Source: Methylorubrum extorquens (lineage in GTDB: Bacteria; Pseudomonadota; Alphaproteobacteria; Rhizobiales; Beijerinckiaceae). From it: a DNA stretch of 32,000 bases. The position numbers were made by a program, and so were the translations under genes. The DNA lies in NCBI GenBank assembly GCA_900234795.1, contig LT962688.1, positions 2,850,001-2,882,000 on the forward strand, read 5' to 3'. Below are positions 1-32,000 of this stretch, one piece after another. The notes under the pieces are model-generated. The model ran no database searches and was not told the DNA's origin. It saw only the letters and a list, made by a program, of their open reading frames with translations. Each line of letters begins with the position of its first letter. Positions within the stretch are counted from its first letter, which is position 1.

Positions 1-719
1 TCAATGAAGTAGTCGCGCACGACCGGGCCCGACTCCTTACCGTCGAAATTGATGCCGGCGCCCCACGGCGTCTGGTGACGCTCGGTGAAGAAGGTCTTGG
101 CGTAGGCGTGCAGGTAGTTCCCGGCCGGGCCAAAGTGATTGTAGACGCAATCGATCAGCACCATCAGGCCCTTGGAATGGGCGGTGTCGATCAGGCGCTT
201 GAGGTCGCCCGGGCGGCCGTAGGCCGAGTCCGGAGCGTAGGGCAGCACACCGTCATAGCCCCAGTTGCGCGTTCCCTTGAAGTCGGCGAGCGGCAGCAAC
301 TCGATCGCCGTGACGCCGAGATCGACCAGATCGTCGAGGCGCTTCTCCAGCCCGGCATATGTCCCCTCGGGCGTTGCCGTGCCGACATGCACCTCGTAGA
401 CGATCGCCTCTTCCCAGGGCCGCCCCGTCCATTCTTGGTCGTACCACGCATAGGCGTTGGGGTCGATCACCTCAGAGGGTGCAGAAACGTCCTCGGGTTG
501 GAAACGGGAGGCCGGGTCCGGCACCACGAGGTCGCCATCGATGCGGAAGCCATAGCGCGCACCGGCCTTCACCCCCGGCAGCGTCGTGCGGCGCCAGCCC
601 TCGCCAACATCGGGGATCGGATGGTCCGTCCCGTCGACAACGAGGGTCACGTCCTTGGCGGTCGGTGCCCAAAGGGCGAACCGCACACCGTCCTCGGCAA
701 ACTCGCTGCCGAATCGCAT
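1..719 (-). CDS. treZ: malto-oligosyltrehalose trehalohydrolase (GH13), N-terminal ~239 codons; the gene runs off the window start
   Basis: Absent from the ORF track because it has no stop in the window. My reverse-complement translation from the ATG at complement(717..719) reads MRFGSEFAEDGVRFALWAPTAKDVTLVVDG...VPDPASRFQPEDVSAPSEVIDPNAYAWYDQEWTGRPWEEAIVYEVHVGT...FKGTRNWGYDGVLPYAPDSAYGRPGDLKRLIDTAHSKGLMVLIDCVYNHFGPAGNYL...TPWGAGINFDG. It carries the GH13 NWGYDG and DxVYNH motifs in a TreZ-like arrangement. There is an alternative in-frame ATG at 735..737. The listed + ORF 75..1040 is its antisense shadow. Confidence 0.8.
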   Translation of the reverse strand, partial: MRFGSEFAEDGVRFALWAPTAKDVTLVVDGTDHPIPDVGEGWRRTTLPGVKAGARYGFRIDGDLVVPDPASRFQPEDVSAPSEVIDPNAYAWYDQEWTGRPWEEAIVYEVHVGTATPEGTYAGLEKRLDDLVDLGVTAIELLPLADFKGTRNWGYDGVLPYAPDSAYGRPGDLKRLIDTAHSKGLMVLIDCVYNHFGPAGNYLHAYAKTFFTERHQTPWGAGINFDGKESGPVVRDYFI

Positions 720-919
720 CGTATGGGCACGCCGCATCAGGCCACCGGTCTCCGCTGGGAAAAGGAATCGATCGTCGTTCTGGCTGGCGGGCGTTTCCTG
801 TGTCTCACAAGGCGCCCAGCCAACGCTTGTTCCCCCTCGTCGCAGTTATGTCGGGTTCGAGCGGCGACAACCGCCCGGTGTGACGGATTTGCTGCAGCGC
901 ACGCTGTTTGTTGTCCAAC

Positions 920-954
920 GCACAAAGGGCCCCCCGCATGCCGGCGGGGGGCCC
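920..954 (-). terminator. rho-independent-type terminator downstream of the DUF2852 gene
   Basis: Perfect 11-bp GC stem gggccccccgc (927-937) / gcggggggccc (944-954) with a 6-nt loop, 37 nt past the stop at 991. On the minus strand it is followed by CTTTGTGCG. Confidence 0.6.
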
Positions 955-990
955 TTCACTGGAGCAGCGATCGGTCGAGAAGCGGAACGA

Positions 991-1470
991 TCAGGCTTCG
1001 ATGGTCGGGCCACCGCCCTCTGAGCGGCGCTTGGCCATGAAGGCGTCGAACTGCTCGCGGTCTTTCGCCCGCTTCAGCTCCTCGACGAAGTCGGTAAAGG
1101 CGCGGCTCTCTTCCTGAAGCGCACGGCGACGTGCTTCCAGGCGCTCGAGTTCGGCCCGACGATACTCCTCGAAGGCCCAGTTGCCGGATGTGGCGCTGGT
1201 GCCGGAATACCCCTTCGCCGCCGCGAAAGCGCGGGCGAAGCGCGACCGGCCCTCACCGCCCGCGAAGTTGAAGCTGCCGCTGTTGGCGAACTCCTTCATC
1301 TGGCTGAAGGCGGGATAGCCCGCGATCTTCCAGGCGACATAAGCGGCGGCGACCGGCCACCAGTAGATGAACGCGACGACGATCGCGCCGATTTCGAGGG
1401 AACGCTTGGGAAAAGGACCGCTGCGGTGAGACGCGCCGCAGGACCAGGGAGAGGTGGAGGACGTGTTCAC
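991..1470 (-). CDS. DUF2852-like membrane protein
   Basis: C-terminal part of ORF 991..1563. Start moved to GTG at 1470 (VNTSSTSPW...), which is preceded by GGAG 9 nt upstream. One hydrophobic segment (IGAIVVAFIYWWPVAAAYVAW) is followed by GNWAFEEYRRAELERLEARRRAL...FVEELKRAKDREQFDAFMAKRR, which I recognise as the DUF2852 pattern. Confidence 0.65.
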   Translation of the reverse strand: MNTSSTSPWSCGASHRSGPFPKRSLEIGAIVVAFIYWWPVAAAYVAWKIAGYPAFSQMKEFANSGSFNFAGGEGRSRFARAFAAAKGYSGTSATSGNWAFEEYRRAELERLEARRRALQEESRAFTDFVEELKRAKDREQFDAFMAKRRSEGGGPTIEA

Positions 1471-1637
1471 GGCTGAGGACTCCGGGGTGTGAATGTGAAC
1501 AACATTTACATGCGGACCCGTCTCGGCCGTTTCAAGGGTGCGGCCCCTGAACAGCACGGCCATCGAACGAGGGCGATCAACCCGGATTTTGCCGGCCGCG
1601 GTCGTCGGCCCCGATTCGGCGGCGCGAAAGCCTTGCG

Positions 1638-2297
1638 CTAGCCTCTGTCCTTCGCCCGCCCGCCGGCGCCGTGGACCAGCGCGAGAACGCCCGCGCGCAG
1701 CAATTCGTACTTGTCCGGCCCGGGCTTCGGCAGCTGGCCGGCAGCCGACAGCGTGGCGATGCCGTGCGAGAGCGCCCAGACCTCAAGTGCGAGGAAGCGC
1801 GGGTCAACGCCGTCGAAACCGTCGGGGAAGGTCGTGCGGAGGGCTTCGACCAGAAGGTCGAATGGATTCGGCCGCTCAGGGGCGGGTGCCGGCGCTGCCT
1901 GACCGCGCACTTCGAAGATTGCCGCGTAGTAGCCCGGCTCCTCCTCGGCAAAGGCGAGATAGGCTTCACCCATGCGGGTGAACCGCTCCAGCGGCGTGCC
2001 ACGGCCCGCTAGCGCCCGCGCCAGTCGGTCGGCGAGGTCGGCGAAGCCGCGGCCCGCCACTTCCTCCAACAGAGCCTCGCGCCCGCGGAAATGGCGATAG
2101 AGCGCCGCGGGTGTTACCCCGACCAAGCGGGCGGCATCGACCAGCGTGAAGCCACCGATGCCCCGCTCGGCGATGAAGCGGCGCGCAGCCTCGATCAACG
2201 CCTCTTTGAGGTTGCCGTGATGATAGCTGCGCCGGTCGCCCGGTCCCTCGCGCCAGGGTCGCACCCGTTCACCCTCCTTCGTGCAAACCGAATGCAT
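1638..2297 (-). CDS. TetR/AcrR family transcriptional regulator
   Basis: ORF 1638..2414. The HTH region is YHHGNLKEALIEAARRFIAERGIGGFTLVDAARLVGVTPAALYRHFRGREALL. Start placed at the internal ATG at 2297 (MHSVCTKEG...); 2324 and 2414 are alternatives. Confidence 0.8.
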   Translation of the reverse strand: MHSVCTKEGERVRPWREGPGDRRSYHHGNLKEALIEAARRFIAERGIGGFTLVDAARLVGVTPAALYRHFRGREALLEEVAGRGFADLADRLARALAGRGTPLERFTRMGEAYLAFAEEEPGYYAAIFEVRGQAAPAPAPERPNPFDLLVEALRTTFPDGFDGVDPRFLALEVWALSHGIATLSAAGQLPKPGPDKYELLRAGVLALVHGAGGRAKDRG

Positions 2298-2444
2298 ACG
2301 GTTGCAAGCGATGAAACACCGCATCGGTCCCGCGGCGCGAGCGCGGTGCGTCCGCCTCGGTGCCGCCCCGGCCTTTTCTCCCGAGACGGTCCATGAGTCG
2401 ACCGTCTTTTCCACTCATCCGACTTGACGACTCAATCCGTTTGC

Positions 2445-2463
2445 AATGTTATAAAGTAACATT
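2445..2463. promoter_or_regulatory. Zur-box-like AT-rich palindrome upstream of the COG0523 GTPase gene
   Basis: AATGTTAtaaagTAACATT has 7-bp perfect inverted arms. It is the only AT-rich island in a GC-rich spacer and ends 27 nt before the ATG at 2490. The core ATGTTAT...TAACAT resembles proteobacterial Zur operators as I remember them. COG0523 genes are classic Zur targets. Confidence 0.55.
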
Positions 2464-2489
2464 CTAAACCTGGCCTTCGCGGATGAACC

Positions 2490-3710
2490 ATGTCTGAGAC
2501 CCCCTCTCGCCTCCCCGTCACCGTGCTGTCGGGCTTCCTCGGTGCCGGAAAGACGCCCGTGCTCAATCACGTTCTCAACAATCGCGAGGGTCGGCGCGTC
2601 GCGGTGATCGTCAACGACATGAGCGAGGTGAACATCGATGCCGACCTTGTCCGTGGCGGTGGAGCGGATCTGTCGCGCATGGACGAGCGGCTCGTGGAAA
2701 TGACCAACGGCTGCATCTGCTGCACCCTGCGCGACGACCTGCTGGCCGAGGTTCGCCGCCTCGCCGCCAAGGGCCGCTTCGACTACCTACTGATCGAGGG
2801 TACGGGCATCGCCGAGCCGCTGCCGGTGGCGAGCACCTTCTCCTTCCGCGACGAGGCCGGCGAAGCGCTCAGCGATGTGGCGCGGCTCGACACGATGGTG
2901 ACCGTGGTCGATGCGGTGAACCTCCTGAAGGATTACGGCTCGAACGACTTCCTGCGCCAGCGCGGCGAGACCGCGGGCGCCGACGACACCCGCACCCTGG
3001 TCGATCTGCTGGTGGAGCAGATCGAGTTTGCCGACGTCGTCGTGATCAACAAGGCGCACGACGTCTCGCCGGATCATCTCGACCTCGTGCGCTCGGTGGT
3101 GCGGGGGCTCAACGCGGATGCGCGCATCATCGAGGCGTCCCACGGCCAAGTGCCGCCGGACGCCATCCTCGATACCGGGCTGTTCGACGAGGAAAAGGCG
3201 CAGGAGCACCCGCTCTGGTTCAAGGAACTCTACGGCGCGCACGAGCATGTGCCGGAGACCGAGGAATACGGCATCAGCTCCTTCGTCTACCGGGCGCGCC
3301 GGCCGCTGGATCCGCAGAAGTTCCAGGCGTTCGCCAACACGACCTGGCCGGGGCTGATCCGGGCGAAAGGCCATTTCTGGCTCGCGACCCGGCCGGAATG
3401 GGTCGGTGAATTTTCGCTGGCCGGTGCCGTCGCGCATATCGGCGCGATGGGGTTCTGGTGGGCAGCGGTGCCGCGCCAGCGCTGGCCGGAGGAAGAGGTT
3501 TTCCGCGAGCGCCTTCACACGGTGTGGAGCGAGGTCTGGGGTGACCGCCGCCAGGAACTCGTCTTCATCGGCCAGGGCATGGACCGGGACGCGATCACCA
3601 ATGCGCTCGATGCCTGCCTCGTCGGTCCGGCGGAGGTCCGGCGCTTCGATGCGGAGGCCTATCGCGACCTGCCCGATCCGTTCCCGGCCTGGCGCAGGGC
3701 GGCGGCCTAG
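2490..3710 (+). CDS. COG0523 / CobW-family G3E GTPase (putative zinc metallochaperone, ZigA/YeiR-like)
   Basis: 406 aa with P-loop GFLGAGKT, the metal-binding GCICCTL (CxCC) motif, a VINK NKxD-like motif and a CobW C-terminal domain. Confidence 0.9.
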
Positions 3711-3764
3711 AGCCGTATCCGACCCCATTGCATCAGGCCGGTGTCTCTCGATCATTGTTGTGAC

Positions 3765-3808
3765 GCGCTTTCTTTCGCCGAACCGGCGTCCATTTCGGCG
3801 GAAAGCGC
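3765..3808 (+). other. GC-rich intercistronic stem-loop
   Basis: gcgctttc(ttt)cgccgaa pairs with ttcggcggaaagcgc across an 11-nt loop, giving 15 bp with one 3-nt bulge. There is no U-tract. It ends 8 nt before the GGAGGAG Shine-Dalgarno of the 3829 ORF. Confidence 0.4.
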
Positions 3809-3828
3809 TCTAAGCGGAGGAGCGCGGG

Positions 3829-4122
3829 ATGGGCTTCATCAGCCTGAAAGATTGGCGTGCCCGCTCGGCCGGGCTGGCGCAGGCGGCCTCGCGCGCCAAG
3901 GCATTGCTTCACCCGGCCTTCGGCTTGAGCGAGGCGGATGCGCTGTCGGTCAACGAGATTGCCTGCCCCGATCCCGGCTGCCCGGATGTCGAAACGGTGG
4001 TTCTGGTGATGCGGGCCGGCGAGCCGACGCGGGCCTTGCGCTTCCGGGGCCCGCTCGATGACCTGGACGAGGCCGCCGCCCGCGACCTGGCCCTCGAGGA
4101 AGCCGGGCTTCGCGCGCTGTAA
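3829..4122 (+). CDS. small conserved-looking hypothetical protein (97 aa) with a CPDPGC motif
   Basis: Strong SD (GGAGGAG) 7 nt upstream. Third-position GC is high across the ORF. It sits on the same strand directly after the COG0523 gene. I did not recognise a family. Confidence 0.55.
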   Translation: MGFISLKDWRARSAGLAQAASRAKALLHPAFGLSEADALSVNEIACPDPGCPDVETVVLVMRAGEPTRALRFRGPLDDLDEAAARDLALEEAGLRAL

Positions 4123-4205
4123 AGCCGGCTTTCATCATTCCGTCTTGGTCGGCGTGGGAGTAGGCCAGGGGCCAAAACCGATTCCGCCCTGGCCCGAGTC
4201 CGGAC

Positions 4206-4754
4206 ATGACTATCAAGCTACGACCGCTGGAGCGCGAAGACCTCCTCTTCGTGCATCAGCTCAACAACAATGACAGCATCATGCGCTACTGGTTCGAGGA
4301 GGCTTACGAGTCCTTCGCCGAACTGGCGCAGCTCTACGAGCGCAACATTCACAATCAGACCGAGCGGCGCTTCATCATCGCGACGGAGCGTGGCGAGCCC
4401 GCGGGCATGGTGGAGTTGGTGGAGATCAACCATCTGCACCGCCGCTGCGAGTTCCAGATCGCGATCCACCCCGACCATCAGGGGAAGGGCTACGCCAAAC
4501 GCGCGACCCGCATCGCCATCGACTACGCGTTCAAGGTGCTCAACATCCACAAGCTCTACCTGCACGTGGACAAGGACAACAAACGCGCGGCCGGCATCTA
4601 TGAGAGCTGCGGCTTCCGCCCCGAGGGCATTCTCAGGGACGAGTTCTTCGTCAACGGCCGCTACCGCGACGCGGTGCGCATGTGCCTGTTCCAGCCCCAT
4701 TATCTGGCCGAGCGCGGCGCGGGCGACGTCGCCGAGCCGGTGCTCAAGACCTGA
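4206..4754 (+). CDS. speG: spermidine N1-acetyltransferase (GNAT)
   Basis: Nearly colinear with E. coli SpeG as I remember it: [33 protein letters not shown]...IH.Q.ERRF...[24 protein letters not shown]...LYL.VD..N..A..IY...GF..EG.L..EFF.NG.YR...RM. Confidence 0.9.
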
Positions 4755-4771
4755 CGCCCTCGAAACGAAAA

Positions 4772-4789
4772 CGGGCCCCGAAGGGCCCG
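4772..4789. terminator. hairpin between the convergent speG and 4818..5231 genes
   Basis: cgggccc-cgaa-gggcccg: a 7-bp perfect stem with a GNRA-like loop. It lies 18 nt after the speG stop and 29 nt after the stop of the minus-strand gene. Confidence 0.5.
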
Positions 4790-4817
4790 CTCCATCCGTC
4801 GCTGAGACGCGTAATTC

Positions 4818-5231
4818 TTACCGGTACGGGTTGCCGTAGCGCGCCACGTAGGAGGTCGGGTCGATCGCGTCGACGGCCGAAAAATCGACATTGCGGATCG
4901 CCGTCGAGCGCGCGCCGATGAACGGGCCGTTGGTGATCGGATCGGGCAGCACACCACGACCGTAACGGTCGGTCGGGCCGTAGGGCGGCAACAGTGCGTT
5001 CGAGGCAGCGATGAAAGCCGGGTTGGTCGCCGGGTTCGCCACCGAGCCGTTGCCGGGCTCAACCACATTGCCGGCATCGAGCCAGGAGCGCGGACGGATG
5101 CGGATCGGAAGCGGCTGGCTCACACGCACATAGCCGGGGTTACCGTAGGGGCCCTGGGCCTCAGCACTGGTTCCGAAGCCGATCGCGGTGAGGGTCATGG
5201 CGCCCAACAGGGCGAGCTTGGAAAAGCGCAT
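4818..5231 (-). CDS. secreted hypothetical protein (137 aa, Sec signal peptide)
   Basis: The N-terminus MRFSKLALLGAMTLTAIGFGTSAEA-QG is a textbook signal peptide with an AxA cleavage site. Codon third positions are GC-rich. No family recognised. Confidence 0.7.
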   Translation of the reverse strand: MRFSKLALLGAMTLTAIGFGTSAEAQGPYGNPGYVRVSQPLPIRIRPRSWLDAGNVVEPGNGSVANPATNPAFIAASNALLPPYGPTDRYGRGVLPDPITNGPFIGARSTAIRNVDFSAVDAIDPTSYVARYGNPYR

Positions 5232-5344
5232 GGCGTACCTTGTCGTGTGAGAGCCTACGGTACGGGCCGTTCGTTAAGAATCCCGCTTGTTGCAGAGTAG
5301 ACGTTCTGGCGTGGCCGTTGTTCCGCGAATATGGCCGCGCTTTA

Positions 5345-6187
5345 TCATTTTCGCCGCGTTTTTGCCGTATTGTTTTTCGTCGGCGCCTCGGCGATGGCGA
5401 TCGAGCCGGTGCTGTCGCCCGGCATCGCGGCGGCCTCTTCGATCCGGCAGGCGCTCGCACCGGTCAGGGCATCGGCGCCGAGCGCTGCCGTCACACGGCC
5501 GGCCAGCGTGATCCGGTCGATGGCGCAGGCAACCGAGCGGGGTTCCGGCGCCTGCCCGAGGATGCCGCACAACCAGCCGTCGATCGCCACCGCCTTCAGG
5601 TCGAGGCTGCGAAAGCCGGTGCAACTGCGCTTGCCTGCCGCCGACAGCGTGGCCTCGACGGTCTCGAAGCTGCCGAGGGTGGTCGCGACGATGCCGCGCC
5701 CTCCGGTGCGGATGACGGAGAGGCCGCGCCCGTCGGCCGCCCGGCGCACCAGCGTCACGAACAGGCTGGCACCGGGCTCGGCTCGGCCGCCCGCATCGGT
5801 GGCGGTGAGGAGGAGGTACGGCGCCTCGATCATGTCGAACGCGCCCTGGCTCACGCTGTCCTCACGCTGTCCGTTGCCGGAATTCCACCGCGTCGGTCCG
5901 GGCTGGGGCGGCAACTCGGCCGCGTCGTCCCGCAGCGTCAGCAGCGGCTCCGTCGCGGCCATCGCCCGGCGTGCGCCCTCGGCGGCCCGCGGCGGTTCAC
6001 TCCAAGACTGCGGCGGCTCGGGTGCCGCGGCCCGATCGCGGGCGACCAGGGAGAGCCCGGCGATCAGGGCCGCACTGGCCGCGAGCTTAGCCGCCAGCCG
6101 CAGATGGCCGAGGGGACGGGGACGGGGACGGGGCAGATCCTGGAAATCGTCGGATCTGTCGAAGGCGTCGTCCGGATGGGGGAGCAT
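5345..6187 (-). CDS. membrane-anchored hypothetical protein
   Basis: ORF 5345..6337. Start tentatively at the internal ATG at 6187 (MLPHPDD...); 6337 is the alternative. It has one TM segment (LAAKLAASAALIAGLSLVA) and a GC3-rich frame. The overlapping + ORFs are Arg/Ser/Pro-rich shadows. Confidence 0.55.
   Translation of the reverse strand: MLPHPDDAFDRSDDFQDLPRPRPRPLGHLRLAAKLAASAALIAGLSLVARDRAAAPEPPQSWSEPPRAAEGARRAMAATEPLLTLRDDAAELPPQPGPTRWNSGNGQREDSVSQGAFDMIEAPYLLLTATDAGGRAEPGASLFVTLVRRAADGRGLSVIRTGGRGIVATTLGSFETVEATLSAAGKRSCTGFRSLDLKAVAIDGWLCGILGQAPEPRSVACAIDRITLAGRVTAALGADALTGASACRIEEAAAMPGDSTGSIAIAEAPTKNNTAKTRRK
6113..6133. repeat. tandem hexanucleotide repeat (GGGACG x3.5)
   Basis: gggacggggacggggacgggg on the plus strand. 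It encodes PRPRPRP in the minus-strand hypothetical protein. Confidence 0.9.
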
Positions 6188-6553
6188 GCGCAGGCCTTTA
6201 TCGGGTCCGCGGGGCCGCAAAGGCCCTCGCCGTTGCCCGATCTCTGCCCCGGCGCCCGCCACCAGCGGGTTGAGGAAACACGGCCTGTCCTCGGATTCCT
6301 CGTCCGATGGTGAATGCCGGGTTGCCGCGCGCACCATCCTGTCACGTCTGCGCAGCCACGGCCGGCAGCTGCCCCTTGACAGGGGAGCACGGCGGGCATC
6401 TTGCTCCGGGTGCTTTGAGAGCCCACCTCGACGAACCGGGGCGGGTTCTTCAGCCTATGGAATCTTCCCGAACCTAGGCCCGAGCGGTGCGTCCGCCGGC
6501 TACGGGAAGAGGCGGTCCGGTGACATCCGGCCCGCGCAGCGGAGTTTGGTGAG

Positions 6554-7588
6554 ATGGGTTACAAGGTCGCCGTCGTCGGAGCCACGGGCAATGTGGGCCG
6601 CGAAATTCTCGACATCCTGGCCGAGCGCGCCTTCCCGGCCGACGAGGTCGTGGCGCTGGCCTCCAGCCGGAGCCTGGGCCAGGAAGTCTCTTTCGGCGAC
6701 AAGGTTCTCAAGGTCAAAACGCTCGACACCTACGACTTCTCCGACACCGACATCTGCCTGATGTCGGCCGGCGGCGAGACGTCGAAGGAGTGGAGCCCGC
6801 GCATCGGCAGCCAAGGCTGCGTGGTGATCGATAACTCGTCCGCGTTTCGCTACGACGCCGACGTGCCACTGATCGTGCCGGAGGTGAATGCCGACGCGGT
6901 GGTGGGCTTCTCCAAGCGCAACATCATCGCCAACCCGAACTGCTCGACCGCGCAGCTCGTCGTCGCGCTCAAGCCGCTGCACGAGGCGGCCACCATCAAG
7001 CGCGTCGTGGTCTCGACCTATCAGTCCGTTTCCGGCGCCGGGAAGGAGGCGATGGACGAGCTGTTCAGCCAGACCCGCGCCGTCTTCACCGCCGGCGAGG
7101 TGGTGACGAAGAAGTTCACCAAGCGGATCGCCTTCAACGTCATCCCCCACATCGATGTGTTCATGGAGGATGGCTACACGAAGGAAGAGTGGAAGATGGT
7201 CGCCGAGACCAAGAAGATGCTCGATCCCAAGATCAAGCTCACGGCGACCGCGGTGCGGGTGCCGGTCTTCATCGGCCATGCCGAGTCGGTGAACGTCGAG
7301 TTCGAGCGCCCGATCTCGCCGGAGCAGGCGACCGAGATCCTGCGTGCGGCGCCGGGCGTGCTCGTGATCGATAAGCGCGAGAACGGCGGCTACATGACCC
7401 CGCACGAGGCGGCGGGCGAGGATGCGACCTACATCTCCCGCATCCGCGAGGACGCCACGGTCGAGAACGGCCTGAACTTTTGGTGCGTCTCAGACAACCT
7501 GCGCAAGGGCGCGGCGCTCAACGCCGTGCAGATCGCCGAGGTTCTGGTGAACCGCAAGCTGCTGAACAAGGCCAAGCAGGCCGCCTAG
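6554..7588 (+). CDS. asd: aspartate-semialdehyde dehydrogenase
   Basis: 344 aa with the N-terminal VAVVGATGNVG Rossmann motif and the active-site NPNCSTAQL. Length and architecture are typical of the alphaproteobacterial type. Confidence 0.95.
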   Translation: MGYKVAVVGATGNVGREILDILAERAFPADEVVALASSRSLGQEVSFGDKVLKVKTLDTYDFSDTDICLMSAGGETSKEWSPRIGSQGCVVIDNSSAFRYDADVPLIVPEVNADAVVGFSKRNIIANPNCSTAQLVVALKPLHEAATIKRVVVSTYQSVSGAGKEAMDELFSQTRAVFTAGEVVTKKFTKRIAFNVIPHIDVFMEDGYTKEEWKMVAETKKMLDPKIKLTATAVRVPVFIGHAESVNVEFERPISPEQATEILRAAPGVLVIDKRENGGYMTPHEAAGEDATYISRIREDATVENGLNFWCVSDNLRKGAALNAVQIAEVLVNRKLLNKAKQAA

Positions 7589-7612
7589 CCTTTCACGGCC
7601 CTGACCATTTCG

Positions 7613-7647
7613 AAACGCCGTCCTTGACCGGGGCGGCGTTTTCGTTT
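7613..7647 (+). terminator. rho-independent terminator of asd
   Basis: aaacgccg (7613-7620) pairs with cggcgttt (7634-7641) and is followed by tcgttt. It starts 25 nt after the asd stop. Confidence 0.65.
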
Positions 7648-7698
7648 GGGGGATCGTCCAAAGTGGGTGCACGACCCACGACGTTGAGTGGGTTGTTT

Positions 7699-7731
7699 TC
7701 TAACATATGTAAGAAACAATCAGATGTTAGA
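7699..7731. repeat. AT-rich inverted repeat TCTAACAT-N17-ATGTTAGA
   Basis: 8-bp perfect arms at 7699-7706 and 7724-7731, inside the only AT-rich patch of the asd/vat intergenic region. Confidence 0.8.
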
Positions 7732-7915
7732 GGCGGCCCATACCCGCTTCCGACCTCTGCCAAATGCCTAACCGTCCGACAAAGCGCCCGATGCGTCTCT
7801 CATTGTGGGAGGTCGTGCTCTTCGTCCTGCTGCTCGCTTGGATCGCGGCGGTTCTGGCCACCGAGCACGGGCCGATGAAGCTGGCGCCGCCCCTGGTCCC
7901 CTACGGCACCACCGA

Positions 7916-8569
7916 TCAGCCGTCCCGCGCCACCGCTTCGAGTGCGGCGATGTCGCCGCCGCCGATCAGCGGCAGGTGAGCCGTGATCCGCTCGATCGGC
8001 CAATCCCACCACGCTACCGCCTGCAGTCGCGCGGCGTCCCCTTCCGAGAAGCGGTGGCGGACAACCTTTGCGGGGTTGCCGGCCACGATCGCGTAGGGCG
8101 GGACGTCCGCCGCCACGACCGCATGCGCCGCGACCACCGCGCCGTCGCCGATCGTGATGCCCGGCATCACGGTGCTCTGATATCCGAGCCAGACATCGTT
8201 GCCGATGCGCGTGTCGCCGCGATTCGGGAAGTTCAGCTCGCCCTCGAAGCGGCCGATCCAATCGCCGCCGAAGATCGGGAAGGGGTAGGTCGAGAGCCCG
8301 TCGAGGCGGTGGTTGCCGCCGTTCATCAGGAAGCGCGTGCCCGCGGCGAGGGCGCAGAACTTCCCGATCACCAGCCGGTCGCCGATGAAGGGGAAGTGGT
8401 AGAGGATCGCGTCGAGAAAGGCCTGCGGTCCGGCCGGATCGTCGTAATACGTATAGGCGCCGACCTCGACATTCTCCGGCAGGTCGAGGTTGCGGATGAA
8501 CGTCACGCGGCTGTGCCCGGCCATCGGGTGCAGAGCGTCCGGATCCGGGCCGATCCTCGGTGGCTGCAT
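7916..8569 (-). CDS. Vat-family (xenobiotic/streptogramin A type) hexapeptide-repeat O-acetyltransferase
   Basis: ORF 7916..8704 with the start moved to the ATG at 8569 ([10 protein letters not shown]...). The sequence [48 protein letters not shown]...[57 protein letters not shown]...AWWDWP matches the Vat/CatB-related signature. Confidence 0.8.
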
Positions 8570-8663
8570 GCTCCCTTCCCTCTCGCGTGCGGACGAGGCG
8601 GTGTTTGCAGCCGGAGATGGCCGGATCGCGGCACGGGAGGCCGGGGATCGCGCTTCGAAACGC

Positions 8664-8692
8664 TTGAATTCGCCACGCAGCGGGGTTAAGTC
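8664..8692 (+). promoter_or_regulatory. candidate sigma70-type promoter of the rimP-nusA-infB operon
   Basis: TTGAAT (8664-8669), then a 16-17 nt spacer, then TTAAGT/TAAGTC (8686-8692). It lies about 145 nt upstream of the rimP ATG. Pattern match only. Confidence 0.3.
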
Positions 8693-8733
8693 ACGGCTCA
8701 ACATTTCTGGTGCAGTCGATAGGCTGCTTGCGG

Positions 8734-8768
8734 GAGTGGGCCCCCCGGGGTCCGCTCTTTTTTATTTT
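8734..8768 (+). terminator. intrinsic terminator/attenuator in the rimP leader
   Basis: gagtgggcccc (8734-8744) pairs with ggggtccgctc (8747-8757), including two G-U pairs. It is followed immediately by TTTTTTATTTT (8758-8768). No plus-strand gene lies upstream for it to terminate, and it sits 67 nt before the rimP ATG. Confidence 0.6.
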
Positions 8769-8834
8769 CGCGAGCACCTCCAGCGCTGGATTTGCCAAGC
8801 TCAACCCCGATCGAGACCTTCGGAAAATCACAGC

Positions 8835-9590
8835 ATGGCGGAGCCTACCGAGAAACGTCTTGTCAGCGAGACCGGCGTCGCCGCGCGCGTCGCCCAGATC
8901 GTCGAGGGACCGATCGAGGGCCTCGGCTTCCGGCTGGTCCGGGTGAAGATCTCGAACACCAACGGCCGCACCGTGCAGATCATGGCCGAGCGGCCAGACG
9001 GCACGATGGGCGTCGATGAGTGCGAGGCGGTGAGCCGCGCGATCTCGCCGATCCTCGATCTCGAGGACCCGGTCGGCGACGCCTACTATCTCGAAGTCTC
9101 GTCGCCCGGCATCGACCGTCCCCTGGTGCGCGTTTCCGATTTCGAGCGCTGGGCCGGTTATGAGGCGAAGGTCGAGCTTGCCGTGCCGATGGATGGGCGC
9201 AAGCGCTTCCGCGGCATCATCGGGGTTCCGAGCGCGGACGGCACCACGGTGCCGATCGATCTGCCCGACGTGAAGCCGGGCCTTCCGAGCCGCATCGATG
9301 TGCCGCTTCGTGATCTCGGCGAGGCGCATCTTGTTCTGACGGACGAGCTGATTCGCGAATCGCTCCGCCGTGGCTCTGCCCCGCCGCAGGACGGCGAAGA
9401 GGGCGACGAGGAAGAGGGCGCGGAAGCCGAGCACGAGGCGCCGCAGGTCCGCTTCATCCCGCAGCCGAAGCGGCCCAAGCCCAAGGTGGACAAGAAGTCC
9501 GACAAGCCGGTGAAGGCGAAGAAGCCCAAGCCCGGCGGCGGCATCGTCACGAAGGCCGCCCGCCTCAAGAACCGCGACACGCTTCACTGA
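8835..9590 (+). CDS. rimP: ribosome maturation factor RimP, with a long acidic then Lys/Pro-rich C-terminal tail
   Basis: ORF 8490..9590 trimmed to the ATG at 8835 ([39 protein letters not shown]...[14 protein letters not shown]). It sits directly upstream of nusA. Confidence 0.9.
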
Positions 9591-9703
9591 TTCCGCGGCA
9601 TCGCTTCGAGCGGCCGGTACCGGCGCCGTCGCGATGCAAGAAGACCTTGAGAATAAGTCCGCTCTCGCAGCGGAAGACACGACCGAAGGAAGGACCAGAC
9701 CCC

Positions 9704-11341
9704 ATGGCTGTCGTCAGCGCCAATCGGCTCGAACTCCTGCAGATCGCCGAGGCGGTCGCCCGCGAGAAGGTGATCGACCGCCAGATCGTCATCGAGGCGA
9801 TGGAAGAGGCGATCGCGAAGGCGGCCCGCTCCCGCTACGGCGCCGAGACCGACGTTCACGCCGAGATCGACACGAAGAGCGGCGCGCTGCGCCTGTCCCG
9901 CCACCTGCTTGTGGTCGATCAGGTCGAGAACGACGCCCGTGAGATCACCCTCGATCAGGCCCGCCGCTACAACCCCGGCGCCCTCATCGGCGATGTGATA
10001 TCCGATACCCTGCCGCCGTTCGATTTCGGCCGCGTCGCGGCGCAATCGGCCAAGCAGGTCATCGTGCAGAAGGTGCGCGACGCCGAGCGCGCCCGCCAGT
10101 ACGACGAGTACAAGGACCGGATCGGCGAGATCCTCAACGGCGTGGTCAAGCGCGTCGAGTACGGCAACGTTATCGTCGATCTCGGCCGCGGCGAGGGCAT
10201 CGTCCGCCGCGACGAGATGATCCCGCGCGAGACCTTCCGCCCCGGCGACCGCATCCGCGCCTACCTGTTCGACGTGCGCTCCGAGGTACGCGGGCCGCAG
10301 ATTTTCCTGTCGCGCTCGCACCCGCAATTCATGGCCAAGCTGTTCGGCCAGGAAGTGCCGGAGATCTATGACGGCATCGTCGAGGTGAAGGCGGTCGCCC
10401 GCGATCCCGGCTCGCGCGCCAAGATCGCGGTCATCTCCCGCGACTCCTCGATCGACCCGGTCGGCGCCTGCGTCGGTATGCGCGGCTCCCGCGTCCAGGC
10501 GGTGGTCGGCGAGCTTCAGGGCGAGAAGATCGACATCATCCCGTGGTCGGAAGATCAGGCGACCTTCATCGTCAACGCGCTGCAGCCGGCCGAGGTCGTG
10601 AAGGTGGTGCTCGACGAGGAGGCCGACCGCATCGAGGTGGTGGTGCCCGACGACCAGCTCTCGCTGGCCATCGGCCGCCGCGGCCAGAACGTGCGGCTGG
10701 CTTCGCAGCTCACCGGCTGGGACATCGACATCCTGACCGAGGCCGAGGAATCCGAGCGGCGCCAGAAGGAATTCGCGGAGCGCACTCAAGCGTTCATGGA
10801 AGCGCTCGACGTGGACGAGACCGTCGGCCAGTTGCTGGCCGCCGAAGGCTTCCGCAACGTCGAGGAAATCGCCTTCGTCGATGTCGCCGAGCTCTCCAAC
10901 ATCCAGGGTCTCGACGAGGAGACCGGTGCCGAGATCCAGGCCCGCGCCCAGGATTACCTCGCCCGGATCGAGCAGGAGCAGGACGACCGCCGCCGCGAAC
11001 TCGGCGTCGAGGACGAGCTGCGCGAGATCGACGGCATCACCACCGCGATGATGGTGGCGCTGGGCGAGAACGAGGTGAAGACCGTCGAAGACCTCGCCGG
11101 CTGCGCCACCGACGATCTCGTCGGATACACCGAAGGCCGCGGCCCCGAGGCCGTGCGCCATGCCGGTTATCTCGACGGCTTCGAGCTGTCGCGGGCCGAG
11201 GCCGAGGCGCTGATCATGGCCGCCCGTCTGAAGGCCGGCTGGATCGACGCGCTGCCGGAGCCGGAGGGTGAGGCCGCCGAGGGCGACGCCGAGGACGGCG
11301 AGGCGACCGAGGAAGCAACGGCCGAGCCGCAGCAGGCTTGA
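9704..11341 (+). CDS. nusA: transcription termination/antitermination factor NusA
   Basis: ORF 9647..11341 trimmed to the ATG at 9704 ([22 protein letters not shown]...), which has a GAAGGAAGGA SD upstream. It has S1 and KH regions ([18 protein letters not shown]; [19 protein letters not shown]), two C-terminal HhH repeats and an acidic tail. Confidence 0.95.
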
Positions 11342-11361
11342 GCCAGAGGTAGGGAGACTCG

Positions 11362-12114
11362 GTGCAGGATATGATCGCGCAGGGGGGCACGGACGGCGAA
11401 TCGGCCGAGACCGGCCCGGATCTCGACCGTGGCCCGGGCCGCGGCCGGGAGCCTGTGCGCACCTGCATCGTCACCCGTAAAGCGCAGTCGCCCTCGGCGA
11501 TGATCCGCTTCGTGCTGGGGCCCAACGCCACGGCGGTGCCGGATCTGCGCGCACGCCTGCCGGGTCGCGGCGCTTGGGTGACCGCCACGCGCGCGACGAT
11601 CGAGGCCGCGGTCAAGCGCCGTGCCTTCAACCGCGCCTTCAAGTCCAACGAGGCGAAGGTCCCGCCCGATCTCGCCGACCAAGTTGCCGAGGGTCTCCGC
11701 ACCGATCTGCGTCAGGCCTTGGCTATGGCCAACAAGGCCGGTTGCGTCGTGACCGGCTTCGGCAAGGTCGAGTCGGCGATTCTCGGAGCGGTCGGCGTCG
11801 CGGCGGTGATTCACGCCAGCGATGCCGCTCCGGACGGTCGGCGCAAGCTCGCAGCTGCCTTGCGGCGGCGCTACGGCGATGCCATATCGGTTATTCCCGT
11901 TGTCGATGACCTGTCCAACACCGAATTGGACATGGCATTGGGCCGGGATCATGTGATACACGCTGCCCTTATCGCGGGAGCCGGCACTACCGGCTATCTC
12001 GCGCGTTGGCGTCGGTTCCGCACCTTCGAGGGTATGGCGTCGGCGTCTGAAGAGGACGCCCCGCTTGCTGCTGGCGCGACCGCCTTCGATTCGCACGACG
12101 ACGAATTGACATGA
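11362..12114 (+). CDS. YlxR/DUF448-type RNA-binding protein fused to an L7Ae-like C-terminal region
   Basis: RTCIVTRKAQSPSAMIRFVLGP...LPGRGAWV is the YlxR signature. It holds the conserved position between nusA and infB. GTG start with AGGGAG 5 nt upstream. Confidence 0.8.
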   Translation: MQDMIAQGGTDGESAETGPDLDRGPGRGREPVRTCIVTRKAQSPSAMIRFVLGPNATAVPDLRARLPGRGAWVTATRATIEAAVKRRAFNRAFKSNEAKVPPDLADQVAEGLRTDLRQALAMANKAGCVVTGFGKVESAILGAVGVAAVIHASDAAPDGRRKLAAALRRRYGDAISVIPVVDDLSNTELDMALGRDHVIHAALIAGAGTTGYLARWRRFRTFEGMASASEEDAPLAAGATAFDSHDDELT

Positions 12115-12178
12115 CACTCGGCCGGGCATGCCCGCCGCCGGCCGATGGGACGATGGAAACCCTCAGGGTTCAGACTGA

Positions 12179-15148
<2,970 letters not shown>

Positions 15149-15176
15149 GCGGCCCTCCCCTACCGCTCTTCCTTAC

Positions 15177-15210
15177 GGGGCCGCGGCGAAAGCTGCGGCC
15201 CCCTTTGTTT
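15177..15210 (+). terminator. intra-operon hairpin plus T-tract between infB and rbfA
   Basis: ggggccgc (15177-15184) pairs perfectly with gcggcccc (15195-15202) across a 10-nt loop and is followed by cTTTGTTT. It starts 29 nt after the infB stop. Confidence 0.5.
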
Positions 15211-15250
15211 CCAGGCACCCGCCTGATGGTTCAGCGACGTCGATCAGCCG

Positions 15251-15688
15251 ATGGCCCAAAAGCAGACTCCCTCCGGTCCCACGCAGCGTCAGCAGCGCGT
15301 GGCCGAACTCATCCGCCACGCTCTGGCCGAAGTGCTGCAGCGTGGTGACATTCAGGATCCGGTGCTCGGCTCGCATGTCGTCACCGTTCCCGAGGTTCGG
15401 ATGTCGCCGGACCTCAAATTGGCGACCGCCTACGTCATGCCGCTCGGTGGCCAGGACGAGGCCCCGGTAATCGCCGCGCTCGAGCGTCACAAGAAGATCC
15501 TCCGCCAGGAAGTGGCCCGGCGGGTGAACCTGAAATTCGCGCCCGACTTGCGTTTCCGGCGCGACGAGACCTTCGACGAGGCGGCCCGGATCGACCAGCT
15601 CCTGCGGAGCGAGAAGGTCCAGCGGGATCTGGAAAGTGCTCCTCGCGAGGACGACGAGGGCGAACCGGATTCGTCCTCGCGCGATTGA
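15251..15688 (+). CDS. rbfA: ribosome-binding factor A
   Basis: 145 aa: [22 protein letters not shown]...[19 protein letters not shown]...[19 protein letters not shown]. Conserved position after infB. Confidence 0.93.
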
Positions 15689-15896
15689 TCTCCATCCGGG
15701 CGGCTGCCGTTGCTCCGCCCCTTCGCCCAACGGGCCGCTTGATGGCCCCTTGATGGGCTGAGCCGCTCAAGAGCCTCGTCCTGGATGTCCATTCCAGGCC
15801 GATGCTCTTCGCTTTTGTTTTTGCATCGTCGTTTGCCGAGAGCCGGTGGCCACCTTTCGGGACGATGCTCTAGAGAACCCGTCGATCGAGGACAGG

Positions 15897-16922
15897 ATGC
15901 AAGACGACATTTCTTCCGAACGCGCCGGTGAAGCGCCGCAGGAGCCGCGGGGCGACCTGCGCCGGGACGGACCGCCGCGGGGCGGACGCCGCCCTCAGCG
16001 CGGCCGTCCGCGCCATGACCGGCCGAAGAAGAACGACGTGAGCGGCTGGGTGGTGCTCGACAAGGGCGTCGGCATCACCTCGACCCAGGCCGTGGCGGTG
16101 GTGAAGCGCCTGTTCAACGCCAAGAAGGCGGGCCATGCCGGCACGCTCGATCCGCTGGCATCGGGCATCCTGCCGATCGCACTCGGCGAGGCAACGAAGA
16201 CGGTGCCGTTCGTCATGGACGGGCGCAAGGCCTACCGCTTCGAGGTGACCTGGGGTGTCGAGACCGACACCGACGATGCCGAGGGTCGCCCGGTCGAGAC
16301 CTCCGACGTCCGCCCGACCCGTGAGGCACTCGAGGCGGCTCTGCCCGCCTTCGTCGGCGAGATCGAACAGGTGCCGCCGCGCTACTCCGCCATCAAGATT
16401 CAGGGCGAGCGCGCCTACGACCTCGCCCGTGATGGCGAGGTGGTGGAACTGGTGGCCCGCTCCGTGCGCATCGACCACCTCTCGGTGATCGAGCACCACG
16501 GCGACCGCACCGTGATCGCTGCGGAATGCGGCAAGGGCACCTACGTTCGTGCGCTGGCCCGCGATCTCGGCCGGGTGCTCGGCTGCTACGGTCACGTCTC
16601 GGCCCTGCGGCGCACGCGCGTGGGCCCCTTCGAGGAGGCGGCCGCCTGCAGCGTCGCCACCCTCGAAGAGAGCACCGAGATGCATCTCCACGCGGTCGAA
16701 ACGGCTCTGGACGAGGTGCCCTCGGTGGCGGTCAGCCGCGACATGGGGCTTCGCCTGATGCGCGGTCAGCCGGTGATTCTGCGCGGGCAGGACGCGCCGA
16801 TCGGCGGCAAGGCCTACGCGACTTGCGGCGGCGTGCTCGTCGCCGTCGGCGATGTCGAGCGCGGCGAACTGGTGCCGCATCGCGTGTTTCACCTCGGTGG
16901 AACGGCGGCACCGAGAAACTGA
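15897..16922 (+). CDS. truB: tRNA pseudouridine(55) synthase TruB
   Basis: ORF 15846..16922. The ATG at 15897 is preferred because GAGGACAGG lies just upstream; GTG at 15846 is possible. It carries the catalytic motif GHAGTLDPLASGILPIALGEATK. An Arg-rich N-terminal extension precedes the core. Confidence 0.93.
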   Translation: MQDDISSERAGEAPQEPRGDLRRDGPPRGGRRPQRGRPRHDRPKKNDVSGWVVLDKGVGITSTQAVAVVKRLFNAKKAGHAGTLDPLASGILPIALGEATKTVPFVMDGRKAYRFEVTWGVETDTDDAEGRPVETSDVRPTREALEAALPAFVGEIEQVPPRYSAIKIQGERAYDLARDGEVVELVARSVRIDHLSVIEHHGDRTVIAAECGKGTYVRALARDLGRVLGCYGHVSALRRTRVGPFEEAAACSVATLEESTEMHLHAVETALDEVPSVAVSRDMGLRLMRGQPVILRGQDAPIGGKAYATCGGVLVAVGDVERGELVPHRVFHLGGTAAPRN

Positions 16923-17050
16923 AGGATCGGTTCTCGCGCGTGGTCGATCGAGTGATTTGCAAGAAAAGAAGTGCTCACAGCCGCTTCATCGAACGCAGTC
17001 GAGAATAGCCGGCTCAATCTAACCTTTGAGAAAAAACGCTCTCCATAGAA

Positions 17051-17082
17051 GCCCGTCGATTCCACGGATCGGCGGGCTTTTT
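17051..17082 (+). terminator. rho-independent terminator about 130 nt downstream of truB
   Basis: gcccgtcgat (17051-17060) pairs with atcggcgggc (17068-17077) at 9 of 10 positions and is followed by TTTTT (17078-17082). Confidence 0.7.
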
Positions 17083-17083
17083 C

Positions 17084-17856
17084 ATGTGCGTGTCTCTGGG
17101 CCTCAAGCTGGCGATGGTCGTCGGGCTCCTTGGTCTCGTCGGAGCGGGTATCTCGGCCTTCGCGCTGCGGCAGGCATCGCAGGAACAGGCCCGCGCCGCC
17201 CTCACCGAATCGTTCTGGAATGCCGGGCTTCAGGCCCGAGGTCTGGCCCAAGCCATCGAGCACGCCGTGGTCGAGGCCAGTGCCGTCTACACCGCCTCTG
17301 ACACCGAGGAGGCCAAGCAGCGGCTCTCCGCGCTTCAGACACGGCGCTCGGTGAGATGGAGGCAGCGCGCGGGCCGTACCTGTCCGCGATGGATGGGCAT
17401 CTGCCGCCGGAGAAGCGGCGCCGGCCTGACCTCGCGGTGAAGGAGTTCGTCGCCTATCAGACCGAGACCGCCGCGCTCGGTCTCGCGGTGTCGCCGCGCG
17501 CCGCCCTGATCCAGGCGAGCGACGAGGCGACGGTGAAGAATCACGAGCGCATGGTGGCGGAGATCTCGGCACTGGGCCGCGACGTGCTCGCGCGCCTCGA
17601 CGGACAGCGGGACGCGGCGGCGCAAGTGCAGCGCAAGGCCTTCATCACGCTCATCGCCGCGCCGGCCGCAGCCCTCATCCTGGCATTGCTCGCCGCCATC
17701 TGGATCATCCGAACGCAGATCCAAAGCCCGCTGCACCGGCTGAAAGCCACCATGCAGGCGCTTGCTGACGACCGGCTCGACGAGACGGTGCCGTTCGGCG
17801 CGGCGTTGCCAGCCATCGAGGAATCGCCGCGGACCGACGCTCCGTCGCCTGGATAA
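17084..17856 (+). pseudogene. methyl-accepting chemotaxis protein, N-terminal remnant (TM1, periplasmic 4-helix sensor, TM2, first HAMP helix), frameshifted
   Basis: Frame A (17084-) reads MCVSLGLKLAMVVGLLGLVGAGISAFALRQ...EEAKQRLSALQT. Reading continues sensibly only in frame B (open from 17302): ...LGEMEAARGPYLSAM...AFITLIAAPAAALILALLAAIWIIRTQIQSPLHRLKATMQALADDRLDETVPFG, then junk and a stop at 17856. The shift lies near 17343-17347 and is consistent with an extra CG. There is no SD, because the ATG abuts the truB terminator. Confidence 0.75.
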
Positions 17857-18007
17857 TGAAACCGGTAGGATCGGGCTGAGAGGACTGAACAGAGGGCTAC
17901 GATTGTCAGGTATCCTTTGAACCTAGCCATTCTCAATTGGTCAGATTTCTGCTTTTTCAGGCAATGATTTGCATATAGTGATCTGACGATTTGGCGAGGT
18001 GTTGGAT

Positions 18008-18997
18008 ATGCGTTTCGCTTCAATCGAGGCACTCAGGGCTACGGCCGCGCTGCTTGTTGCAGCTCACCACTTATCGGACCACCGTTTCGTAACCGGCGCC
18101 GCTGGCGTTGATATATTCTTCGTCGTTTCCGGATTTGTTATAGGAAGTGTAGATACCAAAGTTCCGCCGGGCCAATTCCTTTTAAAACGTGCGATACGTA
18201 TCGTGCCGCTTTATTGGGCAACAACTCTTGTGCTTTGCGCAGGCGCGCTAGCAGGGCTGTTCGCCCGCTTCAGCTTCGATGGGGCCACCCTGGCGAAATC
18301 CCTACTTTTCGTGCCCTATTACAACGCCGAAGGTCAGATCTGGCCGTTGGCGATCTCGGGTTGGACGCTCAATGCTGAGATGCTGTTCTACGTCCTGTTC
18401 GCCACTGGTCTCTGGATCGGCGCGCCTCGGACGTTCTGCGCGGCAGCCCTGGCCGGGCTCGTGATCGCGGGCGCGATTTTCGCGCCCGAGAACGCCCCGC
18501 TGCGGTTTTGGACCTCGGCGATCATGCTCGAATTCATTGCCGGCCTTGCCCTTGCCGGGCCGATCCGTCTTTCCGGTCTCGGACGCGGGCTGAGCCTCGT
18601 TGCCGTCGGCGCGACCGGCCTCGTCGCGGCCGAGCTCGCTTGGCACTACACGGAAGCCCTACGGCCGCTCGTATGGGGCGGCCCAGCCTTCCTCATCGTT
18701 TGCGGCGCGCTGGCGATCGAGCGGGCCGGGCACTGGCCCCGGCGCGCCCTCGCCGCCCTGGAGCGGATCGGAGATGCCTCCTATTCACTCTACCTGACCC
18801 ATGGGTTCGTGATCGCGCTCGTGCATCGCAAGGTCGGCACGACCATTGCCGCCAACGCGATGGCTGTGCCGGCCTGCCTCGCGCTGGCGTTCCTGACCTA
18901 TTACGGCTTCGAGCGTCCAGTCGGGCGTATGCTCAACCGGCTCGCTCGACCGCACCCGAGAAGCGCGCTCGAATTGGCGGCAACCTCCACGCATTGA
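18008..18997 (+). CDS. acyltransferase family 3 (OafA/ExoZ-like integral membrane O-acyltransferase)
   Basis: ORF 17999..18997; the ATG at 18008 follows GGCGAGG. Polytopic membrane protein with N-terminal LRATAALLVAAHH, VDIFFVVSGFVI, a C-terminal SYSLYLTHG motif and FERP. Confidence 0.8.
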   Translation: MRFASIEALRATAALLVAAHHLSDHRFVTGAAGVDIFFVVSGFVIGSVDTKVPPGQFLLKRAIRIVPLYWATTLVLCAGALAGLFARFSFDGATLAKSLLFVPYYNAEGQIWPLAISGWTLNAEMLFYVLFATGLWIGAPRTFCAAALAGLVIAGAIFAPENAPLRFWTSAIMLEFIAGLALAGPIRLSGLGRGLSLVAVGATGLVAAELAWHYTEALRPLVWGGPAFLIVCGALAIERAGHWPRRALAALERIGDASYSLYLTHGFVIALVHRKVGTTIAANAMAVPACLALAFLTYYGFERPVGRMLNRLARPHPRSALELAATSTH

Positions 18998-19023
18998 GGC
19001 AGCGTGAGAGGTCGGCCCGCTAG

Positions 19024-19367
19024 GGCAAACGCGCACCGATTGCGGCGATCCAGCATGCGGCGGGCGGCACAAGCGGTGCTATCGGCGAGATCGGGCAAAC
19101 GATCGCCCAGCTCAGCCTCATCGCCGCCGAGGTCGCGGCGGCGGCCGAGCAGCAGGGGCAGGCCAGCCACGAGATCGCCTGTGCCATCGCCGGGGCCGCA
19201 GCGGATGCCCGCACGTGTCGCTGAGCATCGCGGAGGTCCGCGCCGCGGCCGCTTCCAATGAGGAGCGTTCCGACGAAGTCGGCTCCGGTGCCGAGCGAGT
19301 CGGGGATGGCAGCGCCGCACTGGAAGTCGCGATCGGGACGTTCCTGGAGCGGGTGCATGCCGCATGA
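19024..19367 (+). pseudogene. methyl-accepting chemotaxis protein, C-terminal remnant (distal signalling domain), frameshifted
   Basis: 19024-19224 reads ...IAAIQHAAGGTSGAIGEIGQTIAQLSLIAAEVAAAAEQQGQASHEIACAIAGAAADAR and then stops. The -1 frame from 19212 continues VSLSIAEVRAAAASNEERSDEVGSGAERVGDGSAALEVAIGTFLERVHAA to a stop at 19365-19367. This is the IA.AVEEQ.AAT.EI...V...A heptad pattern of MCP C-termini. The conserved hairpin tip (NLLALNAAIEAARAGE) is absent. Confidence 0.7.
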
Positions 19368-19421
19368 GGCGTCCGTTCCGTTTCGACCCGGCGTGGTGCG
19401 CGATCAAAGAACTCGCTGCTC

Positions 19422-20588
19422 TCAGGCCGGCAGACCCGTCTCAATGATCCGCGCCCAGAGCGAGGCGCCATAGGGGATGGCGGCGTCGTTGAAGTCGTAT
19501 TCCGGGTGGTGGAGGCCGGCGGAGGGGCCATTGCCTATGAAGATGTAGGCGCCGGGCCGGTGGGCCAGCATGTAGGAGAAATCCTCGGCCGCCATCATCG
19601 GCGCCACGTCCCGCTCGACACGATCCTCGCCGACGACCTGCGCGGCGACATCAGCCATGAAGTCGGTCTCGGCCGGGTGGTTCTCAGTCGCCGGATAGCC
19701 GCTGGCGAAATCGACGTTCGCCCGCGCGCCGAAGGCCACGGCAACATTCTCTGCAATCGCCGCGAGCCGCTCGCGCATCAGGTCGCGCACGGCCGGCGTC
19801 AGCGCCCGCATGGTGCCGCGCAGTTCCGCCGTCTGCGGCAACACGTTGAACGCCTCGCCCGCGTCGACCGCGCAGACGGAGACCACCGCCGAATCGAGCG
19901 GATCGATGTTGCGGGCGACGATGGATTGCAGGGCGACGACGATGTGGCTCCCGACCAGCACCGTATCGACCGCTGCCTGCGGCAGGGCCGCGTGCCCGCC
20001 CCTTCCCTCGATCCAAATCGTGAAGCGGTCGGTGGAGGCCATGATCGGGCCGGGACGGATCGCGAAGGTGCCGATCGGTTGGCCGGGGACGTTGTGAAGG
20101 CCGTAGACCGACTCGACGCCGAAGCGCTCCATCATTCCGTCCTGCACCATCGCCTCGCCGCCGCCCCCGCCCTCCTCGGCCGGCTGGAAGATCAGCACCG
20201 CGCGGCCATCGAAGTCGCGGGTCTCGGCGAGGTACTTCGCGGCGCCGAGCAGCATGGCGGTGTGCCCGTCATGGCCGCAGGCGTGCATCTTGCCCGGCGC
20301 AATCGAGCGGTAGGGAAGGTCGCGGATCTCCTGGATCGGCAAGGCGTCCATGTCGGCGCGCAGGCCGATCGCGCGGTTGGAACCGTGCGCCCGCCCGCGG
20401 ATCATGCCAACGACGCCGGTGCGGCCGATCCCGGTGACGACCTCATCGCAGCCGAAGGCGCGCAGCTTGTCCGCCACGAAACCGGCGGTGCGGTGAACGT
20501 CGTACTGAAGCTCCGGATGGGCGTGGAGATCGTGCCGCCAGGCGGTGATCTCCTCCGAGAGATCGGCGATGCGGTCGATGACGGGCAT
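19422..20588 (-). CDS. M20D-family amidohydrolase (hippurate hydrolase / N-acyl-amino-acid amidohydrolase-like)
   Basis: ORF 19422..20648 trimmed to the ATG at 20588 (MPVIDRIADLSEEITAWRHDLHAHPEL...). It has the metal-binding MHACGHDGH motif and a typical length of 388 aa. Confidence 0.88.
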   Translation of the reverse strand: MPVIDRIADLSEEITAWRHDLHAHPELQYDVHRTAGFVADKLRAFGCDEVVTGIGRTGVVGMIRGRAHGSNRAIGLRADMDALPIQEIRDLPYRSIAPGKMHACGHDGHTAMLLGAAKYLAETRDFDGRAVLIFQPAEEGGGGGEAMVQDGMMERFGVESVYGLHNVPGQPIGTFAIRPGPIMASTDRFTIWIEGRGGHAALPQAAVDTVLVGSHIVVALQSIVARNIDPLDSAVVSVCAVDAGEAFNVLPQTAELRGTMRALTPAVRDLMRERLAAIAENVAVAFGARANVDFASGYPATENHPAETDFMADVAAQVVGEDRVERDVAPMMAAEDFSYMLAHRPGAYIFIGNGPSAGLHHPEYDFNDAAIPYGASLWARIIETGLPA

Positions 20589-20675
20589 GGATCCAACCTT
20601 TCCGGAAGGTCCCAGCAAGCAGAAGGCCAACACCGGGTCAACGGCCAAGCCTCGGGGCGAGCGCCCGATAAGCGA

Positions 20676-21140
20676 TCACCCCTGCTTTCTTCCTCGTCTC
20701 AATGGTGCCACGCCCGTCGCCGCGGGCTCGGGCGCCTCTCCTCCCGCCAGATCGTCGAGAATCGGGCAGTCCGGTCGGTCGTCGCCGCAGCAGCGTTCGG
20801 CCAGATGTTCGAGGGTGCGGGCCATCGCCTCCAACTCGCCGATGCGGCGGCGCAGGTCGGCGACATGGCCGAGCGCCACGGCCTTGACCGCGCCGCTGGC
20901 GCGGGAGCGGTCGTGCCAGAGCGCCAGTAGGTCGGCGATCTCCCGCATCGAGAAGCCGAGGTCGCGGGCGCGGCGGACGAAGCGGAGCGCGTGCAGGTCG
21001 GCCTCGCTGTACACGCGATAGCCGGCGGCCGTCCGTCCCGCGGGGCCGAGCAGGCCCGTCTCCTCGTAGTAGCGGATCATCTTGGCCGAGACGCCGGTCG
21101 CGCGGGCCGCCTCGCCGATGGTGACGGAGGGCGCGCTCAT
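20676..21140 (-). CDS. cueR: Cu(I)-responsive MerR-family regulator CueR/HmrR
   Basis: N-terminal [27 protein letters not shown] and C-terminal metal loop [15 protein letters not shown] (compare E. coli CPGDDSADCPI). Its start overlaps the copA stop by 4 nt (21137-21140). Confidence 0.9.
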
Positions 21141-23635
21141 GCGGTGCCCCCCGCCCGCTTGAGGCGCAGCGCGTTGCCGACGACGAAGACGCTGGAGAGC
21201 GCCATCGCCCCGGCCGCCAGGACCGGCGAGAGCTGCGGACCGCCGAAGACCGCGAGCCCACCGGCGGCGACGGGGATCAGCGCCGCGTTGTAGGCAAACG
21301 CCCAGAACAGGTTCTGGCGGATGTTCGCGAGCGTCGCACGCGACAGGATCACGGCCTCGACCAGCCCGGTGAGCGCACCGGACATCAGCACGACGTCGGC
21401 ACTCTCCACCGCGATGTCGGTGCCGGTACCGATGGCGATACCGATATCGGCCTCGGCCAGAGCGGGTGCGTCGTTGATGCCGTCGCCGACGAAAGCGACT
21501 GCGCCGTGGGCCTCGCGCAAGCGGCGCAGGGCCGCGACCTTACCCTCGGGCAGCACCTCGGCCTCGACTTCGGTGATGCCGAGCGAACGCGCGACCGCCT
21601 CGGCGGTGGCGCGGGCATCCCCCGTCAGCATCGCCACGGTGAGGCCGCGGGCGCGCAGGGCGTCAAGGGCCGCCCGCGCCTCCGGCTTGACCGGATCGGC
21701 TACCGCGACGAGCGCCGCGAGTCGGCCATCCACGGCGGCGAAGATGGGGCTCTTCCCCTTCTGAGCGAGACGGCTCGCCTCGCTTTCGAGCGCAGCGGTC
21801 GTCACGCCGAGCCGTTCCATGAAGCGGCGGTTGCCGAGCGCCACCGCCCGCCCCTCGACTCGCGCCGAGACGCCGTGGCCCAGCACCGCCTCGAACGCTT
21901 CGGCGTCAGGGAGTGCCCCGGCGTCGCGCGCCGCGGCGGCGATGGCGCGGGCGACCGGATGCTCGGAGCGCGCCTCGACGGCGCCTGCCAGCGCCAGCAC
22001 ATTCTCCCGGGAGAAGCCTGGCGCGGTGACGAGATCGGTCAGGCGCGGACGGCCCTCGGTCAGCGTGCCGGTCTTGTCGAGGGCGATGACGCGGGCGTCC
22101 CGCAGCGCCTGCAGCGCGGCGCCCTGACGGAACAGGACGCCGCGTTCCGCCGCCCGGCCGGTACCGACCATGATCGAGACCGGCGTCGCCAGCCCCATGG
22201 CGCAGGGGCAGGCGATGATGAGCACGGAGATTTCCGCGACCAAGGCATGTCCGAGCGCCGGCGAAGGCCCAAGGACGAGCCACGCGAGGAAGGTCAGCAC
22301 AGCGATGGCGATGACGGCGGGCACGAACCACAGGGTGACCCGGTCCACCAGCGCCTGGATCGGCAGCTTGCCGCCTTGCGCCTCCTCGACCATCCGCACG
22401 ATCCGCGCCAGCGCGGTGTCGGCACCGGTGCGGTCCACTGTGAAGTCGAAGCTGCCAGTGGTGTTGAGGGTGCCGCCGACGACGCGGGCGCCCATGCCCT
22501 TCTCCACCGGCACCGGCTCGCCGGTGATCATGCTCTCATCGACGAAGGAGGCGCCCGATGCGACGAGGCCGTCCGCCGGCACGCGCTCGCCGGGCCGCAC
22601 GCGCACCCGGTCGCCGATCCTGAGGTCGGCCGCCGGCACCTCGCGCTCGGTCGCACCCTCGACCCGCCGCGCCGTCTTGGGCGAGAGGTCGATCAGCCGC
22701 GCGATCGCCGCGCCGGCCCGCCCCTTGGCGCGCGCCTCCAGAGTGCGGCCGAGCAGGATCAGCGTGACGATGAGGACGCTCGCCTCGAAGTAGAGATGCG
22801 CCGACCCGTCCGGCAGCCACCACGGCGCGGCGGTCGAGACCAGGGAGAAGAGGTAGGCCGCGCCGGCGCCGAGGGCGACGAGGGCGTTCATGTCGGGATG
22901 GCCGCGCAACAGGTTCGGCACGCCGATCCGGAAGAAGCGCCGGCCGGGCCCGGCCAGCACCAGGGTCGCGAGCACCGCCTGAATCCAGGCGAAGCCGCCT
23001 GCGCCGAGCACGCCCGTCACCGCATGGTGGAAGCCCGGCAGCAGATGGCTCCCCATGTCGAGGACCACGACCGGGGCCGACAGAACGGCGGCGACGATCA
23101 GGTCGCGGCGGAGTGCGGCCGCCTCCCGCTCCTGCCGATCCGCGTGTGAGGCGTCCGCTGCGGCACCGAGCGCACGCGCCTCGTAGCCGGCCTGCCGCAC
23201 GGCCGCCTCGACATCGCTCAGGGAGACGGTGCCGGCGGCGTGGTGCAATTCCGCCCGGCCGGTGGCGAGGTTCACGCTCGCCGAGACAGCACCGGGAAGC
23301 GCCATAAGGGCGCGCTCCACGCGTCCGACACAGGAGGCGCAGCTCATCCCCTCGACGGAGACGGCGGTGACGGATTCCGGCACGTCGTAGCCGGCTTCGC
23401 GGATTGCCTCGACCGCCCGCGAGGGTGGTAGGCCATCCGGCAGGGTAAGGCTGGCGCGGCCGGTGGCGAGATTGACAGCGGCATTGGTCACGCCGGGCAG
23501 CGCGCGGAGCGACCGCTCGACGCGTCCGACGCAGGAGGCGCAGCTCATGCCCTCGACCGGCAGGGTCAGGCGGGACGGCCGCTCGGCCTCAACGGGCGCG
23601 GGCGGCGTGGTGTGGGATTCAAGGATCGTTTCCAT
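21137..23635 (-). CDS. copA: copper-translocating P1B-type ATPase
   Basis: 832 aa with two HMA domains ([12 protein letters not shown] twice), the CPC motif ([13 protein letters not shown]), DKTGTLT and VGDGINDAP. Confidence 0.96.
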
Positions 23636-23650
23636 GCCACCTCAGATGGG

Positions 23651-23673
23651 CCTTCCCATCATGGGAAGGTCAA
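23651..23673 (-). promoter_or_regulatory. CueR/MerR-type operator overlapping the copA promoter
   Basis: The minus strand reads CTTGACCTTCCCATGATGGGAAGGCCCATCT. A TTGACC -35 (23673-23668) runs into a perfect 7-5-7 dyad CCTTCCC-ATGAT-GGGAAGG (23669-23651). This closely resembles E. coli PcopA (CTTGACCTTCCCCTTGCTGGAAGG) as I recall it. Confidence 0.85.
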
Positions 23674-23835
23674 GGGGCGGGGCGTTCGAGGCTTTCAGGC
23701 CAGGGAAAGCACCTTTGCCCCCGCATCTTTCGGCACGTGTCGCGCGTCGTTCGATGTCCGCGCTGGCGCGACGGCATCGACCGACTCTTCCCGGCAAACG
23801 GGGCCGACCGCCCACCGTTCCCCCGGGGTCATCCG

Positions 23836-25128
23836 CTAATCCCGTGCGGGCACCTCGTCCGGCATCGGTCCCACGGTATCGGGCCGATGCTCCGGCAGGC
23901 TCACGCGCACCGTGGTGCCATGCCCTGGCTCGCTCTCGATGATGAGCTTGCCCCGGTGGCGATTGAGCGTGTGCTTCACGATGGCGAGCCCGAGACCGGT
24001 TCCGCCCTGCTGGCGGCTCGACGCCGTATCGACGCGGTAGAAGCGCTCGGTCAGCCGCGGGATATGCTCGGCCGCAATGCCCGGCCCCTCGTCGCGCACC
24101 CTGAGCTCGATTCGTGCCCCGCGCCCGTCCACCCCCTCGACGCGGTGGAGCGACACGACGACCACGCCGCCGCTGCCGCCATACTTCATCGCGTTCTCGA
24201 CGAGATTCTCGATGACGCGCAGCAGCTCGTCGCGATCCCCGAGCACCGGGAGCGGGATATCGGGCCGCTCGACGCTCAACGCGATGCCACGCTTGAGGGC
24301 GAGCGGCGCCTGCATGTCGACCATCTGGCGGGCGATGCGGCCGAGATCGACCGTCCGGGTTGGCACGACGTGCTCGTGCAGCTCGATGCGCGAGAGCGAG
24401 AGCAGGTCGTCGATCAGCCCGGTCATGCGCTGGGCCTGGGTGCGCATGATGCCGAGGAACTGCTCGCGGGCGCGGGCATCGTCGCGAGCTGGGCCCTGAA
24501 GGGTTTCGATGAAACCGAGGAGGGCGGCGAGCGGCGTGCGCAGTTCGTGGCTGGCATTGGCGACAAAATCGACCCGCATCGCCTCGAGGCGGCGCGCCTC
24601 GGTGAGATCGCGCAGGAACAGCACGACGTTGGCCTCGCCGCCGCCGGGCATGTCGGACATCGGAAGGGCGCCGATCTGCACCTCGAAGGCGCGTTCGGTC
24701 GGCACGCGGGTCGCGTACTCGGTCCGCACGGCCGATCCGGTGCGCAGCACTTCCTCGATTCCATCGAGCACGTCGGGCGCGCGCAGGGAGAAGGAGAGCG
24801 GATGGCGGAGCTTGAGCCCCGGCAGAAGCCGCCGGGCGGCCGGGTTGGCCTCCATGACCACCACCCGGCGATCGACCAGGATGACGGGATCGGGGATGTT
24901 CGCCAGCAGCGCCTCGGCGATGGTGTGGCGGCGCGGTGGGCCCGCCTCGGACTGCTGCAGAACCGGCCCCTGCACGCGGCGCCCGATGAGCCCGCCGATG
25001 AAAAGGGCAAGGCTGGCGGAGACGATCAGGGCGGCATCGACCGTGCCGCCGATCGCTTCCGCGAAAACAATCACGGCCACGGCCAGGGTGACGCCGAGCC
25101 ACAGAGGGCGGGCCGGGTTGCTCAACAT
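23836..25128 (-). CDS. phoR: PAS-containing sensor histidine kinase, PhoR-like
   Basis: 430 aa with an N-terminal membrane anchor and a PAS region. The H-box is DFVANASHELRTPLAALLGFIETLQGPARDDARAREQFLGIM, the N box is ENAMKYG and the G boxes are RDEGPGI / GGTGLGLAIVKH. The H-box context matches rhizobial PhoR as I remember it. Confidence 0.75.
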   Translation of the reverse strand: MLSNPARPLWLGVTLAVAVIVFAEAIGGTVDAALIVSASLALFIGGLIGRRVQGPVLQQSEAGPPRRHTIAEALLANIPDPVILVDRRVVVMEANPAARRLLPGLKLRHPLSFSLRAPDVLDGIEEVLRTGSAVRTEYATRVPTERAFEVQIGALPMSDMPGGGEANVVLFLRDLTEARRLEAMRVDFVANASHELRTPLAALLGFIETLQGPARDDARAREQFLGIMRTQAQRMTGLIDDLLSLSRIELHEHVVPTRTVDLGRIARQMVDMQAPLALKRGIALSVERPDIPLPVLGDRDELLRVIENLVENAMKYGGSGGVVVVSLHRVEGVDGRGARIELRVRDEGPGIAAEHIPRLTERFYRVDTASSRQQGGTGLGLAIVKHTLNRHRGKLIIESEPGHGTTVRVSLPEHRPDTVGPMPDEVPARD

Positions 25129-25151
25129 GCCGGGCTAGAGAACCGGCCAGA

Positions 25152-26207
25152 TCACGGGTCGTTCGCGGCCGCCCGGCGCCGCAGACGCTGCATTCCCTCG
25201 TAGATGCCGAGCATCACCAAGGCGAGGGCGAAGGGAACGAGGTAGTAGCAGACCCGGAACAGCAGCAGCGAGCCGAGCACCGACTCGCGCGGCAGGTAGG
25301 ACAGGGCGAGCAGGATCGTGGCTTCGAACACGCCGATGCCGCCCGGCGCGTTGGAGGCGATGCCGAGCATGGCGGCCAGCACGTAGATCGCCAGGAAGGT
25401 CGTGAAGGGGAGGTTCAGACCCTCCGGCATCAGCATGTAGAGCACGGCGGCCGCCGCGCAGACATCGCCGATGCCGACCACCATCTGGCTGAACGACACC
25501 GTGGCGCCCGGCAATTCGAGGTGCCAATGGCGCACCTTGATGTAGCGGCGCTTCACCGAGACCCAGGCGAGATAGCCGAGCACGAGCCCGAGCGTGCCGA
25601 AGCCGAGGATCTGATTGAGGCGCGCGGTGGTGTTGACGCCGATGCTCTTGAAGGTGAGGCTCGCGAGCTGGCCCGCCTCGATGATGAGGCTGAAGCCGAG
25701 CACCACCCCCATGCCGAGCCAGAAGGTGAAGCCGGCGATCACCGTCAGCGCGGCGATCTTGGCCGCCGACAACCCGCGCTTCGAGTAGATCCAGTAGCGG
25801 ATCGTCGCTGCGGTGATGAGCGGAAAGCCGAGGGTGAAGCTCACCGCGTAGCTCGTGAAGGAGGCGAGCGCCGTGATGCGGTAGGGCAGCTTGATCCGGA
25901 GCTGGCGCAGGGCGAGCGCGTCGTAGCAGGTCAAGAACAGGTAGCTGACCGCCACGAACAGGAAGGCTTCGGTAAGCTGGGTGGCGGCGACCGCAGTGAA
26001 GGCCGCCTGCAGCTCGGCCCAACTGATCTCTGCCGAGAGCTTCCACAGAACGCCGAGCGAGGCGACGATGAGGATGAGACTGGCGATCGTGCCGATCCAG
26101 GCATAGCGCCCGCGCTTCGATGCCTTCTTCGATCCGGCATCAGCCTCGCGGTCCGCGTCGGCCGGTTCGGCCTCCGTGACCATCCTGTGCTTCCCGGCAG
26201 GTTTCAT
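25152..26207 (-). CDS. UPF0104 / lysylphosphatidylglycerol-synthase-TM-region family membrane protein (flippase-like domain only)
   Basis: ORF 25152..26477 trimmed to the ATG at 26207 (26183 is an alternative). The untrimmed ORF would overlap the upstream gene and reads as junk. Polytopic, with LTCYDALALRQL, ...IASNAPGGIGVFEA... and LLLFRVCYYLVPF, which are typical of PF03706 proteins. Confidence 0.75.
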   Translation of the reverse strand: MKPAGKHRMVTEAEPADADREADAGSKKASKRGRYAWIGTIASLILIVASLGVLWKLSAEISWAELQAAFTAVAATQLTEAFLFVAVSYLFLTCYDALALRQLRIKLPYRITALASFTSYAVSFTLGFPLITAATIRYWIYSKRGLSAAKIAALTVIAGFTFWLGMGVVLGFSLIIEAGQLASLTFKSIGVNTTARLNQILGFGTLGLVLGYLAWVSVKRRYIKVRHWHLELPGATVSFSQMVVGIGDVCAAAAVLYMLMPEGLNLPFTTFLAIYVLAAMLGIASNAPGGIGVFEATILLALSYLPRESVLGSLLLFRVCYYLVPFALALVMLGIYEGMQRLRRRAAANDP

Positions 26208-26394
26208 GTGAGAACGGTATCCGCCTCCGCTGGTCGACCGCAGGGTGTATTCGGCGCGGGTCGTCCCGAGCGGTATCGATCCCGAACCGCCCCCGCGGCA
26301 TTTAGGGGCTTCGACCGGCAAAGGCCAGCGAAGGGCCACCGGCACGGGGATGCCCTGCACTGGGAATGCGGCCGAAATCACGGTATCCTGACCG

Positions 26395-27021
26395 TCACGG
26401 CGTCGCAGCGAGATGCCTGGCCGCCTCTGCCAAACCCGCCAGGATGCGGTCGCGCACGGCGGGCGCGGTGCAGACATAGGTCGGGCTCGGATGGGGTATC
26501 GCCACCACCGGCAGTTCCGGCCTCAAGGCGGAGAGCGGCGCCGACGCCTGGCGCGCAAAGCGCCCGGCCGGCACGACCACCGCGAGCCGCGGCAAGAGTG
26601 CAAGCAGCGGCGCGAAGTATGGCGCGGCAGCGCTCGCTTCCGCTCGGCGGGGCGCCCGGTTGAGGGCGCCAGGCGCGTGGATCACCCAGGGCACGGCGTT
26701 CCAGATCAGCGTGTCCCGCCGGGCGATCCCGGCCTCGGCCAGGAAGCGGAACAGGTTGGCGGCGGTGCCGGTCGGATTGTCGCGGGAGACGAAGCCGGTG
26801 CGGCCGATCGAGGGGCCCGGCGTCTCGAGCAGCAGGAGCAGCCGCGCCTCCACGCCGCCATCGAGCGGATCGGGATCGGGGACGGCCGCGCCCCGCTCGG
26901 CGGCGATCATGCGGGCGAAGGCGCGCAGCGGCCGGACATGCGGCGCGTCGGCCGTCGACCGGCGCGCCTGGAGAAGGGCGGGATCGCGCAGGCTCTTCGG
27001 CGCGTCAGGCGAAGCCGGCAT
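26395..27021 (-). CDS. uracil-DNA glycosylase superfamily (UDG-fold) protein
   Basis: 208 aa with an LETPGPSIG motif (like GE/QxPG motif A) and a C-terminal HPSPTY (HPS motif B). Its start overlaps the PIG-L stop by 17 nt. Confidence 0.55.
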   Translation of the reverse strand: MPASPDAPKSLRDPALLQARRSTADAPHVRPLRAFARMIAAERGAAVPDPDPLDGGVEARLLLLLETPGPSIGRTGFVSRDNPTGTAANLFRFLAEAGIARRDTLIWNAVPWVIHAPGALNRAPRRAEASAAAPYFAPLLALLPRLAVVVPAGRFARQASAPLSALRPELPVVAIPHPSPTYVCTAPAVRDRILAGLAEAARHLAATP

Positions 27022-27766
27022 CGCGCAGACCCGGCGGCACCCGGCCCTGCAAGCGGAAGCGTTCGACGCCGTTCTCAGCGGAAAGACGCGTGCGCAATCC
27101 GTCCGGCCCGCCGAACTGGAAGCCGATCTGCGACCCGTAGGCGGCGCAGGCCTCCGCCTTGCGGTGCTCGGCCTCCGAATCGAGGCGCACGACCTGCTCG
27201 GGCCAGTGCTCGAAGATCGACCTCAGCGGCTCTTTCGGCTCGGTGTTGCGCACCGTGTAGGGGAAGTCGCGCCACCACAGCACCGGCAGGGGCGGCTGCG
27301 CGGCGCGGAATGCGCGCACGACCTGCACGTGATCGACATGGCCGCCGACGGCCTGTGGCGCCAGGATCAGATCCGGCCCGGTATCGGCCACCAGCCGCTC
27401 GAAGGCGTCGGCGAGGTTGGCCCCGATCCGGTCGTCGGGGCGAAGTTCGGCGAACAATTCCGGCGCCGATGCGTAGCCGCGATGCGGCGCCTCCCGGAAC
27501 GGCAGGTGGACCGGCTCTTCGATGCCGAGCGCACGGGCCGCCGCGCGATCCTCCTCGCGGCGCAGGGCCATGTAATCGACCTCCGGCCCCAGCCCCTTGT
27601 CGAGCTGACAGGCCAGAGCGAAGCCGCGCGGGTCCCGCACCGATGCCGTGAAGATCGTCGCTATGACGACCTGCCAGCCCTGCGCGGCAAGCCGCGCCAG
27701 CGTGCCGCCTGCCGAGAAAACCGCATCATCGAGATGCGGCGAGATGGCGAGTGCGGTACGCGTCAC
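27005..27766 (-). CDS. PIG-L / LmbE family de-N-acetylase
   Basis: ORF 27005..28042 trimmed to the GTG at 27766 (VTRTALAISPHLDDAVFSAGG...). It has the zinc motifs PHLDD and GGHVDHVQV. The GTG overlaps the TGA of the upstream GT4 gene (GTGA). Confidence 0.85.
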   Translation of the reverse strand: MTRTALAISPHLDDAVFSAGGTLARLAAQGWQVVIATIFTASVRDPRGFALACQLDKGLGPEVDYMALRREEDRAAARALGIEEPVHLPFREAPHRGYASAPELFAELRPDDRIGANLADAFERLVADTGPDLILAPQAVGGHVDHVQVVRAFRAAQPPLPVLWWRDFPYTVRNTEPKEPLRSIFEHWPEQVVRLDSEAEHRKAEACAAYGSQIGFQFGGPDGLRTRLSAENGVERFRLQGRVPPGLRDAGFA

Positions 27767-29001
27767 AGCAGGTGCGGCTCCTTGCGGAAGCGGCAATCGG
27801 CGTCGATCGGCAGCGTGTCCGGGACATCCGTGTGCGGGCGCTCCCCGGCGACCTGCGCATAGACATCCATGATCTGACGGCCGACGGCGGTCCAGGAATA
27901 GACCCGGCGGCACTCCTCCAATCCAACCTCGGCGAGACGCTGGCGCAAATCGTCGTCCTCCACCACCCGCCGAAGGGCGGCGGTGAGCGCCCGCACATCG
28001 CCGGGATTCACCAGCAATCCGTTCTCTTCGTCCCGCAGGCAATCCGAGACGCCGACGGAGTGGGTCGAGACCACCGCGAGCCCGGCGGCCATGGCCTCCA
28101 GAATCGTGTTCGAGAAGCCCTCCGCGTAGGTCGGCGAAACGAAGACGTCGGCCTCGCGGTAGAGGTCCGGCACGGTGTCATAGTCGGCGTAGCCGGTGAA
28201 GCGGACCTGCGCCGAGGTGAAGCCGATGGCGTCCGCTTTCGCGCGGGCGGACTCGACATCCGGTCCGATGCCGGAGATCGTCGCGTCGAACGGCACGCCG
28301 GCCTCCCAAAGCCGCTCCAGGGCGTCGAGGAAATCGAGCACGCCTTTCCGGCGGTCGACCCGGCCGTGGTAGAGCAGCCGCACCGGCTCCTCGTCCTCAC
28401 GCTCGGCCTGGAAGCGTTCTCCTGGGGTGAAGCGGGCGGTATCGACGGCGCCGGGGACGATGGCGAAGCGAGTGGGATCGGAGCCGAGCCGGTCACACAC
28501 CTCCTTCAGGAAGGATTGCCCGCCGATCAGCAGGGCGTTGGCATGGGCCAGCACCTCGACCATCGCGCGGCGATGCGTCTCGCAGCAGGAGCCGACCCAG
28601 TGGCCGTCGCCGCCCTGGATCGAGACGACCGTCGGCACGCCGAGCCGCTTGCCCGCCAGCAACACCGCCCAGCCGGTCGGGTAGCCATATTGCGCGTGCA
28701 GCACGTCGAACGGCTTCTTGGCGTGCTCGGCGCAGATCGTCGCGACGATCGTATCGATGTCACGCTCGAAATCCCCGCCCTCCTGCTCGCCCTGCTGTTC
28801 GAGGCCGATGACATGGACGCCGGGCACGGCGGGCGGCGGGCCGCCGCCATAGACGCGCGTGCCGAATTCGTCGCCGCGATATTGCGAGATCATCGTCACG
28901 TCGTGGCCGGCCCCCGCCACCTCGCGCAGAAGGTTCTGCGCATAGACGCTCATGCCGGAGATCGCCGGGAAGTAGCGGCGGCTGACGAAACAGATTCTCA
29001 T
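27763..29001 (-). CDS. GT4-family (GT-B, retaining) glycosyltransferase
   Basis: 412 aa with N-terminal MRICFVSRRYFPAISGMSVYAQNL and a C-terminal EX7E region YAEGFSNTILEAMAAGLAVVSTHSVGVSDCLRDEENGLLV. Its ATG overlaps the stop of the TIM-barrel gene (ATGA). Confidence 0.9.
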   Translation of the reverse strand: MRICFVSRRYFPAISGMSVYAQNLLREVAGAGHDVTMISQYRGDEFGTRVYGGGPPPAVPGVHVIGLEQQGEQEGGDFERDIDTIVATICAEHAKKPFDVLHAQYGYPTGWAVLLAGKRLGVPTVVSIQGGDGHWVGSCCETHRRAMVEVLAHANALLIGGQSFLKEVCDRLGSDPTRFAIVPGAVDTARFTPGERFQAEREDEEPVRLLYHGRVDRRKGVLDFLDALERLWEAGVPFDATISGIGPDVESARAKADAIGFTSAQVRFTGYADYDTVPDLYREADVFVSPTYAEGFSNTILEAMAAGLAVVSTHSVGVSDCLRDEENGLLVNPGDVRALTAALRRVVEDDDLRQRLAEVGLEECRRVYSWTAVGRQIMDVYAQVAGERPHTDVPDTLPIDADCRFRKEPHLL

Positions 29002-29891
29002 GACGTGGGCAGCCCGGGCATCGCGGCTTCGCGCGGTGTGGTGTCCGGCATCGGAAGTCCGGGGCCGGGACGGCGGCAGGTGCGGAGATAATCGAGGGAT
29101 TGGCCGACCATCACGTCGGCGCGGTGCGACTCGCGCGAAAGCTCCACGCAGACGAGTTTGCTGAAACCGATCGCGTCGAGCGCGTCCAGAACGGCAGGGA
29201 CATCCATGTCGCCCTCGCCGAAGGGCAGATGGATGTGCTCGCCCCGCTTCATGTCCTCAATCGCCACGGTGCCGAGGCGCGGAGCGAATTCGTGCACGGC
29301 CGCGGCCGGATCGCGCTCCCCCGTGACGAGGCAGTGACCAGTGTCGAGGGCGAGCGAAAGGCCCGGCAGGTCGATCGCGGCAAAGTCATCGAGCGTCTCG
29401 ATCAGCATGCCGGGTTCGGGTTCGAGGGCTGCGACGACGCCCTTCTCGGCGGCGAAGTCGGAGACCTCGCGCAGCCCCTCGGTCAGCCATCCCCGCGCCT
29501 CGCTGTGGTCGACGCCCGGCTTCGGCACGCCGGCCCAGAACGAGACGGCTTCGGAGTTCAGGATCTTTCCGATCTCGATCGCCCGCTTGAGGAAGCCGAC
29601 GCGCCGTGCCCGGCCCGAAGCGTCGGCGGTGACGAGCGTCGGCTCGTGCTTGGCGGTCGGGTCGAGCAGGAAGCGGGCGCCGGTCTCGATCACCGAACCG
29701 AGTTCGAGCCGGTTCAGGAGGCTAGCAATGCGATCAGCCTCGATAACCCAATTCTCGGCGAAGGGGTCGAGATGGTGGATGTCGAGGGTGAGCGCGACGC
29801 CGTCATAGCCCGCATCCTTGATGAGGCGAATCGCATCCTCGATGCGGTGGTTGGCGGTGCCGTTGGTGTTGTAGGCAAAGCGCAAGCTCAT
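28998..29891 (-). CDS. xylose-isomerase-like TIM-barrel protein (sugar phosphate isomerase/epimerase, AP_endonuc_2 fold)
   Basis: C-terminal 297 codons of ORF 28998..30980, starting at the ATG at 29891 (MSLRFAYNTNG...). Motifs include ALEPEPG, LDTGH and HLPFGEGDMD. The ATG overlaps the YcaO stop (ATGA). The upstream part of the 660-aa ORF is an alternate frame of the YcaO gene. Confidence 0.85.
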   Translation of the reverse strand: MSLRFAYNTNGTANHRIEDAIRLIKDAGYDGVALTLDIHHLDPFAENWVIEADRIASLLNRLELGSVIETGARFLLDPTAKHEPTLVTADASGRARRVGFLKRAIEIGKILNSEAVSFWAGVPKPGVDHSEARGWLTEGLREVSDFAAEKGVVAALEPEPGMLIETLDDFAAIDLPGLSLALDTGHCLVTGERDPAAAVHEFAPRLGTVAIEDMKRGEHIHLPFGEGDMDVPAVLDALDAIGFSKLVCVELSRESHRADVMVGQSLDYLRTCRRPGPGLPMPDTTPREAAMPGLPTS

Positions 29892-31507
29892 GCGGGCCTC
29901 CGTTCGGCCCGGCGGCCCTGGCGTTCGTAGCGGAACGGCGCGTGGTGCGATTCCGGCTCGCGGTAGAGCGGATAATGCGAGCCGACGATCTGCTCGGCCA
30001 AGGCCACGTCGAAGAGCGGCTGGCCGCCGAGGCGCTCGATCGCCTCCGGCGTCAGGCGGACGGGCAGCAGCGTGTCGGTCGGCGTGCCGAAGCGGATCAG
30101 AGGGTGATCGCTTTCGATCAGCTTCTTCGCGTTGCGCTCGCCGATCCGGTAGTAGCTCATGGTCTCGACTTCGAGCCCTGGCACAATTGCCTTGACCACG
30201 CCGATCCCGCCGCCGGGCGGCGTGCAATCGACGTAGAGCACATCGAAGCCTGCCTCCTCCAGCCGGTCGCGGGCGATCTTTCCGCGAGCGTGACCGTCCG
30301 GGGCCGGTGTTGTCGGCAAGTCGGAAAACGCCTTGGTGCTGCGCTCGGAATAGACCGTGTTGCTCAGAACCCCACGCAGCTCGGCCGACGAGAGGTCGAG
30401 CCATGCGAGCATGGCCTGCAGCGCGCGGCTCTCCTCCAGATCGAGGCTCGGCAATGCCTTCTGGATGAAGGATTCGACATAGCCGGGCGGGGCCACCGTG
30501 TCGGCAAGCGCCAGCGGCCCGTGGCCGAAGGTTTTTCGGACGCGCGCCGCCTGAAACTCGAGAAGCGCCTTGCGCAAAGCCCGCTCGCGGTCCGGATCGC
30601 AGGCCTCGCCGCAGGCCGAGAGCGCGATCGGCGCGGGCGTCCGGGCCGGGTCCTCGTCGTAGCCGACGACGTAGAGGTTGGTGAGACCGAACTGATCGGT
30701 GGCGAATTTCGGCAGCGCCCGGATGCCGAGGCTTTCCAGCCGGTCGAGCATGCCGCGCGTCTCGGGGCCGATCCCGTCGAGATCGAGCATCACGCCCTGA
30801 TCGAGGGCCCGGAACAACAGGCCGTTGCCGTCGCGCTGGAGCAGTTCGAGCAGACCGTGGCCCAGCGCAAAGTTCACGTCCGGCCCGGCGCCGAGGCCGT
30901 TCGTGATGAGGTTGGTGAAGGGCTGATAGCCCTCGCGCAGCTCGAAGTAGTCGGTCGCGGCGATATCGAGCGGCATCCACACCGACTCGCCGGTGCGGGC
31001 GCGGACCGCCTTAGTCCAATCGAGCGGGGTATCGCGGCCGACGGAGGAACCGGCGGGCAGGCACAAAGTCAGCGGATCGGCGACGGAGGATGCGCCGTAG
31101 ACGCGCACGAGGTCGGCGTAGGAGACGGCCGCTTGGTTGTCGGCCTTGCGTGGCAGCAGGGCGACGGACGGCATCAGGTTCTCGGCGATCTCGGCCACCG
31201 CGCCGATCAGCGCTTCGTCGTCGGTGGCGCCGTAGCCGATGCCGGAAGGCATGGCGCCGACATAGAACGGATCATCGAGAAAGAGCGCCACGAACCAGAC
31301 CGGGATGCCGGTGCGGTCGAGCCCCGCGAGATTGAAGCCGACGACCCGGCCCTCCGGCAGCACATCGAGATAGGCCTTCACGACATCGGGCAGCCGCGCG
31401 GGCAGCCCCTCGATCTTGCGCGGAGAGCCGCGGTGATAGGGGCGCGGCGCCGCCAGATTCGGGTGGTGGGCGCGGTCGTCCCGGTCGAGGGCGTCGGTCG
31501 CTGTCAT
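29888..31507 (-). CDS. YcaO-domain protein (ATP-dependent amide-activating enzyme family), stand-alone
   Basis: ORF 29888..31543 trimmed to the first ATG at 31507 (MTATDALDRDD...). YcaO hallmarks are LDRTGIPVWFV, GYGATDDEALIGAVAEIAENL, ITNGLGAGPDVNFALGHGLLELLQRDG, a C-terminal EVETMSYYRIGERN and a Pro-rich end (HYPLYREPESHHAPF). Confidence 0.8.
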   Translation of the reverse strand: MTATDALDRDDRAHHPNLAAPRPYHRGSPRKIEGLPARLPDVVKAYLDVLPEGRVVGFNLAGLDRTGIPVWFVALFLDDPFYVGAMPSGIGYGATDDEALIGAVAEIAENLMPSVALLPRKADNQAAVSYADLVRVYGASSVADPLTLCLPAGSSVGRDTPLDWTKAVRARTGESVWMPLDIAATDYFELREGYQPFTNLITNGLGAGPDVNFALGHGLLELLQRDGNGLLFRALDQGVMLDLDGIGPETRGMLDRLESLGIRALPKFATDQFGLTNLYVVGYDEDPARTPAPIALSACGEACDPDRERALRKALLEFQAARVRKTFGHGPLALADTVAPPGYVESFIQKALPSLDLEESRALQAMLAWLDLSSAELRGVLSNTVYSERSTKAFSDLPTTPAPDGHARGKIARDRLEEAGFDVLYVDCTPPGGGIGVVKAIVPGLEVETMSYYRIGERNAKKLIESDHPLIRFGTPTDTLLPVRLTPEAIERLGGQPLFDVALAEQIVGSHYPLYREPESHHAPFRYERQGRRAERRPA

Positions 31508-31539
31508 CGTTACCCTGTTTGCGGCTCGCCGGAACTCAC

Positions 31540-31668
31540 CCAACCCACGGCCTCATCCTGAGGTGCGAGGCGAAGCAGAGCCTCGAAGGATCCTCCAGTT
31601 CCCACGCGGTCGCTGGAGGATCCTTCGAGGCCGCTCGCGCGGCACCTCAGGATGAGGGCATGGGTTGG
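31540..31668. repeat. 129-bp imperfect palindromic (REP/MITE-like) element
   Basis: The left arm ccaacccacggcctcatcctgaggtgc...gcctcgaaggatcctccag (31540-31598) pairs with the right arm ctggaggatccttcgaggc...gcacctcaggatgagggcatgggttgg (31613-31668). The outer 27 nt match at 25 positions, the inner 19 nt are perfect, and there is a divergent internal bubble. It generates the spurious + ORF 31519..31737. Confidence 0.85.
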
Positions 31669-31694
31669 ATGTGCCGGTCTCCTCCCAAATCTCG

Positions 31695-32000
31695 TCAGGC
31701 CGCGTCGCGGCCGGCCGGTTTGCCCGCCGCCGCGTAGGCGCGGGCGATCAGGCGCATGGTGTGCAGGTCGCGCTCGGCGTCCCAGGCGGTGCGCTCGTCC
31801 CGTTCGCGCAGGGCGCGGCCGAAGGCGCGCACCTGTTCGAGGAAGGGCGAGGCCGTCGTGTCGAAGGCGATGTCCTCGACCCGGCCATCCGCCCCGTTCG
31901 TGAAGGTGACGCTGCCGCCCGCGGTCTGGCCCATCGTGTCGGTCGCGGTGAGCATCCCACCGGTGCCAACCACCTCCAGCCGGCGGCGCGGCAGGGCGTC
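31695..32000 (-). CDS. Gfo/Idh/MocA-family oxidoreductase, C-terminal 101 codons; the gene starts beyond the window end
   Basis: The frame stays open to position 32000 (…LPRRRLEVVGTGGMLTATDTMGQTAGGSVTFTNG...ASPFLEQVRAFGRALRERDE...LHTMRLIARAYAAAG). This C-terminal alpha/beta dimerisation-domain pattern is typical of the family. Call made from a fragment only. Confidence 0.5.
   Translation of the reverse strand, partial: DALPRRRLEVVGTGGMLTATDTMGQTAGGSVTFTNGADGRVEDIAFDTTASPFLEQVRAFGRALRERDERTAWDAERDLHTMRLIARAYAAAGKPAGRDAA

Follow-up and report, generated by a model that had tools for sequence, protein, structure and literature searches.

Why does a YcaO enzyme stand among genes for sugar and cyclitol enzymes? 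The question is raised by a 32,000-nt stretch of the Methylorubrum extorquens genome (the window). A first-pass annotation had read its last genes as an undescribed YcaO-containing aminosugar/cyclitol pathway. To our knowledge, no characterised YcaO acts on anything other than a peptide or protein backbone. Because a family known only for peptides and proteins is represented here in a conserved operon that seems to build a sugar-decorated cyclitol, an undescribed small-molecule pathway is probable. The overall reading is supported, and the reaction of the YcaO remains inferred.

Anatomy of the operon

Five complete minus-strand genes and a truncated sixth had been claimed, with the domains of Table 1 and overlapping junctions. 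All of this was verified by Pfam and by direct sequence reading. The truncated gene has no Pfam match of its own, and its Gfo/Idh/MocA (GFO) identity is shown by orthology only. The fragment shares 88% identity with the C-terminal end of a 342-aa M. populi orthologue that matches PF01408, PF22725 and PF02894. What did not hold is the extent of the unit, which is the distal part of a nine-gene operon. In Methylobacteriaceae the order is Ino1 (myo-inositol-1-phosphate synthase), HD-like protein, methyltransferase (MT), GFO, YcaO, TIM barrel, GT4 and PIG-L, with the UDG-like gene appended. The window contains only the last five genes and a fragment of GFO, Ino1 being located just beyond its end.

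Table 1. Features at the distal end of the operon (window coordinates)
Feature	Position	Strand	Evidence or remark
Stand-alone MprF-type flippase transmembrane domain, 351 aa	25152..26207	-	PF03706
UDG-superfamily protein, 208 aa	26395..27021	-	PF03167, 43.4 bits vs cut-off 24.3
PIG-L/LmbE-family de-N-acetylase, 253 aa, GTG start	27005..27766	-	PF02585, 4.4e-20
GT4 glycosyltransferase, 412 aa	27763..29001	-	PF00534 (1.2e-33), PF13692, PF13579, PF13439
Xylose-isomerase-like TIM-barrel protein, 297 aa	28998..29891	-	PF01261, 1.8e-33
YcaO-family protein, 539 aa	29888..31507	-	PF02624, 161.9 bits, E 3e-47
Nested palindromic element (REP/MITE-like)	31537..31671		inserted at GFO-YcaO junction
Gfo/Idh/MocA oxidoreductase, 3' end, fourth operon gene	31695..32000	-	5' part beyond window end

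The YcaO/TIM and TIM/GT4 junctions are ATGA overlaps, the GT4/PIG-L junction is a GTGA overlap and PIG-L overlaps the UDG-like gene by 17 nt. Translational coupling of the TIM barrel to the YcaO is inferred from their overlap, transcription being untested. No terminator-like site above chance was found within the five-gene block. The single coupled transcript proposed earlier is inferred and takes one qualification: GFO and YcaO are uncoupled in this genome, 187 nt apart, with a 135-nt nested palindrome between them. Elsewhere in Methylobacterium, GFO and YcaO adjoin or overlap in about 25 loci, and the element is missing from loci where they abut. Its outer arms are 37 nt long (84% complementarity) and its inner arms 19 nt (100%). 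The core, CCTCATCCTGAGGTGC, occurs twice against 0.03 expected, and an Rfam search gave no family match. A possible regulatory hint is the ECF-sigma-like motif GGAAC-N16-AGTT, which most Methylobacteriaceae loci carry some 100 nt upstream of Ino1.

The UDG-like gene, first counted as an operon member, is a lineage-specific accessory outside the core. It is restricted to Methylobacteriaceae and Beijerinckiaceae clusters and is missing from four complete Methylobacterium loci and all distant clusters. Its motifs LLLLETPGP and PHPSPTYVCT reach 90% conservation or more. About 190 nt downstream, the MprF-type gene (start ATG at 26207, picked by length match to M. populi) encodes a protein that matches the N-terminal half of the bifunctional MprF model (2e-58). 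Almost all Methylobacterium loci reaching that far have this gene downstream of the cluster (absent in L063), and it was found there in no other lineage. It may be an accessory for export or lipid handling.

No operon protein reaches a curated equivalog model, and all scores against the MshA, MshB, BshA, BshB, IolG and IolE models are far under cut-offs. The M. populi GFO orthologue has IolG as its top NCBIfam model (110 bits, cut-off 355). The TIM-barrel protein, 62-68% identical across phyla, is inferred from sequence alone to be a sugar or cyclitol isomerase, epimerase or dehydratase. It weakly matches the IolO, hydroxypyruvate isomerase and IolE models, and UlaE in the PDB, all below threshold. 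The closest solved relatives of the GT4 are sucrose-phosphate synthase, PimA, MshA and BshA, that is, small-molecule and inositol-acceptor GT4s. It scores 88 bits with the MshA model (cut-off 462) and has a sub-threshold match to the GlcNAc-phosphatidylglycerol synthase model. The PIG-L protein is closest to natural-product GlcNAc deacetylases, namely the teicoplanin-type Dbv21 and Orf2* (1e-18), and scores 21 bits with the MshB model (cut-off 224).

Conservation, gene fusions and the YcaO protein

Gene order is identical in all 80 Methylobacterium/Methylorubrum loci examined, and conservation of the operon spans three or more bacterial phyla. The order reappears between unrelated flanks in Beijerinckiaceae, Acetobacteraceae, Acuticoccus, Hymenobacter (Bacteroidota) and metagenomic lineages. 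Core loci with such flanks include a Beijerinckiaceae MAG, a Roseomonas plasmid, a Hymenobacter plasmid, Acuticoccus and three metagenomic loci (L090, L092 and L095, the last with a YcaO of only 35% identity). Cluster make-up stays constant while the genomic background shifts from Alphaproteobacteria to Bacteroidota and Verrucomicrobiota. Because the set recurs in several phyla beside YcaO orthologues with as little as 35% identity, the adjacency is far above chance.

A second cluster type was found in Opitutae and two further lineages (L088, L093 and L094). There, an EboD-like sugar-phosphate cyclase replaces Ino1 and the TIM barrel, and the HD-like protein, an MT::GFO fusion, GT4, PIG-L, an MBL-like protein and YcaO are retained. 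No TIM-barrel homologue was detected in these cyclase-type clusters, whereas one is present in Ino1-type clusters. The cyclases belong to the DHQS family, are 42-47% identical to two EboD paralogues of Nostoc punctiforme and form one clade with them. An assignment as EEVS or DDGS was ruled out, the cyclases being EboD-like. The cyclitol acceptor, at first only a guess, is strengthened because the operon opens with Ino1 and this source is swapped elsewhere for a cyclase.

Natural gene fusions tie the YcaO to sugar and cyclitol enzymes. An in-frame PIG-L::YcaO fusion is found in Acuticoccus (P0249), and GFO::YcaO and YcaO::TIM fusions also occur. MBL::YcaO fusions were found in P0259, P0288, P0331 and P0332, and by profile comparison in P0274 and P0281. 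MT::GFO is fused in further clusters, and one lineage carries an MT::GFO::GT4 triple fusion (P0431). The MBL-like protein precedes or is fused to YcaO in all of the 11 cyclitol-type clusters sampled from other lineages and is absent in the Methylobacterium/Methylorubrum lineage.

The YcaO assignment held with both the family model and the predicted fold. Foldseek searches with the AlphaFold2 model (pLDDT 89, pTM 0.89) placed thioamide-forming YcaOs of M. jannaschii (E 1e-20) and M. kandleri (4e-15) at the top, followed by LynD. The protein falls into a distinct subfamily, recognisable by the signature E-L-L-Q-R-D-G-N, that comprises 123 clusters at 50% identity (E<=1e-30) and is widespread in Acetobacteraceae. 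Scores with the SagD-type and McrA-type YcaO equivalog models are far under cut-offs. The first acidic motif, E-x2-E, is kept and the second mostly kept. ATP use is not certain because the canonical Mg/ATP motif E-x2-E-R reads E-x2-Q-R across the subfamily (Q224 in place of Glu in 73 of 76 sequences). The His at -4 of this motif is common to MJ1094. No conserved small ORF or precursor peptide was found between the genes of nine clusters drawn from eight lineages, and no E1-like, Ocin-ThiF, TfuA or PqqD domain in any cluster neighbourhood listed.

Proposed pathway and rival explanations

We favour, with confidence evenly balanced, an operon that makes a tailored glucosamine-cyclitol pseudodisaccharide, a small molecule rather than a ribosomal peptide, the YcaO performing ATP-driven carbonyl activation on this small molecule. 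Substrates, step order and YcaO reaction are inferred from the gene set. Inositol phosphate would come from Ino1. The GFO dehydrogenase and the TIM-barrel enzyme would convert inositol to a keto- or deoxy-keto-cyclitol; in cyclase-type clusters the same kind of intermediate would come straight from the EboD-like cyclase. The keto-cyclitol would be methylated by the methyltransferase, GT4 would transfer GlcNAc and PIG-L would free the amine by deacetylation. Finally, the YcaO would transfer phosphate from ATP to a carbonyl or enol oxygen in the intermediate, so that this oxygen is replaced. In the most likely form, the GlcN amine would attack and a C-N bond would be closed (enaminone, imine or amidine).

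Precedents exist for parts of this scheme. MysC phosphorylates the C3-OH of 4-deoxygadusol, enabling amine addition (PMC10666671), and MT-Ox, a methyltransferase plus NAD-oxidoreductase, converts a keto-cyclitol to gadusol (PMC4426668). For EboD, a bypass to the same intermediate by Ino1 and an isomerase/dehydratase has been proposed (bioRxiv 10.64898/2026.05.21.724671). A small-molecule substrate for a YcaO, if true, would be unprecedented. That the pathway yields a GlcN-cyclitol-type small molecule and that the YcaO acts within it is the better bet, by a modest margin. The specific amine-to-carbonyl ring closure is a possibility only, and a stress-protective or UV-absorbing role for the product is less likely than not.

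Several points count against the favoured reading. Neither a product nor a transcript nor an enzyme activity has been observed. The sole amide predictable from the gene set, the N-acetyl of GlcNAc, would be removed by PIG-L, and the favoured carbonyl is that of a vinylogous acid instead of an amide. The E-x2-Q-R motif leaves ATP use in doubt, and the cyclases of the second cluster type are not EEVS or DDGS. The MBL-like partner, present in the sampled clusters of other lineages, is missing here. No aminotransferase or ATP-grasp gene is found in the cluster to back a closer aminoglycoside or mycosporine analogy.

The first-pass annotation would have been refuted by chance adjacency, a match to a characterised pathway, separate transcripts or failure of the YcaO family model. 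Three of these four, all but separate transcripts, were checked and none of them refutes it. Chance adjacency is excluded because of cross-phylum conservation, well beyond Rhizobiales, and the gene fusions. No curated equivalog model was reached, and the full-text literature searched gave no description of this gene system.

Four rival explanations were considered. In the first, which we hold unlikely, the YcaO acts on the N-acetyl of a GlcNAc-cyclitol intermediate, the only amide sure to occur in the pathway, to give a thioamide, oxazoline or amidine, PIG-L acting elsewhere or hydrolysing the activated species. This would be genuine amide chemistry, as for all known YcaOs. Thioamide-forming archaeal YcaOs are the closest in sequence and structure, the His shared with MJ1094 fits, and the PIG-L::YcaO fusion suits two enzymes on one acetamido group. 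However, neither TfuA nor another sulfur-delivery gene is present, sugar oxazolines are labile, the cluster has no source of a second nitrogen for an amidine, and a deacetylase and an acetamide modifier on one group seem redundant.

Also unlikely is an envelope glycolipid or head group (GPI-, PIM- or GlcN-lipid-like), with GlcN-inositol lipid-attached and flipped across the membrane and the YcaO auxiliary or regulatory. GPI anchors follow the same GT4 plus PIG-L logic with their PIG-A/PIG-L pair. In favour are PimA among the top GT4 relatives, the sub-threshold match to GlcNAc-phosphatidylglycerol synthase and the MprF-type flippase downstream in Methylobacterium. The Roseomonas cluster ends with an MdoH-like GT2, that of Opitutae with an OlsF/GlsA-like (PlsC-type) acyltransferase, and hpnI/J/K-like hopanoid genes adjoin one cluster. 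Because such membrane-associated neighbours adjoin the clusters, varying by lineage, a lipid-linked product is still possible. But they differ in every lineage and none is in the conserved core, which has no CDP-alcohol phosphatidyltransferase or other lipid-attachment enzyme and whose proteins all appear soluble. The YcaO, MBL-like and HD-like proteins are also left unexplained.

We consider it very unlikely that the YcaO is a conventional peptide or protein modifier with its substrate encoded elsewhere, the sugar and cyclitol enzymes decorating the peptide or being merely co-regulated. For it stand the lack of any known non-peptide, non-protein YcaO substrate and the McrA-modifying enzymes as closest fold. 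YcaOs that stand alone and lack a recognition domain are known, for example in bottromycin. Against it are the absence of a conserved small ORF in or beside the nine clusters and of the partner domains named above, the recurrent fusions to PIG-L, GFO, TIM barrel and MBL-like protein, and the stable cluster make-up across changing backgrounds. An operon of convenience that merely groups unrelated housekeeping genes, or one for the catabolism of inositol-containing glycosides, is all but excluded: the GFO/TIM pair also occurs in inositol catabolism and IolG and IolE/IolO are the top NCBIfam matches, with scores far under cut-offs, but Ino1 and a Leloir-type GT4 are biosynthetic and the iol-pathway transporter, kinase and aldolase are all absent.

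Comparison with known systems

Like the operon, the early mycothiol pathway (Ino1, MshA, MshB) has an inositol-phosphate synthase, a GT4 placing GlcNAc on inositol and a PIG-L-family deacetylase that frees the amine for the next ATP-dependent step. In contrast, the operon proteins miss the MshA and MshB models, MshC ligase and MshD acetyltransferase are lacking, oxidoreductase, TIM-barrel, methyltransferase, HD-like and YcaO genes are added, and the hosts are Gram-negative. In the paromamine module of 2-deoxystreptamine aminoglycosides (BtrC, BtrM, BtrD and homologues), a cyclase gives deoxy-inosose, which receives GlcNAc from a GT4 and is then deacetylated by a PIG-L-family enzyme; exactly this trio is present in the cyclase-type clusters. 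Their cyclase is EboD-like and not DOIS, however, and YcaO, MBL-like and HD-like proteins are added. Without aminotransferases in the cluster no aminocyclitol is formed, unlike in the paromamine module.

Gadusol and mycosporine-like amino acid pathways (EEVS or DDGS, MT-Ox or O-MT, MysC, MysD) also begin with a cyclitol-forming enzyme. They share a methyltransferase and NAD-type oxidoreductase, found in some of the present clusters as an MT::GFO fusion whose homology to MT-Ox is not established, and an ATP-dependent enzyme that may activate a carbonyl/enol oxygen for amine addition (PMC4426668, PMC10666671). The EboD-like cyclase of the cyclase-type clusters, however, falls in another clade, and a YcaO takes the place of the ATP-grasp protein. 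A tethered glucosamine, not an amino acid, would supply the amine, and no UV-absorbing product has been linked to the cluster.

RiPP and protein YcaOs (azoline LynD, PatD and McbD; thioamide McrA YcaO; amidine bottromycin YcaO) share the Pfam family and fold. The operon enzyme differs by having no precursor peptide or partner protein, by its carbohydrate and cyclitol genomic partners, by its E-x2-Q-R motif and by its C-terminal YPLYREP; azoline-forming YcaOs end in PxPxP. Finally, the ebo operon (EboD cyclase and EboE TIM barrel; thallusin pathway) has no GT4, PIG-L or YcaO, and the present clusters have no UbiA prenyltransferase, TatD-like hydrolase, EboA or EboF. Nevertheless, the cyclase-type clusters use an EboD-like cyclase, and the proposed replacement of EboD by Ino1 and isomerases/dehydratases in actinobacterial ebo clusters mirrors the swap between Ino1/TIM barrel and cyclase described here.

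The distal part of a larger operon

The window carries just the end of a larger gene unit. On its minus strand the first-pass annotation had read five complete ORFs, and their coordinates and domains were upheld by Pfam, with the YcaO, xylose-isomerase-like TIM barrel, GT4, PIG-L and UDG families all matched. The overlaps that it had described at the four junctions of the block (ATGA, ATGA, GTGA, then one of 17 nt) also held on reading of the sequence. The fragment at the window edge gives no Pfam match on its own and was placed in the Gfo/Idh/MocA family (GFO) via its orthologue. In M. populi, four further genes are found upstream on the same strand. They encode a myo-inositol-1-phosphate synthase (Ino1), a protein of 306 aa that matches HD_3 weakly (HD-like), a 393-aa protein with a methyltransferase domain (MT) and GFO. 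The interpretation of the first-pass annotation, a YcaO within a translationally coupled aminosugar/cyclitol operon, is supported and extended.

Coordinates of the features in the window and in the compared loci, with YcaO identities
Source	Feature	Coordinates	Strand	Evidence or detail	YcaO identity
Window	GFO 3' end, truncated ORF	31695-32000	minus	88% identity to C-terminus of 342-aa M. populi Gfo/Idh/MocA	
Window	Palindrome at GFO-YcaO junction, nested, 135 nt	31537-31671		37-nt outer arms, 19-nt perfect inner arms	
Window	YcaO (PF02624)	29888-31507	minus	Pfam 161.9 bits	
Window	Xylose-isomerase-like TIM barrel	28998-29891	minus	Pfam 1.8e-33	
Window	GT4	27763-29001	minus	Pfam 1.2e-33	
Window	PIG-L	27005-27766	minus	Pfam 4.4e-20	
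Window	UDG superfamily (PF03167)	26395-27021	minus	Pfam 43.4 bits, cut-off 24.3	
Window	MprF-type flippase transmembrane domain, stand-alone	25152-26207	minus	synthase domain missing	
Beijerinckiaceae MAG (L003/L004)					64%
Roseomonas haemaphysalidis plasmid (L085)	MBL-like	9204-10055			45%
Hymenobacter volaticus plasmid, Bacteroidota (L086)	MBL-like	9165-9995			43%
Acuticoccus (L087)	MBL-like	6799-7656			50%
Cyclase-type cluster (L088)	MBL-like	8164-9066			
Metagenomic lineage (L090)	MBL-like	9156-10004			42%
Metagenomic lineage (L092)	MBL-like	9186-9998			48%
Cyclase-type cluster (L093)	MBL-like	14554-15483			
Cyclase-type cluster (L094)	MBL-like	14387-15262			
Metagenomic lineage (L095)					35%

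Scanning 25000-32000 for sigma-70 promoters and terminators returned no site exceeding chance, the five-gene block included, and Rfam at gathering threshold gave no match in the window or in two related loci. About 100 nt upstream of Ino1, nearly all Methylobacteriaceae loci carry the motif TTGGAACG-N14-CCAGTT (5337-5366 in locus L001, and about 70 related loci), with both boxes conserved and a variable spacer. This promoter motif is ECF-sigma-like. It resembles the published EcfG consensus, GAAC-N16,17-C/GGTT, yet the first -10 position differs (AGTT versus C/GGTT). An M. extorquens EcfG microarray study names an Ino1 paralogue, META1_0140, which is a different gene.

The 187-nt gap between GFO and YcaO in the window contains a nested palindrome. 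In about 25 other species no gap separates GFO from YcaO, the two genes abutting or overlapping; in about 40 the gap measures 120-250 nt, and the core of the palindrome is often present too. This core, CCTCATCCTGAGG, occurs in the GFO-YcaO junction of many, but not all, Methylobacterium species. Because the genes abut in other species, the palindrome is read as having entered an operon junction in particular lineages and not, by default, as marking an operon boundary. It has the appearance of a REP/MITE-like insertion.

Downstream of the cluster, the stand-alone flippase domain is found in nearly every Methylobacterium locus reaching that far and in no other lineage. Further downstream, at 19422-25128 on the minus strand, lies an unrelated block encoding an M20 peptidase, a MerR/CueR-type regulator, a CopA-type copper P-ATPase with two HMA domains and a PAS-HisKA sensor kinase. 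M. populi has these genes in identical order, with a small Csp copper-storage gene as a further member of the block.

Conservation of the cluster and partners of YcaO

The operon, which follows a known cyclitol-aminosugar logic, is widely conserved, its product is unidentified, and its YcaO subfamily lacks any RiPP hallmark. A tblastn survey took in 86 loci, 80 of them from Methylobacterium/Methylorubrum. In all 80 the gene order is Ino1, HD-like, MT, GFO, YcaO, TIM barrel, GT4, PIG-L, UDG-like gene, flippase domain. The best 80 of 466 matches in a scan of genome contigs were all Methylobacteriaceae; the distant taxa were found via plasmid tblastn, a representative library and contig look-ups. 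In the seven sources outside Methylobacteriaceae for which the table gives a YcaO identity, the core genes recur amid unrelated flanks. Identity of the window YcaO is 97% to the Methylobacterium sp. Leaf123 protein and 94% to those of Methylorubrum populi and M. thiocyanatum, which places the window in a Methylorubrum-type genome. The subfamily comprises 123 clusters (50% identity, E<=1e-30) and is common in Acetobacteraceae (Roseomonas, Belnapia, Craurococcus, Muricoccus radiodurans, Rhodopila and others). The UDG-like gene is confined to Methylobacteriaceae and Beijerinckiaceae, where four complete loci lack it.

Several loci show features of their own. On the Hymenobacter plasmid, GFO is annotated as two CDS (L086, 8102-9150) and GT4 matches in two reading frames without annotation (12371-13602); decay or a sequencing error may account for these splits. 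Two spore-photoproduct-lyase-family genes adjoin the Roseomonas cluster (L085, 15861-17982), on a replicon of 421 kb. In one metagenomic lineage (L095, 11376-17957), the cluster is followed by genes for a 770-aa GT4, a GH130, a type III polyketide synthase, a methyltransferase and an FAD oxidoreductase. In another (L092, 1088-4730), hpnI/hpnJ/hpnK-like genes (GT2, B12-radical SAM, YdjC) lie directly upstream. The hpnI, hpnJ and hpnK genes make the cyclitol-ether side chain of hopanoids. The idea that the cluster is an add-on to that pathway was dropped, the adjacency being confined to this one lineage.

The window YcaO covers positions 2-325 of the 325 of PF02624, far above the cut-off of 25.7 bits. 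The fold is supported by an AlphaFold2 model (pLDDT 89, pTM 0.89), for which Foldseek retrieved 6peu (E 1e-20, target TM 0.73), 6cib, 4v1v, 7u58 and 4q86. The best structural matches are the thioamide-forming YcaOs of M. jannaschii and M. kandleri, then LynD; peptidase-type YcaO 7u58, E. coli YcaO and McbD follow. Of the two acidic ATP/Mg2+-binding motifs, the first, E-x2-E in helix 1, is retained (E106 and E109). The second motif, E-x2-E-R-D in MJ1094, M. kandleri YcaO, LynD and TruD, reads E221-L-L-Q224-R225-D226 in the window protein and E-L-L-Q-R-D-G-N in the subfamily, with Q replacing E in 73 of 76 sequences. Neither the SagD-type TOMM model TIGR03604 (94 bits, cut-off 219) nor the McrA-glycine thioamidation model TIGR03266 (63 bits, cut-off 365) is satisfied, and none of the tabulated neighbourhoods shows a TfuA.

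Synteny and gene fusion make it likely that YcaO belongs to the sugar/cyclitol pathway. In Acuticoccus, PIG-L and YcaO are fused in frame at the locus. In no fewer than six clusters defined at 50% identity, an MBL-like protein is fused to YcaO, and GFO::YcaO and YcaO::TIM barrel fusions occur among the representative sequences. MT::GFO and MT::GFO::GT4 fusions are also found, the latter of 1239 aa. The MBL-like protein has an N-terminal Cys4 zinc ribbon, and in its MBL fold HxHxYG is all that remains of the HxHxDH motif. Its gene adjoins YcaO upstream, overlaps it or is fused to it in all 11 cyclitol-type clusters sampled outside Methylobacteriaceae and Beijerinckiaceae. The protein is absent from these two families, the window included. 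Between phyla, YcaO is the least conserved protein of the cluster (43-45%, where the TIM barrel and GT4 reach 61-68%), for which loss of the MBL-like partner in the window's lineage may be one reason. One of the two most divergent YcaOs sampled is flanked by GT4 genes only, the other by a carbamoyltransferase. The latter (L096, 1031-4149), a member of the same broad group at 35% identity, shares an overlap with its carbamoyltransferase neighbour, which is of the NodU/TobZ type; sugar ABC-transporter and ROK genes adjoin, and here too nothing looks RiPP-like.

E1-like, Ocin-ThiF, TfuA and PqqD domains were found in no neighbourhood examined. In a precursor-peptide search with the genes masked, no small ORF proved to be conserved between the genes of nine clusters, which represent eight lineages; the only pairs left were at chance level. 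PADLOC defence-protein models matched none of six window proteins.

Cyclase-type clusters

A second cluster type has the order DHQS-family cyclase, HD-like, MT::GFO fusion, GT4, PIG-L, MBL-like and YcaO. It was found in one Opitutae lineage (Verrucomicrobiota), whose cluster has one additional, unassigned ORF of 205-308 aa, and in two other metagenomic lineages. Ino1 is absent from these clusters and no TIM-barrel homologue was detected by tblastn. Their cyclases share a clade, at 42-47% identity, with Npun_5231 and Npun_1267, which are EboD paralogues of Nostoc (PMC5133447). This clade stands apart from the DHQS, EEVS, EVS and DDGS references, taken from the supplement of PMC4426668.

Alignment A2 shows numerous His and Asp positions of the HD-like protein (306 aa; 6646-7566 in L001, and orthologues) to be invariant: H159, H162, H191, H192, H194, D200, H255, D258, D261, H269 and H288. 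A profile search against the PDB gave no match, even at E<=10. We infer that it is probably more than an inositol-phosphate phosphatase, because it is kept in the cyclase type, whose cyclase product should carry no phosphate.

Putative pathway and comparison with characterised systems

In the pathway that we propose, Ino1 or the EboD-like cyclase would supply a cyclitol, which GFO would oxidise; in the Ino1 type the TIM barrel would act on it too, by isomerisation or dehydration. The oxidised cyclitol would be methylated, GT4 would add GlcNAc, and PIG-L would de-N-acetylate it, leaving a free amine near a carbonyl-bearing carbocycle. GlcNAc transfer followed by deacetylation is the logic of MshA/MshB and BtrM/BtrD. 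For YcaO we favour, by inference only, ATP-dependent phosphorylation of the carbonyl or enol oxygen, which the tethered amine would then replace. MysC phosphorylates 4-deoxygadusol for amine addition (PMC10666671). The bolder reading, a first YcaO acting on a non-peptide small molecule and using ATP to activate a carbonyl and close a ring in glucosamine-cyclitol biosynthesis, with two interchangeable cyclitol sources, is put forward tentatively, the balance tilting slightly against it.

Three alternatives appear unlikely. YcaO could act on the GlcNAc acetamide, giving a thioamide, oxazoline or amidine; thioamide-forming enzymes are its best structural matches, and in the proposed order PIG-L would remove the acetyl group. 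The product could be a lipid-linked envelope component; a flippase domain follows the cluster in Methylobacterium only. Finally, the substrate could be a peptide encoded elsewhere; peptide-backbone chemistry is textbook for YcaO enzymes, and the RiPP partner domains were missing from the neighbourhoods.

A small-molecule glucosamine-cyclitol, the preferred reading, may be UV-absorbing or stress-protective. Light-exposed, dry surfaces are the usual habitat of several host genera; Methylobacterium and Methylorubrum are dominant leaf-surface bacteria, and other host taxa are pigmented and tolerant of desiccation and radiation. According to a secondary account, methylobamine, a UVA-absorbing Methylobacterium compound, is a pyranooxazine fused to galactopyranose that also carries an iminoacetic acid and five more carbons in linear arrangement. 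Such a pyrano-oxazine would result if a glycosidic O1 and a free N2 bridged neighbouring carbons of the aglycone. That methylobamine is the cluster product is nonetheless unlikely: its carbon count and galacto configuration are unexplained by the proposal. No gene cluster for it was published in the literature that we found.

Since the operon is core in the sampled Methylobacterium/Methylorubrum and widely spread, its product is probably abundant and ecologically relevant, yet it is unassigned. If our reading is true, Methylobacterium, Acetobacteraceae, Hymenobacter, Opitutae and other bacteria make this metabolite, and YcaO chemistry extends to carbohydrates or cyclitols, given the synteny and the fusions that tie the subfamily to deacetylase, dehydrogenase and sugar isomerase enzymes. 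The subfamily would then offer enzymologists a defined, testable substrate class.

The full-text literature searched contains no description of a YcaO/cyclitol-aminosugar system, and no cluster protein reaches a curated NCBIfam equivalog. PIG-L is nearest to the GlcNAc deacetylases of teicoplanin-type glycopeptides, and GT4 to sucrose-phosphate synthase, PimA, MshA and BshA. For the TIM barrel the matches are weak throughout: UlaE and L-ribulose 3-epimerase, with IolO and IolE under cut-off. The UDG-like protein meets PF03167 and conserves the motifs E-T-P-G-P and H-P-S-P, without glycosylase activity having been shown; it falls short of the family-4 model TIGR00758 (23 versus 125 bits) and has no significant relative by sequence among solved structures.

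The cluster differs from mycothiol biosynthesis in that the MshA (TIGR03449, 88.5 versus 462.5 bits) and MshB (TIGR03445, 20.7 versus 224.35) models are unmet and no ligase (MshC) or GNAT (MshD) gene is present. The bacillithiol models are likewise unmet (BshA, TIGR03999, 76.8 versus 273.7 bits; BshB1, TIGR04001, 36.7 versus 182.5). So are those of myo-inositol catabolism (IolG, TIGR04380, 110.5 versus 355 for the M. populi GFO orthologue; IolE, TIGR04379, 22.4 versus 290 for the window TIM barrel). Unlike in gadusol and mycosporine pathways, the cyclases group with EboD paralogues and not with the EEVS/DDGS clade, and an ATP-grasp gene (MysC/MysD) occurs in no cluster. By analogy only, the MT::GFO fusion recalls MT-Ox, which acts in gadusol synthesis (PMC4426668). 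A word-indexed search with MT::GFO returned 23 proteins, all bacterial, but was too insensitive for vertebrate MT-Ox.

The likeness to ebo/thallusin biosynthesis lies in the exchange of Ino1 and the TIM barrel for an EboD-like cyclase. In actinobacterial ebo clusters lacking EboD, Ino1 and two isomerases/dehydratases were proposed to provide the same intermediate (bioRxiv 10.64898/2026.05.21.724671). The exchange seen here follows the same logic, which speaks for a keto- or deoxy-keto-cyclitol as the entry into a downstream pathway shared by both cluster types, and it is a second, independent case of the swap recently proposed for thallusin.

Follow-up and report, generated by a model that had tools for sequence, protein, structure and literature searches.

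We show here that the genes for a xylose-isomerase-like TIM barrel (TIM), a GT4 glycosyltransferase and a PIG-L deacetylase in Methylorubrum extorquens form the 3′ end of a conserved, translationally coupled operon of 8 to 9 genes. Its order is cyclase, HD phosphohydrolase, SAM methyltransferase, GFO/IDH/MocA dehydrogenase (GFO), metallo-beta-lactamase-fold (MBL) protein, YcaO, TIM barrel, GT4 and PIG-L, and the MBL-fold protein is found in most lineages but missing in Methylobacterium. The operon is uncharacterised, and we found no literature on this cluster. A first-pass annotation had treated TIM, GT4 and PIG-L as a module of their own and had not named YcaO as a partner. This reading is corrected: the trio is an operon tail, the TIM barrel is the least conserved of its three genes, and YcaO is near-universal among the loci, lying upstream or downstream of the GT4–PIG-L pair. 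We favour, with moderate confidence, the interpretation that the operon directs soluble small-molecule biosynthesis and builds an amino-sugar glycoside of a cyclitol, which is then processed with YcaO. Which donor and acceptor are used, in what order the steps run, what YcaO acts on and what product results is inferred rather than shown.

The window analysed comprises 32,000 nt of contig LT962688.1 (assembly GCA_900234795.1; positions 2,850,001–2,882,000, forward strand), and its features are listed in Table 1. The partial reading frame cut by the window edge shares 68% identity with the C-terminal end of GFO from a related locus, L003; this L003 protein carries GFO_IDH_MocA domains and has IolG as its top NCBIfam match (109 bits). 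Upstream of GFO, beyond the edge, the operon runs on with the methyltransferase, the HD protein and Ino1 (myo-inositol-phosphate synthase); it was recovered in full in Methylobacterium. The palindromic element contains inverted repeats 37 nt and 19 nt long, with 84% and 100% complementarity respectively, and its core 16-mer occurs twice against 0.03 expected occurrences. The GFO–YcaO spacer measures only 23–25 nt in the relatives L001 and L003, and in the present strain the MITE/REP-like element is inserted into it. At the other end, the UDG-superfamily reading frame overlaps the end of PIG-L by 17 nt. A UDG-like gene after PIG-L was seen only in Methylobacterium-type loci and in L058, and we regard it as a lineage-specific accessory outside the operon core. 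The MprF-like reading frame, whose true start probably lies downstream of 26477, is likewise a neighbour and not part of the core.

Table 1. Features of the analysed window around the trio.
Feature	Coordinates	Strand	Remarks
GFO/IDH/MocA oxidoreductase, C-terminal 101 codons	31695..32000	-	truncated by window edge
Nested palindromic (MITE/REP-like) element, 135 nt	31537..31671		inserted in GFO–YcaO spacer of this strain
YcaO-domain protein, 539 aa	29888..31507	-	start ATG 31507; Pfam YcaO 3e-47, 162 bits
ATGA overlap YcaO/TIM	29888..29891	-	YcaO TGA 29890-29888, TIM ATG 29891-29889
Xylose-isomerase-like TIM barrel, 297 aa	28998..29891	-	Pfam AP_endonuc_2 1.8e-33, 117 bits
ATGA overlap TIM TGA/GT4 ATG	28998..29001	-	read in minus-strand sequence
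GT4 retaining glycosyltransferase, 412 aa	27763..29001	-	Pfam Glycos_transf_1 / Glyco_trans_4_4
GT4 EX7E motif	28122-28096	-	E294/E302
GTGA overlap GT4 TGA/PIG-L GTG	27763..27766	-	read in minus-strand sequence
PIG-L/LmbE-family zinc deacetylase, 253 aa	27005..27766	-	GTG start; Pfam PIG-L 4.4e-20, 73 bits
PIG-L PHLDD motif	27739-27725	-	residues 10-14
PIG-L HVDH motif	27340-27329	-	residues 143-146
UDG-superfamily protein, 208 aa	26395..27021	-	Pfam UDG 4.6e-11; identical to SOR29718.1
MprF-like membrane protein, flippase domain only	25152..26477	-	NCBIfam bifunc_MprF positions 3-304, 198 bits; Pfam LPG_synthase_TM

The first-pass annotation had placed 4-nt stop/start overlaps at the three junctions from YcaO to PIG-L, and all three were confirmed in the minus-strand sequence. 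GGAGG lies 6 nt upstream of the YcaO/TIM overlap and AAGGAG 11 nt upstream of the GT4/PIG-L overlap, while no Shine-Dalgarno sequence was evident upstream of the TIM/GT4 overlap. Mis-assigned start codons would have refuted the overlaps; however, the starts fit both the conserved N-termini and the public annotation. The TIM start at 29891 opens a conserved N-terminus (L3 in at least 90% of sequences, R4 invariant, then a near-invariant AYNTNG stretch), and the next in-frame start is TTG 29885. The GT4 start at 29001 opens the conserved MRICFVSRR, which use of the next start (ATG 28953) would lose. Similarly, the PIG-L start at 27766 stands 10 codons ahead of the essential PHLDD, which the next start (GTG 27640) would lose. 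All five protein sequences, starts included, are identical to the public M. extorquens entries SOR29718.1 to SOR29722.1, with YcaO corresponding to SOR29722.1 and PIG-L to SOR29719.1.

A genome scan with a GT4-clade alignment gave 57 orthologous loci; no correction for phylogeny or horizontal transfer was applied to the locus counts. The loci span at least 8 phyla with gene order kept, and the operon occurs in Armatimonadota, Myxococcota, Bacteroidota/Rhodothermota, Chloroflexota, Actinomycetota, Gemmatimonadota and Alpha-, Beta- and Gammaproteobacteria. A 4-nt overlap joins YcaO to TIM in 33/41 loci, TIM to GT4 in 26/47 (another 7 overlap by 1 nt) and GT4 to PIG-L in 21/57, where 5 further loci overlap by 1 nt and 20 have a gap of 0–20 nt. 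Since such overlaps also prevail at the remaining junctions (HD to methyltransferase, 33/45; MBL to YcaO, 23/33), coupling characterises the operon in its entirety and not the trio, and the overlap before GT4 is retained also where the upstream gene is MBL, YcaO or GFO. In bacterial operons no class of overlap is commoner than the 4-nt ATGA/GTGA type, so that three in a row are unremarkable alone. It is in being conserved from phylum to phylum, and not in their mere presence in the trio, that they go beyond chance, as judged without a computed chance rate.

The linkage of GT4 and PIG-L is shown. In every one of the 56 orthologous loci with downstream DNA, PIG-L follows GT4 immediately, whereas none of the 23 generic GT4 loci that the scan yielded as controls has a PIG-L, which supports the earlier claim that the two enzymes act as a pair. 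PIG-L residues H11, D13, D14, H143, D145 and H146 and the GT4 EX7E motif are at least 93% conserved among about 58 orthologues. Catalytic competence, which the first-pass annotation had also claimed, thus holds in the sense of conserved catalytic residues. GT4 falls into a small clade of its own, set apart from generic GT4s by a gap in score and marked by the motif QGGDGHWxGxCCxxH and a C-terminal CRFRxxPHLL. Its AF2 model (pLDDT 87) has MshA as best Foldseek match, followed by BshA and sucrose-phosphate synthase. Grouping of GT4 with ordinary LPS/EPS transferases unlinked to a deacetylase would have refuted the pair, and this was not observed. Plain operon compaction without a functional link, with GT4 serving polysaccharide synthesis, might be invoked because 4-nt overlaps are common in GC-rich genomes and public annotations label GT4 ‘glycogen synthase’ or ‘cell wall biosynthesis’. 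However, the gene order kept across phyla, the control loci and the distinct GT4 clade leave this explanation practically no room.

Substrate assignments for the pair rest on context, because no enzyme of the operon reaches the curated cut-off of a characterised equivalog. GT4 scores 88.5 against the MshA model (cut-off 462.5) and PIG-L 20.7 against MshB (cut-off 224). The phmmer alignment of GT4 with MshA covers residues 141–384 only, with no sequence alignment of the N-terminal acceptor-binding domain. Among solved structures, the best relatives of PIG-L are Dbv21 and Orf2*, GlcNAc deacetylases of the teicoplanin pseudoaglycone (E ~1e-18).

One alternative is a cationic aminoglycolipid: GT4 would place GlcNAc on a membrane lipid, either phosphatidylinositol, following the PIG-A/PIG-L steps of GPI synthesis, or phosphatidylglycerol, in the manner of GpgS; PIG-L would deacetylate it and the MprF-like flippase would move it to the outer leaflet. 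In its favour, the flippase-domain-only protein is encoded two genes downstream in the window, the logic of glycosyltransferase, deacetylase and flippase is known from GpgSDF of P. aeruginosa (PMC12713373) and HexSDF of C. difficile (PMC10128005), and Ino1 might supply phosphatidylinositol synthesis. However, the flippase gene accompanies the operon only in some Methylobacterium, namely in 4/57 scan loci (among them L023, L027 and L040) and also in L003; it is absent from the other 53 and from Methylobacterium sp. 4-46. In relatives an intergenic gap separates it from the UDG-like gene. Moreover, the operon contains no CDP-alcohol phosphatidyltransferase or other lipid enzyme, no core protein has transmembrane-like segments, GT4 scores only 63.7 bits with the GlcN-PG synthase model, whose cut-off is 480, and GpgD and HexD are deacetylases of another family than PIG-L. 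We therefore consider the aminoglycolipid very improbable.

Instead, the genes at the start of the operon point to a cyclitol. Ino1 opens the operon in 40 loci, and in 4 others a DHQ-synthase-like (DHQS-like) sugar-phosphate cyclase takes its position (NCBIfam PRK06203, 470–576 bits); the product of the latter is uncertain because it passes the model for genuine 3-dehydroquinate synthase. Four loci (L019, L024, L026, L056) have no cyclase beside the operon. The cyclase linkage is shown, as is the covariation of TIM with Ino1: TIM is present in 40/40 Ino1 loci and 0/4 DHQS-like loci (Fisher p = 7e-6, without phylogenetic correction), a pattern that links TIM to the inositol route. TIM is missing in 11 loci; the gene directly upstream of GT4 was readable in nine of them (L005, L007, L012, L015, L024, L026, L036, L047, L060) and the flanks were searched in L021 and L035. 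Its residues E157, D183, H219 and E250, which we take to be the metal tetrad typical of the fold (without a reference-structure check), are invariant in 20 orthologues. The TIM profile matches UlaE, MJ1311, IolE, IolI and tagatose 3-epimerases in the PDB; against the IolE, IolO and UlaE equivalog models the scores are far under the cut-offs. The HD profile weakly matches YfbR/HDDC2-type phosphohydrolases. The first-pass annotation had predicted conversion of GlcNAc-X to GlcN-X and had taken TIM and the oxidoreductase as a hint of an oxidised or isomerised sugar or cyclitol. The cyclases and the IolG-like dehydrogenase support a cyclitol as X, with donor and acceptor remaining inferred.

The YcaO protein had no earlier link to sugar chemistry. 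It does not reach the cut-off of either the SagD or the McrA-thioamidation model; its acidic ATP/Mg residues E106, E109 and E221 are conserved in 54 orthologues, and its nearest solved structure is M. jannaschii YcaO MJ1094. Characterised YcaO enzymes all act on peptide backbones, and none is known to act on anything else, so a small-molecule substrate, if true, would be without precedent. This background favours a glycosylated RiPP, in which a ribosomal precursor peptide would be modified by YcaO (azoline, thioamide or amidine) and given an amino sugar by GT4 and PIG-L. The intact ATP-binding domain is compatible with this, as are the closest PDB relatives of PIG-L, teicoplanin being a peptide natural product. 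However, no locus has an E1-like/Ocin-ThiF, TfuA or azoline dehydrogenase partner, none of the small ORFs up to 1.5 kb away is shared between genera, and the overlap-packed operon leaves no space for a precursor gene. Furthermore, the other conserved genes all encode cyclitol or sugar enzymes (Ino1, IolG-like, IolE/IolI-like), and we regard a RiPP as highly unlikely.

A low-molecular-weight thiol resembling mycothiol or bacillithiol, with a sulfur-containing group added later to a GlcN-inositol scaffold, is likewise unlikely. Ino1, an MshA-like GT4, a phosphatase and PIG-L make up the first four steps of mycothiol synthesis, the best structural neighbours of GT4 agree, and the methyltransferase is reminiscent of N-methyl-bacillithiol. 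YcaO could install sulfur, as relatives of MJ1094 carry out McrA thioamidation (NCBIfam methan_mark_1). On the other hand, no locus encodes an MshC/BshC cysteine ligase or MshD acetyltransferase, equivalog scores are far under their cut-offs, Actinomycetota bearing the operon would already make mycothiol, and the dehydrogenase and TIM barrel would have no role.

For the favoured cyclitol glycoside, we propose a putative pathway. Ino1 would cyclise glucose-6-phosphate to inositol phosphate, with the DHQS-like cyclase providing the carbocycle in a minority of lineages. The cyclitol or its phosphate would then receive an N-acetylhexosamine through the MshA-like GT4, with GlcNAc from UDP-GlcNAc as the most likely sugar, the HD-domain phosphohydrolase would remove the phosphate, and PIG-L would take off the acetyl group to leave a free C2 amine. 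On the inositol route only, the dehydrogenase may oxidise a ring hydroxyl to a ketone, beside which the metal-dependent TIM barrel would catalyse enolisation (dehydration, isomerisation or epimerisation, as IolE/IolI). After tailoring by the methyltransferase, YcaO, in most lineages with the MBL-fold protein, would make a carbonyl or amide oxygen reactive at the expense of ATP, so that a nitrogen nucleophile could form a new C–N bond (amidine, enaminone or ring closure); the amine exposed by PIG-L is a plausible nucleophile. On this view the translational coupling of the entire operon is what the stop/start overlaps reflect.

Several known systems share parts of this logic. The first steps of mycothiol synthesis in Actinomycetota (MshA/MshA2/MshB with Ino1) likewise combine inositol-phosphate synthase, retaining GT4, phosphatase and PIG-L to give GlcN-inositol, with EX7E and the His/Asp/His zinc triad conserved and MshA as top structural neighbour. 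In contrast to the dispersed msh genes, the present operon is clustered and translationally coupled, occurs in many phyla without MshC or MshD, and adds the GFO dehydrogenase, TIM barrel, methyltransferase, MBL-fold protein and YcaO. In 2-deoxystreptamine aminoglycosides, BtrM/BtrD and NeoM/NeoL transfer GlcNAc to an aminocyclitol and deacetylate it to paromamine. This is again a GT4 and PIG-L pair acting on a sugar-phosphate-cyclase carbocycle, as in our four loci with a DHQS-like cyclase (no direct sequence comparison was made), whereas most loci use Ino1 and, without aminotransferases, there is no aminocyclitol route. The substrate of Dbv21 and Orf2* is a secondary metabolite that carries GlcNAc as an O-glycoside; their identity to PIG-L is modest (HMMER ~70 bits over ~220 aligned residues), and the aglycone must differ because no NRPS lies nearby. 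GpgSDF of P. aeruginosa (GlcN-phosphatidylglycerol) and HexSDF of C. difficile (aminoglycolipid) also expose an amine by glycosyl transfer and deacetylation, and the window has an MprF-like flippase nearby, but their deacetylase is of the unrelated COG3233/CE4 type, GT4 is not an orthologue and the flippase is not conserved with our operon. IolG with IolE/IolI pairs a GFO/IDH/MocA dehydrogenase with a xylose-isomerase-like TIM barrel for ketone formation and then enolisation on the inositol ring, whereas the pair studied here scores far under the equivalog cut-offs and sits with biosynthetic Ino1, a glycosyltransferase and YcaO. Finally, the ebo cluster (EboA-F; prenylated cyclitol, thallusin, scytonemin export) has no GT4, PIG-L or YcaO, and our operon has no UbiA prenyltransferase, TatD or alkaline phosphatase. 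Two enzyme types of our operon, however, are also present in ebo, a DHQS-like sugar-phosphate cyclase and a xylose-isomerase-like TIM barrel, and some ebo lineages swap the cyclase for Ino1 and isomerases or dehydratases (bioRxiv 10.64898/2026.05.21.724671), so that the exchange between Ino1 and a DHQS-like cyclase has a precedent in another cyclitol cluster.

Our locus survey allowed us to place the GT4 glycosyltransferase and the PIG-L protein of Methylorubrum extorquens in an operon that is apparently uncharacterised and widely transferred, and within which the two proteins probably represent an MshA/MshB-type pair in a new variant form. The GT4 clade, a small one, was delimited by an exhaustive search of cluster representatives, which returned full-length relatives at 35–55% identity and then generic GT4 enzymes at about 30%. 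Scanning one genome per species with the GT4-clade alignment yielded 57 orthologous loci (E 1e-72 to 1e-107) and, beyond a score gap, 23 generic GT4 loci that served as controls. The orthologous loci come from Armatimonadota (Abditibacterium), Myxococcota, Bacteroidota and Salinibacteraceae, Chloroflexota, Gemmatimonadota, Actinomycetota (Geodermatophilus, Blastococcus, Micromonospora) and Alpha-, Beta- and Gammaproteobacteria. Wherever an orthologous locus has downstream DNA, PIG-L lies directly 3′ of GT4; not one of the 23 controls shows this arrangement. This linkage disposes of the objection, raised in the first-pass annotation, that the GT4 could be an ordinary LPS or EPS enzyme unlinked to the deacetylase. 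An HD protein and a GFO/IDH/MocA dehydrogenase (GFO) are present in every locus with sufficient upstream DNA, and a YcaO protein is nearly universal, mostly between GFO and the TIM barrel protein (TIM) and sometimes 3′ of PIG-L. Other Methylobacterium genomes carry the gene row Ino1 (myo-inositol-phosphate synthase), HD protein, SAM methyltransferase, GFO, YcaO, TIM, GT4 and PIG-L. The public names of these proteins are all generic.

The gene content differs among lineages. Three Armatimonadota loci (L005, L007 and L015) have two YcaO genes flanking GT4–PIG-L and lack TIM and the methyltransferase; L005, which carries a dehydroquinate-synthase-like (DHQS-like) cyclase, goes on with a GT28 (MurG-like) glycosyltransferase and a TPP-dependent enzyme. 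Four further loci (L019, L024, L026 and L056) begin at the HD gene without an adjacent cyclase. Two of them, L024 and L026, are also without TIM, and there a gene for a metallo-beta-lactamase-fold (MBL-fold) protein overlaps the GT4 start. In an Acetobacteraceae group (L016, L011 and others), a 614-aa GT2/GT21-type glycosyltransferase is encoded just 3′ of PIG-L, which might extend the pathway in this lineage specifically.

The first-pass annotation had described stop/start overlaps at the YcaO–TIM, TIM–GT4 and GT4–PIG-L junctions, and had named mis-assigned start codons as a finding that would refute them. All three overlaps held exactly in the minus-strand sequence. Mis-assignment is not borne out, since later starts would remove conserved N-termini: MRICFVSRR in GT4, the stretch from L3 and R4 into the near-invariant AYNTNG in TIM, and the PHLDD zinc and base motif (residues 10–14) in PIG-L. 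Moreover, five successive public entries, SOR29718.1–SOR29722.1, match the proteins from the uracil-DNA glycosylase (UDG)-like protein through YcaO without a difference from end to end, including their starts, among them the PIG-L GTG and the YcaO ATG at 31507. A longer PIG-L beginning at a recurrent in-frame start at −34 was rejected as a by-product of an invariant Cys codon near the GT4 C-terminus. Overlaps of −4 prevail at every operon junction in the 57 loci, and the GT4 start overlap is retained also when MBL, YcaO or GFO is the upstream gene. Translational coupling is genuine and conserved, yet it characterises the operon as a whole and is not special to the TIM–GT4–PIG-L trio. No recognisable Shine-Dalgarno sequence precedes GT4 in the window, which fits termination-reinitiation. 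Scans for sigma-70 promoters and terminators gave nothing exceeding shuffled expectation. Overall, the earlier observation is confirmed and its interpretation supported, with corrections on three points: it is the entire operon that forms the unit, the presence of TIM is conditional, and YcaO counts among the core partners.

Positions of the operon genes, their junctions and neighbouring features
Feature	Sequence	Position	Strand	Detail
PIG-L	window	27005-27766	minus	
GT4	window	27763-29001	minus	
TIM	window	28998-29891	minus	
YcaO	window	29888-31507	minus	
GFO C-terminus	window	31695-32000		partial ORF
YcaO stop / TIM start	window	29891-29888	minus	ATGA, read in sequence
TIM stop / GT4 start	window	29001-28998	minus	ATGA, read in sequence
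GT4 stop / PIG-L start	window	27766-27763	minus	GTGA, read in sequence
HD>methyltransferase junction	57 loci			-4 overlap in 33/45
MBL>YcaO junction	57 loci			-4 overlap in 23/33
YcaO>TIM junction	57 loci			-4 overlap in 33/41
TIM>GT4 junction	57 loci			-4 overlap in 26/47; -1 in 7
GT4>PIG-L junction	57 loci			-4 overlap in 21/57; -1 in 5; gap <=20 nt in 20
GT4 Cys-Cys-x2-His (C139, C140, H143)	window	28573-28587	minus	acceptor-side loop
GT4 C403	window	27793-27795	minus	
Nested palindrome	window	31537-31671		between GFO stop and YcaO start
UDG-like protein	window	26395-27021		
MprF-like protein	window	25152-26477		flippase domain only, no synthase domain; 198 bits to bifunctional MprF
PAS-HisKA histidine kinase	window	23836-25128		next after flippase
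Copper P-type ATPase	window	21137-23635		after PAS-HisKA kinase
rimP-nusA-infB-truB	window	8490-16922		
Two YcaO genes	L005	8393-9862 and 12188-13711		
GT2/GT21-type glycosyltransferase	L016	12054-13898		614 aa
MBL-YcaO ORF	L059	6535-8964		single ORF

The window also contains the ordinary housekeeping row rimP-nusA-infB-truB, and its GC content is uniform (about 0.65–0.75); the row places the operon within the core chromosome rather than on any obvious island. Between GFO and YcaO lies a nested palindrome of 135 nt with arms of 37 nt and perfect inner arms of 19 nt, while the same spacer measures only 23–25 nt in related Methylobacterium. This element resembles an insertion of the MITE/REP type and might reduce read-through from the half of the operon that lies upstream of it. 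At the other end, the last 17 nt of PIG-L are shared with the gene of a divergent member of the UDG superfamily that carries the annotation uracil-DNA glycosylase. The UDG-like gene is found 3′ of PIG-L only in Methylobacterium-type loci and one Falsiroseomonas (L058), largely loci without an MBL-fold gene; that its product binds a uracil nucleotide is conceivable, an idea for which we have no data. The row of flippase, PAS-HisKA kinase and copper P-type ATPase recurs in several Methylobacterium (such as L003).

The GT4 is related to MshA by structure and stays below every equivalog cut-off by sequence. Pfam recognises both its N-terminal and its C-terminal GT4 domain. It scored 88.5 bits against the MshA equivalog TIGR03449 (D-inositol-3-phosphate glycosyltransferase; cut-off 462.5), and its N-terminal acceptor domain could not be aligned with MshA by sequence. 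The AF2 model (pLDDT 87) adopts a GT-B GT4 fold, and Foldseek returned MshA first (3c48, 3c4q, E 2e-26), followed by BshA and sucrose-phosphate synthase. E294 and E302 of the EX7E motif and R214 and K219 of the Arg/Lys phosphate-binding motif are at least 93% conserved in about 58 orthologues. Use of UDP-GlcNAc and 1L-myo-inositol-1-phosphate by this enzyme is inferred from context only, namely from the presence of Ino1 in 40 loci and the constant downstream position of PIG-L. The clade carries a signature, QGGDGHWxGxCCxxH plus a C-terminal CRFRxxPHLL, of which we know no prior description; C139, C140, H143 and C403 are conserved in three alignments (A1, A2 and A6). The four residues might form a zinc site tying the C-terminal tail to the N-terminal domain. 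The Cys-Cys-x2-His loop is the sole segment of the model with pLDDT below 50.

The PIG-L protein clearly belongs to its family (72.9 bits against Pfam PF02585, gathering score 28.2). Its His-Asp-His zinc triad and catalytic Asp (PHxDD...HxDH; H11, D13, D14, H143, D145, H146) are at least 93% conserved among 58 sequences. It met neither the MshB (20.7 bits, cut-off 224) nor the BshB1 (36.7 bits, cut-off 182.5) equivalog, and its nearest relatives are Dbv21 and Orf2*, GlcNAc deacetylases of teicoplanin pseudoaglycone; it is far from MshB and BshB.

The first-pass annotation had predicted conversion of GlcNAc-X to GlcN-X with X unidentified. This reading is supported, and operon context leads us to infer that the aglycone X is likely a cyclitol. 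Ino1 opens the operon in 40 loci, and in four loci of unrelated lineages (L005, L036, L047 and L060) its position is occupied by the DHQS-like sugar-phosphate cyclase (470–576 bits to PRK06203). Two unrelated carbocycle-forming enzymes at one operon position argue for a cyclitol aglycone. TIM accompanies Ino1 in 40 of 40 loci and the DHQS-like cyclase in 0 of 4 (Fisher p = 7e-6, without correction for phylogeny). TIM matches Pfam PF01261 (AP_endonuc_2) with 116.8 bits (cut-off 31.1), and E157, D183, H219 and E250 are invariant in its alignment; these we take to be the Glu-Asp-His-Glu metal site typical of the fold, without a structure comparison. Its likeness to IolE, IolI, UlaE and ketose 3-epimerases is at the profile level only, and no equivalog cut-off was met (IolO 36 bits, cut-off 300; IolE 22, cut-off 290; UlaE-type 27.5, cut-off 317). 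The best NCBIfam match of GFO is IolG. In the proposed pathway, GFO and TIM would give the inositol ring the keto or deoxy character that the product of the DHQS-like cyclase would have from the start. The HD protein weakly resembles YfbR/HDDC2-type phosphohydrolases by profile, which would suit an enzyme that takes the phosphate off the cyclitol. PDB searches with single HD and MBL-fold protein sequences gave no match, and profile searches gave weak matches only.

The YcaO domain is intact, scoring 162 bits across the full Pfam profile, and its acidic ATP/Mg residues E106, E109 and E221 are at least 93% conserved (about 58 orthologues). It reached neither the SagD-type cut-off (TIGR03604, 94 bits, cut-off 219) nor that for McrA thioamidation; among solved structures, MJ1094 is nearest to it. 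A peptide substrate is the rival reading, as to our knowledge no characterised YcaO enzyme performs chemistry other than on a peptide backbone. No locus encodes the partners of peptide-modifying YcaO enzymes (E1-like/Ocin-ThiF, TfuA or azoline dehydrogenase), and no small ORF within 1.5 kb of the operon is conserved across genera, although a distant precursor is not excluded. A peptide substrate is thus unsupported, but cannot be ruled out. In most lineages other than Methylobacterium, a gene just 5′ of YcaO encodes an MBL-fold protein of about 275 aa, whose metallo-beta-lactamase signature is weak and whose N-terminal CxxC...CxxC ribbon is invariant; no homologue occurs anywhere in the window. 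In a Salinibacteraceae MAG (L059), MBL-fold (residues 16–306) and YcaO (residues 327–804) domains share one 809-aa ORF, which hints that the two are partners, with an assembly artefact also conceivable. Apparent fusions in L029 and L038 were rejected as shadow-frame artefacts, leaving L059 as the only genuine single ORF.

An aminoglycolipid exported by a flippase was considered as an alternative product, prompted by the MprF-like match and inspired by reports on the GT, deacetylase and flippase systems GpgSDF (PMC12713373) and HexSDF (PMC10128005). This candidate was demoted because the flippase is lineage-specific: it occurs in 4 of 57 scan loci, follows PIG-L only in Methylobacterium and is missing, like the UDG-like gene, from Methylobacterium sp. 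4-46, so that a conserved operon of the GpgSDF type is not met. The GT4 also failed the GpgS equivalog NF053787 (GlcNAc-phosphatidylglycerol synthase; 63.7 bits, cut-off 480). No core protein has a transmembrane-like segment, which points to a soluble product.

By inference only, we favour a YcaO step in which ATP would be spent to activate a carbonyl or amide and the amine that PIG-L has unmasked would attack as the nucleophile. A bolder reading, possible but inferred in both function and product, is that YcaO acts on a small molecule by phosphorylating the carbonyl or amide oxygen of an oxidised cyclitol or acyl group, and that the C2 amine freed by PIG-L then completes a C-N bond. Such a reaction would yield a sugar-fused oxazine or an enaminone/amidine chromophore, and with it a UV screen or stress protectant of a new, glycosylated and cyclitol-derived class. 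A photoprotective role would, within this reading, suit the hosts, namely Methylobacterium and Sphingomonas of the phyllosphere, Geodermatophilaceae, Abditibacterium, Salinibacteraceae and Bacteroidota of surface waters. Methylobamine, a UVA-absorbing Methylobacterium compound, is described as containing a hexopyranose fused into a pyrano-oxazine with iminoacetic acid (PMC13567104); according to that review the sugar is galactopyranose, and there are five further linear carbons. We found no assignment of its biosynthetic genes in the literature searched. Since the amine of a hexosamine O-glycoside condensing on an adjacent aglycone carbonyl would yield a fused oxazine, the operon is a candidate, and methylobamine could, speculatively, be its product or a relative of it. 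Against this link, the five-carbon chain has no obvious origin in a six-carbon cyclitol.

The operon, apparently undescribed, couples cyclitol synthesis to a YcaO enzyme in many bacteria of sun-exposed or dry habitats. The literature searched contained no paper linking YcaO with inositol, cyclitols, PIG-L/LmbE or M. extorquens, and searches that also covered mycosporine returned no account of the cluster. If correct, a YcaO dedicated to a sugar-cyclitol pathway would broaden the known scope of the superfamily. Our analysis also supplies hypotheses for four poorly annotated families, namely the HD protein, the MBL-fold protein with its zinc ribbon, the TIM barrel and the Cys/His-bearing GT4 clade. 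Since M. extorquens is a model methylotroph with routine knockouts and metabolomics, the identity of the product, and whether it gives any protection against UV or desiccation, are directly testable.

Among known systems, the ebo cyclitol cluster, for which an Ino1/EboD swap of like kind has been proposed (bioRxiv 10.64898/2026.05.21.724671), differs in its UbiA prenyltransferase, TatD and alkaline phosphatase, none of which is in the conserved set of our operon, so that membership in ebo is not met. The pairing of a GT4 with a PIG-L protein is itself a familiar device, used in mycothiol, bacillithiol, aminoglycosides and GPI anchors.

Follow-up and report, generated by a model that had tools for sequence, protein, structure and literature searches.

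YcaO enzymes are viewed as catalysts of peptide-backbone chemistry, and they serve as RiPP markers in genome-mining tools. In their normal reaction, a nucleophile adds to a carbonyl whose oxygen then leaves as phosphate, and to our knowledge all YcaO proteins with a demonstrated substrate act on a peptide or protein backbone. The YcaO of E. coli is a helper of RimO in the methylthiolation of ribosomal protein S12, while MJ1094 (PDB 6pe3/6peu) is the methanogen YcaO that thioamidates a glycine of McrA, the Methanopyrus YcaO being 6ci7. Two small-molecule routes are also of concern here. In the early steps of mycothiol and bacillithiol biosynthesis, inositol-1-phosphate synthase is followed by a GT4 enzyme that places GlcNAc on an inositol hydroxyl, by a phosphatase step and by a PIG-L/LmbE deacetylase that frees the amine. 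In the mycosporine and gadusol pathways, which use a sugar-phosphate cyclase, an O-methyltransferase and the ATP-grasp ligase MysC, a methylated carbocycle is made, after which ATP activates the enone oxygen and an amine forms the C-N/C=N chromophore.

Here we analysed a YcaO gene located in a 32,000-nt stretch of the Methylorubrum extorquens genome (the window). The preliminary description of this stretch had reported a stand-alone YcaO and left three options for it: an E. coli-type housekeeping protein, a substrate encoded elsewhere, or a non-peptide substrate.

The YcaO protein and its relatives

The open reading frame at 29888..31507 (minus strand) yields the 539-aa protein described before, and both of the motifs quoted for it were present. 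Pfam gave the YcaO domain alone (PF02624 over residues 91-446, 161.9 bits against a cut-off of 25.7, E 3e-47), in agreement with the claim that no E1-like, RRE or TfuA-like domain is fused to it. The protein belongs to a distinct clade in which ELLQRDGN replaces ExxERD and a LYPLYREPxxH motif stands at the C-terminus. The first acidic ATP/Mg2+ motif (E106-x-x-E109) is invariant; the second reads E221-L-L-Q224-R-D, and its Gln is invariant throughout the clade, the corresponding residue being Glu in MJ1094, Mk-YcaO, LynD, TruD and MusD. Such a Glu-to-Gln change could mean an altered or reduced ATP chemistry of the clade, and it was counted against a small-molecule reading. The AlphaFold model (pLDDT 74.7, pTM 0.77) matched 41 YcaO chains and no other fold in Foldseek at E<=1e-3.

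The nearest solved relative was MJ1094, which has the same fold (Foldseek E 4e-19, TM 0.74 on the target; profile E 4.5e-14) and is likewise a single domain without fused E1 or RRE. However, the two proteins share only about 20% identity, and the M. extorquens YcaO is about 150 residues longer, carries the ELLQRDGN and LYPLYREPxxH motifs, has no TfuA neighbour and lies in a carbohydrate/cyclitol operon. That the closest solved structure modifies a protein was also counted against a small-molecule reading. The methanogen marker family TIGR03266 scored 63.6 bits against a cut-off of 365, and with no adjacent TfuA in any context inspected, nothing placed the protein in the TfuA-associated thioamidating group. 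The SagD family TIGR03604 was below its cut-off as well (94.3 against 219.25 bits). The azoline-forming TOMM cyclodehydratases (SagD/BalhD/LynD/McbD) have the YcaO domain in common with it, and the reaction proposed below would likewise be a cyclodehydration by O-phosphorylation; the M. extorquens protein differs from them in its C-terminal motif and in having neither an E1-like/Ocin-ThiF partner nor a Cys/Ser/Thr-rich precursor peptide, both of which were absent within 10 kb and in six other contexts. The precursor gene required by amidine-forming stand-alone YcaO proteins (bottromycin, klebsazolicin and streptamidine type) was not found in the cluster.

When the family profile was run against PDB sequences, E. 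coli YcaO gave no match at E<=1, whereas MJ1094, Mk-YcaO, LynD, TruD and MusD were all matched. Foldseek ranked the E. coli protein 24th and below (TM 0.42, rmsd about 12 Å), under archaeal and cyanobactin enzymes, and TIGR00702 scored 38 bits against a cut-off of 75.65.

The operon and the spacer upstream of YcaO

The YcaO gene is the fifth of an operon with the order inositol-1-phosphate synthase, HD-like protein, methyltransferase, Gfo/Idh/MocA oxidoreductase, YcaO, TIM barrel, GT4, PIG-L and UDG-like protein. The features in the window are as follows:

31695..32000, minus strand: 3' end of the Gfo/Idh/MocA oxidoreductase, operon gene 4; IolG-like, 342 aa at full length
31508..31694, minus strand: spacer between oxidoreductase and YcaO; 187 nt, non-coding, mostly a palindromic repeat element (31537-31671)
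29888..31507, minus strand: YcaO-domain protein, operon gene 5; 539 aa, by Pfam and translation
28998..29891, minus strand: xylose-isomerase-like TIM-barrel protein; 297 aa, its start overlapping the YcaO stop (ATGA)
27763..29001, minus strand: GT4 retaining glycosyltransferase; 412 aa, 4 nt overlap with the TIM-barrel gene
27005..27766, minus strand: PIG-L/LmbE-family N-deacetylase; 253 aa, Pfam PIG-L, 4 nt overlap with the GT4 gene
26395..27021, minus strand: UDG-superfamily protein; 208 aa, Pfam UDG E 4.6e-11, 17 nt overlap with the PIG-L gene
25152..26183, minus strand: MprF-N-terminal-like flippase-domain membrane protein; 343 aa, 211 nt downstream, Pfam LPG_synthase_TM

Since the YcaO stop and the start codon that follows share bases (ATGA, 29891-29888) and the later genes overlap too, the genes form one operon, which is translationally coupled. 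Neither this overlap nor the operon context had been part of the preliminary description. Its statement that the 6 kb downstream encode no E1-like, RRE or TfuA protein was borne out, the genes there being those of the TIM barrel, GT4, PIG-L, UDG-like and flippase-like proteins. It had also named a TfuA, an E1-like gene or a precursor just upstream of position 32000 as evidence that would speak against a stand-alone YcaO. The same DNA with 10 kb past the window end (L001) contained the Gfo/Idh/MocA, methyltransferase, HD-like and inositol-1-phosphate synthase genes and then unrelated genes, and none of the three was found in these further 10 kb. Accordingly, TfuA, E1-like and RRE genes were absent within 10 kb on either side of YcaO.

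The whole Gfo/Idh/MocA gene (L001 8785-9813) matched the Pfam GFO_IDH_MocA domains, and its best NCBIfam match was inositol 2-dehydrogenase IolG at 112 bits, under the cut-off of that family. The TIM-barrel protein matched Pfam AP_endonuc_2 (116.8 bits) and, weakly, NCBIfam sugar epimerases, isomerases and IolE, its nearest PDB sequence being UlaE (9e-5). For the GT4 protein (Pfam Glycos_transf_1 and Glyco_trans_4_4), the relatives among PDB sequences included PimA, MshA and BshA, and for PIG-L the nearest solved relatives were the glycopeptide pseudoaglycone GlcNAc deacetylases Dbv21 and Orf2* (E 1e-18). The UDG-like protein had no relative among PDB sequences, and its gene is optional, occurring only in the clusters of Methylobacterium, a Beijerinckiaceae MAG and Craurococcus. 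The flippase-like protein matched the N-terminal part of NCBIfam bifunctional MprF (E 2e-58, scored on the longer ORF 25152-26477); its gene is kept beside the operon in Methylobacterium loci and is absent in other taxa, and the protein may export the product. A role of the HD-like protein as a MIOX-like ring-cleaving oxygenase was considered and found unsupported, as its profile matched only a YfbR-like HD protein (2cqz, E 0.0045).

The enzyme families and the logic of the operon match the early steps of mycothiol and bacillithiol biosynthesis (Ino1, MshA, MshA2, MshB; BshA, BshB). The NCBIfam mycothiol equivalogs scored far under their cut-offs (Ino1 44 against 638, MshA 88 against 462, MshB 19 against 224), and neither an MshC/BshC cysteine ligase nor the acetyltransferase MshD was found in the operon or within 10 kb; instead, the M. 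extorquens operon has a dehydrogenase, a TIM barrel, a methyltransferase and YcaO. The pairing of a Gfo/Idh/MocA dehydrogenase with a xylose-isomerase-like TIM barrel is the one that acts on the inositol ring in myo-inositol catabolism (IolG, IolE/IolI), but these matches are weak and under cut-off, the setting here is biosynthetic (inositol synthase, glycosyltransferase), and IolD, IolB, IolC and IolJ are absent. Likeness to the mycosporine and gadusol pathways is by analogy: some YcaO clusters use a dehydroquinate-synthase-family cyclase, whereas the ATP enzyme is YcaO rather than an ATP-grasp or NRPS-like ligase, and an amino sugar would supply the amine.

The spacer between the oxidoreductase and YcaO had been read as 187 nt without a precursor peptide. 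The oxidoreductase stop (TGA, 31697-31695) sets it at 31508-31694, and its sole ATG frame is indeed MPSS-stop (ATG 31661-31659), located within a long inverted repeat. A GGGAGGAG run had been reported without a start codon at a suitable distance; the next ATG does lie 17 nt downstream, but the run itself is at 31679-31686, a few bases from where it had been placed. Two inverted repeats were identified in the spacer, I1 with 37-nt arms and I2 with 19-nt arms that are 100% complementary, and the RNA fold was predicted at -120.7 kcal/mol (z = -9.7). No Rfam family reached threshold, and no promoter or terminator match was found in the spacer. Among 86 Methylobacterium loci, YcaO codon 14 lies 24 to 293 nt from the end of the oxidoreductase gene at its stop, so that the spacer varies from none to about 250 nt and is missing in many species, which leaves no room there for a precursor gene between the two genes. 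In other species, the same arms are also found between other genes of the operon. The spacer is thus a dispersed palindromic repeat, and a precursor peptide in it was ruled out.

Conservation, gene fusions and exceptions

The YcaO clade comprised 152 clusters at 50% identity (E<=1e-30), and its closer branch alone had matches in 467 species genomes. About 20 kb was inspected per genome, and many of the loci are non-independent, being from related metagenomes, which was counted against a small-molecule reading. All ten genes were present in every Methylobacterium/Methylorubrum locus that was long enough (86 loci). The HD-like, Gfo, GT4 and PIG-L genes occurred together in 36 of the 40 non-Methylobacterium loci with enough flank, and the core set was found with other flanks in a Beijerinckiaceae MAG, Acuticoccus, Craurococcus, Corallococcus coralloides and the planctomycete Tundrisphaera. 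At the level of 70% identity clusters, 14 of 16 more distant YcaO lineages had the gene set, including Acetobacteraceae, Myxococcota and Planctomycetota. The order of the genes varies among lineages (e.g., GT4-PIG-L-MBL-YcaO in L096 and L107), and in one locus (L089) the run of genes from HD-like to PIG-L has only overlapping or abutting junctions. Exporters beside the cluster differ by taxon, being MatE, EamA, MFS or BrkB outside Methylobacterium. The two lineages with YcaO away from the cluster are represented by four loci, three of them (L112/L130/L133) beside a sugar-type ABC transporter and the other being L173; this absence was counted against a small-molecule reading.

In some lineages, a dehydroquinate-synthase-like cyclase stands in for inositol synthase. 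The TIM barrel was present in 26 of 27 clusters of the inositol-synthase type and in none of the eight of the dehydroquinate-synthase type, a pattern that fits a carbocycle-derived carbonyl intermediate reached via two routes.

Fusions of YcaO were of two kinds. PIG-L is fused to YcaO in P0137 from the 4-Mb genome of an Acuticoccus, and continuous PIG-L and YcaO matches were seen in several metagenome contigs. In most other lineages of the clade, a metallo-beta-lactamase-like (MBL-like) protein with a zinc ribbon adjoins YcaO or is fused to it (fusions P0139, P0156, P0165 and P0175). The description of YcaO as having no partner therefore holds for the M. extorquens locus but not for most of the clade. 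By tblastn at E<=0.01, no copy or remnant of the MBL-like partner was found in the window or in the 86 Methylobacterium loci, and none of the organism-named entries in the best 120 of 1022 homologues came from Methylobacterium. TfuA, sulfur-transfer, E1 and RRE genes were absent from seven gene-called contexts of different taxa, and no small ORF near the clusters was conserved across lineages, the candidates being low-complexity out-of-frame artefacts or lineage-specific neighbours.

A putative cyclitol and amino sugar pathway

On balance, we lean towards YcaO being an enzyme dedicated to a conserved operon that builds a small metabolite of cyclitol and amino sugar, rather than a RiPP or protein maturase. 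The small-molecule character of its neighbours (PIG-L, GT4, IolG-like dehydrogenase) was counted in favour of this assignment, and of the three options left by the preliminary description, a non-peptide substrate is now the best supported, by the conserved operon and the fusions. The YcaO may thus be the first to act on a small molecule and not on a peptide. Literature searched in full text contained no description of this cluster or of any small-molecule YcaO substrate.

For the proposed route, the enzyme families are assigned, while the chemistry, the sequence in which the steps occur and the identity of nucleophile and carbonyl are inferred from the neighbours only. A carbocycle would be made by inositol-1-phosphate synthase or, in other lineages, by the dehydroquinate-synthase-like sugar-phosphate cyclase. 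The GT4 enzyme would put an N-acetylhexosamine on a ring hydroxyl, as MshA or PimA does, and PIG-L would remove the acetyl and free the 2-amine. The IolG-like dehydrogenase and the TIM-barrel enzyme would convert a neighbouring ring hydroxyl to an enolisable carbonyl, and the methyltransferase would add a cap. Finally, the amine (or ammonia) would attack a carbonyl or (vinylogous) amide whose oxygen YcaO phosphorylates with ATP, and expulsion of phosphate would leave a C=N bond in a cyclic imine, enaminone or amidine, e.g., a sugar-fused 1,4-oxazine. This would be the normal YcaO reaction on a non-peptide substrate. Against this route, should PIG-L take away the one obvious amide, YcaO would be left without a classical amide, and the electrophile would have to be a ketone or vinylogous amide, which is unprecedented for the YcaO family.

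It is unlikely, in our estimate, that the target of YcaO is a peptide or protein encoded elsewhere (given a backbone thioamide, azoline or amidine) and that its position in the sugar operon stems from co-regulation or from glycosylation of that target. Such a role would agree with the known YcaO substrates, which are all peptides or proteins, with the McrA thioamidation carried out by MJ1094, the nearest solved relative, and with the four loci at which YcaO lies away from the cluster, given about 20 kb inspected per genome. Nothing in the gene contexts supports a substrate encoded elsewhere, as partner genes and a conserved small ORF were both lacking there, and the linkage outlasts gene-order shuffling and the cyclase swap; together with the PIG-L and MBL-like fusions, this persistent linkage is hard to account for by co-regulation alone. 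More doubtful still is a reaction of YcaO at the acetamido group of the N-acetylhexosamine, taking place ahead of deacetylation or in its place, to give an oxazoline, acetamidine or thioacetamide. The substrate would again be a small molecule, though with a true amide. The acetamide is the only classical amide that the operon is predicted to make, amide activation is YcaO chemistry, and the PIG-L fusion shows both enzymes at work on one group or on adjacent steps. However, a deacetylase would compete for the same amide, its presence in 36 of 40 clusters fits a downstream need for the free amine, and the cluster is without a sulfur or nitrogen donor gene.

A GPI-like membrane glycolipid (a glucosaminyl-inositol lipid), flipped by the MprF-like protein and with YcaO as an accessory, is improbable. 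The corresponding route operates in eukaryotes and some archaea with PIG-A, a GT4 enzyme, and PIG-L; inositol synthase, GT4 and PIG-L are all present here, and in Methylobacterium a flippase-like gene follows directly. Against it, the core has no CDP-alcohol phosphatidyltransferase or other lipid-linking gene, this flippase-like gene is not seen outside Methylobacterium, the inositol synthase is replaceable by the dehydroquinate-synthase-like cyclase, and the dehydrogenase, TIM barrel and methyltransferase would have no role. As to an E. coli-type housekeeping YcaO, so named in some JGI annotations, the gene is universal in the genus and several homologues carry the automatic name 'ribosomal protein S12 methylthiotransferase accessory factor'. 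The family profile and Foldseek effectively rule it out, TIGR00702 fails too and the operon context is entirely different, so that we give this role almost no credence.

Returning to the cyclitol and amino sugar pathway, 72 of 78 Methylobacterium loci had an EcfG-type sequence (GGAAC-N17-GTT) roughly 100 nt upstream of the operon's first gene; of 40 loci from other lineages, none had it. A general-stress promoter thus appears to drive the operon in Methylobacterium, which points to a protective role of the metabolite. Methylobacterium sp. W-213 produces methylobamine, a UVA-absorbing compound in which, according to a review (PMC13567104), a galactopyranose is fused into a pyrano-oxazine and an iminoacetic acid unit is present as well. 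Such an O-glycoside, its 2-amine condensed on a neighbouring carbonyl and with a further C=N, would be the expected product of GT4, PIG-L and YcaO. We put forward, as a speculative proposal with the odds against it, that this clade is the first with a non-peptide substrate, closing or aminating a sugar-fused ring on a deacetylated hexosamine-cyclitol, and that the Methylobacterium operon is the cluster for methylobamine or a relative; the conserved general-stress promoter would fit a sunscreen. On this proposal, the MBL-like protein joined to YcaO in other phyla would represent a YcaO partner of a new type.

If the substrate is indeed a small molecule, a large YcaO clade that is tied to a cyclitol/aminosugar operon and includes fusions with a sugar deacetylase would change the peptide-only view of the family. 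Small-molecule biosynthesis would gain an ATP-driven activation of the amide type, and the loci whose current labels are 'S12 methylthiotransferase accessory factor' or 'SagD family' would need re-annotation. The model methylotroph Methylorubrum extorquens, in which knock-outs are routine, and its relatives would have a core operon for a new, stress-regulated metabolite, and a candidate gene cluster would be at hand for the UVA absorbers reported in Methylobacterium from leaf surfaces.

The YcaO protein and the spacer before its gene

The YcaO gene was confirmed as an ORF at 29888..31507 on the minus strand encoding 539 aa, whose translation holds both motifs quoted in the preliminary description, and its single-domain character was borne out, since Pfam recognised the YcaO domain alone (161.9 bits, residues 91-446). 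The protein, encoded by a Methylorubrum of the extorquens group, shared 99% identity with a JGI cluster, 97% with its homolog in Methylobacterium sp. Leaf123 and 94% with that of M. populi, and it fitted no curated NCBIfam subfamily.

Scores of the YcaO protein against NCBIfam models
SagD type (TIGR03604): 94 bits, cut-off 219 bits
Methanogen thioamidation type (TIGR03266): 64 bits, cut-off 365 bits
Generic YcaO kinase domain (TIGR00702): 38 bits, cut-off 76 bits

MJ1094 was the only PDB match by sequence; a family profile additionally reached Mk-YcaO, LynD, TruD and MusD in PDB and did not reach E. coli YcaO there. The AlphaFold model (pLDDT 74.7) matched YcaO structures only, the best being MJ1094 (E 4e-19, about 20% identity), and E. 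coli YcaO ranked 24th and below with a TM of 0.42. On both the profile and the structural ranking, the option of an E. coli-type housekeeping YcaO was rejected.

The clade to which the protein belongs is well delimited and comprised 152 clusters at 50% identity (E<=1e-30, full-length matches), and two clade motifs gave 467 matches among GTDB species genomes. Its signatures were a conserved C-terminal LYPLYREPxxH motif and an invariant ELLQRDGN (window 30836-30859, residues 217-224), the latter standing where the five solved YcaOs of the profile alignment have ExxERD, which amounts to a Glu-to-Gln change. The replaced Glu is an Mg2+ ligand in E. coli YcaO, and the position is a presumed metal-binding one.

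The 187-nt spacer upstream of the gene (31508-31694) was recovered as described, the TGA stop of the preceding gene lying at 31697-31695, and its sole ATG frame was indeed MPSS-stop, within a long inverted repeat. The purine-rich GGGAGGAG had rightly been said to lack a suitably spaced start codon, but its true site is 31679-31686, a few bases from where it had been placed. A nested palindrome of ~135 nt (window 31537-31671), whose arms measure 37 nt and 19 nt, fills the spacer and folds into a hairpin of -120.7 kcal/mol (z = -9.7). In other Methylobacterium species the same arms reappear elsewhere between genes of the operon. Measured from the dehydrogenase stop, YcaO codon 14 lies 24 to 293 nt away, depending on the species within this genus, and in many species the two genes abut or overlap. 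The palindrome behaves as a dispersed REP/MITE-like insertion, and its candidacy as a precursor or regulatory leader was rejected.

The operon, its conservation and a companion protein

The exact YcaO protein was located on public contigs reaching 10 kb past the window end (locus L001), and the genes around it could be listed on both sides.

Genes around YcaO, from upstream to downstream
Upstream, in L001: myo-inositol-1-phosphate synthase
Upstream, in L001 (L001 6652-7572): HD-like protein, 306 aa
Upstream, in L001: SAM methyltransferase, 393 aa
Upstream, window 31695-32000: 3' end of a Gfo/Idh/MocA dehydrogenase gene
29891-29888, minus: YcaO/TIM-barrel junction, ATGA, stop overlapping the next start
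28998-29891, minus: xylose-isomerase-like TIM barrel
27763-29001, minus: GT4 glycosyltransferase
27005-27766, minus: PIG-L deacetylase
26395-27021, minus: UDG-superfamily protein
Beyond the UDG-superfamily gene, after a gap, same strand: flippase-like membrane protein

Beyond the YcaO/TIM-barrel junction, the downstream genes overlap by 4 (TIM barrel/GT4), 4 (GT4/PIG-L) and 17 nt (PIG-L/UDG). Past the inositol synthase, L001 carries a divergent lytic transglycosylase gene and then unrelated genes. No TfuA, E1-like or RRE protein, nor any short Cys/Ser/Thr-rich ORF, was found in L001 over the 10 kb past the window end, and the absence of a partner thus held just upstream of position 32000 as well. 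The UDG-superfamily protein (26395-27021, minus), translationally coupled to the sugar deacetylase, occurs in some cluster lineages only and had no sequence relative in PDB.

Among 86 Methylobacterium/Methylorubrum loci, the full set of ten genes, inositol synthase through flippase-like gene, stood in the same order in every locus that reached far enough. The core set was also met between unrelated flanks, at 41-64% YcaO identity, in a Beijerinckiaceae MAG, one further contig, Acuticoccus, Craurococcus (Acetobacteraceae), Corallococcus coralloides (Myxococcota) and Tundrisphaera (Planctomycetota). Outside Methylobacterium, 80 metagenome loci and gene-called contexts yielded 40 loci with sufficient flank (>=5 kb upstream and 4 kb downstream), 36 of which had the HD-like, Gfo/Idh/MocA, GT4 and PIG-L genes beside YcaO; after clustering at 70% YcaO identity, 14 of 16 lineages carried these four. 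Gene order was variable, some lineages having GT4-PIG-L-MBL-YcaO (MBL, a metallo-beta-lactamase-like gene). Of the exceptions, one lineage had YcaO beside fumarase. In the other, made up of loci L112, L130 and L133 (YcaO at about 10000, 3900 and 10000), YcaO stood alone without the operon, and the SBP_bac_1 and two permease genes of a sugar-type ABC transporter were divergent from it, a setting that may point to import or salvage of a related compound.

PIG-L was fused to YcaO in a complete Acuticoccus genome and several contigs. The first gene was exchanged in 8 of the 40 loci, where a dehydroquinate-synthase-family sugar-phosphate cyclase replaced the inositol synthase, and the TIM barrel was present in 26/27 inositol-type clusters versus 0/8 of the cyclase type, so that a single carbocyclic intermediate is apparently made in two ways. 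The exporters adjoining the cluster also differed by taxon (MatE, EamA, MFS or BrkB; the flippase-like gene in Methylobacterium). The fusions, the swappable first gene and the differing exporters speak for a link among the genes that is functional and not merely inherited. In Craurococcus (L093 14929-21485), the cluster continues on the same strand into genes for an epimerase, GT2, acyl carrier protein, AMP-binding enzyme, FabA-like dehydratase, lipid A-type acyltransferase and LolA-like protein, which hints at a lipid-linked product there.

The preliminary claim of a YcaO without partner was true of the window locus, but the clade overall has a characteristic companion, previously undescribed. 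This MBL-like protein of 280 aa carries a CxxC..CxxC ribbon at its N terminus as well as an HxHxxG motif and weakly resembles PqsE. As a rule it is encoded next to the clade's YcaO or is fused to it, as in at least four representatives (P0139, P0156, P0165 and P0175).

MBL-like genes beside YcaO in other lineages
L090 6799-7656
L091 9160-10008
L092 9171-10004
L093 9159-10004

The window's lineage lacks it: no trace of the gene was found in the window and the 86 loci, and the spacer stands at the site that this gene occupies in other lineages.

Proposed chemistry and competing readings

The GT4 protein is related to PimA, MshA and BshA, and the nearest relatives of the PIG-L protein are glycopeptide GlcNAc deacetylases. 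On the observed family assignments, gene coupling, fusions and absence of peptide logic, we propose that GT4 would attach an N-acetylhexosamine to a ring hydroxyl and PIG-L would free the amine, while the IolG-like dehydrogenase and the TIM barrel would create a neighbouring carbonyl, which the methyltransferase would cap. The amine (or ammonia) would then add to the carbonyl or vinylogous amide, and YcaO, spending ATP, would phosphorylate the oxygen of this adduct and expel phosphate to leave a C=N. Such a scheme would retain the canonical YcaO mechanism and change the substrate alone; ATP-grasp enzymes, which build mycosporine chromophores, offer a parallel to this step. The HD-like protein (L001 6652-7572; also L087 and L089-L093) is YfbR-like with an invariant HH..N instead of HD..E, and its gene always comes after the cyclase gene, even in clusters where the cyclase is expected to yield no phosphate ester. 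A simple role as inositol-phosphate phosphatase is therefore doubtful, and the protein is probably not a plain phosphatase.

With 20 kb of context covered, a peptide or protein substrate in trans is an unlikely reading; it leaves the fusions and the cyclase swap unexplained. Action on the acetamido group itself appears somewhat less probable again, and a GPI-like glycolipid pathway as the role of the genes seems very improbable.

For the proposed imine-forming chemistry, a possible product comes from Methylobacterium sp. W-213, which makes methylobamine, a UVA-absorbing compound that a review (PMC13567104) describes as having a pyrano-oxazine that includes a galactopyranose, together with an iminoacetic acid unit and a chain of five carbons. 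A sugar with O1 and N2 joined in a 1,4-oxazine, together with one more C=N, would be the expected output of the operon's enzyme set; the methylobamine aglycone, however, is no six-membered carbocycle. We regard it as a tentative and rather unlikely idea that the operon is the methylobamine gene cluster or that of a close relative. The full-text literature searched contained no report of a methylobamine gene cluster, and no description of this operon or of any non-peptide YcaO substrate.

Regulation, surrounding genes and significance

The sequence GGAAC-N17-GTT precedes the inositol synthase start by about 100 nt (L001 5345-5369, some 4.5 kb past the end of the window). Both boxes were kept in 72 of 78 Methylobacterium loci, where the intervening spacer varied freely, and the motif was absent from 40 upstream regions of other lineages. 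It agrees with GGAAC-N17-20-GTT, the motif reported for EcfG general-stress promoters in Sphingomonas melonis (PMC6599016); this suggests that expression of the operon may be stress-induced.

The remaining window is ordinary core chromosome, including asd, rimP-nusA-infB-truB and cueR-copA-like genes. Two side features were recorded there.

20676-23635, minus: MerR-family (CueR-like) regulator and CopA-type heavy-metal P-type ATPase with two HMA domains, just downstream of a histidine kinase; an ordinary copper-efflux module
17999-18997, plus: Acyl_transf_3 membrane acyltransferase gene within a stretch of lowered G+C (0.63 against about 0.68) and strong AT skew (-0.24); it may be horizontally acquired

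Russell et al. (PMC8442711), in their paper on streptamidine, point out that most stand-alone YcaOs have no known function. The reading proposed for this operon is testable in a model organism.
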